DNA of 64,000 bases from a virus: IMG/VR virus record IMGVR_UViG_3300030419_004676, positions 8,449-72,448 of that record; one strand, given 5' to 3'. Below, piece by piece: positions 1 to 64,000 of the stretch. Position 1 is the first letter of the stretch. Each line of letters begins with the position of its first letter. Under the pieces are notes generated by a model that was not told the origin of the DNA, ran no database searches, and was given only the letters and a program-made list of their open reading frames with translations. The position numbers and the translations under genes were made by a program.

Positions 1-1159
1 TGGAGAAAGTGGAACAATGGAAATATGGACTGATGGATTTACATCATCACCATCTGCATCCATAACTGATGGTAATCTTGGAAAAATTTATTCACCTGGA
101 TATAAAGACCATATAATGACAAAATATGATGCAACCGATGGTCGTTATCTTCGTTTAGAAAGAGATGTTTATTTAAAACGACTTATATTAGGTGTTGATG
201 ATGGTGACCTAAAATTTCATATGAATGGATATAGGTTGTTTGCATCAGAGGGTATTTTTATTTATTCTGATTCAGGTGGTAGTAGTAATTATGTTCTTTT
301 CTTTGAAAATGCTAGTTCAGGTGGTGTTGGTGGAAATGGTACCGATGGTCTTTCAGACAGAAATGGAACTGCATATCAAGCACTGGCCAATGCAACTGCA
401 GGAACTGCAGGAACTGGTGGAAGTGGAAGAACAGGTGGAACATTAGTAGGTTTACAACAAGGTGGTGCAGGTGGTGCAGGTGGTACAGGTGGTGGTGTAT
501 CGGTAGATTTGAGTAGTGGTAATCCTGGAACACCATCAGCAAACACACCAGGAACTGGAACAACACCAGCAACATCATCTCTTGCAACAGATGGATTGAG
601 TACTGTTCATCCAATGATTTCAACATTAACTGGTAGAGCAGGTGTTAAGGGTGGTAATGGTGGACAATCATCAGAGGGTGGTGGTGGAAACTCATCAGCC
701 GCAGCAGCTTCTTCACCATCAGTAGTTCAGGGAGGTATACAATATTTATCAACACCTGCAGATAGTATTATTAAAGTAAGAGCAGAATTTGGTAGTAATG
801 ATTATGCCATTAGATTAACCACAAGTCCAACTAATTCTGGTGGAACAGGTGGTGGTGGTGGTAAAGGTGATTCTGCCGATGAGGGAATAGGTGAAGCTGC
901 ATCAAGATATGCAACATTTGCAGGTGGTGCAGGTGGTGGAGGCGGTGGTGCTGGTTCAAATGGTGGTATCGTTTTAATATCAGCAAAAGTTATTGATTGG
1001 TGGAATACGAGTGTATATTCTACAACAATACCAACATTAGGAGTACCAAGTCCTGGTAGTAATACTGGTGGTCATGGAAGATGTAAATTACAAGCCGTAG
1101 GTGGTAATGGTGGTAATGGTGGTAATGGTGGCCAAGGTGGTGGATTAGGATTATCATAA
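1..1159 (+). CDS. Glycine-rich tail fibre/adhesin-like protein, probably 5'-truncated
   Basis: Frame is open from nt 2 (GGA GAA AGT GGA ACA ATG). Long GGxGGxGG tracts; sits upstream of an S74 fibre gene. Confidence 0.6.
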   Translation, partial: GESGTMEIWTDGFTSSPSASITDGNLGKIYSPGYKDHIMTKYDATDGRYLRLERDVYLKRLILGVDDGDLKFHMNGYRLFASEGIFIYSDSGGSSNYVLFFENASSGGVGGNGTDGLSDRNGTAYQALANATAGTAGTGGSGRTGGTLVGLQQGGAGGAGGTGGGVSVDLSSGNPGTPSANTPGTGTTPATSSLATDGLSTVHPMISTLTGRAGVKGGNGGQSSEGGGGNSSAAAASSPSVVQGGIQYLSTPADSIIKVRAEFGSNDYAIRLTTSPTNSGGTGGGGGKGDSADEGIGEAASRYATFAGGAGGGGGGAGSNGGIVLISAKVIDWWNTSVYSTTIPTLGVPSPGSNTGGHGRCKLQAVGGNGGNGGNGGQGGGLGLS

Positions 1160-1170
1160 TAGGAAATAAT

Positions 1171-1584
1171 ATGTTTAATGTTAAAAATGAAATGAGAAAA
1201 AAATATCAAGTCAATTGGACTACAAAAACAAGATTTAGAATGGCCTTGCCAAAACGAAGTGGAGGCGGAGGCGGAGGCGGCGGTGGTGGTGCTGGTGGTA
1301 ATGGTGGAGTTATTATGTTAGTAACATCCAACTTAACACCGACAGGAAGTACACCACTCGGAACATTTAACCCATCCTACACAATATCAGATGGAACAAA
1401 TCAAATGGTATTTCAAACATTCACTTCTGCTTCTAATAGTGGATTTGATGCAACTGGTGGAACTGGAGGAACTGGTGGAAATTCGGGTAGTGCAGGTGAA
1501 CTTGGAACTTTGGCTGGTGATGGTGTAAAAGGAAGTGATGGACACGATGGTAGAGAGGGTGTTGCAGCAGTAATATTTGTATAA
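1171..1584 (+). CDS. Glycine-rich fibre-like protein resembling a continuation of the upstream gene
   Basis: GGGGGGGGGAGGNGGVIMLV parallels GGGGGGAGSNGGIVLI of the upstream ORF; AGGAAA precedes the ATG. Confidence 0.55.
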   Translation: MFNVKNEMRKKYQVNWTTKTRFRMALPKRSGGGGGGGGGGAGGNGGVIMLVTSNLTPTGSTPLGTFNPSYTISDGTNQMVFQTFTSASNSGFDATGGTGGTGGNSGSAGELGTLAGDGVKGSDGHDGREGVAAVIFV

Positions 1585-1592
1585 GGAAATAA

Positions 1593-2174
1593 ATGGCAAA
1601 TTTAGATAAATCAGGAATCACAAGTGGTGCGAGTATCACAAGTACACATGTAACAAATTTATATGATGCACTTACAGGTGATACTACATACGACAACATT
1701 AACCTAAAGAAGTTTAATTCTCTTGGTATAAATGATGATGCCACATCAACCAAGATAACTATAACTAATACTGGTTTAGGGATTAATGATGCATCACCTG
1801 GTGTTGCATTGGATGTTGATGGTGCAGGTAGATTTACTGGTAATGTAACAGCCTATTATTCTTCTGATATAAGATTAAAAGATAATATTAGACCTATTGA
1901 GAATTCATTATTTAAAATCAGTAAACTACGAGGAGTAGAGTTTGATTGGAATGATAATGCAGATATTGTAGAAAGAGAAAAAGGACACGATGTAGGTTTG
2001 ATTGCTCAAGAAGTAGAAGAAGTTTTACCTGAAATAGTTACTACTCGTAAGGATGGTTACAAGGCAATACAATATGAAAAGGTCGTATCATTATTAGTTC
2101 AAGGTATAAATGACCAACAAAAACAAATAGAAGATTTGAAAAAAGAATTAGATGAAATTAAAAAGAGGTTATAG
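1593..2174 (+). CDS. Tail fibre protein with C-terminal intramolecular chaperone (peptidase S74) domain
   Basis: SDIRLKDNIRPI...GVEFDW...GLIAQEVEEVLPEIV...Y plus C-terminal coiled coil. Confidence 0.85.
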   Translation: MANLDKSGITSGASITSTHVTNLYDALTGDTTYDNINLKKFNSLGINDDATSTKITITNTGLGINDASPGVALDVDGAGRFTGNVTAYYSSDIRLKDNIRPIENSLFKISKLRGVEFDWNDNADIVEREKGHDVGLIAQEVEEVLPEIVTTRKDGYKAIQYEKVVSLLVQGINDQQKQIEDLKKELDEIKKRL

Positions 2175-2176
2175 AA

Positions 2177-3223
2177 GTGGCACTTCAAAGTGGTTGGAAA
2201 ATACTAAATATTAATATATCTGAGGGTGGTGGTGGATATGGTAATGCCCAAACCTATACATTAAGTGTAAGAACTAAATCAAAACATGGACAAAGTTTTG
2301 CAGGAACTTGTACAAGTAATAGTTCTGGTAATATCACTTCAACAAATATTACTAATAATGGTGAAAACTATTCAAGTGGTTCTACAACATTAGGTATTTT
2401 AGATGCACCAGGAAGTGGTGCACTTTTAGTTCCAATCATTGGTCAAAATATATCAATGAGTATATCAGATATCAATGTTGAAAAGGGAGTTGCACCAAAT
2501 GCAGCTAATTCAGATATTCATGATTTATATCAAGACTATTCATCAATTGCAGGTGAGAATACTGCAGGAGCAACCGTTCATGATGAGACAGATAATAAAC
2601 CTAATTTTGATTATGACCAAGGAGGCCCCGCAAGTGGTAGTGCACAACACCCAATACATTTTGATGAATTTTATGGTGCGGACTATGATATTTATGGTGG
2701 TGGTGGATGTTTATTGATTGGAACTTCAATAACACTACAAGATGAAAAGGGAAATACTTTTTATAAAAACATTGAAGATGTTAATGTGGGTGATACTATA
2801 GTTGCTTATCATAAAGATAATATTCCATTAGATTTTGATTCCACCGATACTTGGGGTGAGTGGACTGATGATGATATCTCTGATATGAGAATTGTTACTG
2901 GTAGTGTTAAACATCTGTATTTTGATTATTTTGAAAGTTATTATAGAATTAATAGTGTAATAAAAACAACTGAAGAACACCCATGGTTAGTAAAATCTGC
3001 AATAAGTAGAGGTGAAGAGGGTAGTGGATATATTTATCAGTATAAGAGAACTGATGAGTTAGTTCAGTATGATGATTATTTAATTAGAGATGATTTAACA
3101 GAAGTTCAAATTGTTTCTATTATAAAAGAAGTGGAAGAAGTAGAAGTTGTAAATTTAAATTGTGAACCTTATGATGTATATTTTGCACAAGGTTATATGA
3201 CACATAATGTTCACGATAAATAG
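2177..3223 (+). CDS. Fibre-tip-like virion protein with C-terminal Hint (intein-like) domain
   Basis: GTG start. Hint 2708-3208: GGGG|CLLIGT, TTEEHP, VVNLNCEPYDVYFAQGYMTHN, then VHDK-stop. Confidence 0.8.
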   Translation: MALQSGWKILNINISEGGGGYGNAQTYTLSVRTKSKHGQSFAGTCTSNSSGNITSTNITNNGENYSSGSTTLGILDAPGSGALLVPIIGQNISMSISDINVEKGVAPNAANSDIHDLYQDYSSIAGENTAGATVHDETDNKPNFDYDQGGPASGSAQHPIHFDEFYGADYDIYGGGGCLLIGTSITLQDEKGNTFYKNIEDVNVGDTIVAYHKDNIPLDFDSTDTWGEWTDDDISDMRIVTGSVKHLYFDYFESYYRINSVIKTTEEHPWLVKSAISRGEEGSGYIYQYKRTDELVQYDDYLIRDDLTEVQIVSIIKEVEEVEVVNLNCEPYDVYFAQGYMTHNVHDK

Positions 3224-3231
3224 AGGTTAAT

Positions 3232-4239
3232 ATGTTTGATGTTTATTATAGTACAGGTGGTGGTTCATTAGTTTATGGTGGTAGTGATGTTTGGGTTAAC
3301 AAATGGTTAAAGGAAGTTAGTCCACATCTTAAATATCCAAGTAAATTATTGATACATCGTAATCGTGTTGATAAATTAAATGTAAAGTTTGATACTGATG
3401 TTGAAGTTGTGTGGCAAAGTGATGACCCAGTTAAGTTTGAACAATATATAAAAGAGTGTAGACGAATAAATATACTTCATGGATATTATACACCACATAA
3501 ATTAATATCACAACATCGTGATAAAATACATTCTAATGTAGTTCATGTTAGTTTAGATTTAAGTCTACAGGCTGGGTTTACTTTAGATTTACCAAGATTA
3601 ATGCATTTTGCTTCATCAAAAGATTGGGAAAGTGATGTATTAAGTTGGGCAAAACACAAGATTTGGATTGGAGTAGAAAAAACACCATTACATAAAAAGT
3701 TTGATTTAATTGATATACCCAATTATTATGAATTTGAAAAAGATAAAGATATCGTGATGAATGACACTATCGGTTTTGCCGCCAGAATGGAAACAAGAAA
3801 GGCCCCACATTTCTTGTTAGGACATAAATCATTTGCATTCACCGATATCTATGATGTTCAAGAATGGGAAAAGAAACTAAAAATTAAATTTTCTGATACA
3901 AGATTTTATCAATTTAAGTATCAGTTTTTAAAAAAGTTTTTAGATAGAGATGATTGGGGAATAAGTCATTCTGCACATCTTAATGAACCATTTGGATATA
4001 GTATTTTTGAAGCAGTTGATTATGGTAAGTTACCAATATTACCACATAATTGGTGTGATGATATACATTATCCATTTAGGGCAACTACCAAACAAGAATT
4101 TGATAAATGTGTAGAGGAGATAAAAACATTATCGGAATCACATAGAAGAACTTTACTTGAGGGTTTGAGAAAAAATTTAAAAAAATATGATAATAAAGAG
4201 GAGTGGGTTGAAAAATATCTACGAATCTACAATGAGTAA
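3232..4239 (+). CDS. GT-B (GT4-like) glycosyltransferase
   Basis: N-terminal YGGSDVWV, FAARMETRK, and EPFGYSIFEAVDYG (ExFGxxxxEA motif). Confidence 0.75.
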   Translation: MFDVYYSTGGGSLVYGGSDVWVNKWLKEVSPHLKYPSKLLIHRNRVDKLNVKFDTDVEVVWQSDDPVKFEQYIKECRRINILHGYYTPHKLISQHRDKIHSNVVHVSLDLSLQAGFTLDLPRLMHFASSKDWESDVLSWAKHKIWIGVEKTPLHKKFDLIDIPNYYEFEKDKDIVMNDTIGFAARMETRKAPHFLLGHKSFAFTDIYDVQEWEKKLKIKFSDTRFYQFKYQFLKKFLDRDDWGISHSAHLNEPFGYSIFEAVDYGKLPILPHNWCDDIHYPFRATTKQEFDKCVEEIKTLSESHRRTLLEGLRKNLKKYDNKEEWVEKYLRIYNE

Positions 4240-4247
4240 TATTTATA
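4239..4247 (+). promoter_or_regulatory. ATATTTATW motif, putative late promoter
   Basis: ATATTTATA 14 nt before ATG 4262; recurs in nine intergenic gaps. Confidence 0.55.
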
Positions 4248-4261
4248 ATTAGGAAAATATT

Positions 4262-5743
4262 ATGTCAACAACAGCAGGTCAAAACTTATCATTAGGAAAA
4301 TTACGAAGAGCAGTTAGTTCGTCTATCTCAAACTATACGACTGCCAATACTTCACTTACAAGTGCAGGTGGTGGTGGAGAAACGAAGATGTCTGAATTCT
4401 CAATTGATAGTGTAGATAATACAATTAATGGTTATGCCTATGTTGATGAACAAACATCAGAAAATTATAATTTGACATTTCAAAATGCAGGTAGTAAATT
4501 TTTAAGTAAGATTGGTTCTCGTAGTGATAATTTTACATGGACAACTAATAATAGTGATGCATTTAGTTTATCAACAGATAGTGGTTACCAAAGAACTTTT
4601 AGTGCAGGAACTATCTCTGATTTAAAAACAACAATGGCAAGTAATCTTGTTGGTAATAATAATTTTGCAACTTGGACAAATTCTACTACACCAGGAACTT
4701 GGACGAAAGATGGTTCTGGTGTTAATAAACATACCTATAGTGGTGGAACACCTGGTTCAGACCCGGCGGGAAGTGGTTCAAGTTTTGCTTCACAAATGAC
4801 TGCAGGTTGTTTAAGACAAACAATTAGTGTTGATGCCTATTCAACATATGAAATTCAAGGTAGATTTTATAATACAAGTGCAGGTGAAAGAAATATTAGA
4901 GTAGTCTTACAATCTGCCTCTCATACTTTTGGTAGAAATGCTGCAAACAATACTGATAATTGGGATTTATTTACTGATAATTATTTTACAAGTGGTTCAA
5001 CGAGTGTTGAAGTAAGATTAGAATTTACAGGTAGTAGTGGTAATATTTTTGCAGATTATATTACTTTAAAAAAGTGGGCAGGGCCAGAGTATGATGACCA
5101 AACTGTACAGATAAGTGGTAAATATAATGATGATGGTCAAAGTGATGGTTACAATGACCATGCAACAAGATATAATACTGCAGTAACAAAAAATGTAGAG
5201 ATACAAGATACATATGGTGGACAATCAGTAGCATGTTTCTTACCAGGAACTAAAATTAAAACACCAAATGGTAATAAAAATATAGAAGATTTAAATATAG
5301 GTGATGAAGTTTCAACTATGAATATACCAGGTCTTCCTGATGAAGATTTAGGTTATGAAAAGTGGTCTACTTGGACAACTTCATCAGTTAGTAATTTTAC
5401 TGAAGAAACTGGTATTATTGATAATTATTATTATGATTATACACCACATTATTATGTAGTGTATGCACGAAGTTTACAAACAGGACTTTATACTGAACTT
5501 AAAGTAACTGGTGAACATGAACTTTTTATAAAAGATTCTGATAATATATGGAAATGGATGAAGGCAGGTAATTGTAAGGCTGGACAAAGTTTATTGTCAG
5601 ATGATTTATCAACAATAGAGATTGAAAGTATTACTAAAATAAATGAAGAGGTTGAAGTAGTTAATCTTGATGTTGAACCATTTGATGTATATATCGTAAA
5701 TGGAATTGTTGCACATAATAAAGGAACCAACGACGCACCTTAA
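4262..5743 (+). CDS. Ser/Thr-rich virion protein with possible CBM-like domain and C-terminal Hint domain
   Basis: NLVGNNNF...W...LRQTI...FADYITL resembles a galactose-binding/CBM fold. Hint 5234-5719: CFLPGT, VTGEHE, VVNLDVEPFDVYIVNGIVAHN, then KGTNDAP-stop. Confidence 0.8.
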   Translation: MSTTAGQNLSLGKLRRAVSSSISNYTTANTSLTSAGGGGETKMSEFSIDSVDNTINGYAYVDEQTSENYNLTFQNAGSKFLSKIGSRSDNFTWTTNNSDAFSLSTDSGYQRTFSAGTISDLKTTMASNLVGNNNFATWTNSTTPGTWTKDGSGVNKHTYSGGTPGSDPAGSGSSFASQMTAGCLRQTISVDAYSTYEIQGRFYNTSAGERNIRVVLQSASHTFGRNAANNTDNWDLFTDNYFTSGSTSVEVRLEFTGSSGNIFADYITLKKWAGPEYDDQTVQISGKYNDDGQSDGYNDHATRYNTAVTKNVEIQDTYGGQSVACFLPGTKIKTPNGNKNIEDLNIGDEVSTMNIPGLPDEDLGYEKWSTWTTSSVSNFTEETGIIDNYYYDYTPHYYVVYARSLQTGLYTELKVTGEHELFIKDSDNIWKWMKAGNCKAGQSLLSDDLSTIEIESITKINEEVEVVNLDVEPFDVYIVNGIVAHNKGTNDAP

Positions 5744-6432
5744 TGAAAAAAATAGTTATAAATATAGGAACACCTTGTGGTTTAAATCCACAAAATTTAC
5801 ATGTAATTAGAGATTCAATTTTCAAACAACCATTACTTGAAGATATTTATGAAGTAAGATGGCATGTTTCAATGGATAAATTAGTGTGTAAAAAATCAGA
5901 TATAGAATCAAGTCTATTTGATGATATGTATTCATTTACAGAAACAGAATGTGGTTGTTGGGGAAATCAAGGTAAAAATGCATTAATGGAAAATATTAAA
6001 GAGGGATGGGTTTTATTAGTAGATGATGACAATGTATTACATTATGATTTTTATACTCGGTTTCGTGAAGCATTAACATCTATTCAAGAGGGTAACCACG
6101 AAGAAGTTAAATTTATAGTTTTTGGACATGATACTGGAGAAAAATTTAAAATAGAATTAGTAAGGGATACGAGATATTATCATCCACAAATAATTCAAGG
6201 TAAAGATAGTAGTAAAATTAAAGAGTCTACATGTGATAGTGGACAAGTAGTATTTCATCATTCAGTTTGGAAACCATACCCAACTAAACCAACCAAAGAT
6301 GATGATTTATATGATGCAGATTATTGGTTTTATCAAAATGCATTTGAAGAAGACCAACAAAACTATGGAAATCATGAAAGATTTTTTTTCCACCCAGGCA
6401 TTGCAACATTTTACAATCGTTTGAGGTGGTAG
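5743..6432 (+). CDS. GT-A (GT2-like) glycosyltransferase
   Basis: N-terminal IGTP, WVLLVDDDN (DxD), late YDADYWF. Confidence 0.6.
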   Translation: MKKIVINIGTPCGLNPQNLHVIRDSIFKQPLLEDIYEVRWHVSMDKLVCKKSDIESSLFDDMYSFTETECGCWGNQGKNALMENIKEGWVLLVDDDNVLHYDFYTRFREALTSIQEGNHEEVKFIVFGHDTGEKFKIELVRDTRYYHPQIIQGKDSSKIKESTCDSGQVVFHHSVWKPYPTKPTKDDDLYDADYWFYQNAFEEDQQNYGNHERFFFHPGIATFYNRLRW

Positions 6433-6436
6433 GATT

Positions 6437-6445
6437 ATATTTATA
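6437..6445 (+). promoter_or_regulatory. ATATTTATW motif, putative late promoter
   Basis: ATATTTATA 26 nt before ATG 6472. Confidence 0.55.
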
Positions 6446-6471
6446 TATGAAAGAGTAATGAGGTTATTATT

Positions 6472-7182
6472 ATGGGGTTATTAAATCAAGGATGGATATA
6501 TGATTCATTATTACACAATGGTGATTCAGATAAACCAGTAAAATATAAAGAAACTCATGGAGCAACACACATTTATTTGGGTGGTGGTTTGTTATTTTAT
6601 TTAATACCATATCTTATGAAATCAAAAACTTGTGTATGTTTAGGTAGTGGTGGTGGATTTGTTCCACGAATGATGACTGCTGCCCATTGGGATTTGAAAG
6701 AATTAGATGTATTCATTGAGGGTCAATATGGAACAACATATGTTGTTGATGCAAAAAATGGTGTAAATGGTGAGACTGATTGGGATGATAAAAGTTATTT
6801 TATAGAAACATTTCAACCAAAGGTAATTGAGGCACTTACAGATGATGCTTATTATAATTTCTTTTTAAGAAACAATGTAGAAATTGATTATCTACACATT
6901 GATGCAGGACATTCCTTTGAACAAGTAGAGTTAGATTTTGAGTTATATAGTGAAAGATTAACAGAAAATGGAATTATATCTATTCACGATACCGATGAAA
7001 GTTATTTCAAAAGTTTAATTGTACCAAAGGGTGAAAAGTTTGATGATATGTCAGGTCCAGGTAAATTTATTGAAAAACTTAAAAAAGAAGATAAATGGGA
7101 AGTATTTAATTTTTTTGATTTCAAAGAAAAAACAAAACTACCAATGTCTACAGGAACCACTTTAGTTCAAAGAAAAAAATGA
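6472..7182 (+). CDS. Class I SAM-dependent methyltransferase (Methyltransf_24-like)
   Basis: CLGSGGG and IDYLHIDAGHSFE...GIISIHD. Confidence 0.75.
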   Translation: MGLLNQGWIYDSLLHNGDSDKPVKYKETHGATHIYLGGGLLFYLIPYLMKSKTCVCLGSGGGFVPRMMTAAHWDLKELDVFIEGQYGTTYVVDAKNGVNGETDWDDKSYFIETFQPKVIEALTDDAYYNFFLRNNVEIDYLHIDAGHSFEQVELDFELYSERLTENGIISIHDTDESYFKSLIVPKGEKFDDMSGPGKFIEKLKKEDKWEVFNFFDFKEKTKLPMSTGTTLVQRKK

Positions 7183-9479
7183 ATAATTTTACACACATAG
7201 AAAATAAAAATATTAAAGAGTTTAGACACCTAAACGAATGGCCAGAAAAACAATTTGATTATGAAATCAGACAAAAACATCTAACACCTTATATTGAGAA
7301 AAGGATGGAGTTATATCGTGCACAAGATAAAGACTTTTTTACAAAACAATATGATAAAGAATGTTATTATTTGATTAAATTAGGTGAGTGTGAAAAATAT
7401 GTAAATGAATATATTGATGAGGAGATAAATAGATATTATAATCATGTTCCTGATAGTGCAAAAATTGTTAATATTACACAAGAACTTGAATATAGAATTA
7501 CAATTAAACAATGTCTTAAACATACTTCACCTGAAGTTGAACTTGAAATAAAAAAAGTAAAGAATTCAAATAAACTTTTAAGTCCATATCAAGAGTTAGA
7601 ACAGAGAGTTATTATTATGAATAAAAATAATACTAATAATGACATTTGGTATAATAATATGGATGAAGATGTGGAATATGGAAAACAAGAAATTCAAAAA
7701 AGAATAAATTTATTATCTGAAGAACTTCGTGAAGATACTATAAATGAATTGGATAGAATGAAAAGAGAAAGGAATGATATCAAAAATTCTGATATTATGA
7801 AACATATACTTTTCATGGAAATATGTGATGGACTTGACTCAGACTTTGACACATACAAATACCATTTATTAAAACATTCATCACCATATATTGAAGCTGA
7901 AATAAAAAGATTAAAAGAAAAGGGTGAATTAAAAAAACCAAGTGAAGAATTAAAGATGAGAATTCATTTGGAACAATTTGAAATAAAAGATGAAGAGTCA
8001 AAAAAAGAAGAAGTTGAAATTGATATTTTTAAAGAAAAAAGTCTTCATGGTTTAAAAGAAATCAATATTTTAAAAAGAGAGTTAAATAAAGTTGGTAGAG
8101 GATTTTGTTTGGCAAAATGGAATCAAGTTTCATTACTTTTACAGAATGGTATGACACATAGTTGTCACCATCCTGTTCCACATAAAATACCATTAGAGGA
8201 ATTGAAAGAAAATAAATCTGCATTACATAACACTAAGTTTAAAAAACTTCAACGAAAAATGATGTTAGAGGGTGGAAGACCAAAAGAATGTGATTATTGT
8301 TGGAAAGTGGAAGATGCAAATAAAGAGGCATTTAGTGATAGACACATGAAGAGTGCTGAGGCATGGGCATTACCAGACTTTAGGAAGATTAGAGATTCGG
8401 ATTGGAGAGAAGATACCAATCCACCTTATGTTGAGATATCATTCAGTAACCAATGTAACTTTGCATGTAGTTATTGTGATGTAAAGAGTTCATCAAGATG
8501 GCAACAAGAGATAGAAAAACAAGGCCCATATCCAACAAGTGGATTATTCAATAACACCGATTGGTTGGAAAGAGCAGATATGATGCCAATACCATATAAA
8601 AACTTTAATCCATATGAACAGGCATTTTGGAAATGGTGGCCAGATTTATATCCTGACCTACACACATTAAGAATTACGGGTGGAGAACCAATACTACACA
8701 AAGGAACCTTTAGAGTATTGGATTATATTATTGATAATCCTGATATAAATCCAGAGTTAGAAATTAGTATTAATTCAAATTTTTGTCCACCTGATAATTT
8801 ATTTGATGAATTCATTGAAAAATCAAAAATTATATGTGATAATGATTTGGTATGGAATTATTCAGTTTATACAAGTATAGAATCTTGGGGAGACCAGGCA
8901 GAGTATATTCGTGATGGATTAGACTTTGAAAAGTTTTGGGAAAACATAGATAGATTTTTAACAGAAGTTCCAAAGGCATCTGTTACAATTATGTCAACTT
9001 ATAATGCATTAAGTGCACCAAACTTTCATAAATTAATTGAGGGAGTGTTTCATTTAAAAAGAAAACATTATAATGGTAAACGATATAGACACTATGCAAT
9101 TTTATTAGATGTTGCATATTTAAGACAACCATCACACCAATCTTTAAGAATTTTACCAACAAAATGGATTGATAAAATGAAAGAAGATATTGAGTTGATG
9201 AAAAAATATCGTGAAGATAAATATTTACACATTTATGGTCATGGTCATAGTGGATACTATGATTTTGAAATAGAAAAGTTTAGGAGATTGATTGATTATG
9301 CAGAATCACCTTTAGATGATGTTGATTGGTTAATGAAGAATCGTGGAGATTTCTTTAATTTCTTTAATGAATATGATAATAGAAGAGATAAAGATTTTCT
9401 TCAAACATTTCCTGAATTAAAAGACTTTTGGGAAAATTGTAGGAGGGCCAGTTGGTCAGTAAAAGTTCCAAAAATTTAG
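7179..9479 (+). CDS. Radical SAM protein with twitch/SPASM-like auxiliary cluster motif and long N-terminal helical extension
   Basis: CNFACSYC, ITGGEP, upstream CLAKW...SCHH...ECDYCW. Confidence 0.85.
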   Translation: MNNFTHIENKNIKEFRHLNEWPEKQFDYEIRQKHLTPYIEKRMELYRAQDKDFFTKQYDKECYYLIKLGECEKYVNEYIDEEINRYYNHVPDSAKIVNITQELEYRITIKQCLKHTSPEVELEIKKVKNSNKLLSPYQELEQRVIIMNKNNTNNDIWYNNMDEDVEYGKQEIQKRINLLSEELREDTINELDRMKRERNDIKNSDIMKHILFMEICDGLDSDFDTYKYHLLKHSSPYIEAEIKRLKEKGELKKPSEELKMRIHLEQFEIKDEESKKEEVEIDIFKEKSLHGLKEINILKRELNKVGRGFCLAKWNQVSLLLQNGMTHSCHHPVPHKIPLEELKENKSALHNTKFKKLQRKMMLEGGRPKECDYCWKVEDANKEAFSDRHMKSAEAWALPDFRKIRDSDWREDTNPPYVEISFSNQCNFACSYCDVKSSSRWQQEIEKQGPYPTSGLFNNTDWLERADMMPIPYKNFNPYEQAFWKWWPDLYPDLHTLRITGGEPILHKGTFRVLDYIIDNPDINPELEISINSNFCPPDNLFDEFIEKSKIICDNDLVWNYSVYTSIESWGDQAEYIRDGLDFEKFWENIDRFLTEVPKASVTIMSTYNALSAPNFHKLIEGVFHLKRKHYNGKRYRHYAILLDVAYLRQPSHQSLRILPTKWIDKMKEDIELMKKYREDKYLHIYGHGHSGYYDFEIEKFRRLIDYAESPLDDVDWLMKNRGDFFNFFNEYDNRRDKDFLQTFPELKDFWENCRRASWSVKVPKI

Positions 9480-10309
9480 TTACGGTATGTGGTCATAATC
9501 CTAATATGTTATTTCATATGATTAATCATTATAAAGATATTGTTGATGATGTGTTTGTGAATGTGTATGATAATGGTAAGAATAAAAATCTTGTAGGTGA
9601 AGTAGAAGATGTTTTAAATCATTATGGTTTAAAAATATATAATGTGAGTAAACATCCACCATATGATTGGAATCATGTTACACATTTATATAATGAGACT
9701 AAACGAACAAAACCTAATGATTGGTGGGTTATTTCAGATGATGATGAGTTTCATGAATATCCAAAACCATTAGAAGAAATAATTAATGATTGTGAAAAGA
9801 ATGGATGGGACTTTGTTAGTGGTGGATTTATTGATAGGTTAGGTGTAAATGGAACATTTCCTAAAATCACTAAAGACTCAGATATATGGGAAGAGTTTCC
9901 ATTGGGTGGATTCTTTAGAGAACCAATATCAAATGCATGTCCTAATAAAGTGGTGTTAAGTAAAGGATATATTGATGTAACACCAGGTCAACATTATGTA
10001 GTAATTAATGGTGAAGATACATATGGTGATAGATGGAATCATCCTAAGAAATATCCTATTGATGAATGTTTTGTACAAGTTCATCACTTAAAATGGGACT
10101 TTGATTGTTTTGAACGACTAAGACAAGTAACAATGATAAAACAAGATTATTCTTATTATTTTGAATATAAAAAAATGTATGAATATCTATTAGAAAATAA
10201 TTTTAAAATAAATGTAAAAGATTTTATGATAGAGGATTTAAGTGATAATCACTTTTATTCACAATGGGAAGATATAAAACAAAAGTGTATTGATTATCGT
10301 CATGGATAA
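9452..10309 (+). CDS. GT-A (GT2-like) glycosyltransferase
   Basis: TTG start after AGGAGG; WWVISDDDEF (DxD); K..., GQH and HHLKW motifs. Confidence 0.65.
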   Translation: MVSKSSKNLVTVCGHNPNMLFHMINHYKDIVDDVFVNVYDNGKNKNLVGEVEDVLNHYGLKIYNVSKHPPYDWNHVTHLYNETKRTKPNDWWVISDDDEFHEYPKPLEEIINDCEKNGWDFVSGGFIDRLGVNGTFPKITKDSDIWEEFPLGGFFREPISNACPNKVVLSKGYIDVTPGQHYVVINGEDTYGDRWNHPKKYPIDECFVQVHHLKWDFDCFERLRQVTMIKQDYSYYFEYKKMYEYLLENNFKINVKDFMIEDLSDNHFYSQWEDIKQKCIDYRHG

Positions 10310-11756
10310 ATTATTAATCGTAACAGATTTTGATGAAAATTATAATGAAAATTTTGTCGCACATTTTGATGAATTTATGAAAAATAAAGATATTGATTAT
10401 CGTATCATTATTGTTGATTTAAAATCAAAGAAAAATTTAAAAAATTATGGTAAACTATTTAATGTTGGATTTTTAAATGCAGATAAAGTTTTGAATGATA
10501 TCTACAATATAAATTTTGATTGGAATTATGTTGTGTTTCATCGCACAGACTTTATACCATTAGATGATGAATGTGATTATTCATTTGATGAAAGACCAAA
10601 ATGTGTTGTTGGTTCACTTAATGAATTATCATTTGGTATTCATCCTGATTTTGTGCCAGATGAATATAATTTACCAAATAAATATTTTTTTAATGGTGCA
10701 TTGATGTTTAGTAGAGAACACTTTAATAATATAGGTGGATTTCATAATAATTTTTGGGGAGATGGTTATGAAGATTTACACATTTTATATAAAATGAATC
10801 TCTTAAATTATCCTACAACACGACATGTTGAAGAATCACGAAGTGTTTTTGGTGTAGATATTGATTATAATACTTATGGAAAAGTTATAAGTAATAGTCG
10901 TTCAATGAAAGATTTGATGAATCAAAGTTTTACAATATCATGTTGGGTTAGGTTAAATGCTGATATAACTAAAGAGGGTTATGTAGTTAGTAGAGAAGGC
11001 TATCATAGTGGTATTAAATTTATAAAGAATGAAAAAAATGAATTAAGATTGTCTGCAAATTTATGGACATTTAAAAATGAATATGTTAGAGTAGGAGAAT
11101 GTCCAGCACAAATAGGTGAGTGGTATCATGTTGCACTATCATATAGTAAAGATAAAAAAATGGCAAATCTTTATATAGATGGATTATTATACAATAGTGT
11201 TCAGTTGAAAAGGTCAACTAAAAAATATACATTTGAAACACCATTTTATATTGGTATTGGAACTGAAAAAACTAATACAACTCAAGCAAGATGTGATGTA
11301 TCAATTGGTGATTTAAGTTTTTATGATATATTTTTAAATGAAATTTCAATAAATAAAATTTACAAAAATGGTAATTTCAATAATGAATATGTTATTGAAT
11401 GTCCTACAAGTTATTTTGATTTTACTGCAGGATATAAAAGTATGATTTGGGATGAAAGTGGTAATTCTAATAATTTAGTATTTAACTCATCTTTAAAACC
11501 TAAAAAAAATGAAGTTAAAGAGGGAGATGAGTTATATTTACCTATAAGAGGAAGAGGAAGTTTTGGTTATATAGGTTCAGAATATGATAAACTAAATAAA
11601 GAAAATTATATAGGTTCTAATTCACAGAAGAATTATAAAATATTAAAAAAATTAATCAAAGAAAAACCAAAAAATGATTTAACAGGATGTAGATATCGTG
11701 TATTGAGAACAGAACAATACTTTGATAAACATTCTATTTTAACAATACAAGCCTAA
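10302..11756 (+). CDS. GT7 (beta-1,4-galactosyltransferase-like) with inserted LamG domain; degenerate catalytic motifs
   Basis: GKLFNVGF, FHRTD in place of DVD, GGFHNNFWGDGYED; LamG FTISCWV...WYHVALSY...LYIDG. Confidence 0.7.
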   Translation: MDKLLIVTDFDENYNENFVAHFDEFMKNKDIDYRIIIVDLKSKKNLKNYGKLFNVGFLNADKVLNDIYNINFDWNYVVFHRTDFIPLDDECDYSFDERPKCVVGSLNELSFGIHPDFVPDEYNLPNKYFFNGALMFSREHFNNIGGFHNNFWGDGYEDLHILYKMNLLNYPTTRHVEESRSVFGVDIDYNTYGKVISNSRSMKDLMNQSFTISCWVRLNADITKEGYVVSREGYHSGIKFIKNEKNELRLSANLWTFKNEYVRVGECPAQIGEWYHVALSYSKDKKMANLYIDGLLYNSVQLKRSTKKYTFETPFYIGIGTEKTNTTQARCDVSIGDLSFYDIFLNEISINKIYKNGNFNNEYVIECPTSYFDFTAGYKSMIWDESGNSNNLVFNSSLKPKKNEVKEGDELYLPIRGRGSFGYIGSEYDKLNKENYIGSNSQKNYKILKKLIKEKPKNDLTGCRYRVLRTEQYFDKHSILTIQA

Positions 11757-11766
11757 GGAGAAAACA

Positions 11767-12081
11767 ATGGCAACTAAGAAGAAAACAGAAACAACTGATA
11801 TAAAAGATGCAAGAGATGCACTTGATAGTGGTCTTACACAAAGTGATAATTTTGCTCTGTTATTGAAGGCGTTAACAAGTATAGAAGAAAAGTTGGAGGC
11901 AATTGATTGGAAGTTATGGGAAATGTATCAAATGGGATTAAACTCAGTTAATACACCAGGACAACAAGTTCAACAACCAGTTCAACCAGTTCAACAACCA
12001 GCACAACCACAAGTTCAACAGAACCAATCAAATGAAAATGAGGGTGGAGTTTTAAAGAGTATATTTGGTAGTAAAAAATAA
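11767..12081 (+). CDS. Hypothetical protein with Gln/Pro/Val-rich tract
   Basis: AAGGAG RBS; QQVQQPVQPVQQPAQPQVQQ. Confidence 0.6.
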   Translation: MATKKKTETTDIKDARDALDSGLTQSDNFALLLKALTSIEEKLEAIDWKLWEMYQMGLNSVNTPGQQVQQPVQPVQQPAQPQVQQNQSNENEGGVLKSIFGSKK

Positions 12082-13535
12082 TGGCAAAACTTGGTATAGT
12101 AGTACCATATAGGGATAGAGAGGAACATTTATCAAGATTTATACCATCAATTAAAAAACATCTCAAAGATATTAATATTGATGATTATGAAATATTTGTT
12201 GTTAATCAAGATAATGATTTACCTTTCAATCGTGGATGGTTGTGTAATATAGGATTTACCTTAGCTGAAAATTCTAAGTGTGATTATGTGTGCTTTCATG
12301 ATGTTGATATGTTACCTGAAGATAATTCATGTGATTACTCATGGGTAGATAGACCAACACAATTGTCAACACGATTATCTAATAATAAATATAAATTACC
12401 ATATCCAGAATATTTTGGTGGAGTAACACTTTTTCCTATTCAACATTTTAAAGTGATTAATGGTTATTCCAATGAATATTGGGGTTGGGGATTTGAAGAC
12501 GATGATTTGTTATATAGATGTAGAACTGCAGGACTACCATTAGATGAGGATATTGTATCCACACAACAATTAACAAACCCATGGGTAAAGTCTATGGATT
12601 TTAAACAAGGTGATTATATTGATGTTGATATTTCACCTTTGTGGCAAAAACTACTTACACGAGGTTCTTATTCATTTGAAGTATGGTTACAACCATCAGA
12701 TTTATTAAAGATTGATGATTCAAAATCATATGATGAATTTCATGTGTTTACTCAACCAGGTTACCATACAGGTCTTTGTTGGACAAGTGCACAACAATAT
12801 AAATATGGTGTGTGGAATATGAATCACGATGAGTTTATGGTGGTTAGTCATAAAATGTCAGAACAATGGAATCATATAGTGGTGTGTGTTGATGCACCAA
12901 CTAAAACATTAACGATGTATATTAATGGAGAAGAAGTTCAAAATTCACCAACATCTTATTTTGGTAATTTAAGAGAGATAAAAACTAAAGGTTTTTATTT
13001 AGGGTGTTCAGACCCACATACAAAAAGAGATAATAATTGGTATGAGGGTAAGATTGCACAATTTAGTATGTGGAGAAGAACCGTAGATAGAAGAGCGGTT
13101 AGACAATTATTCAATGATGGTGTTCCATGGGATGTAACAAAACCAAAAAATGAATATTCTTTTGTAGAGGATTTATTTTGTTCATATGATTTTGAAAATA
13201 TACAAAATGAAAAAGTTATAGATAAATCAAAGTATAATCATAATGGTCAGATTATAGGTGCAATACGAAAAAAACAAGAACTTATATTGGGTGAGAAAAA
13301 ATCATTACCAAGAAGAAGAGATGGTAAGTTCATTTGTTTAGAACACGAAGAAAATGGTTGGTCAAAAACAAAATTTAAAGACTGGCGTTCAAGAAATAAT
13401 CAGATAAGATATTTTAATTTCGTTAGAACGGGTATAGATGATTATAAAGAAGATGGATTATCTACATTAAAATATACAATAAAAAAACAAGAAAGTCAAG
13501 AAAAAATAAACTTTGTGAGTATAAGTAATGAGTAA
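12081..13535 (+). CDS. GT7 galactosyltransferase-like enzyme with inserted LamG domain
   Basis: VPYRDREEHL, FNRGWLCNIGF, FHDVD, YFGGV, NGYSNEYWGWGFEDDD, C-terminal DGLSTLKY; LamG WNHIVV...MYING. Confidence 0.85.
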   Translation: MAKLGIVVPYRDREEHLSRFIPSIKKHLKDINIDDYEIFVVNQDNDLPFNRGWLCNIGFTLAENSKCDYVCFHDVDMLPEDNSCDYSWVDRPTQLSTRLSNNKYKLPYPEYFGGVTLFPIQHFKVINGYSNEYWGWGFEDDDLLYRCRTAGLPLDEDIVSTQQLTNPWVKSMDFKQGDYIDVDISPLWQKLLTRGSYSFEVWLQPSDLLKIDDSKSYDEFHVFTQPGYHTGLCWTSAQQYKYGVWNMNHDEFMVVSHKMSEQWNHIVVCVDAPTKTLTMYINGEEVQNSPTSYFGNLREIKTKGFYLGCSDPHTKRDNNWYEGKIAQFSMWRRTVDRRAVRQLFNDGVPWDVTKPKNEYSFVEDLFCSYDFENIQNEKVIDKSKYNHNGQIIGAIRKKQELILGEKKSLPRRRDGKFICLEHEENGWSKTKFKDWRSRNNQIRYFNFVRTGIDDYKEDGLSTLKYTIKKQESQEKINFVSISNE

Positions 13536-15024
13536 AAAATTAGCAATATGTGTTCCACATTATAGAAGAAAAGAACATTTGGATGAGTTTATTCCACATA
13601 TGGAAGATTTTATGAAAAAATATCATTCAGATATAGAATTTAAAATTTTTGTAGCAAATCAAATAGAACCTGATACCGTATTACGATTCAATCGTGGAAC
13701 TGCAAAAAATATTGCATTTACAGAGGCAGTAAAACAAGGTTATGATTATTTTTGTTTTCACGATATAGACATGTTACCAGAAGATGAAACTTGTGATTAT
13801 AGTTATCCTGAAGATAAACCACAACATATGGCAGTTCATATAAGTCAGTTTGATTATATGTTACCATCTATTCAATATTTTGGTGGTGCAATTCTTTTTA
13901 CTAAAGAACAATTTGAAAATATCAATGGATATTCTAATGATTATTGGAATTGGGGTATGGAAGATGATGATTTATTGTGGAGATGTCAACAAGAAGATTA
14001 TGTAATAAATGACAAATTAGAAAAAAGTGATACAACTATTAATTCAATTGAATTTGATGGTATCAGTTCTTATGTTGAAATCCCACCATCCGAAACTTTA
14101 AGAGATTTAACTACAGGTGATTTTACTTGGAGTATTTTGGTAAATGCATATGATAATTTTGATATCCCTATGTATTTAATTGGTGATTTACAGAATAGAA
14201 AATATTTACACAATTATATTTTAGGAAGACCTGGTTATCAAATGGGTTTTGCATATGATAATTCAAGAGCCTTTTCCTTTTCAATGTATGATTTTAAAAA
14301 TAATCATAACTATATGTGGTTAAAAAGAAATCCTGACATATGGAGTCATCTAATGGTAACACATGACTCTACAAATAATTCATTGAGGTTTTATCTTAAT
14401 GGTCAAGAAAGTGATGCAAGATTTGGACATGGTGTTGAATCACCATTGATAATGAAAGGTAATGCAAAAAGATATGGTGGTGTTCCATATTATTTAGGTG
14501 TAAAGAATCCAAATGAAGATAATTACTTTTATGGTAAAGTTGCACAAGTTGGTATGTGGAATCGTGTCCTTAGTGATGAAGAGATAGAAAGTTTTTATAG
14601 TAAAGATATTAGTAATTGTAATGATTTTGATGGATGTGTTTTAAATTATGATTTTTCAAATGTAGATGAAAACTATGTATATGATATTAGTGGTAATAAT
14701 AATCATGGACACAATCACGAGTGTGAAATTACAAATGAAGAATTAGACGATGTTTCACATACAATAGTTCCTTATCGTAGAAATGGTAGATTTAAATCAT
14801 TGAAACATCCAATTAATGGTATTGTTAATAATAGATTTGTATTTCAAGAAGATACAAGTAGAAATGAAAAAAGATTTTTTACTGAAGTTCAATATGGACT
14901 TTGGGATACGAAAAAAGATGGATTAACCGATTTAAAATATGAAGTTGATTCAGTTGATAAATTAGGGCGTCATGATTTTATTAATTTCAAATGTAAACAT
15001 GATAATATACCAGAATGGCAGTAA
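13528..15024 (+). CDS. GT7 galactosyltransferase-like enzyme with inserted LamG domain
   Basis: FNRG, FHDID, YFGGA, NGYSNDYWNWGMEDDD, DGLTDLKY; LamG WSHLMVTHD...FYLNG. Confidence 0.85.
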   Translation: MSKKLAICVPHYRRKEHLDEFIPHMEDFMKKYHSDIEFKIFVANQIEPDTVLRFNRGTAKNIAFTEAVKQGYDYFCFHDIDMLPEDETCDYSYPEDKPQHMAVHISQFDYMLPSIQYFGGAILFTKEQFENINGYSNDYWNWGMEDDDLLWRCQQEDYVINDKLEKSDTTINSIEFDGISSYVEIPPSETLRDLTTGDFTWSILVNAYDNFDIPMYLIGDLQNRKYLHNYILGRPGYQMGFAYDNSRAFSFSMYDFKNNHNYMWLKRNPDIWSHLMVTHDSTNNSLRFYLNGQESDARFGHGVESPLIMKGNAKRYGGVPYYLGVKNPNEDNYFYGKVAQVGMWNRVLSDEEIESFYSKDISNCNDFDGCVLNYDFSNVDENYVYDISGNNNHGHNHECEITNEELDDVSHTIVPYRRNGRFKSLKHPINGIVNNRFVFQEDTSRNEKRFFTEVQYGLWDTKKDGLTDLKYEVDSVDKLGRHDFINFKCKHDNIPEWQ

Positions 15025-16469
15025 CACAAGCACAGAAAGATATTGACCAACTAACAAAAACCAAGGGAAAGTTAAGTTCAGTTGGTTGTGGTATGTGTGT
15101 TGCAAAATGGATGCAAGTTACTATTCATCTACAAAATGGACATACACATTCTTGTCATCATCCAAGAACACATAAGATTCCATTAGAAGAGATAAAAGAA
15201 AATCCATCTGCATTACATAATACTTGGTATAAAAAACACGCTCGTAAACAAATGTTAACTGATGAGAGACCTGATGAATGTGATTATTGTTGGAATGTTG
15301 AGGATAATAGTGATATATTTAGTGATAGAATTTTAAAGAGTAATGAACCTTGGGCAAAACCATTTTTTTCTGAAATTAAAAAAACTATAAATGGTCAAGA
15401 TTATTTAATTGATTGGAGACAAAATGTAAATCCAAAATATGTAGAAGTGGTATTTTCAAATGCATGTAATTTTAAATGTAGTTATTGTGCACCACATATA
15501 TCTACACAATGGATGGAAGAAATCAAAAGACATGGTGGTTATCCAACTACTACAAAATTTAATTCATTGGGTGGACTAAAATCATTAGATTTATTACCCA
15601 TACCACAAAGAGAACCAAATCCATATGTAGAAGCATTTTGGAAATGGTGGCCAGAATTATATCAAGGATTACATACATTTAGAATTACAGGTGGAGAACC
15701 ATTATTATCAAGAGATACATTTAAGGTATTGGATTATATTATAGAAACAGATAAACCAAATAAAAACCTTGTGTTATCAGTTAATACTAATATGGGTGCA
15801 CCAGACGAGTTGATGGATAAGTTTATTAAAAAAGTAAAGATTATTACAGAAAAAGGATTGGTTAAAGATTTTCAAATATTTACAAGTATTGATGGTTGGG
15901 GAAGAAAGGCAGAATATATTAGACATGGTTTAGATTATAGAAAGTTTTGGGATAATTGTGAAAGGGCATTAACTGAATTAAAAAAACCATCATTAACATT
16001 TATGGTTACTTATAATGCATTATCTGTATTTAATTTTGATATATTTATAGAACAACTCTATTTATTAAAAGAGAAATATAATTCGGAAAAAAGATATACA
16101 CCAAATGCAGTTGTTGCAGATATTTCTTATTTACGACATCCATCGCATCAAAGTGTTAGAATTTTACCGAAAAGGTTTCAAGAATTGATAAAAAAACAAG
16201 TTTTATTAATGAGAAAAATTCATGATAAAGGATTTGAATCTAAACCTGATGATGTATTTTCACATATGGAAATGGAAAAGTTACAAAGAATTTATGATTG
16301 GTGTCAAGGAAAAATAGATAGTAAAAAATTAAAAAGAGATAGATATGATTTTTATAAATTTTTCTACAATCATGATAAGAGAAGAAATACAAATATTTTA
16401 GGAGTATTTCCTGAACTGAAAGAGTTTTGGGAAGAGTGTTCAAAAATCAAAAAAGGTGATGTTATATGA
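15015..16469 (+). CDS. Radical SAM protein with twitch/SPASM-like motif (paralogue of 7179-9479)
   Basis: CNFKCSYC, ITGGEP, CVAKW...SCHH...ECDYCW; shares AFWKWWP with the paralogue. Confidence 0.85.
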   Translation: MAVTQAQKDIDQLTKTKGKLSSVGCGMCVAKWMQVTIHLQNGHTHSCHHPRTHKIPLEEIKENPSALHNTWYKKHARKQMLTDERPDECDYCWNVEDNSDIFSDRILKSNEPWAKPFFSEIKKTINGQDYLIDWRQNVNPKYVEVVFSNACNFKCSYCAPHISTQWMEEIKRHGGYPTTTKFNSLGGLKSLDLLPIPQREPNPYVEAFWKWWPELYQGLHTFRITGGEPLLSRDTFKVLDYIIETDKPNKNLVLSVNTNMGAPDELMDKFIKKVKIITEKGLVKDFQIFTSIDGWGRKAEYIRHGLDYRKFWDNCERALTELKKPSLTFMVTYNALSVFNFDIFIEQLYLLKEKYNSEKRYTPNAVVADISYLRHPSHQSVRILPKRFQELIKKQVLLMRKIHDKGFESKPDDVFSHMEMEKLQRIYDWCQGKIDSKKLKRDRYDFYKFFYNHDKRRNTNILGVFPELKEFWEECSKIKKGDVI

Positions 16470-16570
16470 TAAAAATAATAAAAAAATATTACAATAAAAT
16501 TAAACGATGGTATCTTTTTAAGAAGAGACTTCGTGAAATAAAAAAAAGAGACCCGTTTATTTATAAATGA
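16466..16570 (+). CDS. 34-aa basic peptide missing from the ORF track
   Basis: MIKIIKKYYNKIKRWYLFKKRLREIKKRDPFIYK; ATGA overlaps at both ends. Confidence 0.7.
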   Translation: MIKIIKKYYNKIKRWYLFKKRLREIKKRDPFIYK

Positions 16571-18021
16571 AAATATTAGGAATTAACGCACTAAATCATG
16601 ATGCATGTATCACTTTACTTGATGGTAAAGAAATATTATTTGCTGGTCATGCAGAAAGATATAGTGGTATAAAAAATGACGAATTGTTAAATCAACAATT
16701 AATCTCAGATGCAAAAAGATATGGTAAGTGGGATAAAGTTGTTTGGTTTGAAAAACCTTGGTTAAAGAAATCAAGACAATTATATGCAGGACAATATAAT
16801 GAAACATTTCAGTTTCAAAATATTCCATCACAATATGTTAAACAATTTGGTATAGATAAAATTGACCATTATGTAGGTCACCACGAATCACATGCAGCCG
16901 CCAGTTATTATTCAAGTCCATATGATGAGGCTTGTATTGTTTGTATTGATGCGATTGGTGAGTGGGATACAATGAGTATTTGGTATGCTTGGGGAAGTCA
17001 CTTGGAAAAGAGATGGTCTATGTCTTATCCAAACTCACTTGGTCTTTGGTATAGTGCCATGACACAACGACTTGGACTAAAACCACAAGAGGATGAATAT
17101 ATCTTAATGGGTATGGCAGCTTGGGGAAACGAAAACAAAGAACTACAAAGAGAATTACGAGAATTATTAAAAGTAAATTTACATCGTGGTTGTTTAAGTT
17201 GGGATAGTAAAGTATATCCCGATGATGATAGTGAACAATGGAAGTTTGATGTTGCACACAATGTTCAAATAATATGTGAAGAGGAAATATTAAAGATATT
17301 TGAAAAGGCAAAAGAGTTAGTCCCTGAAACAGATAACTATTGTTATGGTGGTGGTGTTGCATTAAATTGTGTTGCAAATAGTTTGATAGTAGAAAAGTAT
17401 CCTAACTTATGGATACTACCAAATCCTGGTGATGGTGGTAGTTCATTAGGGTGTGCATCTTCAATTTTGGGTGAACATATAAATTTTAATAATTGTTTTT
17501 TAGGATATGATATTAAGGGTGAGTATCCTATTACTCAAGTGAGTAACGAACTACTCAAGGGTAATATAGTTGGTGTTGCAAATGGTAGAGCAGAGTTTGG
17601 GCCAAGAGCATTGGGTAATCGTAGTTTATTGGGAGACCCACGAGGGAAAAATATAAAAGACCAAATGAACGAGATTAAAAACAGACAGAAGTTCAGACCA
17701 TTCGCACCAAGTGTATTAGAGGAACATGCACACGAGATATTTGAAATGCCTACAAAGAAATCTCAGTTTATGCAGTATGTTGCAAAGTGTAAGTATCCTG
17801 ATAAGTATCCTGCAATATGTCATGTGGATGGGACATCAAGAGTTCAAACCGTAAGTAAAGATGATAACATTGGTTACTATAATTTAATAAAAGAGTTTTA
17901 CAAAAAAACAGGTTGTCCTATGGTGTTGAATACATCATTGAATATCAAAGGTCAACCTATTGTTAATTCACATTTAGGTTCAGTTGCCTTTGAAAAAAAA
18001 TATAAAGTAAAGGTTTTTTAA
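16567..18021 (+). CDS. Carbamoyltransferase (NodU/CmcH/TobZ family)
   Basis: HDAC, ERYS, HHESHAA, DAIGE, GGVALNC, EFGPRALGNRS, FRPFAP, HVDGTSRVQTV, LNTSLN. Confidence 0.95.
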   Translation: MKILGINALNHDACITLLDGKEILFAGHAERYSGIKNDELLNQQLISDAKRYGKWDKVVWFEKPWLKKSRQLYAGQYNETFQFQNIPSQYVKQFGIDKIDHYVGHHESHAAASYYSSPYDEACIVCIDAIGEWDTMSIWYAWGSHLEKRWSMSYPNSLGLWYSAMTQRLGLKPQEDEYILMGMAAWGNENKELQRELRELLKVNLHRGCLSWDSKVYPDDDSEQWKFDVAHNVQIICEEEILKIFEKAKELVPETDNYCYGGGVALNCVANSLIVEKYPNLWILPNPGDGGSSLGCASSILGEHINFNNCFLGYDIKGEYPITQVSNELLKGNIVGVANGRAEFGPRALGNRSLLGDPRGKNIKDQMNEIKNRQKFRPFAPSVLEEHAHEIFEMPTKKSQFMQYVAKCKYPDKYPAICHVDGTSRVQTVSKDDNIGYYNLIKEFYKKTGCPMVLNTSLNIKGQPIVNSHLGSVAFEKKYKVKVF

Positions 18022-18815
18022 TGATATATTTTACAATTAAAATTGATGTCGCTCCTGATAAACATGATAATCATCAAGAAGTAGGTTCTCATATAAATTC
18101 CATAATAATGGTTTCTAATAAGGCGGGGTCTACTTTTGTTAGTGAGTGTGTAAAATGGTGTTATCATGACCAACACTTTATGTTAGATTCTCGGTCAGCG
18201 GTGAATGCATGGTTGTTCAGTTCAATGAAAAGGGAAGTTTATGATAATGCTACTAAATTATTTGTAAAAAGAAATCCATATGAAAGGTTTTTATCGGTTT
18301 GGACATTTGGACACAAAAATGACCCATCTTCTGGTACTAACTATAATGACCCTGGTAAGAGAATGTGGGAAACTCACAAAGAATATAACAAATATAAACC
18401 AAGTGAATTGAAACCCAACATGAATCTATTATCTATGACAAAAAAGGATTGGCAAAAAAGTTTTGAAGAGTTTTGTGTCTCATGGGATAAGGGTGAAATT
18501 TATGATGCACATGCACATTTAATGTCAAAAGATTTACATTTATTTCCAGAAGACACTTTTGAATTTGTAGAAATTTCTGAATTATATAATTCAAAAATAT
18601 ATAACAAATTATTTATGGAAGATGCACATAGGCCAGTAGACGAGTATATTAGTCACCCAGGTGATGATGGTATTACTGATATCACTCGTAATATAAATCC
18701 ATCAAACAGATATTTATCAAATTGGAAAGATTATTATAATGATAATACAAAAGAATTAGTATATAAATTTATGAAACAAGACTTTGAAAACTTAAATTAT
18801 AGTGAAGATTTTTAA
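18021..18815 (+). CDS. Sulfotransferase family 2-like protein
   Basis: NKAGST (5'-PSB-like), RNPYERFLS (3'-PB), C-terminal YY...VY...DFENLNY. Confidence 0.7.
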   Translation: MIYFTIKIDVAPDKHDNHQEVGSHINSIIMVSNKAGSTFVSECVKWCYHDQHFMLDSRSAVNAWLFSSMKREVYDNATKLFVKRNPYERFLSVWTFGHKNDPSSGTNYNDPGKRMWETHKEYNKYKPSELKPNMNLLSMTKKDWQKSFEEFCVSWDKGEIYDAHAHLMSKDLHLFPEDTFEFVEISELYNSKIYNKLFMEDAHRPVDEYISHPGDDGITDITRNINPSNRYLSNWKDYYNDNTKELVYKFMKQDFENLNYSEDF

Positions 18816-18824
18816 ACCTTTTTT

Positions 18825-18833
18825 ATATTTATA
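18825..18833 (+). promoter_or_regulatory. ATATTTATW motif, putative promoter of the structured leader
   Basis: ATATTTATA ends 4 nt before the first stem of the leader. Confidence 0.55.
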
Positions 18834-18837
18834 TATA

Positions 18838-18958
18838 AGTCAGGTAGTGCTAACACTCTTCGGAGAAAGTCCTAACCCACTACTTTAGACTATAAAACAA
18901 GGGTGGCATTTAAATAGTTTTACTATTATAGATGCCTCTAATTATTGGAGGCTTTTTT
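18838..18958 (+). ncRNA. Structured 5' leader (candidate riboswitch/attenuator)
   Basis: AGTC/GACT and AGGTAGTG/CACTACTT stems enclose a CTC-TTCG-GAG tetraloop hairpin, followed by mutually overlapping hairpins 18905-18936 and 18934-18952. Confidence 0.6.
18934..18958 (+). terminator. Intrinsic terminator-like hairpin that also sequesters the RBS
   Basis: GCCTCTAA-TTA-TTGGAGGC followed by T6; 3' arm contains GGAGG 7 nt before ATG 18959. Confidence 0.65.
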
Positions 18959-19924
18959 ATGCGAATATTAATTACAGGTGGAGCTGGATATTTAGGTTCA
19001 GTAATCACAAGACAATTATTGTTACATCATACGGTAACCGTAATAGACAATTTGATGTATAATCAAACATCATTATTAGATTTATTTGGTAAACCAGGTT
19101 TTAAGTTTATCTATGGGGATGTTCGTGATACAAATTTATTACTTAAACAAGTAAAAGAACATGATGTAATAATTCCACTTGCAGCCATTGTCGGATTTCC
19201 AAGTTGTGAAAAAGATAAACAACTTGCAACTGATATCAATTTTAATCAAATCAAAAATATTGTAGATAATTTATCAAAACATCAACGAATACTATATCCA
19301 AATACCAATAGTGGTTATGGTAGTAGAACTAATAAAGGTGAAGTAGATGAAACAAATTCACTAACACCAATCAGTCATTATGGTATTACAAAGTGTGATT
19401 CAGAAAATTATATAAAAGATAATAGTAATGGAATAACATTTAGATTAGCTACCGTGTTTGGTGTATCAAGTCGTATGAGATTAGATTTATTAGTTAATGA
19501 ATTTGTATATAAATTATTAACAGATAAATATATTACTATTTTTGAAAAAGAGTTTGTTCGTAATTTTATTCACATTCAAGATGTTGCATCGGTATTTAAT
19601 TATATGTGTATAAAATATGATGAGTATCATAATCAAATATTTAATGTGGGATTATCAGACACTAATATAAATAAAAAACAATTAGTAGAAAGAATACAAA
19701 AATATATCCCTGATACATCAGTAACTTATTCAGATTATTTTGTAGACCCTGATAAAAGAGATTATATTGTAAGTAATAAAAAAATAGAGTCAACAGGTTG
19801 GTCACCTAACTTTAGTTTAGATGATGGTATACAAGAATTAATAAAGGCATATCAAATGATTGTTCCACATGAAAGTTCACATTATAGAAATGCATTCCCA
19901 CTAAGTTATGGTGCATCATTATGA
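18959..19924 (+). CDS. NAD-dependent NDP-sugar epimerase/dehydratase/reductase (extended SDR)
   Basis: MRILITGGAGYLG, YGITK, FRLATVFG; start moved to the ATG after GGAGG. Confidence 0.9.
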   Translation: MRILITGGAGYLGSVITRQLLLHHTVTVIDNLMYNQTSLLDLFGKPGFKFIYGDVRDTNLLLKQVKEHDVIIPLAAIVGFPSCEKDKQLATDINFNQIKNIVDNLSKHQRILYPNTNSGYGSRTNKGEVDETNSLTPISHYGITKCDSENYIKDNSNGITFRLATVFGVSSRMRLDLLVNEFVYKLLTDKYITIFEKEFVRNFIHIQDVASVFNYMCIKYDEYHNQIFNVGLSDTNINKKQLVERIQKYIPDTSVTYSDYFVDPDKRDYIVSNKKIESTGWSPNFSLDDGIQELIKAYQMIVPHESSHYRNAFPLSYGASL

Positions 19925-20427
19925 CATTTCCATACGATAGAATTGAATCAGATATTTTACCAGAAGTAATAATGTTTAAACCAACACCACATATGGACTA
20001 TCGTGGTGAAATGTGGACATATTGGGAAAATACATATGAAACACCAAAAGAAAAAATATCTAAATTTACTCGTTCAAGAAAAAATGTATTAAGAGGTTTA
20101 CATGGGGACAGAGAAACTTGGAAACACATTACTTGTGTTTATGGTGAAATATATTTAGTGGTTGTAGATTATAGAGAAGATAGTGTAAATTATCTAACTT
20201 GGGAGAGTTATTTGATATCAGATAGAAATCATTTAAGTGTATTAGTTCCACCAGGTTTTCTAAATGGACATTTATGTTTATCAGACGAGTGTGTATTTCA
20301 CTATACACAATCTTATCCAAACGAGTATGTAGATACCAATGAACAAATTAGTCTTAAATGGAATGACCCAATGTTAAAAATTCAATGGCCAATAAATAAT
20401 CCAATATTATATGGGAGAGATAAATGA
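19921..20427 (+). CDS. rmlC: dTDP-4-dehydrorhamnose 3,5-epimerase family
   Basis: DYRG, SRKNVLRGLH, VVVDYR, VPPGFLNGH, WNDP...WP. Confidence 0.9.
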   Translation: MTFPYDRIESDILPEVIMFKPTPHMDYRGEMWTYWENTYETPKEKISKFTRSRKNVLRGLHGDRETWKHITCVYGEIYLVVVDYREDSVNYLTWESYLISDRNHLSVLVPPGFLNGHLCLSDECVFHYTQSYPNEYVDTNEQISLKWNDPMLKIQWPINNPILYGRDK

Positions 20428-21119
20428 GTGTAAAAATACCAAAACATATTTTAGATGGTGGAGTTATTAGAGAAATAACTTTAACTAAACAAGATTTAAT
20501 TGATTTTGAAAAAGAAGTTGCAGATTCGTATAATGATGGTGAAATAACAGCACCTGTTCATCTTGCATCAAATAATGAAGAACAATTAATAGAGGTTTTT
20601 CAGTATGTAAGTGAAATGGATTGGGTATTTTGTAGTTGGAGAAATCATTATCATGCACTATTACATGGTATAGATAAAGATAATCTAATGAGACAGATTA
20701 AGAATGGTAAGAGTATGAGTGTTAATCATTTTTATTCTGAAGATATGAGTTCACATCCAATTACAAGACAATGGAAATTTTATTCTTCATCTATTGTTGG
20801 TGGAACTTTACCAATTGCATTAGGAGTTGCATTATCTATAAAAAGAGACAATAAAGAACATCGTGAAAATAAATTACCTAAAGTTTGGTGTTTTGTTGGA
20901 GATATGACTTTTGAAAGTGGTATCTTTCATGAAGTATATAAATATGCTCGTAATAATGATTTACCATTGGAGTTTGTAGTTGAGGATAATAATCTCTCTA
21001 CAAATACACCTACTGATGAAACTTGGGGAAAGAAACAAGATGTTCCTGATGATGTGATTTATTATAAATATAAAAGTGATTACCCACACCACGGAACTGG
21101 CACTTGGGTTATGTTTTAG
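20424..21119 (+). CDS. TPP-dependent enzyme, E1-alpha-like subunit
   Basis: PVHL, WRNHYHAL, SSIVGG, GDMTFESG...VEDNN (GDG-like...NN TPP motif). Confidence 0.85.
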   Translation: MSVKIPKHILDGGVIREITLTKQDLIDFEKEVADSYNDGEITAPVHLASNNEEQLIEVFQYVSEMDWVFCSWRNHYHALLHGIDKDNLMRQIKNGKSMSVNHFYSEDMSSHPITRQWKFYSSSIVGGTLPIALGVALSIKRDNKEHRENKLPKVWCFVGDMTFESGIFHEVYKYARNNDLPLEFVVEDNNLSTNTPTDETWGKKQDVPDDVIYYKYKSDYPHHGTGTWVMF

Positions 21120-21127
21120 GAGAAATT

Positions 21128-22636
21128 ATGTTAGATATATTACCATTTAAATACTCATCACAAAAACTTGAATTAAAGGAATTCCATCATGGGAAAAAAC
21201 CAAGAACAAGAGATGAGTTAAATTCATACTATGATACAAAAGATTATCTATATGAAGTTACTCGTGAAGACCAATATGGAAATGCATTATCACAAATGTA
21301 TTATTATTATGATGGTGGTCGTGGTAAATTTAAAGTTCATCATACAGAACATTTTTTAGGAAAAAATAAACCTTATTTGATTTATGTTGAATATCAACCT
21401 GACTCTTCTTCTCCAGGCCCATCAAGACAAATGAAATTTGTTTTATCTAAAGCACTTGGAAAACAACATATTGATAATATAAAAAGTGGTAGAGCAAAAA
21501 TATGGTTTGATTGTACACCTGAAGAGAGAGTTCACGCAGAAGAAATTAACGATGATAATATATCCAAATTAATGAAATTTCTTGATAAAAATAAAATTCC
21601 ACAAGAATCAATATTATATACAGATGGTGATTTACTTGTAGATGAGTTATTTGAAAAATATGGAAAAGTAAATACAAAAGTTTTACCATTACATATGAAT
21701 AATGCATGGGAATCTTTTGAAAGATTTGCAAAAGATAATATGTGGTCAAGGTTAATTGTAAATCAAGAATACTTTTTAAGACCTAAACATTTTATGTTTA
21801 ATAATTTTATGCCAAGAACTGCAAGAACTATATTAATGTCAAAATTAGTTAAATCTGGAATATACAAAAAAGGATTCTGTTCATTTCAGGATATTGGAAA
21901 AGATGGTAATATATTTTTTCCATCCATGGGTGATGCATCATTTGATGATAGGTCATTTAACATATATCAGATATGTCGGACTGGAGATGTAAAAGGTTTT
22001 GATAAATACTTAGATATTTTAAGACCTGTATTACCTTTATCACATGATATGGTGGGTATAAAACAAGAAGATACTTTAGATAATTTAGATTATACTACTG
22101 CACGAATTGATGATGCAATGACATTGGTTCATTCATATGATAGTGCATTAGAAGATAAGGGTAAAAGAGTATTAACACATTATGATAGTACTTATGGGCC
22201 GTATTATAATCCTATTTCATATCTTAATGTTTATTTTGATGTATGTGCAGAAACATTTTCAGGTGGATTTGGTGATTATGATATTGAACCATTAGGGCCT
22301 GTATTTACAGAAAAAATATGGAGACCACTTGCACTTGGTACACCATTTATTCCTATTGCAGAACCAGGTAGTGTTAGAGCTTTAAAAAAACTTGGATTTA
22401 AATTGTATGATAAGATGTTTGATTATTCATTTGATGACGAAAAAGATGGACATAAGAGAATTGAAATGATTTATGATAATATAAAAAGATTAACCGATAT
22501 GTCAAGAGATGAATTACATAAATTAACTTATCAACATAAAAAAGACATGGTATACAACCATGAATATTTTATTAATGATTTTTATCACAATGTATATAAT
22601 AATCATTTAGAATTTTTAAATGGATGGGTAAAATGA
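21128..22636 (+). CDS. Putative GT-B glycosyltransferase (GT10-like 'TEK' family), paralogue 1
   Basis: YFDVCAET...FTEKIWRPL...PFI...LKKLGF...FDYSFD; AGGAG RBS before ATG 21128. Confidence 0.55.
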   Translation: MLDILPFKYSSQKLELKEFHHGKKPRTRDELNSYYDTKDYLYEVTREDQYGNALSQMYYYYDGGRGKFKVHHTEHFLGKNKPYLIYVEYQPDSSSPGPSRQMKFVLSKALGKQHIDNIKSGRAKIWFDCTPEERVHAEEINDDNISKLMKFLDKNKIPQESILYTDGDLLVDELFEKYGKVNTKVLPLHMNNAWESFERFAKDNMWSRLIVNQEYFLRPKHFMFNNFMPRTARTILMSKLVKSGIYKKGFCSFQDIGKDGNIFFPSMGDASFDDRSFNIYQICRTGDVKGFDKYLDILRPVLPLSHDMVGIKQEDTLDNLDYTTARIDDAMTLVHSYDSALEDKGKRVLTHYDSTYGPYYNPISYLNVYFDVCAETFSGGFGDYDIEPLGPVFTEKIWRPLALGTPFIPIAEPGSVRALKKLGFKLYDKMFDYSFDDEKDGHKRIEMIYDNIKRLTDMSRDELHKLTYQHKKDMVYNHEYFINDFYHNVYNNHLEFLNGWVK

Positions 22637-23427
22637 TAGGACATAGTGGTGTTTATTGGACAGCATCTTTAGTAAATTTATTTGGTAAAGAAAATATCAG
22701 AGTAGTTCAGATTGGTGCATGGAATGGTCATGAAACAAATCAGATTGCATCTATGGTTAGACAATGGGATGGTGAGTTAATTGTAATTGATTGGTTTAAG
22801 GGTAACATATCTGTAACTGATGATAGTGATATAAAATATGATGAAGACCATGTTGAAGAAAATAAAAAATTATTTTGGAGTAATATAGAACCTAAAAATA
22901 AAAAAGTTATTGATTTAAGAGTTGGTAATTCAAATGATTTAATTAAAGATATTGAAGACGATTCTATTGATATATTTCATATTGATGGTGCACATGAGTA
23001 TTCTATAGTTAAAAAGGATATTGAACTTGGATATCCAAAAGTAAAAGTAAATGGATTTATGTGTGGTGATGACTATTCAGGTGATTATCATATAAATAGA
23101 GTTGGTGAACTTAATAAAAAGTATTTAGAAGTAGATACAATTAATGGATATGGATATGAACATATAAATGGTGATATCATACCTAATATACATGCAGGTG
23201 TTATTAAGGCAGTCTATGAATATTTTGATAAAGGAGATATAATGTTTAATCTACCACAGGCGAAGTGGTTACATTGGAAGAAACCTAACTCTGAAGTAGG
23301 TTATAATATGGAATCATTTACAAAGGGATTGAGATATGAAGGCAGTATATTGGATGAGTTTAATCCTGATGAAGAAATAGAAGAAATAAAAAATACACCT
23401 GCTTTTGGAAGTGAGTTTAATAAATGA
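22633..23427 (+). CDS. Class I SAM-dependent methyltransferase (Methyltransf_24-like)
   Basis: VQIGAWNG, IDWFKG, IDIFHIDGAHEY...GFMCGDDY. Confidence 0.8.
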   Translation: MIGHSGVYWTASLVNLFGKENIRVVQIGAWNGHETNQIASMVRQWDGELIVIDWFKGNISVTDDSDIKYDEDHVEENKKLFWSNIEPKNKKVIDLRVGNSNDLIKDIEDDSIDIFHIDGAHEYSIVKKDIELGYPKVKVNGFMCGDDYSGDYHINRVGELNKKYLEVDTINGYGYEHINGDIIPNIHAGVIKAVYEYFDKGDIMFNLPQAKWLHWKKPNSEVGYNMESFTKGLRYEGSILDEFNPDEEIEEIKNTPAFGSEFNK

Positions 23428-24065
23428 AATATATCGGTAATAGAGAACATCCAATAAACACAATTACAAGATATTATGCAGGTGATAATTCACATGATGT
23501 AGATTATTTTTTCAATGAGTATGGATATAGATACGATGGTTCAGATAAATGGTATGATAATAATTTAGTTGTTATTGGTGATAGTTTTACTTTTGGATTG
23601 GGTTTAAATATAGAGGATACTTGGTCACATAAATTATCAGAAAAGCTGAATTGTAATTTAATTAATTTATCTCAAGGGTCATGTTCAAATGAATATATTT
23701 ATAATACTTTGAAAAGAGAATTACCAAAAATTAAAAATGTAAAATGTGTAATTGTTTATTTTACATATCATCATCGTTTTGATTTCATAGAAGAACCAGG
23801 AGGCCCATGGAATTCTAAATGGAAAAAGTTAATTACTTTAATTGGAGAAGAAAAATTAAAAAGTATGAGTGAAAATTTTATTGAATCTACAAAAATATTA
23901 TTAAAAGATATACCAAATTTTTTATATTCAGTTGAAGATTCAAAACATTTAGATAATAAAATAAGACTAACTTATGATGATTATTCAAATAATAAAACTC
24001 ATCCAGGTAAAGAATCAAATGATATTTTTTTTAAAAAAATTTATGAGGTAATAAAGAATGTATAA
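23424..24065 (+). CDS. SGNH/GDSL-like protein
   Basis: IGDSFTFG, INLSQGSCSN, terminal THPG. Confidence 0.7.
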   Translation: MKYIGNREHPINTITRYYAGDNSHDVDYFFNEYGYRYDGSDKWYDNNLVVIGDSFTFGLGLNIEDTWSHKLSEKLNCNLINLSQGSCSNEYIYNTLKRELPKIKNVKCVIVYFTYHHRFDFIEEPGGPWNSKWKKLITLIGEEKLKSMSENFIESTKILLKDIPNFLYSVEDSKHLDNKIRLTYDDYSNNKTHPGKESNDIFFKKIYEVIKNV

Positions 24066-24717
24066 TAAAATTTATGTAAATGGAGCAAGTTGGGTTCAAG
24101 GTATGGGAGTTGAAAGAAATGAAGTTTTTAGTTATCATTTGGCAAAACTTTTAGAGTGTGAAGAACTAAACATTGCAGAGGGTGGTGCATCCAATGATTG
24201 GGTAATTAGACAAACCATAGATTATGTTTTGGAAAATAATCCAAAGAATCACTTATTTGTATTAGGTTTTGCAGGTTATTTTAGATGGGATATTTGGGAT
24301 GATATAAAGAAAAAATGGGAAAAGGGACACCCAATGAGTTTTTTAGAAAAATCTTTATTTGATAAAGAAGTAAAAGATAATGGTTTAGAGTATGCAAAAC
24401 ATTGGAAATATTTTGTAGAAAATTTTTATAATGAAAAAATAATGAGAGATAAATTTGTTAGAGATATACATTTGTTAGAATCATTTTTTGAGGTTAGAAA
24501 TATTGATTACATTTTATTTGATACAACATCAGGTATATTGAAAGAGGTTCCAAATACTTTTAAAAATTTTGTTGATTTAAGTTGGGAAGATTTTTGTGGT
24601 GGAAGACATAGATTTGATTCAGGTGAGTATATTAGTTCAGAAGATGGCCATCCAAATTCTAACAACCATAAAAAGTGGTCAAAATATTTGTATGATATTA
24701 TAAAGGAGAAAAAATGA
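24058..24717 (+). CDS. SGNH-like protein
   Basis: VNGASW, NIAEGGASN, DGHPN. Confidence 0.7.
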   Translation: MYNKIYVNGASWVQGMGVERNEVFSYHLAKLLECEELNIAEGGASNDWVIRQTIDYVLENNPKNHLFVLGFAGYFRWDIWDDIKKKWEKGHPMSFLEKSLFDKEVKDNGLEYAKHWKYFVENFYNEKIMRDKFVRDIHLLESFFEVRNIDYILFDTTSGILKEVPNTFKNFVDLSWEDFCGGRHRFDSGEYISSEDGHPNSNNHKKWSKYLYDIIKEKK

Positions 24718-25628
24718 AAGCTTTAATAATAGGTGGTAGAGGAATGGTTGGAAGACAACTTGTTGAGTTGTGTTCTAAAGTTTATGATGAAGTTTGTGTT
24801 GCAGATATAGGTTATAGTATTCCACAAGATTTACCAGATAATGTTGATTATGAACCTTGTGATATGACCTTTAAAACTAATGCAAGTATCGTTGCAGATT
24901 ATAATCATGTTTATCACTTGGCAGGAATTAAAGGTTCACCATTAAGAGTAAAGGAATCACCTGCCGATTATTTACCTATGTTACAATTTGATACCAATGT
25001 TATACAGGCAATTGGTCAATGGAAACCAGATTGGTTTCTTTACACAAGTTCAATTGGTGTTTATCCACCAAGTGAATTTTATAATGAAGATGATGTGTGG
25101 GATAAAGTTCCAAGTCCAAATGATAAAATCCCTGCATACATAAAACGAATGGGAGAGTTAAGTTGTGAGGCTATTAGTATTACAGACGATTATAAAAATA
25201 TATCCATTGTTAGACCAGCAAACATATACGGCCCTTTTGATAATTTTGGTGATGAATCTACCGTGATTGCATCAATGATTAAAAAAGGTTATCATGATGA
25301 TGTTATAAATGTTTGGGGAGATGGAACACCAATACGAGATTTCATATATTCAAAAGATGTAGCTCGTGGTATGTTACATATGGTTCAGAATAAAGTAAAT
25401 GATGTAGTGAATCTTGGTAGTGGTGAAGAAGTTAGAATATCAGATATCGCCAGTGTGATTGGGACATACTTTGGAACAGAGATAGAGTATGATTTGACAA
25501 AACCAAATGGTGATATGAGAAGACAAATGAATACAGATAGAATGAAATCATATGGGTTTGAAAGAGAATATACATTACAAATGGGTTTAACAGAAACAAT
25601 AGAATATTATGAGGAGTTACAAAAATGA
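24714..25628 (+). CDS. NDP-sugar epimerase/reductase (GDP-L-fucose synthase-like SDR)
   Basis: GGRGMVG, RPANIYGPFDNF, VWGDGTPIRDFIY, KPNG. Confidence 0.85.
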   Translation: MKALIIGGRGMVGRQLVELCSKVYDEVCVADIGYSIPQDLPDNVDYEPCDMTFKTNASIVADYNHVYHLAGIKGSPLRVKESPADYLPMLQFDTNVIQAIGQWKPDWFLYTSSIGVYPPSEFYNEDDVWDKVPSPNDKIPAYIKRMGELSCEAISITDDYKNISIVRPANIYGPFDNFGDESTVIASMIKKGYHDDVINVWGDGTPIRDFIYSKDVARGMLHMVQNKVNDVVNLGSGEEVRISDIASVIGTYFGTEIEYDLTKPNGDMRRQMNTDRMKSYGFEREYTLQMGLTETIEYYEELQK

Positions 25629-26665
25629 TTTACATATTAGATAATGGAGATATGTTTCCTAAGTTATTGAAAACAATAACAAAATGGTTAGATTATGAAG
25701 TAAAAGAAATACCAGACCTTAAGTTTGAATATCAAAAAAGTGATATATTAATATTAAATGGTGAACATTTTACAGAATTATATCATAAAAGTAAAGATGA
25801 GTTATGGGAAAAATTTAAAAAAATACAAATACCAATTATAATAATAATTGATGATTCTGCATTGGGTTGGGGCCCAACTAAAATGCATGTTGTTGATAAT
25901 AGACCTATTTATATTTTAACACCATCAATTGGAACAGATATACCTAAGTTTGGAGTTCAACCAAATGATGATAATTTTAATTATTTATTAACACATATAA
26001 TAGAAAATAGTGACGAAAATGTTACCGAACAATTACTTGAAAGTGGTAAAAGTTTTTTAAGAAGTAAATACTTTCTTTCTTTAAATAGAGAACCAAAACC
26101 ACATAGAGATTTTTTATATAATTTTATTGATACAAATAATCTATATTCAAAATTTTATTATTCTTATACTAAAAAGAAAAACCCTATATTTTTAGATGGT
26201 GATAAAGACTGGGGTAGATATTCAATATTAGACCCAACAGATATAAATTATGTTAAACATTATGATTCATACTTTAGTGTTATTACTTTACCAGAATATG
26301 AAAAAGGACATTTTCATTTTATTGATGAAAAAATGTGGAAACCTATATTAAGTCATCAACCATTTATTCTTTTGGGTGCACCTTTTTATTTAAAAACTTT
26401 AAAATCGTTTGGATTTCAAACTTTTTATGATTTGATTGATGAGTCATATGATAATATGATTAATGATAAACAAAGATGGAACAGAGCGTGTGTAGAAATT
26501 AAAAAACTTTCAAAAACACCTATAAGTAAAATCCATGAATGGTATTATAGTTCTGATACACAATCAAAATTAAAACATAATTATAATGTTGCAAAAAAAA
26601 TGTCTTGGCAACAAAGAGAAAAAATTTCAACTTTAATAGAAGATTTACAAGATTACGATGTATAA
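25625..26665 (+). CDS. Putative GT10-like glycosyltransferase, paralogue 2
   Basis: FLSLNREPKPHR; YFSVIT...IDEKMWKP...QPFI...GFQTF..IDESYD. Confidence 0.55.
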   Translation: MIYILDNGDMFPKLLKTITKWLDYEVKEIPDLKFEYQKSDILILNGEHFTELYHKSKDELWEKFKKIQIPIIIIIDDSALGWGPTKMHVVDNRPIYILTPSIGTDIPKFGVQPNDDNFNYLLTHIIENSDENVTEQLLESGKSFLRSKYFLSLNREPKPHRDFLYNFIDTNNLYSKFYYSYTKKKNPIFLDGDKDWGRYSILDPTDINYVKHYDSYFSVITLPEYEKGHFHFIDEKMWKPILSHQPFILLGAPFYLKTLKSFGFQTFYDLIDESYDNMINDKQRWNRACVEIKKLSKTPISKIHEWYYSSDTQSKLKHNYNVAKKMSWQQREKISTLIEDLQDYDV

Positions 26666-27785
26666 CGGATATCATTTTGATAAATTAATAATTAATCACT
26701 TGCAAGATTATAAAATACATTTTATGACCTTTGAAGATGTCTATGCCGATAAAAACATTGAGGTAGATTCTTTTGATTATATTATTTTGTCACATGAATT
26801 TGAAGTATCAAATACTAAATTATTTGAAGACTTACATAACTATTTTGATAAAAAATTAATAGAGTTGGATAAAGTTATTTTAGTTATGGGTGACTTTTCT
26901 TTAGAAGAAAAATATAATAATTTTTGTAATAATAATAACTTTTACAAGTATAAACCTAAACTTAATATGTTGAGTGCATTTTTTATGGAAATTTGTATTA
27001 GAGATAATTTTGAAATCTCTTGGTATCTTGAATATAAAAAGAATATCTTAAACGACCTTAATAATATTCGTAAATCTTACCAATTAAAGCCTAAAAGATT
27101 CTTATCAATGAATGGTACATTAAAACCACATCGTGAAAAGTTTATATCATATATAAAAAAACATCAGTTAACAGATTATATAGATTATTCAGAGTTACAA
27201 TCAGGTATGCCTGTAGATAAATATAATTTTAACGATAAAAAAATAAAAAGATTTATTGAACAACAGGAAAAACAAATTGATACAAGAGTTGATATACAAG
27301 ATATGAATAAAGATATAGATAAAACTTTTCATTTAAATTATGTTTATGGAGATAGTCAATGGAAGATTCCTGGACAAGAAAATCTATATCAATTGTATAA
27401 GAATTATAATATAGATATTATTTCAGAGAGTGAAGCTAATCATGATGATAGTTTATTTTTTACTGAAAAAACTTTACGACCTTTATATTTTGGATTACCA
27501 TTTTTAATGATTGGTAATAAAAATATGTTAAGTAATTTACAAGAAATGGGATATGCAACTTATGATAATATATTTGATGAATCTTATGATAAACTTGATT
27601 CTTGGAGAGATAGACTTGAACATGTATCATCTGAAGTAAATAGATTTTGTAGTATGAATCAATCTGAATTTACTTTACAAATGCACAAAGCTACTGATAA
27701 TATATTACATAATGTTCATCATTTTTTTCAAAATGATTATGAATTAAAAAGAATTGAAAGAAAACTTGGAGAGATAGTCTCATGA
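26658..27785 (+). CDS. Putative GT10-like glycosyltransferase, paralogue 3
   Basis: FLSMNGTLKPHR; IISES...FTEKTLRP...PFL...FDESYD. Confidence 0.55.
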   Translation: MYNGYHFDKLIINHLQDYKIHFMTFEDVYADKNIEVDSFDYIILSHEFEVSNTKLFEDLHNYFDKKLIELDKVILVMGDFSLEEKYNNFCNNNNFYKYKPKLNMLSAFFMEICIRDNFEISWYLEYKKNILNDLNNIRKSYQLKPKRFLSMNGTLKPHREKFISYIKKHQLTDYIDYSELQSGMPVDKYNFNDKKIKRFIEQQEKQIDTRVDIQDMNKDIDKTFHLNYVYGDSQWKIPGQENLYQLYKNYNIDIISESEANHDDSLFFTEKTLRPLYFGLPFLMIGNKNMLSNLQEMGYATYDNIFDESYDKLDSWRDRLEHVSSEVNRFCSMNQSEFTLQMHKATDNILHNVHHFFQNDYELKRIERKLGEIVS

Positions 27786-29143
27786 AAGTATTAATATTTG
27801 ATGGATACACCGATAATTTATTTAGAATCTTTTTTAATCATGATTCAAGACTAAATGTGAAGACTCACTACCAACAAAGAGAGGATTCAGATGGTTCTCA
27901 AATCTATAATGAAAAAGATTGGGATATTTTAGTAATGTCATTGTTTGATGTAGATAACCATTTTTCACAAGAAAATTCTACAGAAAACATTAAAAATATG
28001 AAACGATTAATTAATAACTCAAATTCTCAATTTAAAATATTCATAGATGGTTTAGGTGAGGGTTGTGACATCGGAAGGAGATGGGGCCAATTATTTGATT
28101 TTTGTGATAACTTAGATATTGACCCAAATACAATTAATTTATTTTTAACAACTATGAATGTTGAAGAAAGTTATAATGAATGGAAAAAGTCGGACACCTT
28201 AAGAAATTTAAAATTTGCGAAAAATTTTATTTATAATGAAAAAATACCATTCAACTGGTATGATAATGACTTTTTATCATTTGTATATTTTAGTGTTAAT
28301 AGGTTTATAAATAAAGATAATAAAGTTACCACTATGGGTGGAGAATATAATAAATTATATGAAAAGGATGGATTGTTTTTAAAACCTAATCGTCAATTAA
28401 GAGATTATAAAATTCTATCACTTGTTGCAAATCCAATGACACATAGGGTTATTGTTCAGAATCATTTACTAAAAAATCAATATGACAAACAAGGATTAAT
28501 TAGTTTTAATGATAATTTACAAAATATTGTGAATAGTCGGGGTCAAAAAATAGACCATGTTGTTTGTGATACAAGAGTTTTGAAAGAATTTAATTTATTG
28601 GAGTATTTTAATAAAGAATTTTTAAATAGAATACCAATTAGAATAGATTGGGAAGAATTTAATAATTCACAATCCTTTCTTGGTCGTTATAGTCCTAATT
28701 ATGATTTTTATAACAACTCATACTTTAGTGTTGTATGTGAGACAAATTATGAGATGGAGTTTGACAATGACACTTATTCATATCATTTACCAATATTCTT
28801 AACAGAAAAAACTTTAAATGCATTATGGTCATATCATCCATTCATTATAGTGAATCACAAACATAGTTTAAAGAAATTAAGAGAATTGGGATTTGAAACT
28901 TTTCCAGAATTATTTGATGAAAGTTATGATGAGGAGTTTGACCCACAAAAAAGATTAAAAATGGTTTTATCAGAAATAGATAGAGTGATGAAACTTGATA
29001 AAAAAGAATTACATAAAATTTATTGGAGTATGGAAGATAAATTTATACATAATAGAAATGTTATACTTGATATAGTGTTGAATCAAACACCAAATGTATA
29101 TGAAGACTTAAACAAAATATTAGGAATCGGGGATACGGTATGA
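27782..29143 (+). CDS. Putative GT10-like glycosyltransferase, paralogue 4
   Basis: YFSVVCET...LTEKT...HPFII...LRELGFETF..FDESYD. Confidence 0.55.
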   Translation: MKVLIFDGYTDNLFRIFFNHDSRLNVKTHYQQREDSDGSQIYNEKDWDILVMSLFDVDNHFSQENSTENIKNMKRLINNSNSQFKIFIDGLGEGCDIGRRWGQLFDFCDNLDIDPNTINLFLTTMNVEESYNEWKKSDTLRNLKFAKNFIYNEKIPFNWYDNDFLSFVYFSVNRFINKDNKVTTMGGEYNKLYEKDGLFLKPNRQLRDYKILSLVANPMTHRVIVQNHLLKNQYDKQGLISFNDNLQNIVNSRGQKIDHVVCDTRVLKEFNLLEYFNKEFLNRIPIRIDWEEFNNSQSFLGRYSPNYDFYNNSYFSVVCETNYEMEFDNDTYSYHLPIFLTEKTLNALWSYHPFIIVNHKHSLKKLRELGFETFPELFDESYDEEFDPQKRLKMVLSEIDRVMKLDKKELHKIYWSMEDKFIHNRNVILDIVLNQTPNVYEDLNKILGIGDTV

Positions 29144-30090
29144 AAATTTTAGTAACAGGAACATCAGGACTAATAGGATATAATCTTGTAGAAAGATTAT
29201 TAAAAGATGGACACGAAGTATTTGGAACAATACATAAAAACAATAAAAGAGTAAAAGGTGTAGAATACTTTTATGGTGATTTACGAGATATGGAATTTTG
29301 TAAAGAAATCACAGAGGGTATGGATATAGTTGTTAATTGTTCTGCAAATACTTCAAATGCAGTTGATACCGTAAAGTCACCTTTAGTTCATGTTACACCG
29401 AATGTTATAGTAAACACACAATTGATAGAGGCTACATATTTCAATAAAGTAAAGAAGTATGTATTTATCAGTAGTTCAACCGTATATCCACCAAGTGGTG
29501 AAGATTTAGTTGATGAAACTTGGAATATATTTGAAGAACCATATCCTGTATATCATGCAGTAGGTTGGATGAAAAGATATGGTGAAGTGTTGTGTGATTT
29601 ATATGCAAATCAATTATCACCAAATATGGATTGTTTAGTGGTGAGACCTGCAAATTGTTATGGGCCCCATGATAAATGGGACTTTGATAAGTGTCATGTC
29701 ACACCTGCAACAATTAGAAAAGTAATTGACAAACATAATCCAATTCAAGTTTGGGGTGATGGTGAGGATGTTAGAGATGTTATATACATAGAAGATTTTA
29801 TAGATGGTTTAGTGAATGTCATGGAGAATTCTAAAGACAAATATGAAGTAGTTAATATTGGTTCTAATACAAGTTATAGTGTTAATGAGATATTAGATAC
29901 TTGTATGGAAGTTGATAATTACAACGCACCAATTGAATATATTAGTGGCAAACCATCTATGATACCAATCAGAAAAATAAGTTCTGATAAGATGAAAAAT
30001 AAATACCAATGGGAAGCAAAAACTTCATTGTCAGAGGGAATAAGAAAGACAATAGATTGGTATAAACAGGAGTACGGAAATGACGAATAA
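29140..30090 (+). CDS. NDP-sugar epimerase/reductase (GDP-L-fucose synthase-like SDR)
   Basis: GTSGLIG, ISSSTVYP, RPANCYGPHD, VWGDGEDVRD. Confidence 0.85.
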   Translation: MKILVTGTSGLIGYNLVERLLKDGHEVFGTIHKNNKRVKGVEYFYGDLRDMEFCKEITEGMDIVVNCSANTSNAVDTVKSPLVHVTPNVIVNTQLIEATYFNKVKKYVFISSSTVYPPSGEDLVDETWNIFEEPYPVYHAVGWMKRYGEVLCDLYANQLSPNMDCLVVRPANCYGPHDKWDFDKCHVTPATIRKVIDKHNPIQVWGDGEDVRDVIYIEDFIDGLVNVMENSKDKYEVVNIGSNTSYSVNEILDTCMEVDNYNAPIEYISGKPSMIPIRKISSDKMKNKYQWEAKTSLSEGIRKTIDWYKQEYGNDE

Positions 30091-30820
30091 TGAAATACTT
30101 TCTTTTTACAAAGAGAATGGTTACTATGTAGAAAATATTTTCTCTACAGAAGTAATGGATGAGTATAGAGAAGAGGGTAATAGATTGATTGAATTGAGGA
30201 AAACTTCAGAAGAAGATGATAACACAAGACCATATGCATATACACATAGAGATTCAGAGTTATTTGATAAGTTGTGGAGACACCCACGAACTTTAGAAAT
30301 ACTTGAAACACTAATTGGTGGTAAAGTTGATGGATTACAAACTTGGATGTATTTTAAACCACCAGGTGAGTTGGGTAGAGATGTTCACCAAAACATTTTT
30401 TACTCTCATGCAAACCGAGGTGACATTATAAATGCATCTTGTGCCATTGATGATAGTGATGAAGAGAATGGATGTCTATATGTTTATCCTGGTTCACAAG
30501 TGGAATCATGTCTACCAATCAATATTGATGAGGATAGACTATTAACAAATCCAGACGATTGGAGAAATGAACGAGGTAAACCTTGTCACATACCAGGAGA
30601 ATGGGTTGATGGTGTTTGGACAGATAGATATGAAAAAATATATCTACCAATGAATTCAGGTGATGTTATATTTTTACATTCACATGTAATTCATGGTTCA
30701 GAGACTAATAAATCAGAGACTAAATGGAGAAGAGCTGCACTTGGTAGTTATCTTAGACAAGATGCACACTTTAATCCAGGTGGTCAAATGAAAAGAGAAA
30801 GAATAAATCTTTATGATTAA
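30080..30820 (+). CDS. PhyH-family Fe(II)/2-oxoglutarate dioxygenase
   Basis: YFKPPG, HQN, ENGCL.V.PGS, GDVIFLH..VIHGS..N, RRA. Confidence 0.85.
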   Translation: MTNNEILSFYKENGYYVENIFSTEVMDEYREEGNRLIELRKTSEEDDNTRPYAYTHRDSELFDKLWRHPRTLEILETLIGGKVDGLQTWMYFKPPGELGRDVHQNIFYSHANRGDIINASCAIDDSDEENGCLYVYPGSQVESCLPINIDEDRLLTNPDDWRNERGKPCHIPGEWVDGVWTDRYEKIYLPMNSGDVIFLHSHVIHGSETNKSETKWRRAALGSYLRQDAHFNPGGQMKRERINLYD

Positions 30821-32153
30821 AGACTATACAAAAGGATATTATTGGCAAGACAATTATTATCCTGATATAAATCATGTTTATAAAAATAAAGATTATAAAT
30901 ATGATATTGATGTTAGATTAATTGATGGGTGTGGTGATTCAGTTTCACAACAAAGACTTGAAAAAAGTATTGAAGTACTAAAAGAGTTTGAGGAGAAATT
31001 ACCTTTTAGAAGTTTTGCTATTGTTTCACCACTTGTACCACCATATCCATGTGAAGAACACAATTGGATTGAATTGAAAGGTACTATGGACTATCATGAT
31101 TATGGAGAGTTTGTATTAAAATATCTACATAAATATTTTGATGCACCACATGTATTATTGATTCAATGGGATTGTTTTATAACCAATATTGATAAATGGA
31201 AAGATGAGTTTCTTGATTATGACTTAGTATACACAATATCTGATGGGTGTCAAAATGATGATTCTGAATTTATAGAAGACATTGGACATTTCAATGGTGG
31301 ACTAACATTAAGGTCTAAAAAGTTTTGTAAATCTACATCTGATTATTTTACTAATGCAAAGAGTAAAAATGGAATCATTTATAGATTTGATGAATCAAGT
31401 GGTATGGTATTTAAACAAAATGAAGATTTATTGATACATGAGAACTATGAAGAATTAAAAAAATATGATTTAAAGTTTGCATCACCAAGTTTAACAAGTG
31501 AGTTTTCTTTAGGTAATCATACAACATCTATTCTTCCACATAGAAAACAAACTGCATTTGGATTTCACGATATGAGTATGAAGTTTCAAATAGTAGAAGA
31601 TGATAATGGAGAACCAATTATTATGAATTATAAAGATGAATTAAATCGTTCTATGAAATGGTTAAGTGATAAAGAGGATACTATTTTTATGGGACAATCA
31701 GTTAAGTATAGTGGTAATTCTATTTATGGAACATTACAAGATATTGATGATGAGAAGAGATTAGAATTACCTGTGTTTGAAGAAATACAAATGGGAATGA
31801 GTACAGGTATGGCACTAAATGGACATGTTCCAATTAGTTGTTTTCCAAGAATGGACTTCCTACTTAGATGTATGGATAGTTTAGTAAACCATTTAGATAA
31901 GATTCAAGATATGACTAATGGTCAAATGAAACCAAAAGTTATAATACGAACTGCAGTTGGTTCTCGTGAACCACTAAATGGTGGAGTACAACATACTCAG
32001 AATTATATTAAACAACTAAAAGAGATGTTAACTGAAGTCAAAATTGTTGAGCTTGATAAAACAGAAGATATATTTAATGAGTTTACAAAAGCATACAATA
32101 GAGATGGTTCAACAATTTTAGTAGAATATGGGGATTATTACAATGACAGATAA
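30813..32153 (+). CDS. Fusion of a GT-A-like (DUF5672-like) domain and a TPP enzyme E1-beta/transketolase pyrimidine-binding domain
   Basis: LLIQWD...W.DEFLDYD...NGGLTLRS...NED; from 31623 MNYKDEL...GQSV...ELPVFE..QMG..TGMAL...LVNHLDK...QH. Confidence 0.75.
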   Translation: MIKDYTKGYYWQDNYYPDINHVYKNKDYKYDIDVRLIDGCGDSVSQQRLEKSIEVLKEFEEKLPFRSFAIVSPLVPPYPCEEHNWIELKGTMDYHDYGEFVLKYLHKYFDAPHVLLIQWDCFITNIDKWKDEFLDYDLVYTISDGCQNDDSEFIEDIGHFNGGLTLRSKKFCKSTSDYFTNAKSKNGIIYRFDESSGMVFKQNEDLLIHENYEELKKYDLKFASPSLTSEFSLGNHTTSILPHRKQTAFGFHDMSMKFQIVEDDNGEPIIMNYKDELNRSMKWLSDKEDTIFMGQSVKYSGNSIYGTLQDIDDEKRLELPVFEEIQMGMSTGMALNGHVPISCFPRMDFLLRCMDSLVNHLDKIQDMTNGQMKPKVIIRTAVGSREPLNGGVQHTQNYIKQLKEMLTEVKIVELDKTEDIFNEFTKAYNRDGSTILVEYGDYYNDR

Positions 32154-32970
32154 CCAATATAGAATTATTACGGGTGGTTGTAGTTTTTCAAAGAAAGCTG
32201 ATGTACCTATAATGAAAGAAAAAGAAAAAACTTGGACAAATGCAATAGAAGAATATTTTGATTTTCCATTTTATTATCATACAGGTGAACCTGCATCTGG
32301 TAATTCTTTGATATCAAGAAGAGTTATTTATACACTATCTAATGTTTTAAAAATACCTAATATAAAAAAAGAAGATATTTTAGTTTCAGTTATGTGGAGT
32401 GACCCAATACGAACTGATTTATTTGGTTCATTAGAGGAAACTTATAAATGGCCAGGATTAACTAAACACAAGGGTAATACTGAACCTTTAAGATTAGGAG
32501 AAGGAATGAATACCGCCTATAATAAAGAAAATAGAAATTGGGGATATTTTAGAAGTGGTGGATTTCCAAATAAAGATGGATATGCATTTAAAGAATATAC
32601 AGATTGGTTTACTAATTATTATGAAAATTATTATACTACAGAATATTCTTTCATTAATACTTTTGAGTCTATTTTAAGAGTACAATATTTTTGTAAATTA
32701 CATAAAATAAAATATGTATTTCATACTATGAAAAATATATTTACTAATAAAGATGGAGAGTTTCTACATAAACAATATAAAGAGACTGAACATTTATTTG
32801 AACAAATTGATTTTGAAAATTTTGTTTTTTCAAATGATTATGATGGTTTATATGAATATGCAAAAGAACATGACTTACCATTCTGGGATGATAATCTACA
32901 TGTAGAATGGGATGGACATAAGACATATTTTAACAAAATTATAAAACCAGAAATATTGGAGTTAATATGA
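32143..32970 (+). CDS. SGNH-like protein
   Basis: GGCSFS, ASGNSLI, VMWS, terminal DNLH. Confidence 0.65.
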   Translation: MTDNQYRIITGGCSFSKKADVPIMKEKEKTWTNAIEEYFDFPFYYHTGEPASGNSLISRRVIYTLSNVLKIPNIKKEDILVSVMWSDPIRTDLFGSLEETYKWPGLTKHKGNTEPLRLGEGMNTAYNKENRNWGYFRSGGFPNKDGYAFKEYTDWFTNYYENYYTTEYSFINTFESILRVQYFCKLHKIKYVFHTMKNIFTNKDGEFLHKQYKETEHLFEQIDFENFVFSNDYDGLYEYAKEHDLPFWDDNLHVEWDGHKTYFNKIIKPEILELI

Positions 32971-34370
32971 AAATAGTATTTGACCAAAATGTACCATATC
33001 TGATACCTAATGCATGTCACCTTGAAATTAAAAGGTATGTTATGAATGAACATAATGGATTCTACGACCATACAGAAGTTTCGGTTAGAGAAAAATTTGG
33101 GGAACCTTGGCATGTTTATAATTCAAGTTTTAGGAATTATTATGAAGATATGATAACAAACATAAAAGATGTTAAACCAGAAGATACTTGGGTATATCCT
33201 GTAGAAATTTTTGGAGATTTTCAAAAATCATTTGGTATAAATCAAGAAAAGGGTTCATTATATGATGGTTGGAATTTTACACAGGCAATTCCACCTACTA
33301 CAATGAGTAAGTTAAAACAATCAAATGGTTATATATTAATTACAATGGTTCATGAGGGTTTAGTAGTTGATGTATTTTTTGAAAGATTGGCACAGATTTG
33401 TGAAGCAAATAATTTACCAATGAAAAAGATAATTATATTAACAAGTGGTAACCATGGTATAAAAAAACAACATCACACTTGGCACCAAAAGAATATGCAA
33501 ACTACAGACAGATTTAATGTTATGAACTATCACTACTTTTTATACGAAAAAGGACATGAGTATAATATAGGTATTGATAAGTTTGAATCTAAGGAGACTA
33601 AAGGAAAACTTAGTTCTGTATCATTAGGTGATTTTAAAAATAGTTTAGGTAAAAAAAGAGATAATAAGTTTTTGTGTTTTAATAGAAGAATGCATCCACA
33701 TCGTGTAATGTTGGTTGCAGAATTACATAGATTGGGTATTTTAGATAAGAATTTAGTTAGTTTTCAATTTACATTAGATGGTGATTTTAGATTTCCAACA
33801 AGAATTGATACCTACATTGAAGAATACAAGATGATTTATGATGATGAGCAAACCTATAGAGAAAAATTTGAAAAGTATATCAAACAAGTTATTAAAATGA
33901 AAAAAAGAATGATTGACCATGAAGACTTATCCAAAATTCATGGATTTCGTGGAGATGTTAAAAAACCTTGGTTAAATACTTATTATAGTGTAGTAACAGA
34001 ATCTAATTTTTTTAGAAGAAGTGATTATATAACAGAAAAGACTTGGAAATGTGTTGGTAATTTCCATCCTTTTATAGTATTTGGAAGACCAAATACAATT
34101 GGTGAATTAAAAAGACTTGGATTTAAAACTTTTCATCCATTTATTGATGAATCATATGATAGAGTAGTTGATAATAAAAAAAGATACAATATGATTCTTG
34201 ATGAAATAGTAAGATTGCAAAATATACCTGAAGAAGAAATGGTAAAATGGTATTCTGATATGAAAGATATTCTAATTCACAATTATAATCATTTTATGAA
34301 ATTAGGTAGTGAAAGAAATAAACAATTTAATAATTTATTCAAAGAGATAGAAGAAAAATGTACAAAATAA
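32967..34370 (+). CDS. Putative GT10-like glycosyltransferase, paralogue 5
   Basis: KFLCFNRRMHPHR; YYSVVTESN...YITEKTWK...HPFI...LGFKTFHPFIDESYD. Confidence 0.55.
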   Translation: MKIVFDQNVPYLIPNACHLEIKRYVMNEHNGFYDHTEVSVREKFGEPWHVYNSSFRNYYEDMITNIKDVKPEDTWVYPVEIFGDFQKSFGINQEKGSLYDGWNFTQAIPPTTMSKLKQSNGYILITMVHEGLVVDVFFERLAQICEANNLPMKKIIILTSGNHGIKKQHHTWHQKNMQTTDRFNVMNYHYFLYEKGHEYNIGIDKFESKETKGKLSSVSLGDFKNSLGKKRDNKFLCFNRRMHPHRVMLVAELHRLGILDKNLVSFQFTLDGDFRFPTRIDTYIEEYKMIYDDEQTYREKFEKYIKQVIKMKKRMIDHEDLSKIHGFRGDVKKPWLNTYYSVVTESNFFRRSDYITEKTWKCVGNFHPFIVFGRPNTIGELKRLGFKTFHPFIDESYDRVVDNKKRYNMILDEIVRLQNIPEEEMVKWYSDMKDILIHNYNHFMKLGSERNKQFNNLFKEIEEKCTK

Positions 34371-36280
34371 GTTTCCTTGAGTTATCAGATATTACCGCAA
34401 ATCAAGTAAAATTACCATATTCTACTGGTTTGATATGGGGATATTGCAAACTTAATCCACTTATAGAAAAAAATTATTCTTTCAATATGGAAGATTGGAT
34501 ATATTATCGTCAAGACGAAAATAAGATTATAAATCAAATAAAAGATTCTGATATAATCGGTGTTTCAAATTTTGTATGGAATTCAATCGTTAATACTTCA
34601 ATCATAAAAAAAATAAAAAAAATAAATCCTAATTGTTTAGTTATATTTGGTGGACAAGGAACACCAAAAGGTGATAGGTGTAAACAATTTTGTAAAGATA
34701 ATCCAGGTATTGATATATTGGTTCATGGTGAGGGTGAGTTAACATTTGAAGATATATTATTACGATATCTTATAGATAAAGATTGGACAAAAGTAAATGG
34801 TGTTACAATTAATCCACCATTAGGCGAACTAATCACAACACCACCAAGAGAAAGATTAAAAGATATTGATTCAATGCCAAGTCCTTACTTGGATGGGTTA
34901 TTTGATGATTTAGTAAAAATTAAAGACCATGACTATGCATTTGAGGGTACAATAGAAAGTGTTCGTGGTTGTCCTTATCAATGCACATTTTGTGAAATAG
35001 GTGATAAATATTTTCAGAAGATTGCAAGACAAACAAATGAAAAAGTATTTAAAGAATTGGATTGGTTGTCTAAAAACAAAGTAGAATTTTTCTATAATGC
35101 AGATTCTAATTTTGGTTTATTGAAAGAACACCTTGATATTGTAAAGTATATGACAAAGTTAAAAAAAGAAACTGGATATCCTGATAATATTCGTGTAGAT
35201 TGGGCAAAGTCAAAGGCAGATAAGGTTGTTGAATATGCCTATTTACTTACAGAAGCAGGTATGATGAAAGGTATTACAATTGCATTACAATCTATGAATC
35301 CTGATGTATTAAAGGCAATTAGAAGAAAAAATGTTGATAGTGGAAAATTACAAGAATTTTTTGATTTATATAAAGATAAAGAATTGATAAGTTATGTGGA
35401 ATTAATTTTGGGATTACCAAAAGAAACAATTGAATCATTTAAAGAAGGTATATTTCAAATAATGGATATGGAATTTCATGATTATGTTGGAGTGTATCCA
35501 ATGACTGCATTACCTAATACACCATTTTTTGAACCAAGTTATGTAAAAGAATATGGTATTGATGTTGTTGAGACCACACCTGCATTTTTCCATCATGATT
35601 ATCCTGAAATGTTAAAAAAAGAAAAAGAATTTATGGTAGTTGGTAGTGAAACAATGAATAGAGAGGAATATATAGAGGCCTCTATTTGGAGATGGATGTT
35701 TATGTTTAGTCATTTTTTAGGATTTACACAACACATTTCAAGAGTATTAAGTTCAACACATGATATATCTTATAAAGAATTTTATACTAAGTTTTATAAT
35801 TGGATGAAAAAGAATCCTGATACTTTCTTAGGAAAAGAAATGAATACTACTAAAGATACCTTAACAAAAGTTTTAAAAAAAGAAACACTTTGGGGTAGAA
35901 AAATAGAAGAAACTACAGGAGAATATTATTGGGATTATGAAGAGGCAACATCTATCAGAATCGTGACTAATCGTGAAGAATTTGATAAGAATCTTAGAAG
36001 TTTTTTATTTAGTGAGTTTAAAAAAGTAGATGTATCTTTACTTGAAGACTTACTTTTGTTCCAAAAAATGATTTGTACTAATCCATTTGAACAATATCCA
36101 AAGAAAGTTCCATTTAATTTTAATATCAAAGAGGTTATTTTTGAAAATAAACCTATCAAAAATGGTGGTCATACCTATGAATTCAATTCTGAAAACTATA
36201 ATTCAGATGTAAAGAAGTGGTGCACTATAAATATGTGGTGGGGAAGAAGAAACAGAGGATACGAAACTTCCGTAACTTAA
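34358..36280 (+). CDS. Cobalamin-binding radical SAM enzyme (class B methyltransferase-like)
   Basis: N-terminal B12-binding domain (IGVSNFVWN, IFGG, VHGEGE), RGCPYQCTFC, DSNFG, LILGLP.ET. Confidence 0.9.
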   Translation: MYKISFLELSDITANQVKLPYSTGLIWGYCKLNPLIEKNYSFNMEDWIYYRQDENKIINQIKDSDIIGVSNFVWNSIVNTSIIKKIKKINPNCLVIFGGQGTPKGDRCKQFCKDNPGIDILVHGEGELTFEDILLRYLIDKDWTKVNGVTINPPLGELITTPPRERLKDIDSMPSPYLDGLFDDLVKIKDHDYAFEGTIESVRGCPYQCTFCEIGDKYFQKIARQTNEKVFKELDWLSKNKVEFFYNADSNFGLLKEHLDIVKYMTKLKKETGYPDNIRVDWAKSKADKVVEYAYLLTEAGMMKGITIALQSMNPDVLKAIRRKNVDSGKLQEFFDLYKDKELISYVELILGLPKETIESFKEGIFQIMDMEFHDYVGVYPMTALPNTPFFEPSYVKEYGIDVVETTPAFFHHDYPEMLKKEKEFMVVGSETMNREEYIEASIWRWMFMFSHFLGFTQHISRVLSSTHDISYKEFYTKFYNWMKKNPDTFLGKEMNTTKDTLTKVLKKETLWGRKIEETTGEYYWDYEEATSIRIVTNREEFDKNLRSFLFSEFKKVDVSLLEDLLLFQKMICTNPFEQYPKKVPFNFNIKEVIFENKPIKNGGHTYEFNSENYNSDVKKWCTINMWWGRRNRGYETSVT

Positions 36281-36288
36281 TATTTATA
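36280..36288 (+). promoter_or_regulatory. ATATTTATW motif, putative late promoter
   Basis: ATATTTATA 27 nt before ATG 36316. Confidence 0.55.
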
Positions 36289-36315
36289 GTTGATAAACTA
36301 CATTTGGAGTTTTAA

Positions 36316-37182
36316 ATGATTAAACTAAAAGATTTATTAGAATCAAATATAACAGGAAAGAGTGCAAATTCTGAATCCTATGGTGGATATAAAGGATTTG
36401 TAAAACCTGAAGATTATGATGCCTATAAAAAAGATTTGGCAAAAAAACTTAAAGTAATGATTGCAGAGGGTATTCAAGACAAAGGTATTTTTAAGGCAGT
36501 CTTTCTTGCAGGTGGGCCAGGTAGTGGTAAAACTTATGTTGCGAAAAAAATATTTGGTATACCTGATAAGTTTAATATTAGTATGAGTGGTATGAAAATG
36601 GTAAACTCAGATAAAGAGTTGAAACACTTATTACATAAATTTGGATTCGGTACTGATTTAGACAAAATGCCAGATGAAGTATTTAATCAACTTACAAATC
36701 CAGATGATGATGATTATAGTGGATTCAGAGGATTTTCAAAAGAACTTACTGCACAAAGAATGAAATTATATAGAAAAGGTAAGTTAGGAATGATTATAGA
36801 TGGAACTGGACATAAATTTGGTAAAATTAGTTCTTTGAAAAAAGAATTAGAAGATGAGGGATACGATACCTATATGGTAATGGTTAACACATCATTAGAG
36901 GTGGCACAAAAAAGAAATCAAGAAAGAGATAGAATATTACCACCAAAATTATTAGAAAAGAGTTGGAAAGATGTTCAGAAGAATATTGGTTCTTTTCAAG
37001 CATTATTTAAAAACAACTTCGTGATAGTGGATAATTCAAAACACTTAAACGACAAACAAGCGGAGGCAAAATTTGTTCCATTGGTTACTAAAGTTATTAG
37101 AAAATTTGTTAACAAACCTATCAAAAACAAACTTGGAAAAATGTGGGTTGAAAAACAAAAACTACTTAATAGGAGAAAATAA
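36316..37182 (+). CDS. P-loop kinase (zeta-toxin/polynucleotide-kinase-like) with MIKLKDLLE leader
   Basis: FLAGGPGSGKT, VNSD, IIDGTG, lid-like AQKRNQER.R. Confidence 0.8.
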   Translation: MIKLKDLLESNITGKSANSESYGGYKGFVKPEDYDAYKKDLAKKLKVMIAEGIQDKGIFKAVFLAGGPGSGKTYVAKKIFGIPDKFNISMSGMKMVNSDKELKHLLHKFGFGTDLDKMPDEVFNQLTNPDDDDYSGFRGFSKELTAQRMKLYRKGKLGMIIDGTGHKFGKISSLKKELEDEGYDTYMVMVNTSLEVAQKRNQERDRILPPKLLEKSWKDVQKNIGSFQALFKNNFVIVDNSKHLNDKQAEAKFVPLVTKVIRKFVNKPIKNKLGKMWVEKQKLLNRRK

Positions 37183-37183
37183 T

Positions 37184-37666
37184 ATGTTAACGACATTTGA
37201 TGAAATTATAGAAGTTACTTTACATCACGAAGGCGGATATGTTCATGACCCAAATGATTTAGGTGGTGAAACTAATTTTGGAATAGCAAAGAGATTCTAT
37301 CCTGATGTGGATATCAAGAACCTTACAGAAGAGGGTGCAAAAGAAATTTACAAAAAAGATTATTGGGATAAGAATAAGGTAGATGAACTTGATGAACAAT
37401 TAAAACATATATTCTTTGATATGTGTGTGAATCAAGGTAGAGGAACAGCAGTAAAGATTTTACAACGAGCTTGTAATGCAAAGGGTGCAGACCTTGCAGT
37501 AGATGGTGGATTTGGGCCAGGAACTAAAGGTGCACTTGAAACTTACAAACCATCATTGGAAAGAGTTCGTTGTTATAGACTAAAACATTATTATGATTTA
37601 GTAAACAGAAAACCAGAACAAGAAAGATTTTTGTTTGGTTGGTTTAAAAGAGCACTTTCAGTATAG
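37184..37666 (+). CDS. Endolysin, glycoside hydrolase family 108
   Basis: HEGGYVHDPNDLGGETNFGI, FDMCVNQG, VDG.FGPGT, GW..R; AGGAGA RBS supports start 37184. Confidence 0.9.
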   Translation: MLTTFDEIIEVTLHHEGGYVHDPNDLGGETNFGIAKRFYPDVDIKNLTEEGAKEIYKKDYWDKNKVDELDEQLKHIFFDMCVNQGRGTAVKILQRACNAKGADLAVDGGFGPGTKGALETYKPSLERVRCYRLKHYYDLVNRKPEQERFLFGWFKRALSV

Positions 37667-37675
37667 GAGAAAATA

Positions 37676-37969
37676 ATGGCAGCATTAGGAGGCAACCCAT
37701 CAGATGTAGGTGGAATTGTAAGTAGAACTAAAAGTTCAGATAGAATAGGTCAATATACAGCGACTTATGAAGTACCGGCATCAACAACTTATGAACCAAC
37801 AGGTTCATTTAAAAATACTGCATTCATGATTGAATCAGGAACTAATTACACATTGACAGCAGTTGATGGTGGTGATTTGACTGCAGGTTTGGTAAATGGT
37901 CAAGTATATCGTGTGGCATTGAAAAAAGTTGTTAATGGTGGAACTACCGTAGTTAAATTATTGAAGTAA
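37676..37969 (+). CDS. Hypothetical small beta-rich protein (possibly virion-associated)
   Basis: AGGAGA RBS; tight operon packing. Confidence 0.6.
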   Translation: MAALGGNPSDVGGIVSRTKSSDRIGQYTATYEVPASTTYEPTGSFKNTAFMIESGTNYTLTAVDGGDLTAGLVNGQVYRVALKKVVNGGTTVVKLLK

Positions 37970-38283
37970 TGGCAAAAGGAGATTGTTACTCGGCAAATGG
38001 TAGATGGATGATTGGTAAAGATGACTCTTACCGATTAGTTCATGGTGTGGCAATCTTAGCAAGTGATGGAAAACCATTTGGTCATTGTTGGATTGAAAAA
38101 GGTAGTCAAGTATTAGATTTCAGTAATGGTAAAAATATAAAAATAAGTAAAAAGAAGTATTATGAATTAGGTGGAATACCAGTGAAACCTTACAAACTTT
38201 ATAAATACAAATCCTTAGAAATGGCAAAACTAATGGTCAAACACGAACATTGGGGGCCATGGGATTTAAAACCACCGAGATGA
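37969..38283 (+). CDS. Hypothetical protein with transglutaminase/papain-like Cys-His pattern
   Basis: GDCY...LVHG...GHCWIE...LD. Confidence 0.45.
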   Translation: MAKGDCYSANGRWMIGKDDSYRLVHGVAILASDGKPFGHCWIEKGSQVLDFSNGKNIKISKKKYYELGGIPVKPYKLYKYKSLEMAKLMVKHEHWGPWDLKPPR

Positions 38284-38286
38284 GAT

Positions 38287-38571
38287 ATGGCATATATAAT
38301 AGCAGAACCTTGTGTTGGAACATGTGATACGGCATGTGTGGATGTATGTCCAGTAGATTGTATTCATGGGCCAATAGATAAAGATGGAGCAGGAGCGGAA
38401 GTTCCTGGATTAGATACATTAGATGGGAAACAATTATACATAGACCCTGATGAATGTATTGATTGTGGTGCATGTGAACCAGAGTGTCCAGTAGAAGCAA
38501 TTTATGATGAAGATGAATTACCTGAAGAATGGGTAAAATATATTAATATTAATAAGGAGTTCTTTCAATGA
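38287..38571 (+). CDS. Dicluster ferredoxin
   Basis: [16 protein letters not shown] and [17 protein letters not shown]. Confidence 0.95.
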
Positions 38572-39224
38572 AAAATATAACAGAATTTGGAAAACATTTA
38601 GATGAACCAAGTGAAATTGGTAAGAAAAAACAACGATTATCAAAAAAAGATAAATTGTTATTAAAAAAAGATTTAGAAGAAAGGCTTGAAGAGAAAAAGA
38701 ATAAAGGTCTTTGGCACAATATTCACGCAAAAAGAAAAAGAGGTGAAAAACCTGCAAAACCTGGTGAAAAGGGATATCCAAAAACTTTAAAGATTGAGAA
38801 AAAAGATGGAGACCCATGTTGGGTAGGATACAAACAAATAGGAATGAAAGATAAAGATGGAAAAAAAGTTCCTAATTGTGTAAAAGAAGTTACAGAAATA
38901 TATTATGAAGTTGATGGTAAAGGACATGGATATACCTTTGAATATATTAGAACCAAAGATTTGAACGAGGCAGAATATCAAGGAAGAAAAGTAAAACTTG
39001 GTAAACCAACTACTGGTGATGTAAAGAAGTTCAAAGTATATGTAAAGAATCCAAAGGGTAATGTAGTCAAGGTTAATTTTGGACATAAAGGTAAGGGTGG
39101 TGAAAAAACTATGAGAATCAAAAAATCTAACCCTGATGCCCGTAAGTCATTTAGAGCAAGACATAATTGTGAAAATCCTGGCCCAAGACATAAAGCTCGT
39201 TATTGGTCTTGTAGAAAATGGTAG
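38568..39224 (+). CDS. Modular basic phage protein (probable head-associated polyprotein)
   Basis: Modules [23 protein letters not shown]...VPNCV and KVYV...KVNFG...SFRARHNC...ARYWSC, separated by xxE sites. Confidence 0.6.
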
Positions 39225-39230
39225 GAGTTA

Positions 39231-42200
39231 ATGAGTAATAAACTTACAGAATGGTTAGTTAAACCTTTATTAGAAGATATAAAAATTCCTGTAGAGATTG
39301 GGGATACTATCTTAATGGGCCGTTTTAAGAATAAAAAAGTAAAAGTTAAATCAATAGGTTATAATGAAAAAGGTGATTTACTTATTAATAATAGGACTGC
39401 ATTAAAGTTTAGAATAGTAAAGACAGACAAAAAACTACTACCACATAAAACTACTGATAAAGATTCAGTATCACCTGATGGTGATATGAGAGGAGTAAAG
39501 AAGTTTGAAGTCACAGAAAATAAAGTTAGTTTAAATGTTCCTGGTGATGTAAAACGATTACATCAATTATTCAAAAAAAATAAAAAACAATTATATATCG
39601 TAGGTGGTGCAGTTCGTGATGCGATACTTGGTAAGAAACCAAAAGATTTTGATATGGCAACTGATGCAAAACCAGATGAAGTATTAAAGATTGCAAAGAG
39701 TGGTGGATTTAAAACATATTCAGTTGGTAAAAAGTTTGGTGTGGTAATTGTGGGTGGACATGAGATTGCAACATTTAGAAAAGATATAGGTAAAGGTAGA
39801 AGACCTAAAGCAGTAGATTTTTCAGATATTCAAGGTGATGTAAAAAGAAGAGATTTGACAATTAATTCTTTATTCTTTGATATTGGTAGAGGTGAAGTGG
39901 TTGACTTGACAGGTGGATTAGAAGATTTAAAAAATAAGTTAATTAGAACGGTAGGAAGTGCAAAAAGAAGATTTGATGAAGACCCATTGAGAAAACTAAG
40001 AGCACTTAGATTTCAAGCAGTGGTTGGTGGTAAGATGGATAAAGAAACAGAAAAGGCTTTATTAATCAATCCAAGTTTGAAAGGTGTTAGTGCAGAAAGA
40101 ATTAGAGATGAGTTTATAAAAGGAATTAAAAAAGGAAAATCATCTAAATTATTTATGGAGGCACTTGATAAGTTTAGATTTACAAAACAAATTTTCCCAC
40201 AATTAAATATACAAAAACCTTATCCAAATGTCAAGGATTATATTTTGTTCCTTGCAACTATTTTTAGAAAAAATGATGTCACTAAATTACCAAAAATTTT
40301 AAACAAATTAAAGTATAGTTCTAAAGAGTCAAATAATATAACATTTTTAGTTTATTTGAATAACTTTAACCCAAAGAATATCTATAATGTTAAAAAGGCA
40401 CAAGAGAAAACTACATTAACACCAAAACAAATCCAAGAGTATGGTAAATTAATTGGTAAAGATTTTAAAAAATTATCAACATTTCAATTATCAGTAAAGG
40501 GTGGTGGAACAGAATTTGTAGGATTAAAAGGTAAAGAAATTGGTGATAAGATAAAAGATATAGAAATGAAATTATATATGAATGAAAATATATTAAATGA
40601 ACGAAAGGCAGGATTTGATTCAGTTCATACTAAAAGTGCATTCAGTTCATTGTTTGGTGGTCATTATGCAAAACATGTTCCACTAACTACTAAATTTATG
40701 CAAAGTATTTTGGGTAGAGAAAGAGTAAGTGTATTTCATGTTAGTAGTGTGGAAGGTGCAGAAAAAATTGGAAGAATCATTGGTAAGAAAAGTGCATTAT
40801 CTACATTTACCAAAGTAGATAAAGGTGAGAAACTTGCAAAAGGACGAGGAATACAAACACAAGGTGGTGTTGTATTTCAATTAGAGGGTAGTTTGTTAGT
40901 AGCGAGCACAAGAGATATGCAAACTCACCCAGACAAAACAGGTCGTAGATGGGTTTCACCATTATATTTAGCAGGTAAAGTTGCTGGTGGTAAGATGTAT
41001 AAAGAAATACAAAATGGTATCAAGAAATTAAAAATAGATTATGATACTTGGTATGTTATTGAAAGAGATTTAAGAGATAAAATTGGTGAAAGACCAGAAC
41101 TTCAATTTACAGATAGTGATGGAAAACCCGATGGAACACCGAAATATGATTTAGTCCAACCAATATATGAAAAAGAATTAAATAAAATAAAGGCAAAGTG
41201 GATTAAAAAATATATTGATATGTGTTACAAAGTAATAAGAAAGTATAAACCACAAATCAAACGACACATATTAAGTCAAAAAGATAAACCATCAGAATAT
41301 GGTTGGAATGAAATCATTGTAAATCAAATTCATGTTCAAGATGTTTTTCTAATAGATAGTTTGATGTATAAAAATCCAGGTTATAGAGACCCATTTATAA
41401 AAAAAATGGAAAAGATTGCAAAAGGAAAAGTAACCGTAGGTAAACCTGGACAATTTAGAAAATGGTTTAATGAACGAGGTGGTGTAATTAATGAAGAGTT
41501 TGGTGCACCAGCTGGAGTTATACCATCACCAAGTAGAAAAGGTGTAAAGAAAAATAAAACAGATAAACAGAGTGGATATAAAAAAGTAACTGAAGAAAAG
41601 TCAAAAATCAAAAAAGTAATTGGTATTTATGGTGGTAGATTCCAACCATTCGGCCCACATCATTATAAGACTTATAAGTGGTTAGAATCACAAGTAGATG
41701 AGGCCTACATAACAACAAGTGATATTAAAAAACCACCAAGACACCCAATGAACTTTACAGAAAAAGTTCGTCACATGGTAAAAATTGGTGTTCCAAAGAA
41801 TAGAATTGTAAAAGAAAAAACACCATATGTGGCAAATAATACATTAAAAAAGTTTGACCCAGAAACTACTGCAGTTGTTTATATTTTTGGTAAGAAAGAT
41901 GCAGGAAGATTAAAGGGTGGAAAGAAAAAAAGTGGTGGAAAAACTTATTATCAAGATTACAAAAAGAATAAGAAAAATTTAGTAGGATATGAAGAACATG
42001 GATATATACTAACTGCCCCACACCAATCTATAAAAGTGGGTGGTCAAGAGGTAAGTGGAACCGTAATGAGAAATTTATTAGGTTCACCTAAAATAGATGA
42101 TAAAGATAGACCTAAATTATTTAAACAGGCCTTTGGATATTTTGATAAAGGTGTTTATAATATGATGACTAATAAGTTTAGAAAATTATTTGAAGTGTTT

Positions 42201-44003
42201 GATAATTTTATTATTCATAATGATTTAACAGATATATTAAAAGAAAATTCAACTACTAATCAATTTCCAATTGATGACGGCCCACCAACATTTTACGATG
42301 GATTTGGTGATTATAAAAAACATTCAAAAAAATGGATTAAAAGTATGTATTCATCTGATGATGGTCTTGGTTGGGAATTAGTTAGTTATATTTTAAGTAA
42401 AAATGCAAATGACCCTGGTTTGGATTTTACAACAAGAATGGATAAAGTCCCTACGGTTGCATATGGTAGAAGAGGTGCAGGGCCATATGGTGAAAGATTT
42501 CCAAGTGAAGACCCAGTTAAAGCATATAAAAAATGGTTAGAAAAAGTAGTTAGTGGATTAGAATTTGAAATTGTAAAATGGTTTGGACTAACAGATAATG
42601 AAAGAGATGTTACAGGTGTTCCTGTTGAAGCTCCTGCACTACCAGGTGTTCAAACACAAGACCAAAATACACAAAGGGCAATTGAACTTGATTTAGCTCC
42701 AGGTGATGATTCTATGGGTGATGCAATTGATGATATACAAGAGTCATTTATGAAAGATATTGAATTATTGATTGAGGGTGGAGCATATGGACATATGGCA
42801 CATCCATTTGATGATAATAATTTGACATTTTCAGATTTGAAACAGATAGTTATTAATGGTATCGGTGGAAAGTTAGATAGAGAAGATGGAGTTACAGAGA
42901 AACTTGATGGACAAAATCTAATGGTGAGTTGGATTGATGGGAAGTTAAAGGCAGCTCGTAACAAAGGACACTTAAAGAATTTTGGTAAAACTGCACCAGA
43001 TACAAAGGGAATTGCATCTATCTTTAAAGGTAGAGGAGAAATCAAGAAAGCTTTTGTAGGTGCAATGAAAGATTTAGAAAAAGCAATCGGTTCATTATCC
43101 GATAAACAAAAAGAAAAAGTATTTGGTAATGGAAAGAGATGGATGAATTTAGAGGTTATGTATCCACAAACAGCAAATGTAATAGATTATGATGTGGCAG
43201 AAATAGTATTTCATGGAACATTAGAATATGATGATAGTGGAAGACCAGTAGGTCAACCTAAAGATAGTGCTCGTATGTTGGCAGGTATGATTAAACAAGT
43301 AAATCAGAATGTTCAGAAGACATTTAAAATAGGTAAACCAAACTTTTTGAAAGTACCAAAACATCAAAATTTTGATAAATTAAAAACAATGTATATGAAT
43401 AGAATTAAAAAACTACAATCAGAATATGCATTAAGTGATAAAGATACATTGGGTATGTATCATGAATCATATTGGAGAGAATATATTTATAATGCATCAA
43501 AACAATTTAAAGTAAAGTTAAAACCTACACAATTTGCAAAGTTAGTAAAGAGATGGGCATACTTTGATAAGAGTTATAAGATACAACAAATTAAAAAAGA
43601 TTTTGGTGATAATGAAAAATTTTTAGATTGGATATTAAAAACAGATAAATTTGACCATAATAAAATTTTTAAAGATAATATTAAACCATTTGAAGTGTTG
43701 TTCTTTGATGTGGGTGCACAAATATTAAAAAACATAAGTGGATTTATGGCTGCAAATCCTGATATGGCAGTTCAAAAAGTTCGTAAAGAAATGAATAAGG
43801 CCTATATGGATTTAAGTAAAAAAGGTAACATAGAGAAACTAAAAAAATTAAAAACACAAATTCAAAAACTAAATGCAATTGGTGGATTAAAATCAATTGT
43901 TCCAAGTGAGGGTATAGTGTTCAAATACAAAGGTAAAGTTTATAAATTTACAGGAGCATTTGCACCAATCAATCAAATACTTGGTAGTTTGAAATTTGGA
44001 TAG
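39231..44003 (+). CDS. 1590-aa multidomain protein: class II CCA-adding nucleotidyltransferase + cytidylyltransferase-like domain + ATP-dependent ligase-like domain
   Basis: GGAVRD...DFD, RRDLTIN, EDPLR.LR..RF, ERIRDE; GRFQPFGPHH...SGTVMR; EKLDG...EGIVF...YKFTG. Confidence 0.8.
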   Translation: MSNKLTEWLVKPLLEDIKIPVEIGDTILMGRFKNKKVKVKSIGYNEKGDLLINNRTALKFRIVKTDKKLLPHKTTDKDSVSPDGDMRGVKKFEVTENKVSLNVPGDVKRLHQLFKKNKKQLYIVGGAVRDAILGKKPKDFDMATDAKPDEVLKIAKSGGFKTYSVGKKFGVVIVGGHEIATFRKDIGKGRRPKAVDFSDIQGDVKRRDLTINSLFFDIGRGEVVDLTGGLEDLKNKLIRTVGSAKRRFDEDPLRKLRALRFQAVVGGKMDKETEKALLINPSLKGVSAERIRDEFIKGIKKGKSSKLFMEALDKFRFTKQIFPQLNIQKPYPNVKDYILFLATIFRKNDVTKLPKILNKLKYSSKESNNITFLVYLNNFNPKNIYNVKKAQEKTTLTPKQIQEYGKLIGKDFKKLSTFQLSVKGGGTEFVGLKGKEIGDKIKDIEMKLYMNENILNERKAGFDSVHTKSAFSSLFGGHYAKHVPLTTKFMQSILGRERVSVFHVSSVEGAEKIGRIIGKKSALSTFTKVDKGEKLAKGRGIQTQGGVVFQLEGSLLVASTRDMQTHPDKTGRRWVSPLYLAGKVAGGKMYKEIQNGIKKLKIDYDTWYVIERDLRDKIGERPELQFTDSDGKPDGTPKYDLVQPIYEKELNKIKAKWIKKYIDMCYKVIRKYKPQIKRHILSQKDKPSEYGWNEIIVNQIHVQDVFLIDSLMYKNPGYRDPFIKKMEKIAKGKVTVGKPGQFRKWFNERGGVINEEFGAPAGVIPSPSRKGVKKNKTDKQSGYKKVTEEKSKIKKVIGIYGGRFQPFGPHHYKTYKWLESQVDEAYITTSDIKKPPRHPMNFTEKVRHMVKIGVPKNRIVKEKTPYVANNTLKKFDPETTAVVYIFGKKDAGRLKGGKKKSGGKTYYQDYKKNKKNLVGYEEHGYILTAPHQSIKVGGQEVSGTVMRNLLGSPKIDDKDRPKLFKQAFGYFDKGVYNMMTNKFRKLFEVFDNFIIHNDLTDILKENSTTNQFPIDDGPPTFYDGFGDYKKHSKKWIKSMYSSDDGLGWELVSYILSKNANDPGLDFTTRMDKVPTVAYGRRGAGPYGERFPSEDPVKAYKKWLEKVVSGLEFEIVKWFGLTDNERDVTGVPVEAPALPGVQTQDQNTQRAIELDLAPGDDSMGDAIDDIQESFMKDIELLIEGGAYGHMAHPFDDNNLTFSDLKQIVINGIGGKLDREDGVTEKLDGQNLMVSWIDGKLKAARNKGHLKNFGKTAPDTKGIASIFKGRGEIKKAFVGAMKDLEKAIGSLSDKQKEKVFGNGKRWMNLEVMYPQTANVIDYDVAEIVFHGTLEYDDSGRPVGQPKDSARMLAGMIKQVNQNVQKTFKIGKPNFLKVPKHQNFDKLKTMYMNRIKKLQSEYALSDKDTLGMYHESYWREYIYNASKQFKVKLKPTQFAKLVKRWAYFDKSYKIQQIKKDFGDNEKFLDWILKTDKFDHNKIFKDNIKPFEVLFFDVGAQILKNISGFMAANPDMAVQKVRKEMNKAYMDLSKKGNIEKLKKLKTQIQKLNAIGGLKSIVPSEGIVFKYKGKVYKFTGAFAPINQILGSLKFG

Positions 44004-44011
44004 GAGTTATA

Positions 44012-44578
44012 ATGGCAGGATATAGTAAAGAAGCAGAAAGACAAAATAAGGCATTAAAAGATTTAATGTCAGGAAAAGAACATACAAAAGATTATATACA
44101 AGTAGGATACGAGGGTAAACAAGAAAATCAAGGTGGTAAAACTCGTGAGAGTAAAATGACAGATATTATGAAATCTGTCAGAATGCCTTGGTTTTGTCCA
44201 TCATGTAAAAAGGCAATGAAGAAAAAACTTGATAGAAAGTTTTGGAGAACAAAGGGTCATTGCTTTGATTGTCAGATAGAAATTGAAAATAAGATGAAAA
44301 TCAATGGTGAATTTGAAAAATATGCAGAGACAATAAAATTAGAAAATCAAAAAGCATATTTAGTAGATTTGGAACAAAGTATTGATGAATTTGAAAAATC
44401 TGGTGGTAAAAAAGAATGGTTGAATAATGTTGGTGTCAACACTCCAGAACTTGAAAAAGAGAAATGGGAAATGGGTGAGGCACAATTTGAAGAAACCATT
44501 AAAGAAGCACGAGAATTTATTCAAAATGCAAAAGAAAAAATTGAAGAATTTGAACAACAACTACAAGGAGATGAATAA
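44012..44578 (+). CDS. Hypothetical protein with Zn-finger (CxxC...CxxC)
   Basis: CPSC...CFDC; AGGAG RBS. Confidence 0.65.
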   Translation: MAGYSKEAERQNKALKDLMSGKEHTKDYIQVGYEGKQENQGGKTRESKMTDIMKSVRMPWFCPSCKKAMKKKLDRKFWRTKGHCFDCQIEIENKMKINGEFEKYAETIKLENQKAYLVDLEQSIDEFEKSGGKKEWLNNVGVNTPELEKEKWEMGEAQFEETIKEAREFIQNAKEKIEEFEQQLQGDE

Positions 44579-44859
44579 TGGGTATCATTGAATTCATAAT
44601 GAATCTATTTTTTGGCGGAAAGAAAAAAGAAGAAGTCAAGAAATTAGATAAGGCAATTGAGAAGAAAAACGAAGAAGTAAAATCACTTGAAAAAGAAGTG
44701 GTTAAACTTGAAAAGAAGAAAAAAGTAAACAAAAAAGAAGTTGCTAATCTTAAAAGAAAAGTGACTAATACTAAGAAACAAATATTAAAGGCTGAGGAAG
44801 CATCTAAAACTAACGATGTTGATGAAGCTGTAAAATTTTTGAAGAAATTTAGTAAGTAA
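44578..44859 (+). CDS. Small coiled-coil protein with hydrophobic N-terminus (possible spanin-like lysis component)
   Basis: MGIIEFIMNLFF followed by K/E heptads. Confidence 0.4.
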   Translation: MGIIEFIMNLFFGGKKKEEVKKLDKAIEKKNEEVKSLEKEVVKLEKKKKVNKKEVANLKRKVTNTKKQILKAEEASKTNDVDEAVKFLKKFSK

Positions 44860-44862
44860 TAT

Positions 44863-44871
44863 ATATTTATA
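44863..44871 (+). promoter_or_regulatory. ATATTTATW motif, putative late promoter
   Basis: ATATTTATA in the gap, only 3 nt before ATG 44875. Confidence 0.45.
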
Positions 44872-44874
44872 TAT

Positions 44875-45252
44875 ATGAGATATTTAATTTACATATTATT
44901 CATTGGTTTGTTATTTGGGCAAGATAAGAAAACCTTTACTTTTTCAGAGGAAGAAGTTCTTAATTTTACTAATAAAATCAAAGAATTAGAGTTAAAAGAT
45001 AGTTTGAATGTATCTTTAGTAATGGATTTGGAAAAACAAATCTCATTATTAGAGGAAAATTCAAAATCTGATTCATTGATTATTGATTTTAGAACACAAC
45101 AACTTCAATTACAAGAAGAAACTATTAATCTTTATAAGGAAAAAGTTAAAGTTGTTAGACCTAAGTGGCACGAAAACAAATGGTTATGGTTTGTTTATGG
45201 TGTTGGGGCTACGGCAATTTCAGTTAATCTTGCAGGACAATTAGCAGACTAA
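44875..45252 (+). CDS. Secreted/membrane coiled-coil protein (possible spanin-like)
   Basis: Signal-like MRYLIYILFIGLLFG|Q, coiled coil, C-terminal hydrophobic WLWFVYGVGATAISV. Confidence 0.45.
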   Translation: MRYLIYILFIGLLFGQDKKTFTFSEEEVLNFTNKIKELELKDSLNVSLVMDLEKQISLLEENSKSDSLIIDFRTQQLQLQEETINLYKEKVKVVRPKWHENKWLWFVYGVGATAISVNLAGQLAD

Positions 45253-46823
45253 TGGCAGAACAATTAAAAGATGTAATTAAACAAGAGTATATTAAGTCTG
45301 CAAAAGACCCTGCATACTTCTTAAAAAAGTATTGTGTAATTCAACATCCAATTCATGGTAAAGTTCCATTTGATTTATATGACTTTCAAGAAAAAACAAT
45401 TGAAGAGTTTGAAGATAATCGTATGAACATTATTTTGAAAGCTCGTCAGTTAGGTATATCTACATTGACAGCAGGATATTCATTATGGATGATGACCTTT
45501 CATCAAGATAAAAATATATTGGTAATTGCAACTAAACAAGATGTTGCAAAGAATTTAGTTACAAAGGTTCGTGTTATGCACGCAAATCTACCAAGTTGGT
45601 TAAAACAACGATGTGTTGAGGATAATAAATTATCATTACGATATGTTAATGGTTCACAGATAAAGGCAGTTGCATCAGGACCTGAAGCAGCTCGTTCTGA
45701 AGCTCTATCATTATTAATATTGGACGAGGCAGCATTCATTGATAAGATTGATGATATATGGACTGCATCTCAGGCAACTTTAACCACTGGTGGTCAATGT
45801 ATTGCACTCTCAACACCAAATGGAGTTGGTAATTGGTTTCATAAAACTTGGGTAGAAGCCGAAGAAGGACGAGGTATGTTCAACTTCATTAAATTACATT
45901 GGTCAGTTCACCCAGAAAGAGATGATGAATGGAGAAGAGAACAAGATGTTTTATTAGGGCCAAGTGGTGCATCACAAGAGTGTGATTGTGACTTCTTGAC
46001 ATCTGGTACTGGTGTGATTGATGCAGTATTATTAGAAAATTTAAGAAAGAAAGAATGTAAAGACCCATTAGAAAAAAGAGGTATTGATAATAATTGTTGG
46101 ATTTGGGAACCACCAAATTATACAAAGAATTATGTAGTATGTGCAGATGTTGGTCGTGGAGATAGTGCTGATTATAGTGCTTTTCATGTTATTGATATTG
46201 ATAGTGTTGAACAAGTTGCAGAATACAAAGGTAGAATAAATACTAAAGATTTTGGTAATATGTTAGTGAGTATTGCAACAGAATATAACGATGCCTTACT
46301 AATTATAGAAAACAATAATATTGGTTGGGCAACCATCCAACAAGTAATAGATAGGGATTATCCTAATCTATTTTATACAAGTAAAGATTTACGATATGTT
46401 GATGTTCAACATCAGTTGACAAACAAATATAGAACAACTGAGAGAAATATGGTGGCAGGATTTACTACCACTATGAAAACAAGACCATTAATTATTGCAA
46501 AACTTGAGGAATATTTTAGAGACGAATCAGTTTTGGTTCGTTCTAATAGATTAATAGATGAATTATTGACATTTGTATATGTTAATAACAGAGCCGAAGC
46601 AATGGTAGGATATAATGATGATTTAGTTATGTCATTTGCAATCGGTTTATGGGTTCGTGATACTGCATTAAGATTACGAACAGAGGGAATTGAATTAACA
46701 AAAAAAACCTTGACTATGATGAACCAAGAGGGTGTTTATACACCACAAGATACGACAAATGATTATTGGGATTGGGACTTAGGAAAGGATAAAGAAAAAG
46801 AGTCACTAAATTGGCTCTTGTAA
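45252..46823 (+). CDS. terL: Terminase large subunit (T4 gp17-like)
   Basis: KARQLGIST, LILDEAAF, STPNG, nuclease ADVGRG..DYS and DDLVMS. Confidence 0.95.
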   Translation: MAEQLKDVIKQEYIKSAKDPAYFLKKYCVIQHPIHGKVPFDLYDFQEKTIEEFEDNRMNIILKARQLGISTLTAGYSLWMMTFHQDKNILVIATKQDVAKNLVTKVRVMHANLPSWLKQRCVEDNKLSLRYVNGSQIKAVASGPEAARSEALSLLILDEAAFIDKIDDIWTASQATLTTGGQCIALSTPNGVGNWFHKTWVEAEEGRGMFNFIKLHWSVHPERDDEWRREQDVLLGPSGASQECDCDFLTSGTGVIDAVLLENLRKKECKDPLEKRGIDNNCWIWEPPNYTKNYVVCADVGRGDSADYSAFHVIDIDSVEQVAEYKGRINTKDFGNMLVSIATEYNDALLIIENNNIGWATIQQVIDRDYPNLFYTSKDLRYVDVQHQLTNKYRTTERNMVAGFTTTMKTRPLIIAKLEEYFRDESVLVRSNRLIDELLTFVYVNNRAEAMVGYNDDLVMSFAIGLWVRDTALRLRTEGIELTKKTLTMMNQEGVYTPQDTTNDYWDWDLGKDKEKESLNWLL

Positions 46824-46835
46824 GTGAGGTAAAAA

Positions 46836-48701
46836 ATGGCAGATACAACATTATTTGGAAGACTGAGACGATTATTTAGTACAAATGTAATCGTAAGAAA
46901 TGTCGGTGGTCGTAAATTAAAGATTGCTGATACAGACCAAATACAAACACAAGTTAAGTCACATCTTGTTGACAGATATTCAAAGTTACATAGTAATTTG
47001 GATTTAGTTGGAACTGGATATTCCACCGTCCATCAAGTTATGGCTGCAAGACTTGCACTATTCAAAGATTATGAATCAATGGATAGTGATAGTATCATAT
47101 CAAGTGCATTAGATATATACTCTGATGAATCAACGATGAAATCAGAATATGGTGATGTATTAGAAATTAAATCAGACAATGAAAACATAAAAGAGATATT
47201 ACATAATTTATTTTATGATATTATGAATATTGAGTTCACCTTATGGCCTTGGGTTCGTAATATGTGTAAGTATGGTGACTTTTACCTTTATTTAGATGTT
47301 AGTGAAAAGTATGGTATTACAAATGTTATTCCATTGTCACCTTATGAAGTCGTAAGAGCAGAGGGAGAAGACCCAGAAAATCCTTATTATACTAAGTTCT
47401 TCTTAGAAAGTATTGAGGGAGCACATCCTTATCTTGGTCAACATAATAAACAAAGTCAAGGAAAAAGTATTGAGTTTGAAAATTTCCAAATTGCACACTT
47501 TAGATTAACTAATGATAGTAATTTCTTACCATATGGTAAAAGTATGATGGAGGCAGCTCGTAAGACATGGAAACAATTAACTCTTATGGAAGATGCGATG
47601 TTAATTCATAGAATTATGAGAGCACCATCAAAAAGAGTTTATAAAATAGATATTGGAAACATACCACCAAACGAAGTTGACAATTATATGCAAAGAATTA
47701 TCAACAAAATGAAAAAGACACCATTTATGGATGAAAATACTGGTGAGTATAATTTAAAATATAATATACAAAACTTAACCGAAGATTTCTTTATGCCTGT
47801 TCGTGGTGGAGATAGTGGAACAGAAGTTTCAGAATTAGGTGGATTAGATTATGATTCAACTGATGATATTGAATATTTAAAAAATAAAATGTTAGCAGCA
47901 TTAAGAGTTCCAAAAGCATTCTTAGGATTTGATGAAAATGTCGGTGGTAAAGCAACACTTGCAGCAGAAGATGTAAGATTTGCCAGAACCATAGAAAGAA
48001 TACAAAGAATTGTTATTTCTGAATTGACAAAAATTGCAGTTGTTCACTTATATTCACAAGGATACACCGATGAAGAATTGGTAAACTTTGATTTGGAACT
48101 AACCAATCCATCTACAATGTATGACCAAGAAAAAGTAGAATTATGGGGACAAAAAGTTGGATTAGCTCGTGATATGATTGGTGATAAGATTTTACCTACT
48201 GAATGGGTATATGATAATGTGTTCAATTTTTCAAATGAAGAAAAAGAAGAAATCAAAAAACAAATAATAGAAGACCAAAAACAGAAGTTCAGACATGACC
48301 AAATAGAACAAGAGGGTAATGACCCAGCTCAAAGTGGTGATTCAGTTGGAACACCAAGTGATATGCAATCAGGTGGATATGATGAAGATAGTTCATCTGG
48401 TTCAGTATTCCAAGATGATGGTGGTTCACCAGAAGGCGGATGGGATGGTGCTGGTAGACCAAAGGAAATGAATAAATATTCCAAAGAAACTGGAGCAAGA
48501 GGTCGTGACCCATTAGGACATGAGAACTTAAAAAGAACTAAAAAAAGTAAGTTCCAATCACCATTAGCTTTAGCACATTATGATGCAGTTGTTAAATCTA
48601 TGGGTAATAAGAAAGCAAAAGATATAATCTCAGAGGATAAAAAAATAGATGAGATTAGTAAAGAATATGATGAATATAAATCAAAAAATAGTGTAGATTA
48701 A
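46836..48701 (+). CDS. Portal protein (T4 gp20-like)
   Basis: QLTLMEDAMLIHRIMRAP.KRVYKIDIGN, EDFFMPVRGG, DIEYL..K...AL.VP. Confidence 0.95.
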   Translation: MADTTLFGRLRRLFSTNVIVRNVGGRKLKIADTDQIQTQVKSHLVDRYSKLHSNLDLVGTGYSTVHQVMAARLALFKDYESMDSDSIISSALDIYSDESTMKSEYGDVLEIKSDNENIKEILHNLFYDIMNIEFTLWPWVRNMCKYGDFYLYLDVSEKYGITNVIPLSPYEVVRAEGEDPENPYYTKFFLESIEGAHPYLGQHNKQSQGKSIEFENFQIAHFRLTNDSNFLPYGKSMMEAARKTWKQLTLMEDAMLIHRIMRAPSKRVYKIDIGNIPPNEVDNYMQRIINKMKKTPFMDENTGEYNLKYNIQNLTEDFFMPVRGGDSGTEVSELGGLDYDSTDDIEYLKNKMLAALRVPKAFLGFDENVGGKATLAAEDVRFARTIERIQRIVISELTKIAVVHLYSQGYTDEELVNFDLELTNPSTMYDQEKVELWGQKVGLARDMIGDKILPTEWVYDNVFNFSNEEKEEIKKQIIEDQKQKFRHDQIEQEGNDPAQSGDSVGTPSDMQSGGYDEDSSSGSVFQDDGGSPEGGWDGAGRPKEMNKYSKETGARGRDPLGHENLKRTKKSKFQSPLALAHYDAVVKSMGNKKAKDIISEDKKIDEISKEYDEYKSKNSVD

Positions 48702-48723
48702 ATACACATTTCTTGAAAGTTTT

Positions 48724-48732
48724 ATATTTATT
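48724..48732 (+). promoter_or_regulatory. ATATTTATW motif, putative late promoter
   Basis: ATATTTATT 29 nt before ATG 48762. Confidence 0.55.
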
Positions 48733-48761
48733 AAAGTAGTATAAAGGATATTGGAGCAAGT

Positions 48762-49634
48762 ATGTCTATTTCAAATGTAAAACATAATAAAATAAAGAAT
48801 ACGGCGATATTATATGAATTATTAAGTCGTCAAATCACGGTGGATGTCCTAAATGACACGAAAAATTCACCCGCGGTTAAGATTTTTAAAGAATTTTTTA
48901 ATAAAAATACTGAATTGGGTAAAGAATATGAACTTTATCGTATTTTAAGTGAGAAAAAATATTCAAAAGAGTCTCATGCAGTAAAATTAATTGAGGCAGT
49001 TGTTACAAATCGCCAAAGATTATCTAATCGTAGATTAAATAACGAAAAATATAATCTTATCAAAACAATAAAAGAAAGCTACAATGTAAAGGACTTTTTC
49101 AATACACGATTACCAAACTTTAAAGTATTTGCTTCAATATATAAAGTGTTTGGTATATCAGAAAATCCAAATCCTATTGAAACTACAGATAGTACAATCA
49201 CATTGATAGAACACATTACATCTATACAAAGTAATGAGGTTAAAAAGTCTGAAATCTTGGAAACATATACAGAAGAAGATAAAGATTTGAGATTATTGGC
49301 ATATGAGTTGTTAGTTGATAAATTTAATAAAAAATATAAATCTTTAAATGAAAATCAAAAAGATTTATTAAAAGAATATATTAATAATTTATCAAATACT
49401 AATTCTCTTACTGAATTTGTTAATAGTGAAGTTGTTAAAATCAAAAAAAATCTTAAAAAGTATGTGAAAAAAGTGGATGATGATATTACTCGTATTAAAT
49501 TAGAAGAGGCAATTAACCACATTGACACATTGGTTCCATCAAAAGTAGTTAAAGATAAAAATATAATATCATTAATGAGATATTATGAGCTAATTAAGGA
49601 ATTACAAGATGTCACTATCAAAAAAGCAAATTAA
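48762..49634 (+). CDS. Hypothetical helical head-morphogenesis protein
   Basis: Long ORF with GGAG RBS directly downstream of the portal gene. Confidence 0.6.
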   Translation: MSISNVKHNKIKNTAILYELLSRQITVDVLNDTKNSPAVKIFKEFFNKNTELGKEYELYRILSEKKYSKESHAVKLIEAVVTNRQRLSNRRLNNEKYNLIKTIKESYNVKDFFNTRLPNFKVFASIYKVFGISENPNPIETTDSTITLIEHITSIQSNEVKKSEILETYTEEDKDLRLLAYELLVDKFNKKYKSLNENQKDLLKEYINNLSNTNSLTEFVNSEVVKIKKNLKKYVKKVDDDITRIKLEEAINHIDTLVPSKVVKDKNIISLMRYYELIKELQDVTIKKAN

Positions 49635-50253
49635 AGAACTTTTTAAAAGATTAATTCGTAAAGAACTTAAAGAAAGAGAACTTGGAGAGTCAAGTACTAC
49701 TGCATCTGCAGGTATTGGTGGTGCAGGAACAGGTCACTACGATACACCAAAAGCTTTTTCTAAAAAGAAAGATGGACATAAAGACCCAGAAGAGGGTGGA
49801 TATAAAAAAGTAAATGAAGTTAAATGGGCAGTAACTATTGATATGGGTCAATTAGGTCAAGGTAAAGTTCTTGTAGATGCAGGTTCAAAGGGTGCTGCAA
49901 CAACAATGGTTGCTAAGAAATTAAAACAAGGAAGAAATGGGATTATAAGTGTATCTCGTGTCCAACCATCAATTGGTAAACAAGTTGATAAAAAGATTGA
50001 AAATGTTAATGAGGGTCGTTACCACGATTGGAGAAACGATGAATCATTATCACCGAAACAAAAAATTGGCCGTTCAATGAGAGAAGTTAAAAATGCCTTG
50101 AACACATTATCTAAACAGATTGATTTTAATGTTCGTTTAAAGAATGAGTTAAATGTTGATACAAAGTCTTATTGGAAAACTACACATAAAGCATTAAATC
50201 AAATTTCAGAAAGATTAGTTAAATTAGCAAACAAAGTCGGAAAACTACAATGA
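49609..50253 (+). CDS. Hypothetical modular head-associated protein
   Basis: Modules separated by LGE, VNE, VNE. Confidence 0.6.
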   Translation: MSLSKKQIKELFKRLIRKELKERELGESSTTASAGIGGAGTGHYDTPKAFSKKKDGHKDPEEGGYKKVNEVKWAVTIDMGQLGQGKVLVDAGSKGAATTMVAKKLKQGRNGIISVSRVQPSIGKQVDKKIENVNEGRYHDWRNDESLSPKQKIGRSMREVKNALNTLSKQIDFNVRLKNELNVDTKSYWKTTHKALNQISERLVKLANKVGKLQ

Positions 50254-51626
50254 TTAAACTAACAAATTTACTAATCAAAGAAGAAGAGCCAGTTATAAGG
50301 AAAAAGAAATTCCATATAGGTGGTGGTGTTTATGTAGATAACGAAAAGGATAAAGATAATCCTAAAGCTCAACGATATAGTAAAGATGATTCTGGTAAAT
50401 ATATACCAATAGATGATGATAGTGGTAAGAAAAAATCTAAAAATGTTCCAAATATTTTTGATAAACCTAAAGATGATGGCCCAAATCCAACAAGTAAAGA
50501 TAAACCTTTAGTTAAAAAAGAAAAAAGTCCAACATCAACATTTGATGCTCCAATAGAACCACATCAAATAGACCCTAATGAAGTTCAACAGGCAATAGAC
50601 CACATTAAAGAAACTAATCCAGAACTGGCTGATGAATTAGAAGGTCATTTAGAAGACATAAAGTGGTATGGTAATTGGAGTGATGAAGATAATGAATTTT
50701 TTGATGATGATTTTTCAGACCCAGAACATGGAGAAGATGCAGAAAGAGCTGGATGGCATATATTAAATAAAATAAGAAATTTTAATAAGAAAAATGCTGG
50801 TAGTGATAAGAAAGAACCTAAAAATGTTCCAGCAGCATCAAGTGATAAGAAAAAAATAAAATCAGTTCAAAAAAATACAATAATTAAAAAGAAAGCGTTA
50901 CAGAAACTTGTTCTTCAAGACCTTGCAAAAGAATATGAGGAAGCAAAAGATACGGATGATACAGAAAAACTGGAAAAAATAAAATCACAACATTTTATAC
51001 ACAAAATGCATTTTGAAGCTCAAAAGTTAGCTCTTGATGTCATTGAAACACAAGGTGATTTTAATATAGATAAAGTAAAGGAAGTTGTAGCTGGAGACCC
51101 TGAGAAATATACACAAGAAGATATAGATGAAGCCTTGACTGAAATAGATGAATTAATTGATGATATAAAATCAGATGGTGACTATGATAGAAGTGAAGTT
51201 AAACAATTAGCTCAATTAAGAACAAGATTAAAAGAAGTTGGAAAAGAAAAGTATTATTGGATGCCTCTAAGAAAAGAGAATCAGAACGAAAATTATAATC
51301 CAAGTGAAAAATATTTAACAGAAAGTATAGATTTATTAGAAAGAGAATTTGGTCAACCATTACCAACACTATCAAGTGTAATGGAAAAACATCAACAAAA
51401 TGTTAAAGAAGGCCCAGATGATGTAAAAAAAGCCAAAAAACAATTACAGATGTTGATTAAACAAGAGGGTGCATTCAGAAAAAGAATGATAAAAATTGAA
51501 CAAATATTTCTTGATGACCCAAGACCTGAAAACAAAAAATTAGCAAAAGATATTAAAAAGTCCTACAAAGATAATATAACTAAATTTATGAGAGAAGTTG
51601 TAGGAATGTTGAAGAGGATGAAATAA
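50250..51626 (+). CDS. Hypothetical protein with MIKL..L..EE leader (putative internal head protein)
   Basis: MIKLTNLLIKEEE; highly charged. Confidence 0.6.
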   Translation: MIKLTNLLIKEEEPVIRKKKFHIGGGVYVDNEKDKDNPKAQRYSKDDSGKYIPIDDDSGKKKSKNVPNIFDKPKDDGPNPTSKDKPLVKKEKSPTSTFDAPIEPHQIDPNEVQQAIDHIKETNPELADELEGHLEDIKWYGNWSDEDNEFFDDDFSDPEHGEDAERAGWHILNKIRNFNKKNAGSDKKEPKNVPAASSDKKKIKSVQKNTIIKKKALQKLVLQDLAKEYEEAKDTDDTEKLEKIKSQHFIHKMHFEAQKLALDVIETQGDFNIDKVKEVVAGDPEKYTQEDIDEALTEIDELIDDIKSDGDYDRSEVKQLAQLRTRLKEVGKEKYYWMPLRKENQNENYNPSEKYLTESIDLLEREFGQPLPTLSSVMEKHQQNVKEGPDDVKKAKKQLQMLIKQEGAFRKRMIKIEQIFLDDPRPENKKLAKDIKKSYKDNITKFMREVVGMLKRMK

Positions 51627-52249
51627 TGAGAAACTTAATTGTAGATTATATACCATTTGAATTATCACCACAACAAATCCAAGAGTCTTTAAAAGAGAAC
51701 AATGGTAAGTTAGTGGTTAAGGGTGTATTACAAAGAGCAGATGCGAAAAACCAAAACGGAAGAGTATATCCAAGAGAGATATTGGTTCGTGAAGCTAAGA
51801 AGTATGATGAAAATTTTATTAAACAAAGTAGAGCATTAGGTGAATTAGACCACCCAGACTCTTCAGTAGTGAATTTACAAAATGTATCACATAATATCAA
51901 GGGTATGCATTTTGAAGGTGATAATCTTTTAGGAACCGTAGAGGTTTTAACCACACCAAGTGGTAATATCTTAAGAGAATTATTTAAGAATGGTATCAAA
52001 TTAGGTATCAGTTCTCGTGGAATGGGAAGTGTTGAAGCAGTTAATGAAGATAATGGAGACCAAACATTAAAAGTTGGTGATGATTTTGAATTAATTGCAT
52101 TTGACTTTGTTTCTAATCCATCAACACATGGAGCTTTTATGTATCCAATGAATGAGAGTGTTGACCCAACACAAAAAACACAAGGAAGAACTTGTGGTGA
52201 TTGGTGTAAAGCTGAAGATATCATAAACAAAATAATCCGAGGCGAATAA
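51626..52249 (+). CDS. Prohead core protease (T4 gp21-like)
   Basis: NQNGRVYP, LGELDHP, VSHNI, GISSRGMGS, DFVSNPS. Confidence 0.95.
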   Translation: MRNLIVDYIPFELSPQQIQESLKENNGKLVVKGVLQRADAKNQNGRVYPREILVREAKKYDENFIKQSRALGELDHPDSSVVNLQNVSHNIKGMHFEGDNLLGTVEVLTTPSGNILRELFKNGIKLGISSRGMGSVEAVNEDNGDQTLKVGDDFELIAFDFVSNPSTHGAFMYPMNESVDPTQKTQGRTCGDWCKAEDIINKIIRGE

Positions 52250-52250
52250 A

Positions 52251-54113
52251 ATGCCAGCCAAATCCAAAGCACAACAAAAATTCATGGGTTTGGTTCATGC
52301 CTATAAGAAAGGTGATATTCCTGCAAGTAAAGTAAATAAATCTGTTAAAGATGCTGCAAAATCAATGAGTACAAAAGATATTAAAGATTTTGCTAATACT
52401 GATAGAAAAGGATTACCAAATAAAGTTAGTAAGAAAGAATTCATAAACAAATTTACAGAATTATTAGATGCAGAAATGGAATCTTGTGGTTATGTTTTTT
52501 CTGCAAAAGACCCATCTTATAAATTAAAATCACCTGGTGGAACTGGTGAAGAGGATAAAAAATTAAAAGAAAAAAAGGATTGGGGAGATACAACAATTAA
52601 TTATAAAAAAGATACACCAAGGTCTTTAAAGAAAAGTAGATTTAAACAATTAGATGCACTTGTTCCAAAAGGTAGAGTTAATTGGGTAATAAATACATTA
52701 AAAAAAGAAATTAGAGGAATTAAAATAAACCACGAAGAAGTTGATTCATACACAAAAGATGGATTGATACTTTCTAAATTTAAAAAAGATGACATAAATA
52801 AAATTCTGGCAATCGTTGACCATTCAGGTGGTTTATTTGAAAGTAAAAAAATAATGAATGAAATAAACTCTTATAAACAATTTGTAAAGTATATGAATGA
52901 TTTCTATGGGCCAAAAGGTGTTTATCCAGATAAAAAGAAAAGAACTTTAAAGATGAAAGACATTGGATTGGCATATTCAGTATTATTAAAGAAGAAACCT
53001 GATTTTGAAATCGGATATGATTCTACAGATAGAGAGATGTTAAGAGATATTTTAATCAAGTTAAGAAAACTTGACCCTGATTATTCACAAAAAGAATCAA
53101 TAAGTGAAGATGTATACATTGGATATTATAAAAATAAAAAAGTAAAAGTCACTGCTAAATCATCTAAAGAAGCTCAAAGACAAATAGCTAAAAAATTAAG
53201 AGTTCCAAAAAAAGATTATGATATAGCTTCAATCCAAAATCTTACTAAAACTAAACAAAATAAACACAAGTTTGAATATAGTGGAATGAGTAAATGGCAA
53301 CGAGACAGACTTGACCAACTCTCAAAAGAAAAAGGAAAGAAACCTAAAAAAGTTAGTAGAGCAGTAAAGAAAAAACAAGATGCATGGGCAAAAAAATATT
53401 ATACAAAGGGTGGTGGAATTAATATAGCAAAATGGAAAAAAGATGGTTCACCAGGATTTCCAAAAGAATCCGTAAATGAAGTTGAAAGAGATTACAAGGC
53501 AGAATATAGAAAATTTCAGTCATCTACTAAGGCAAAGAAGTATAGAGCAGAATTAAATAAGTATAATAGAAAAAAAGGAACTTATGGAAATGGTGATGGT
53601 AAAGATGCATCACACAAAGGTGGAAAAATTGTAGGATTTGAAGCACAATCTAAAAACAGAGGAAGAGCCGAAAAGAGTCGTTTAAAGAAAGAATCAGTAA
53701 TAGGTGAAGATGTATTCGCTATCGTAGATAAGTTCAATCAAAGAAAACAAGATTACGACCAAGTATATTACAAGGATAATAACTTGAATAAAGTTAAGAA
53801 ACACATGAAAAAGATGGGTAAGAAATATGGAAAAATGAATCTTATAAAAGTCAAACCTAATGGTAAGATGAGTATGGTTGAAGAAGTTACTAAAGGAAAA
53901 GGTGTTCAAAAGATTTTTGATATACATAAAAATGGTTATGGAAAACTTGGTGGTAGAATGTTAGATAGTTTAAGTGCAGGATTATTTGTACAACTATATG
54001 ATAAAGCACCAGATAATATAAAAGAAAAGATGAACAAAATGAACGAAAAAAGACTCTACATTGTAATTGGTAAAATGTGGGATAAGTTCGGTAAAGGTGT
54101 GAAATTATCATGA
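52251..54113 (+). CDS. Basic modular polyprotein-like protein
   Basis: MPAKSKAQQKFMG N-terminal module; further modules after LKE, MNE, ISE, VNE, IGE, VEE. Confidence 0.65.
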   Translation: MPAKSKAQQKFMGLVHAYKKGDIPASKVNKSVKDAAKSMSTKDIKDFANTDRKGLPNKVSKKEFINKFTELLDAEMESCGYVFSAKDPSYKLKSPGGTGEEDKKLKEKKDWGDTTINYKKDTPRSLKKSRFKQLDALVPKGRVNWVINTLKKEIRGIKINHEEVDSYTKDGLILSKFKKDDINKILAIVDHSGGLFESKKIMNEINSYKQFVKYMNDFYGPKGVYPDKKKRTLKMKDIGLAYSVLLKKKPDFEIGYDSTDREMLRDILIKLRKLDPDYSQKESISEDVYIGYYKNKKVKVTAKSSKEAQRQIAKKLRVPKKDYDIASIQNLTKTKQNKHKFEYSGMSKWQRDRLDQLSKEKGKKPKKVSRAVKKKQDAWAKKYYTKGGGINIAKWKKDGSPGFPKESVNEVERDYKAEYRKFQSSTKAKKYRAELNKYNRKKGTYGNGDGKDASHKGGKIVGFEAQSKNRGRAEKSRLKKESVIGEDVFAIVDKFNQRKQDYDQVYYKDNNLNKVKKHMKKMGKKYGKMNLIKVKPNGKMSMVEEVTKGKGVQKIFDIHKNGYGKLGGRMLDSLSAGLFVQLYDKAPDNIKEKMNKMNEKRLYIVIGKMWDKFGKGVKLS

Positions 54114-54376
54114 TAAAATTAAAAGATTTAATAAAAGAAGAACATTGTGAATGTGGTGGTGGATGTTGTTCTACTAAAGAACAAATTAATGAAGGTAACA
54201 TAAAAGTAATCAAATCCAAAAAGATTGATAGTAGAACTTGGAGACAAATGAAGTATGATTTAAGAGACCAGTTTGATGAATTAGTAAAAGTTGGTGAAGA
54301 TTATGGTGTTTTTCAAAATGCACAAGGTACACATAAAATGTTAAAACAAATTAAACGACTTATGGATAAAATCTAA
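54110..54376 (+). CDS. Small protein with MIKLKDLIKEE leader
   Basis: Shared N-terminal motif; HCECGGGCC. Confidence 0.65.
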   Translation: MIKLKDLIKEEHCECGGGCCSTKEQINEGNIKVIKSKKIDSRTWRQMKYDLRDQFDELVKVGEDYGVFQNAQGTHKMLKQIKRLMDKI

Positions 54377-55365
54377 TGATTAAATTAAAAGATATAATAA
54401 AAGAATCAAAAGTTTCTTATATAACAGAATCCTTTAAAAGTAAATTACTTAGAAAATTTTCATCAAAACAAAATTGGCAATTAGATAGGGATTTATATAG
54501 TTGGTTAGCAAAATTAGGTGTTAAGGCAAGTGAAATTGAAGACCATCAAATTAATAGAAATGTTAAACCATTGAAAAAAGGTATTGAGATTGCAGTTAGT
54601 GGTAAAAAAATCACTTTACTTGCAAAAGGTAATAGATATTGGGAATATGACCAAGAAATACCTAAAGATACCGTTGTTAATGTATTTAAAGATGGAAAAC
54701 CAGTTTGGTATACAAAAGGTTGGAGACAAAAAGATATTTCAGTAAGTTCACCAAGTAAATGGGGTGCTGAAAATATGAAAACCTTTGGTTTACAAAAATA
54801 TGGATATCAAAGTTTAAGTTCAATTCTAAAAATACCTGGTTTAGTTTATTATCAAATTTTACTTGATGAAGATATGCCTTACATGGGTGCTGAAAAAATT
54901 AGAAAATTAAGATATGATATTCAAGATGGTTCTTGGAGATGGAGAGACAATACTGACTTTCAACAAGAAAATGAAAGAAGATATAAAGATGCATTAAAGA
55001 GAATTTATTCAGACCCTGCAAAGGTAAAGGGTTTAATTAAGAAGGCAAAAGATTATGCTAATAAGTTAATTCTTGGATTAGTTGGTGGTAAACCAAATGC
55101 AATATCTGATAAGGTGATTAGTCAAAGTAAGGTAGATGTTACTGATGAGGGTGAAGTCATGAGAGTGTTGAGTGATATTACAACCGCAATGAAGAAATTA
55201 TATGAAAAGGTTGATTGGTATTCAAATGATTTAGAAAGAGATATCCAAAATAAAGAAGAAAACCCAGATTGGACAGGAACTTATGATAGTGCACCAAGGC
55301 GTGGTAAAGAAATTGCAGAAATGGTTGGTAAGATAACTAAAGGTAAATTTTCAGGGATTTGGTAA
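54376..55365 (+). CDS. Protein with MIKLKDIIKE leader
   Basis: Shared N-terminal motif; TAATG coupling. Confidence 0.65.
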   Translation: MIKLKDIIKESKVSYITESFKSKLLRKFSSKQNWQLDRDLYSWLAKLGVKASEIEDHQINRNVKPLKKGIEIAVSGKKITLLAKGNRYWEYDQEIPKDTVVNVFKDGKPVWYTKGWRQKDISVSSPSKWGAENMKTFGLQKYGYQSLSSILKIPGLVYYQILLDEDMPYMGAEKIRKLRYDIQDGSWRWRDNTDFQQENERRYKDALKRIYSDPAKVKGLIKKAKDYANKLILGLVGGKPNAISDKVISQSKVDVTDEGEVMRVLSDITTAMKKLYEKVDWYSNDLERDIQNKEENPDWTGTYDSAPRRGKEIAEMVGKITKGKFSGIW

Positions 55366-55366
55366 A

Positions 55367-55657
55367 ATGATTAAATTAAAAGATATAATAACAGAGGCAA
55401 AAGAATTACCACAAAAAGATATTGATTACATTGCCAAGATGACTGATTATAATAATCACAATCAAGCAAGATTACATTTGGCTCAAGTAATGAAAAACAG
55501 ACATTTAGAAAAAGCATATCAGGCAATCATTACATTACATATCATGTTTAACCATATGAATGAGTTGATGAAGGCAAGACAAAAATTAGATAAGATGCTG
55601 TTCACACAAGCCAAAAGGCAATATAAGAATTTTAAAGATATTTACGCAAGTTACTAA
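55367..55657 (+). CDS. Small protein with MIKLKDIITE leader
   Basis: Shared N-terminal motif; first 24 nt identical to the 54376 gene. Confidence 0.65.
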   Translation: MIKLKDIITEAKELPQKDIDYIAKMTDYNNHNQARLHLAQVMKNRHLEKAYQAIITLHIMFNHMNELMKARQKLDKMLFTQAKRQYKNFKDIYASY

Positions 55658-56040
55658 TGATTAAGTTAACAGACAATATAAATTTACCACAAGGTATGGA
55701 GATAGGTAAAGTTTTTACTGGACATGGATTTGCATTTAAAAATGAAAATTTAATTGATGTAGACAAAGATATGAAAGATGGAAAATTTGATGAAAAAAAT
55801 CCACAAGTTCATATTGTCGGTTATGGTGTAATGAGTATGAAAACCATTAGAGAAAAACTATTTAGAGTTTTCAAAGAATTATCAATAAGGGCAAAAAAAG
55901 GTGAAATAGAGAATGTAAATTCTTATATAAAAGATAGTGGAGTTCTTCAGGCATTAGTAAAGGCATATTTAGATGCAAAAAAACAACTGAAGAGTCCAAC
56001 TATGAAAAGAAAAATAACTATGTATAAGAGAAAAAAATGA
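55657..56040 (+). CDS. Small protein with MIKLTD leader
   Basis: Variant of the shared motif; TAATG coupling. Confidence 0.6.
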   Translation: MIKLTDNINLPQGMEIGKVFTGHGFAFKNENLIDVDKDMKDGKFDEKNPQVHIVGYGVMSMKTIREKLFRVFKELSIRAKKGEIENVNSYIKDSGVLQALVKAYLDAKKQLKSPTMKRKITMYKRKK

Positions 56041-56459
56041 GTAGTATGACACCAAAAATGTGGGCAAAATGGAAAGATTATCGTTTATACGAGAATCCTG
56101 ACGATTTAATTGAATTGTTTGAAATGTTGGAAGAACAAGGGTATGTTCCAGGTTCAATTAAAACACCATCTAAATTCAAGCCTGCAATGATGAAATATTC
56201 ATCACCTGAAGCAAAAAAATTAGTTGAAAAAGATATTCAAGTAATGGGTAAGATTTTTAACAAAGCATCTCAACAATCTATCAAAATGATGATGGATGGT
56301 GTTAAAGGTAAAAAATATGATGCAATGGATTTAATTCGTGGTATCATGCATGGAAAAGCAGGTGACACAAGTATGGGTGTTAGAGATATGATAAGAGTAT
56401 TGTGGAACAAAGTAGAAAAAAGATTTCGTAGTTATCTTGGTGGTAAAAAACGAAGATGA
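56037..56459 (+). CDS. Hypothetical protein
   Basis: ATGA-coupled ORF of 140 aa. Confidence 0.6.
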   Translation: MSSMTPKMWAKWKDYRLYENPDDLIELFEMLEEQGYVPGSIKTPSKFKPAMMKYSSPEAKKLVEKDIQVMGKIFNKASQQSIKMMMDGVKGKKYDAMDLIRGIMHGKAGDTSMGVRDMIRVLWNKVEKRFRSYLGGKKRR

Positions 56460-56461
56460 TT

Positions 56462-56470
56462 ATATTTATA
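56462..56470 (+). promoter_or_regulatory. ATATTTATW motif, putative late promoter
   Basis: ATATTTATA 20 nt before ATG 56491. Confidence 0.55.
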
Positions 56471-56490
56471 TATGAATTAGGAGACATAAA

Positions 56491-57720
56491 ATGGCAAAAC
56501 TAAAAGATTTAATAGAAGAAAATTTTTCACTCGTTGGTGGTGTGGTATCAACACCAAATATCAATAGAGATGGAAGTTCACTTTCTGCAATTGTGGAAGA
56601 CCAATATGGTGAATCACAAGAAGAAAGAGTTAACGCAAAACAAGTAATGGAAGCACTTTCTCAGTATAATGAAATTGGTAAACAACTATACATGAAAGAT
56701 GATTTAAGAGAGACTGCAGAAAAGTTATCTAACATTGCACAATTAACTAAAAATCATACTTTAAGTGAAACAGAAGATTGGTTTGATAAAGTTACCGTAA
56801 ATCGTAACATGAAAGAATTAACAAACTTTTCAAAACAATTTGGAAAGATTTCAAACGAAGCACAAGCAGTTCGTGAAAGACTTGCAACCTTATATGAAGA
56901 TATGGGTAATATTTTAAATCGTTATTACGATATACCAGAAGTTGAAACACATCAGACAGATGGAGTTGTCTCTGAAAAAGATGGAGAATATGAAAAGTTT
57001 TTCCAGGCATCAATGAAAAAATTTGGTATTAGTGCACCAGATGAGTTAGATGATGAGGAAAAGAAGAAATTTTTCAACTATGTAGATAAAAACTACAAAG
57101 CAAAAAACGAAAGTGTTGTAAGAGAAGAAGATGGAGAAAAATCCACATACACTTGGGATGGTGAAACACACGATATTGCATATAGTACTGCCAAACAATA
57201 TGCTGCTGATTTAACACATGGAGATACCGATAAAAGAAAGAAAGCTGCAGTTCAAGCATTTCCAGATTTGGCAAAATTAATTGGATTGGGTTCAGACAAA
57301 GGCGATGATAGTGATGATGGAAAAAAAGGAGTAAATATTTTTGATAAACCAAGTGGTGATGAACCTAAATCAAAAGGTGATAAACCAAGTGGTGATGAAC
57401 CAAAGAAAGCAAAAGATTTATCGGATGACCCAAATATTGGAAGTCAAGAAGATTCAAGAGGAACAAAATGGGATGCTAGTTATTATGGAGCTGATGATTC
57501 TGCAGAGTGGGAAAAACATTATAGAGATGCTGAGTCAATTGATGATGAAGAAGAATTGGCACAGATAAAATGGTTTGGTGAAAAACAAGGTTGGGGTGAT
57601 AAAGGTGAATTGCCTTCTAACGAACAACATGACCACAAAAATCCAAATGAAAAATATCTAAAAGATGTTATTTCTTCTATGATAAAAAATAGAAAGAAAG
57701 AAATTAGAAAATTAACATAA
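56491..57720 (+). CDS. Acidic protein with MAKLKDLIEE leader (putative prohead core/internal protein)
   Basis: AGGAGA RBS; helical N-terminal domain then modules after VSE and VRE. Confidence 0.65.
   Translation: MAKLKDLIEENFSLVGGVVSTPNINRDGSSLSAIVEDQYGESQEERVNAKQVMEALSQYNEIGKQLYMKDDLRETAEKLSNIAQLTKNHTLSETEDWFDKVTVNRNMKELTNFSKQFGKISNEAQAVRERLATLYEDMGNILNRYYDIPEVETHQTDGVVSEKDGEYEKFFQASMKKFGISAPDELDDEEKKKFFNYVDKNYKAKNESVVREEDGEKSTYTWDGETHDIAYSTAKQYAADLTHGDTDKRKKAAVQAFPDLAKLIGLGSDKGDDSDDGKKGVNIFDKPSGDEPKSKGDKPSGDEPKKAKDLSDDPNIGSQEDSRGTKWDASYYGADDSAEWEKHYRDAESIDDEEELAQIKWFGEKQGWGDKGELPSNEQHDHKNPNEKYLKDVISSMIKNRKKEIRKLT
57342..57401 (+). repeat. 24-nt direct repeat with 36-nt period (DKPSGDEP x2)
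   Basis: TGATAAACCAAGTGGTGATGAACC at 57342 and 57378. Confidence 0.9.
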
Positions 57721-57737
57721 CTTAAAGTGAGGTTCAA

Positions 57738-57941
57738 TTGATAAAAGTTACAATTCGTCAAGGACAAAGTGTAGAGAAGGCACTTAAAATCTTCAAAAAG
57801 AAAGTAAAAGAAAGTGGAATGATGTTAGAGTTACGAGAAAGAAGTTTTTATCGTAAACCATCTGATATTAAAAGAGAAAAAAAGAAGAAAGCTATTTTAA
57901 GGAATTATTATAAGACCTTAAAAGAAAAAGAAAATAATTAA
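57738..57941 (+). CDS. rpsU: Ribosomal protein bS21
   Basis: TTG start after GAGG; V..GQSVEKALKIFKKKV...LELRER.FY.KPS..KR. Confidence 0.9.
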   Translation: MIKVTIRQGQSVEKALKIFKKKVKESGMMLELRERSFYRKPSDIKREKKKKAILRNYYKTLKEKENN

Positions 57942-57944
57942 AAA

Positions 57945-57968
57945 AAATACACACTTTGTGTGATTTTT
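57945..57968 (+). terminator. Weak terminator-like hairpin after rpsU
   Basis: CACAC-TTT-GTGTG flanked by A-run and ATTTTT. Confidence 0.35.
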
Positions 57969-57981
57969 ATCAAACTTCTTG

Positions 57982-57990
57982 ATATTTATT
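57982..57990 (+). promoter_or_regulatory. ATATTTATW motif, putative promoter of scaffold-capsid transcript
   Basis: ATATTTATT followed by a two-hairpin leader. Confidence 0.55.
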
Positions 57991-58095
57991 AAGAAATAAA
58001 ATACACTATCGTGCATTTCGCACATCATATAGTGTCACCAATTTAATTCAATTATAGTTCCCAATAACTATATTAATTCCGTGGAGAAATACAAA

Positions 58096-59265
58096 ATGGA
58101 TGATTTACTAAAAGAAGCTATCGCTGATGCAAAAGCTGTTCGTGAAACTGCTCTGGCAAACGCAAAGATAGCACTTGAAGAAGCATTTACACCACGATTG
58201 AAATCTATGTTATCTCGTAAGATTGAAGCTGAATTATCTGACGATGATTCTGAAGTAGAAGGCGGAGACGCTGAAGCTGAAGATGATGTTGTTGATGGTG
58301 AAGCACATGACGAACCAGCAGACGATTCTGAAGTAGAACCAGAAATGGGTGATGATGAAACATACTCAGAAGATGAAGAAGCTCCAGAAGATGATGCTGA
58401 AGTAGAAGACATTCCTGAAGAGGAAGGTGAAGAAGATGACATGGGTGATGAACCAGTAGCTGACGAACCAATCGCAGATGAAGAGGACGATGAACTTGAC
58501 CTTAACGCTGTATTGGCAGAGTTAGAAGCTGAACTTAAAGAAGAAGAAGACGAAGAAGACGAAGAAGACGCACCAGCAGAATCAGTTGAAGAATCTGAAG
58601 AAGTAACTGAAGATGAAAAAGTTGAAGAAGCTGACGAAGTTGAAGAACAATCAACTTCAAGTGGTATCGGTAAAGGTACTGGCGTCAAACAAGCTTCAGG
58701 TTCTGATGAGGAAGACCCTGGTAAAGGAAAACTCAAAGAAGTTGAAGAAGTTGATGAAGAAGTGGACGAATCTAAAGACTCTGTAGATGAAGCTGAGGAA
58801 TCAGTTGATGAAGCAGAAGAAGTAGATGAAGACATTGATTTAGAAGAAGTCTTAAGAGCTCTTTCTGAAGAAGATGATGTTCAAGAAACCGTGGATGAAG
58901 TAGAAAAACTTCAAGCTGAAATTAAAGAACACAGAGATGTTGTAAAATATCTTCGTGAAAAATTAAATGAAGTTAATTTATTGAACGCAAAACTATTGTT
59001 CTCAAACAAACTATTCAGAGCGTTTGGTTTAAGTAACGAACAAAAATTAAAAGTTGTTGAAACTTTTGATAGAACTAAAAACCTAAGAGAAATCAAATTA
59101 GTATATGCTACTTTGGCAGAATCTTTCCAAAATCGTAAACCGATTAAGGAATCTAAGGGTTCAAGTTCTAAAGCCGTTGCTTCTACAAAACCTAAAAATG
59201 AAGAAGTTTTGACTGAAGGACACGAGTTAAAAAATCGTTTCAAAAAATTAGCAAACATATTATAA
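58096..59265 (+). CDS. Prohead scaffolding/core protein (T4 gp22 analogue)
   Basis: Very acidic centre with helical termini, immediately upstream of the capsid gene; GGAGA RBS supports ATG 58096. Confidence 0.8.
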   Translation: MDDLLKEAIADAKAVRETALANAKIALEEAFTPRLKSMLSRKIEAELSDDDSEVEGGDAEAEDDVVDGEAHDEPADDSEVEPEMGDDETYSEDEEAPEDDAEVEDIPEEEGEEDDMGDEPVADEPIADEEDDELDLNAVLAELEAELKEEEDEEDEEDAPAESVEESEEVTEDEKVEEADEVEEQSTSSGIGKGTGVKQASGSDEEDPGKGKLKEVEEVDEEVDESKDSVDEAEESVDEAEEVDEDIDLEEVLRALSEEDDVQETVDEVEKLQAEIKEHRDVVKYLREKLNEVNLLNAKLLFSNKLFRAFGLSNEQKLKVVETFDRTKNLREIKLVYATLAESFQNRKPIKESKGSSSKAVASTKPKNEEVLTEGHELKNRFKKLANIL

Positions 59266-59280
59266 TCGGGAGACTAAAAA

Positions 59281-60936
59281 ATGAGTGACAATTTTAAATC
59301 AGTAGAGTCTTTAATGGATGGATATAATCCACAAAGACAACTATTGGAACAAACTCGTAAATTAGTCAAGAAATGGGAACCTACAGGTCTTTTAGAAGGC
59401 CTTGAACAAGACCACAAAGTTAACGGAATGGCCGTTCTTCTTGAAAACCAAGCTCGTCAATTAATTGATGAAGCTTCAAGAACTGGAACTTCTGCAAACT
59501 CTGAAGAATGGTCAGGTGTTGCTCTACCATTGGTTCGTAGAATCTTTGGTGAGTTAGCAGCTCAAGAGTTCGTAAGTGTTCAACCTATGAACTTACCATC
59601 AGGTCTTATTTTCTATCTTGACTTTAAATATGGTACTGCCCAAACTGATGCACACACAGAAAATTCAGATGTGTTTGGAAACACTTCTGGTTCTGGTGAT
59701 GCAAGTGGCGGTCTATATGGTGCAGGTAAATTTGGATATTCGGTTAACGATTCCAATACAGCTGCATTAGCAGGACACGCAAGTACTGCAAACTCAACTC
59801 AGTTTATTAGTTCATCAGTAAGTTGGTCAGATGTTAATTTTGAACCAGACCTAAGTTCTTCAGTATCAACAGGTGTTGCTGCTGATAATGGTCTTGTTAA
59901 AATTACTACATCTGTAGATTCTTACTCAACTCCAGACTACGATGGTGTTAGAGCTTTCTCTATATCAGGTAGTGGATATGATGAATTTTTCCCAGCATAC
60001 ACTTCATATGATTCAACGAATTCTCAGATTTCGTTTATCGTAAGAAAAGATATCGCTGGTGCTCCAACAACTGCAGTTGTTTCTTACCACAAAGTTGCTT
60101 CTACTAATTACAATAGAACAGACTTTGAGGCATCAAGAGCTAATATTGACGCAAACCCTGAAACTGATATTGATATACCAGAATTAGACATTGCGTTAAA
60201 GAGCATACCAATCATCGCGAAAACTCGTAAGTTAAAAGCTGTCTGGACTCCAGAACTTGCTCAAGACTTAAATGCATACCATTCAGTTGATGCAGAAGCT
60301 GAGTTAACTGCACTATTAAGTGAATATATTTCAATGGAAATTGACTTAGAAATACTTGATATGTTGTTTGCAAACGCATCTGCTAAGACAGAAAGATGGT
60401 CAGCAAGAGTTGGATACGAATATGATTCTTCTACTTCATTGTTCGCACAATCAAGTGGTGAGTCAAATGCATACACTAAAGGTGCTTGGTTCCAAACACT
60501 TGGAAACAAGATACAAGCTGTATCTAACGCAATCCATCAAAAAACTCTAAGAGGTGGTGCTAATTTCATCGTGGTTTCACCTGAAACAGCAACTATCATA
60601 GAGTCTATTCCTGGATACGCTTCAGACGCAGATGGTGATGCATCAACTAACAAATTCGCAATGGGTGTTCAAAAAGTAGGTGCATTGAATAACAGATATA
60701 CCGTTTATAAGAACCCTTACATGATTGAAAACCAAATCTTGGTTGGATTCCGTGGAAGTAACTTCTTAGAAACAGGTGCTGTATATGCTCCATATGTACC
60801 ACTTATCATGACACCATTGGTATACGACCCTAAAAACTTCACTCCAAGAAAAGGTGTGATGACCAGATACGCTAAGAAGATTGTTCGTAGCGAATTCTAT
60901 GGTAAAGTCGTAGTTGCTGATGTTAACTATGTGTAA
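59281..60936 (+). CDS. Major capsid protein (T4 gp23-like)
   Basis: LLENQ, PLVRR, VQPMNLPSGLIFYL, AKTRKLKAVWTPELAQDL, YAPYVPL, TPRKGVMTRY. Confidence 0.97.
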   Translation: MSDNFKSVESLMDGYNPQRQLLEQTRKLVKKWEPTGLLEGLEQDHKVNGMAVLLENQARQLIDEASRTGTSANSEEWSGVALPLVRRIFGELAAQEFVSVQPMNLPSGLIFYLDFKYGTAQTDAHTENSDVFGNTSGSGDASGGLYGAGKFGYSVNDSNTAALAGHASTANSTQFISSSVSWSDVNFEPDLSSSVSTGVAADNGLVKITTSVDSYSTPDYDGVRAFSISGSGYDEFFPAYTSYDSTNSQISFIVRKDIAGAPTTAVVSYHKVASTNYNRTDFEASRANIDANPETDIDIPELDIALKSIPIIAKTRKLKAVWTPELAQDLNAYHSVDAEAELTALLSEYISMEIDLEILDMLFANASAKTERWSARVGYEYDSSTSLFAQSSGESNAYTKGAWFQTLGNKIQAVSNAIHQKTLRGGANFIVVSPETATIIESIPGYASDADGDASTNKFAMGVQKVGALNNRYTVYKNPYMIENQILVGFRGSNFLETGAVYAPYVPLIMTPLVYDPKNFTPRKGVMTRYAKKIVRSEFYGKVVVADVNYV

Positions 60937-60974
60937 GTAGAAGTTAATTTTTAACTTTTATAGATCCTGAAAAA

Positions 60975-61002
60975 GGGTGGTGATTTTTCATCACCCTTTT
61001 TT
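60975..61002 (+). terminator. Intrinsic terminator after capsid gene
   Basis: GGGTGGTGA-TTTT-TCATCACCC followed by T6, preceded by A5. Confidence 0.9.
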
Positions 61003-61012
61003 GTTGCAATTG

Positions 61013-61021
61013 ATATTTATT
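61013..61021 (+). promoter_or_regulatory. ATATTTATW motif, putative late promoter
   Basis: ATATTTATT just after the terminator, 31 nt before ATG 61053. Confidence 0.6.
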
Positions 61022-61052
61022 AGTGTAATATTACATCTATAGGAGAATTTTA

Positions 61053-62207
61053 ATGGCTCAACAACCTATTTGGCCAGGTAGTGGTTCGGCAGTATCAAGT
61101 TCCACACCATTTGGTTTTTATGACAATGATTCAGAATTCCAAACAGAGGCACCACAATTTGCAAGTTGGTGTGCTAAACGATTGGGATATCCAATAACTG
61201 CAGTAGAATTGCAAGATACACAATTTTATGCCTGTCTTGAAGAGGCAGTCACAGAATATAGTTCACAAGTTAATCAATTTAACATTCGTGACAATTTATT
61301 ACACCTAAGAGGACAAGTAACAAGTTCAAACTTCACACATAAACGAGTAAAATCAACTTTAAGTGAAAATATCTTTATTTCAGAGGAATATGGACAAGAA
61401 GCAAATGTTGGTGGGACGGTAGAAGTAAAAAGAACTGCAGTTTCTATCAATTCGGGTAGTCAAGTGTATGATTTAAACGATGTTATTGGTGAGGCAAGTG
61501 AAAGTGGTGCATCAATTGAGGTTAAAAGAGTATTTTATGAATCATCACCTGCAGTTTCAAGATATTTTGACCCATATGCAATGACAGGATTCGGAACAAT
61601 GAATATGTTGGACGGATTTGGGTTTGGAAGTATGTCACCTGCAATTACATTCGTATTACAACCAATATATGCAGATTTATTGAGAATACAGGCCATTGAG
61701 TTTAACGACCAAATACGAAAATCAGGATATAGTTTTGAAATTCGTAATAATCAAATGAGAGTATTTCCACAACCAACCACAAGTGGTTCATTATGGGTGG
61801 AATATTCATTAACTTCAGAAAGAGATAACCCACTAAGAACAAGATATAGTGGTTCTGCGGATGTTGTATCTGATTACTCAAATGTTAGATATGATAACAT
61901 GGAATACAATAAAATCAATGATGTGGGTAAACAATGGATTAGAAAATATGGATATGCCTTATCAAAAGAATTATTAGGAATGATTCGTAGTAAATATGGA
62001 ACTATTCCTATTCCAAATTCTGAAGTTTCCTTAGATGGTGAGACATTAAGAGCAGAAGCAACATCTGAAAAAGAAGTTTTAATGGAACAATTAAGAGAAA
62101 CACTTGAACAAACAAGTCGTAAGGCATTGTTGGAAGCACAAAGAGATGAAAGTGATTTCCAACAAGAGACACTTAAAAAAGTCCCTTACCCTGTATATAT
62201 AGGATAA
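61053..62207 (+). CDS. Neck/head-tail adaptor protein (T4 gp13-like)
   Basis: RLGYP...VEL...Q...C.EEA; WIRKY..AL.KE.LG.IR.KY..IP.P...V.LDG. Confidence 0.8.
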   Translation: MAQQPIWPGSGSAVSSSTPFGFYDNDSEFQTEAPQFASWCAKRLGYPITAVELQDTQFYACLEEAVTEYSSQVNQFNIRDNLLHLRGQVTSSNFTHKRVKSTLSENIFISEEYGQEANVGGTVEVKRTAVSINSGSQVYDLNDVIGEASESGASIEVKRVFYESSPAVSRYFDPYAMTGFGTMNMLDGFGFGSMSPAITFVLQPIYADLLRIQAIEFNDQIRKSGYSFEIRNNQMRVFPQPTTSGSLWVEYSLTSERDNPLRTRYSGSADVVSDYSNVRYDNMEYNKINDVGKQWIRKYGYALSKELLGMIRSKYGTIPIPNSEVSLDGETLRAEATSEKEVLMEQLRETLEQTSRKALLEAQRDESDFQQETLKKVPYPVYIG

Positions 62208-62211
62208 CAAC

Positions 62212-62697
62212 ATGCCAAGTAGATATTATCCACAAAAAGATATGGATATAATTGATAGGTTTAATCGTGAACTTGTCGGTGACCCAAAAGCAGATAAATG
62301 TGGTATCATAGACCAAGTAGTTTATGTTTACAGAGTTTCTGCAGAAGATACATCAACAAATATGTATGGTGAGGCCTCAAGTGGTAAAGTTTATAGACCA
62401 GGTGTTAAATTAAATTGTATTATTGATGCAGAAGATTTAAATTTTGAAACAGATGACTTCGGTCCAGATAATAGACAAAATGCAACATTTGCATTTCAAA
62501 GAGATTACTTAGTTGAAGTTAAATTTAGACCAGACATTGGTGATATTATTAGTTGGAACGATGGATATTTTGAAATTAATAGTTTTAATGAGAATCAGTT
62601 AATAGGTGGTGATTATAATAGGAATTTCTCTATAGTTGCACAGGCACATTTAGTAAGATTACCAACCTTAAACATAGAAGAGTTTAGAAGTATATAA
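62212..62697 (+). CDS. Neck/head-closure protein (T4 gp14-like)
   Basis: MYGE...F...P.IGDII.W...YFEI; position after the gp13-like gene. Confidence 0.65.
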   Translation: MPSRYYPQKDMDIIDRFNRELVGDPKADKCGIIDQVVYVYRVSAEDTSTNMYGEASSGKVYRPGVKLNCIIDAEDLNFETDDFGPDNRQNATFAFQRDYLVEVKFRPDIGDIISWNDGYFEINSFNENQLIGGDYNRNFSIVAQAHLVRLPTLNIEEFRSI

Positions 62698-64000
62698 TGG
62701 CAAGACAAAAACCGATACCAAGAAGTCAGAGACTTAAAGTTAATAGAGGTGAACAAGTTAGTAGGTCATCACCTAATGCAAAAGATACCGTAAAAAATAT
62801 ATCAGTCGGTATTATGGATATGGATAGTGCTATTATGTACTATTTTAATGAAGTTATTCAACCATCCGTAAGTGAAAATAAAGAAATTGTCAAAGTTCCA
62901 TGTTTATATGCATCACCAGAAAGATGGGTAAGTATTCAGAAACAAGGGTTTTTACGAGACAAAAAAAGACAGACTATAGTTCCTTTAATTGTATTTAAAC
63001 GAACAGGTATAGAGAAAAATGAAAATATACCCGTTGATAAGTTAGATGCAAATAACCCAAATCATTTTTATACTTTTGAACAAAAATATTCACAACAACA
63101 AAGATATGATAGATTTTCTGTTCAACAAGGATTATTTCACAATAAAGAATTATACAATGTAGTGATACCAGACTATGTAACACTATCATACGAGTTCACT
63201 ATTTGGACAAGTTATATTGAACAAATGAACAAGATAGTTGAAAAAATTAATTATTCCGATGGTGCATATTGGGGTGAACCTGGTAAGATGAGATTCAGAA
63301 CTACTATTGAAAGTTTTTCAGATGCAACAGAAATAGATACTGAAAGACTAATTAAAACTACTTTTAGTGTTCAAATGTATGGATATATTATACCAGAGTC
63401 ATTCAACAAATATGTAACTACTAAAAAATACCTAACACCAAAACAAATCATATTAAAAGATGATGTAGATGTTCAGTTGGCAAGTTTAATTAAACCTGAA
63501 ACAGGTGTTCAAAGTATTACGGTATCACAAGCAAGTAAAGCCTCATCTACAAAAACAACACTAACAAATGCACTAACACTAACAGGTGGAACAGGTGTTT
63601 CAATGACAGGAGTTACTAACTTTACTGGTGAAACTGCAGCACTTGGAACTATTTCTATTGGTCAAGATGTTGGTACTACATCTAATGTTACATTTAATGA
63701 TGTTTCTGCATCAAGTGCAATCCATGTTGGTGATACATCATTCACCATATCACAAAGAGCAGATGGAACTGCACAAGTAGATAAAGATTGGCATGTTCTT
63801 GGTGATATAACTGCAGAAAGATTTATTGTATCATCTTCGGTCTCACATATAACATCATCTTTTAGTAGTGGTTCAACAATTTTTGGTGATACTCTTGATG
63901 ATTCACATATATTTACAGGTTCTTTGGATGTTACAGGTTCTCTTCATATAAATGGTGTTGAAGTTGGAAGTGGAGATTTTTCAGATGGAAGTGCTACTAC
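62697..64000 (+). CDS. Tail terminator/sheath stabiliser (T4 gp15-like) with fibre-like C-terminal extension; 3'-truncated and absent from the ORF track
   Basis: Hand translation MARQKPIPR...KVPCLYASPERW...PLIVFKR...PDYVTLSYEFTIWTSYIEQMNKIVEKI...GSTIFGDTLDDSHIFTGS; no stop seen in the segments I translated. Confidence 0.7.
   Translation, partial: MARQKPIPRSQRLKVNRGEQVSRSSPNAKDTVKNISVGIMDMDSAIMYYFNEVIQPSVSENKEIVKVPCLYASPERWVSIQKQGFLRDKKRQTIVPLIVFKRTGIEKNENIPVDKLDANNPNHFYTFEQKYSQQQRYDRFSVQQGLFHNKELYNVVIPDYVTLSYEFTIWTSYIEQMNKIVEKINYSDGAYWGEPGKMRFRTTIESFSDATEIDTERLIKTTFSVQMYGYIIPESFNKYVTTKKYLTPKQIILKDDVDVQLASLIKPETGVQSITVSQASKASSTKTTLTNALTLTGGTGVSMTGVTNFTGETAALGTISIGQDVGTTSNVTFNDVSASSAIHVGDTSFTISQRADGTAQVDKDWHVLGDITAERFIVSSSVSHITSSFSSGSTIFGDTLDDSHIFTGSLDVTGSLHINGVEVGSGDFSDGSAT

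What the first reader, a model, noticed from the sequence alone, without database searches (positions are those of the whole stretch)
18825..18961. Riboswitch-like leader with competing hairpins ahead of the NDP-sugar genes
Seen: the only large gap in the island holds a promoter motif (18825) and then an aptamer-like fold (18838-41/18888-91; 18842-49/18878-85; C-UUCG-G hairpin 18856-65; CTAAC twice in the joining strands). Next is a 14-bp hairpin (18905-18936) whose 3' end overlaps the 5' arm of a terminator hairpin (18934-18952 + T6) that also buries the GGAGG RBS of ATG 18959. GGTGG (18902-06) could alternatively pair with CCACT (18877-81). Inference: a switchable expression platform governing ~17 kb of sugar genes, perhaps sensing a nucleotide or nucleotide sugar. 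Phage-associated wcaG and manA RNA motifs are known upstream of similar genes; I cannot tell whether this matches them.
Basis: partly seen in the sequence, partly recalled or inferred. Interest (0 to 1): 0.78.

Follow-up and report, generated by a model that had tools for sequence, protein, structure and literature searches.

The report
Pseudoknotted riboswitch-like phage sugar-operon leader
The gap holds one copy of an uncatalogued, conserved, pseudoknotted leader RNA that a group of uncultured marine T4-like phages place in front of their nucleotide-sugar genes; it is built like a riboswitch, but what it senses is unknown.

Summary
The window is a fragment of an uncultured T4-like phage. The features described at 18825-18961 are there.

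One sequence folded alone is unconvincing (z -1 to -2). Comparison gives the support:
- I found the element in 32 records: 19 IMG/VR, 12 metagenome and one MAG contig. Not all are independent.
- They hold 15 distinct 5' domains.
- In close relatives the leader is 94-99% identical. The flanking genes are 62-84% identical.

Covariation supports P1b, the P2 hairpin, hairpin 2 and the terminator/SD hairpin.

Hairpin 2 and the terminator always share 1-3 bases. In 11 of 13 variants the two states lie within 0.8 kcal/mol.

The element always follows a promoter-like motif. It precedes five different first genes of glycan clusters. One variant lacks the U-tract, so there it is a leader, not a separate RNA.

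No Rfam family matches, including wcaG and manA.

Best reading: a new riboswitch-like leader, probably an OFF switch, with an unknown ligand.

This scan found the same family before on other DNA (e1-5873285, e1-5858021).

The parts
18825..18836 (+). promoter-like 12-base motif, probably the phage's own (late-type) promoter; transcript start guessed near 18838
   Evidence: 4 exact copies in the window against 0.12 expected, all + strand and ahead of ORFs. A TATTTAT-type motif lies 5-9 bases before the outer stem in all homologues read. The start site is inferred, not shown.
18838..18841 (+). P1a 5' arm, pairs with 18888-18891
   Evidence: Invariant in 15 of 15 distinct sequences, so it says nothing for or against pairing.
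18844..18848 (+). P1b 5' arm, pairs with 18879-18883
   Evidence: 100% of cells paired; 3 of 5 pairs change on both sides.
18850..18855 (+). conserved 5' side of the internal loop (CUAAC/AUAAC plus one base)
   Evidence: UAAC invariant in 15 distinct sequences.
18856..18865 (+). P2 hairpin (3 bp, UUCG loop here; 3-5 bp or longer elsewhere)
   Evidence: Sequence and length vary and pairing is kept: 95.6% of cells paired, 2 of 4 pairs change on both sides (sequences).
18866..18875 (+). conserved 3' side of the internal loop (AAAG-N-CC-N-A-N)
   Evidence: AAAG, CC and A invariant in 15 distinct sequences.
18876..18878 (+). pseudoknot 5' strand, pairs with 18901-18903
   Evidence: Pair types C-G 10, G-C 3, U-A 1, other 1; C-G 14, U-A 1; C-G 15.
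18879..18891 (+). P1b 3' arm (18879-83), variable bulge (18884-87), P1a 3' arm (18888-91)
   Evidence: The bulge is 2-8 bases long in homologues.
18892..18900 (+). A-rich linker between P1a and the pseudoknot 3' strand
   Evidence: The first bases (AUAA) are invariant; the length is 7-12 bases.
18901..18904 (+). pseudoknot 3' strand (18901-03). 18902-03 can instead extend hairpin 2 by pairing with 18938-39
   Evidence: for the pseudoknot. The extension appears in the MFE of 9 of 13 variants and in L236 and L207.
18905..18936 (+). hairpin 2, the anti-terminator / anti-sequestering helix
   Evidence: 97.7% of cells paired, 4 of 8 basal pairs change on both sides, 0 of 500 shuffles as high. Length is 6-15 bp in homologues.
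18934..18952 (+). terminator / SD-sequestering hairpin. Its first three bases are the last three of hairpin 2. SD GGAGG lies at 18947-51
   Evidence: 100% of cells paired, 2 of 7 pairs change on both sides, 13 of 500 shuffles as high.
18953..18958 (+). U-tract between the hairpin and the start codon
   Evidence: It is 5-9 U in 18 of 19 distinct leaders and absent in L181.
18959..36280 (+). controlled gene array. The first gene is an NAD-dependent epimerase/dehydratase (18959-19924). Then come an RmlC-like gene, a TPP enzyme, a methyltransferase, two more SDRs, PhyH and a B12-radical SAM
   Evidence: Pfam. No gap over 25 bases until 36281.

Best explanation
A phage promoter at about 18825 starts an RNA of roughly 120 bases that precedes the first sugar gene.

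**Sensor domain.** The first 67 bases (18838-18904) fold into P1a, P1b, a strongly conserved internal loop, a variable P2 hairpin, and a pseudoknot. The pseudoknot joins the 3' end of the loop (18876-78) to the bases just before hairpin 2 (18901-03).

**Expression platform.** It consists of hairpin 2 (18905-36) and the terminator/SD hairpin (18934-52 plus U6). The two compete for 18934-36.

**Proposed switch.**
- Pseudoknot open: 18902-07, a look-alike of the SD, zips up with the anti-SD 18934-39. No terminator forms and the SD is free (ON).
- Pseudoknot closed, presumably held by a bound ligand: that extension is lost. The anti-SD pairs with the SD, transcription stops at the U-tract, and the ribosome site is hidden (OFF).

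**Shown and inferred.** The helices, their covariation, the shared bases and the gene association are shown. The transcript start, the direction of switching, and the existence and nature of a ligand are inferred.
For: **Constraint.** The leader is 94.4-99.2% identical to the window in four relatives. Their upstream gene is 62-72% identical and their downstream gene 83.5-84.3%.

**Family size.** I found 32 records. One search gave 12 of 12 true hits. One search gave 1 of 41.

**Covariation of the 5' domain.** On 15 distinct 5' domains, 96.3% of cells pair. Seven of 17 pairs and 21 cells change on both sides. The score is 0.263 against 0.101 in shuffles, with 0 of 500 as high. Slid controls pair at 28-45%.

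**Both competing helices covary**. In L122 the shared base changed, and both of its partners changed with it.

**Balanced states.** The energy difference between the two states is within 0.8 kcal/mol in 11 of 13 variants.

**Link from pseudoknot to platform.** The bases of the pseudoknot's 3' strand take part in the antiterminator in the MFE of 9 of 13 variants and in L236 and L207.

**Cis association.** The SD of the next gene is always the 3' arm of the last hairpin. The first genes seen downstream are:
- SDR;
- RmlC-like;
- GDP-mannose dehydratase (243 bits);
- E1-beta-like (25.6 bits, below the Pfam cut-off of 27);
- SGNH-like by its first residues only, not scanned.

**A leader, not a separate RNA.** L181 keeps the SD hairpin but has no U-tract.

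**Strand.** G-U pairs are frequent in the helices, which points to the + strand.

**No coding signal.** Indels in P2 are not multiples of three.
Against: **Weak single-sequence folds.** z-scores are -1 to -2.

**A short pseudoknot.** Its core is only 3 bp. Its fourth pair fails in 6 of 15 sequences, and L236 breaks one core pair.

**Limited independence.** There are only 15 distinct 5' domains, many closely related, and part of the set was found with patterns that fixed the loop sequences. The alignment was fitted to the model's nested helices; the pseudoknot was not in the model.

**A partly trivial balance.** The near-equal energies follow in part from moving the same GCC between two GGC partners.

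**Extension not universal.** In L119, L125, L121 and L107 the MFE does not use the extension. The link from pseudoknot to platform is therefore not seen in every variant.

**Two-terminator variants.** L107/L114 and L193 have a separate terminator, then a second promoter-like motif, then a second SD hairpin. This fits a self-contained RNA gene better.

**One awkward contig.** A 156-base contig from an RNA library covers 18818-18964, starting 20 bases before the guessed transcript start.

**No binding data.** No ligand, binding test or transcript mapping exists.
Confidence: 0.55

Rival explanations
1. The same structured leader is read by a protein or another macromolecule (a phage or host RNA-binding protein, a tRNA, the ribosome), not by a small molecule. 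The platform works as described.
For: The conserved internal-loop bases flanked by covarying helices would suit a protein site as well as a ligand pocket. The family is confined to one phage group: 11 of 46 related records and 1 of 6 near-complete ones hold it. That would fit a phage-encoded partner.
Against: I did not look for a candidate partner gene. A pseudoknot with an A-rich linker next to an expression platform is typical of small-molecule sensors; this point is recalled, not tested.
Confidence: 0.2
2. It is a stand-alone small RNA gene of about 115 bases, with its own promoter and terminator, that acts in trans. Its position before sugar genes is only synteny.
For: A promoter-like motif is followed about 120 bases later by a terminator. 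L107/L114 and L193 carry a separate terminator, then another promoter-like motif. RNA-library contigs cover the leader in two studies.
Against: In every variant the last hairpin holds the SD of the next gene. L181 has no U-tract. One contig runs from the leader 33 bases into the ORF. The element precedes five different genes but always abuts them.
Confidence: 0.1
3. The 5' domain is a processive antitermination RNA, working like HK022 put or the Bacillus eps-associated RNA. It would make RNA polymerase read through this and later terminators of the 17-kb array.
For: Long polysaccharide operons commonly carry such leaders (recalled; the epsC motif is described in PMC2864571, passages read). A terminator lies directly downstream.
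Against: The array shows no convincing + strand terminators: three weak 6-bp candidates, and 7 sites on both strands against 4.4 +/- 1.9 in shuffles. L181 has no terminator to overcome. The conserved sharing of bases between two covarying helices points to a local switch. No Rfam match.
Confidence: 0.08
4. There is no sensor. The element is a constitutive attenuator, or a stabilising 5' structure, that sets a fixed low expression level.
For: The two states are nearly isoenergetic without any ligand.
Against: It does not explain the invariant loop bases or the covarying pseudoknot outside the competing helices.
Confidence: 0.07

Closest known systems
wcaG RNA motif (Rfam RF01761; Weinberg et al. 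2010, PMC2864571, passages read)
   Same: An orphan riboswitch candidate found in marine metagenomes and T4-like phages, upstream of exopolysaccharide-type genes.
   Different: No match of its covariance model. There was nothing at gathering score on the whole window, nothing at E<=10 on the gap, and nothing at E<=5 on six homologous loci. It was described from cyanophages. I could not see the paper's additional files with its alignment.
manA RNA motif (Rfam RF01745; same paper)
   Same: Marine and T4-like phage distribution, 5' UTRs of sugar-metabolism genes, and a possible pseudoknot.
   Different: No covariance-model match.
Pseudoknotted OFF riboswitches whose pseudoknot strand adjoins the expression platform (for example SAM-II, preQ1-II, fluoride); architecture recalled, not tested
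   Same: A loop strand pairs with a 3' tail across an A-rich linker. The terminator or SD hairpin competes with an alternative helix.
   Different: No sequence or model similarity, a different helix layout, and an unknown ligand.
epsC / eps-associated RNA and JUMPstart (RF01707) leaders of polysaccharide operons
   Same: Conserved RNA or DNA elements in leaders of long glycan operons.
   Different: These act by processive antitermination. No Rfam match here. The overlap of helices here points to a local switch.

Membership tests
wcaG RNA motif (RF01761) | scores with the Rfam covariance model | tested here: not met
   0 matches at gathering on the window. It is not among the 5 matches at E<=10 on 18700-19100. 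It is not among the 5 matches at E<=5 on six homologous loci, none of which lies on a leader.
wcaG RNA motif (RF01761) | marine T4-like phage, upstream of exopolysaccharide-type genes | tested here: met
   T4-type terminase, portal and gp23. SDR and RmlC-like genes lie downstream. Paper passages.
manA RNA motif (RF01745) | scores with the Rfam covariance model | tested here: not met
riboswitch (general) | conserved structured domain with covarying helices and invariant loop bases | tested here: met
   96.3% of cells paired, 7 of 17 pairs change on both sides, 0 of 500 shuffles reach the score. Invariant loop bases.
riboswitch (general) | lies in the 5' leader of functionally related genes in varied contexts | tested here: met
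   Five kinds of first gene and varied upstream genes.
riboswitch (general) | expression platform with mutually exclusive helices tied to the sensor | tested here: inconclusive
   Both helices covary and share 1-3 bases. The tie to the pseudoknot is seen in the MFE of 9 of 13 variants plus 2 more, not in all.
riboswitch (general) | binds its ligand directly, without protein | not testable with these tools
   Needs in-line probing, ITC or similar.
intrinsic terminator | G+C-rich stem followed at once by a U-tract | tested here: met
   8 pairs, 4 G-C, loop of 3, T6. Present in 18 of 19 distinct leaders; L181 lacks the U-tract.
stand-alone sRNA | transcription unit independent of the next gene | tested here: not met
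   The SD and start codon of the next gene are part of, or abut, the last hairpin in all variants. L181 has no terminator.

The most novel reading that the evidence does not exclude
This is the first riboswitch class that senses a nucleotide sugar, for example the GDP-linked deoxysugar made by the cluster, or its precursor. A phage would carry it to feedback-control a late-expressed glycan pathway.
Probability: 0.2. Interest if true: 0.9.

Novelty: new member of a known kind. Interest (0 to 1): 0.7.

Why it matters
No validated riboswitch for a nucleotide sugar is known to me (recalled). The phage-borne candidates wcaG and manA were listed as candidates in 2010; I saw no later validation, and I did not search for one.

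This family offers three things:
- a compact sensor of about 67 bases whose pseudoknot is supported by covariation;
- a clear terminator and SD platform;
- a narrow gene context.

Together these make ligand screening practical.

It would also show how large marine phages time or dose a 17-kb sugar-tailoring pathway. That pathway appears to share a promoter type with virion genes.

Tried and rejected
**Known RNA families.**
- Rfam at gathering score on the window gave nothing.
- At E<=10 on the gap there were only look-alikes of the terminator hairpin, far below threshold.
- ARAGORN found no tRNA or tmRNA.

**Similarity searches.** blastn of 18000-20500 against phage records gave no match.

**Repeats.** No second copy exists in the window or in its 72-kb record.

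- No change on both sides.
- The central pair is broken in 6 of 9 sequences.
- 482 of 500 shuffles are as well paired.

Rejected.

**Promoter motif.** The short motif TATTTATWWA gave 12 matches against 8.0 expected, so it is not enriched. The 12-mer with one mismatch is not enriched either. Only the exact 12-mer is.

**Weak model hits.** L182 and L183 (E 0.05-0.09) lie in coding-looking sequence and were dropped.

**False pattern matches dropped.**
- 52 of 56
- 5 of 15
- 40 of 41

**Small ORFs in the gap.** 18802-18888 on the + strand and 18910-19008 on the - strand are not kept in homologues, whose indels are not multiples of three.

**MAFFT and model alignments.** They left the short P2 of the window type left-justified. 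Its inner P2 pairs were therefore set aside as gaps, not counted.

**RNA runs.**
- All 8 runs hold small shares (0.04-0.12).
- All four laid runs are contigs, so transcription, ends and levels are not shown.
- Parts without cover (18500-18817) mean nothing.
- The shared contig start at 18853 lies 30 bases before the first variant base. I take it for an assembly effect.

**Literature.** Three searches listed no paper on this element. I saw only titles and the starts of abstracts, plus passages of PMC2864571.

Full report
**Setting.** The window is 64 kb of a 72,448-base IMG/VR virus record estimated 29% complete.
- All large ORFs lie on the + strand and G+C is about 0.29.
- T4-type terminase, portal and gp23 genes are present.
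- The capsid protein is at most 58% identical to any deposited phage.

The gap 18816-18958 lies inside a long glycan island. A sulfotransferase-like gene lies upstream. Downstream are an NAD-dependent epimerase/dehydratase, an RmlC-like gene, a TPP enzyme, further SDRs, PhyH and radical SAM genes. ORFs are packed without a gap over 25 bases up to 36280.

**The observation.**
- The consensus scan found the terminator-like hairpin 18934-52 plus T6 as the only + strand site in 16000-22000.
- The 12-base motif at 18825-36 has four exact copies in the window against 0.12 expected. All are on the + strand and ahead of ORFs.
- The other three copies lie 0-25 bases before a start codon. This one lies 122 bases before.
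- Single-sequence folding is not distinctive, with z between -1 and -2.

**Relatives.**
- A protein-guided scan with the epimerase gave 49 loci. Only the four closest (80-93% identity) have the leader; in the other 45 the gene directly follows another ORF.
- In those four the leader is 94.4-99.2% identical to the window. The upstream gene is 62-72% identical and the downstream gene about 84%.
- Pattern scans added 12 of 12 true metagenome hits.
- They also added three, then three more, viral contigs with diverged sequences.
- One contig is binned in a Gammaproteobacteria MAG (1 of 41 hits).
- A covariance model run on 46 whole records of epimerase relatives found 11 real copies, one per record, among them the diverged L181. 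Four further records were not held.
- Scans with the RmlC-like and GDP-mannose dehydratase genes gave 67 loci. The model found the element in 12 of the 66 searched, 7 of them new.

In all there are 32 records, not all independent, with 19 distinct leaders and 15 distinct 5' domains.

**Structure of the 5' domain.** Counts are on the 15 distinct 5' domains.
- P1a never varies.
- P1b pairs in 100% of cells, and 3 of 5 pairs change on both sides.
- P2 varies in sequence and length and keeps pairing.
- A pairing between the end of the internal loop and the bases just before hairpin 2 covaries: C-G 10, G-C 3, U-A 1, other 1; C-G 14, U-A 1; C-G 15.
- A fourth pair holds in only 9 of 15 sequences.
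- Overall 96.3% of cells pair, 21 cells change on both sides, and the score is 0.263 against 0.101 in shuffles. None of 500 shuffles reaches it. Slid controls pair at 28-45%.

This pairing crosses P1, so it is a pseudoknot. The loop bases (UAAC; AAAG, CC, A) and the start of the A-rich linker are invariant.

**Expression platform.**
- The base of hairpin 2 pairs in 97.7% of cells, with 4 of 8 pairs changing on both sides.
- The terminator/SD hairpin pairs in 100% of cells, with 2 of 7 pairs changing on both sides.
- The two helices share three bases here and one to three elsewhere, even where their sequences differ (L122, L207, L236).
- In L122 the shared base changed, together with both of its partners.
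- With either helix enforced, the energies differ by at most 0.8 kcal/mol in 11 of 13 variants. The difference is 1.6 in L111 and 4.3 in L181.
- This balance follows partly from moving the same GCC between two GGC partners.

**Link to the sensor.** The bases 18902-07 resemble the SD and can pair with the anti-SD.
- The MFE uses this extension in 9 of 13 variants and in L236 and L207.
- Two of these bases belong to the pseudoknot.
- Closing the pseudoknot should therefore free the anti-SD and favour the terminator.
- That is the basis of the OFF model. It is an inference, and L119, L125, L121 and L107 do not show the extension.

**Cis or trans.**
- The SD of the next gene is always the 3' arm of the last hairpin.
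- First genes downstream are SDR, RmlC-like, GDP-mannose dehydratase and E1-beta-like (below the Pfam cut-off).
- A fifth is SGNH-like by its first residues only; I did not scan it.
- L181 keeps the hairpin but has no U-tract, so there the element can only be a translational leader.

Against this, L107/L114 and L193 have their own terminator, then a second promoter-like motif, then a second SD hairpin. In L107 the MFE pairs the 5' arm of hairpin 2 with a duplicated 3' arm beyond the first terminator. I leave these unexplained.

**Expression.**
- RNA-library assemblies of two studies hold the leader.
- One 156-base contig covers 18818-18964 without a difference.
- One runs from 18853 to 18992, across the U-tract.
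- One is of the L004 type.

These are contigs. DNA carry-over is not excluded, and no ends can be read from them. The first contig begins 20 bases before my guessed start.

**Comparison with known families.** No Rfam family matches the window's gap or six diverged homologues. The nearest by biology are the wcaG and manA motifs, marine and phage-borne riboswitch candidates upstream of sugar genes (PMC2864571, passages read). Membership fails on the covariance models. Three literature searches listed nothing on this element.

**Earlier notes.** Earlier notes of this scan describe the same family on other DNA as a pseudoknotted, OFF-type leader. I had found the pseudoknot before reading them (note). 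I reached the direction of switching afterwards.

**Verdict.** This is a real, conserved, uncatalogued cis-regulatory leader RNA with riboswitch architecture. The ligand and the direction of switching are not shown.

Noticed in passing
window 16466-16570 (+): A 34-aa ORF ending ...KRDPFIYK fills the 97-base 'gap'. It overlaps the start of the carbamoyltransferase gene by four bases. It matches the micro-protein family noted earlier in this scan (e1-5976863).
   Followed up: partly
window 6437-6448, 44863-44874, 56462-56473 (+): Three further exact copies of the 12-base promoter-like motif, two of them ahead of virion-region genes. The copy at 44863 abuts ATG 44875 directly, so that start codon or that promoter call may be wrong. 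Looser TATTTATT forms lie at 48725 and 57983.
   Followed up: partly
L107:2704-2858, L114:10368-10522, L193:1026-1225: Variants of the leader with a separate terminator that overlaps hairpin 2. A second promoter-like motif follows, then a second SD hairpin with a U-tract. The arrangement is unexplained.
   Followed up: partly
L170 (14.7-kb contig of a MAG titled Gammaproteobacteria bacterium NAT245): A leader identical to the L002 type lies on a contig binned with a gammaproteobacterial genome. This is either a host hint or a binning error.
   Followed up: no
window 39231-44003 (+): A 1590-aa protein with a poly(A) polymerase / CCA-adding head domain at its N-terminus (104.5 bits) and a long unassigned remainder.
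   Followed up: no
window 4262-5743 (+): Hint / pretoxin-HINT / intein-splicing matches in the C-terminal third of a 493-aa protein.
   Followed up: no
window 54107-55693 (+): Four sequences with similar beginnings (about 40 bases, 75-100% alike) at 54107, 54373, 55364 and 55654. The 'gaps' 54114-54375 and 55366-55656 probably hold small paralogous genes.
   Followed up: no
window 8077-8734 and 15067-15745; 12390-12521 and 13855-13986: Diverged duplications (73-77% identical) within the radical SAM genes and within the two GT7 + laminin-G glycosyltransferase genes.
   Followed up: no
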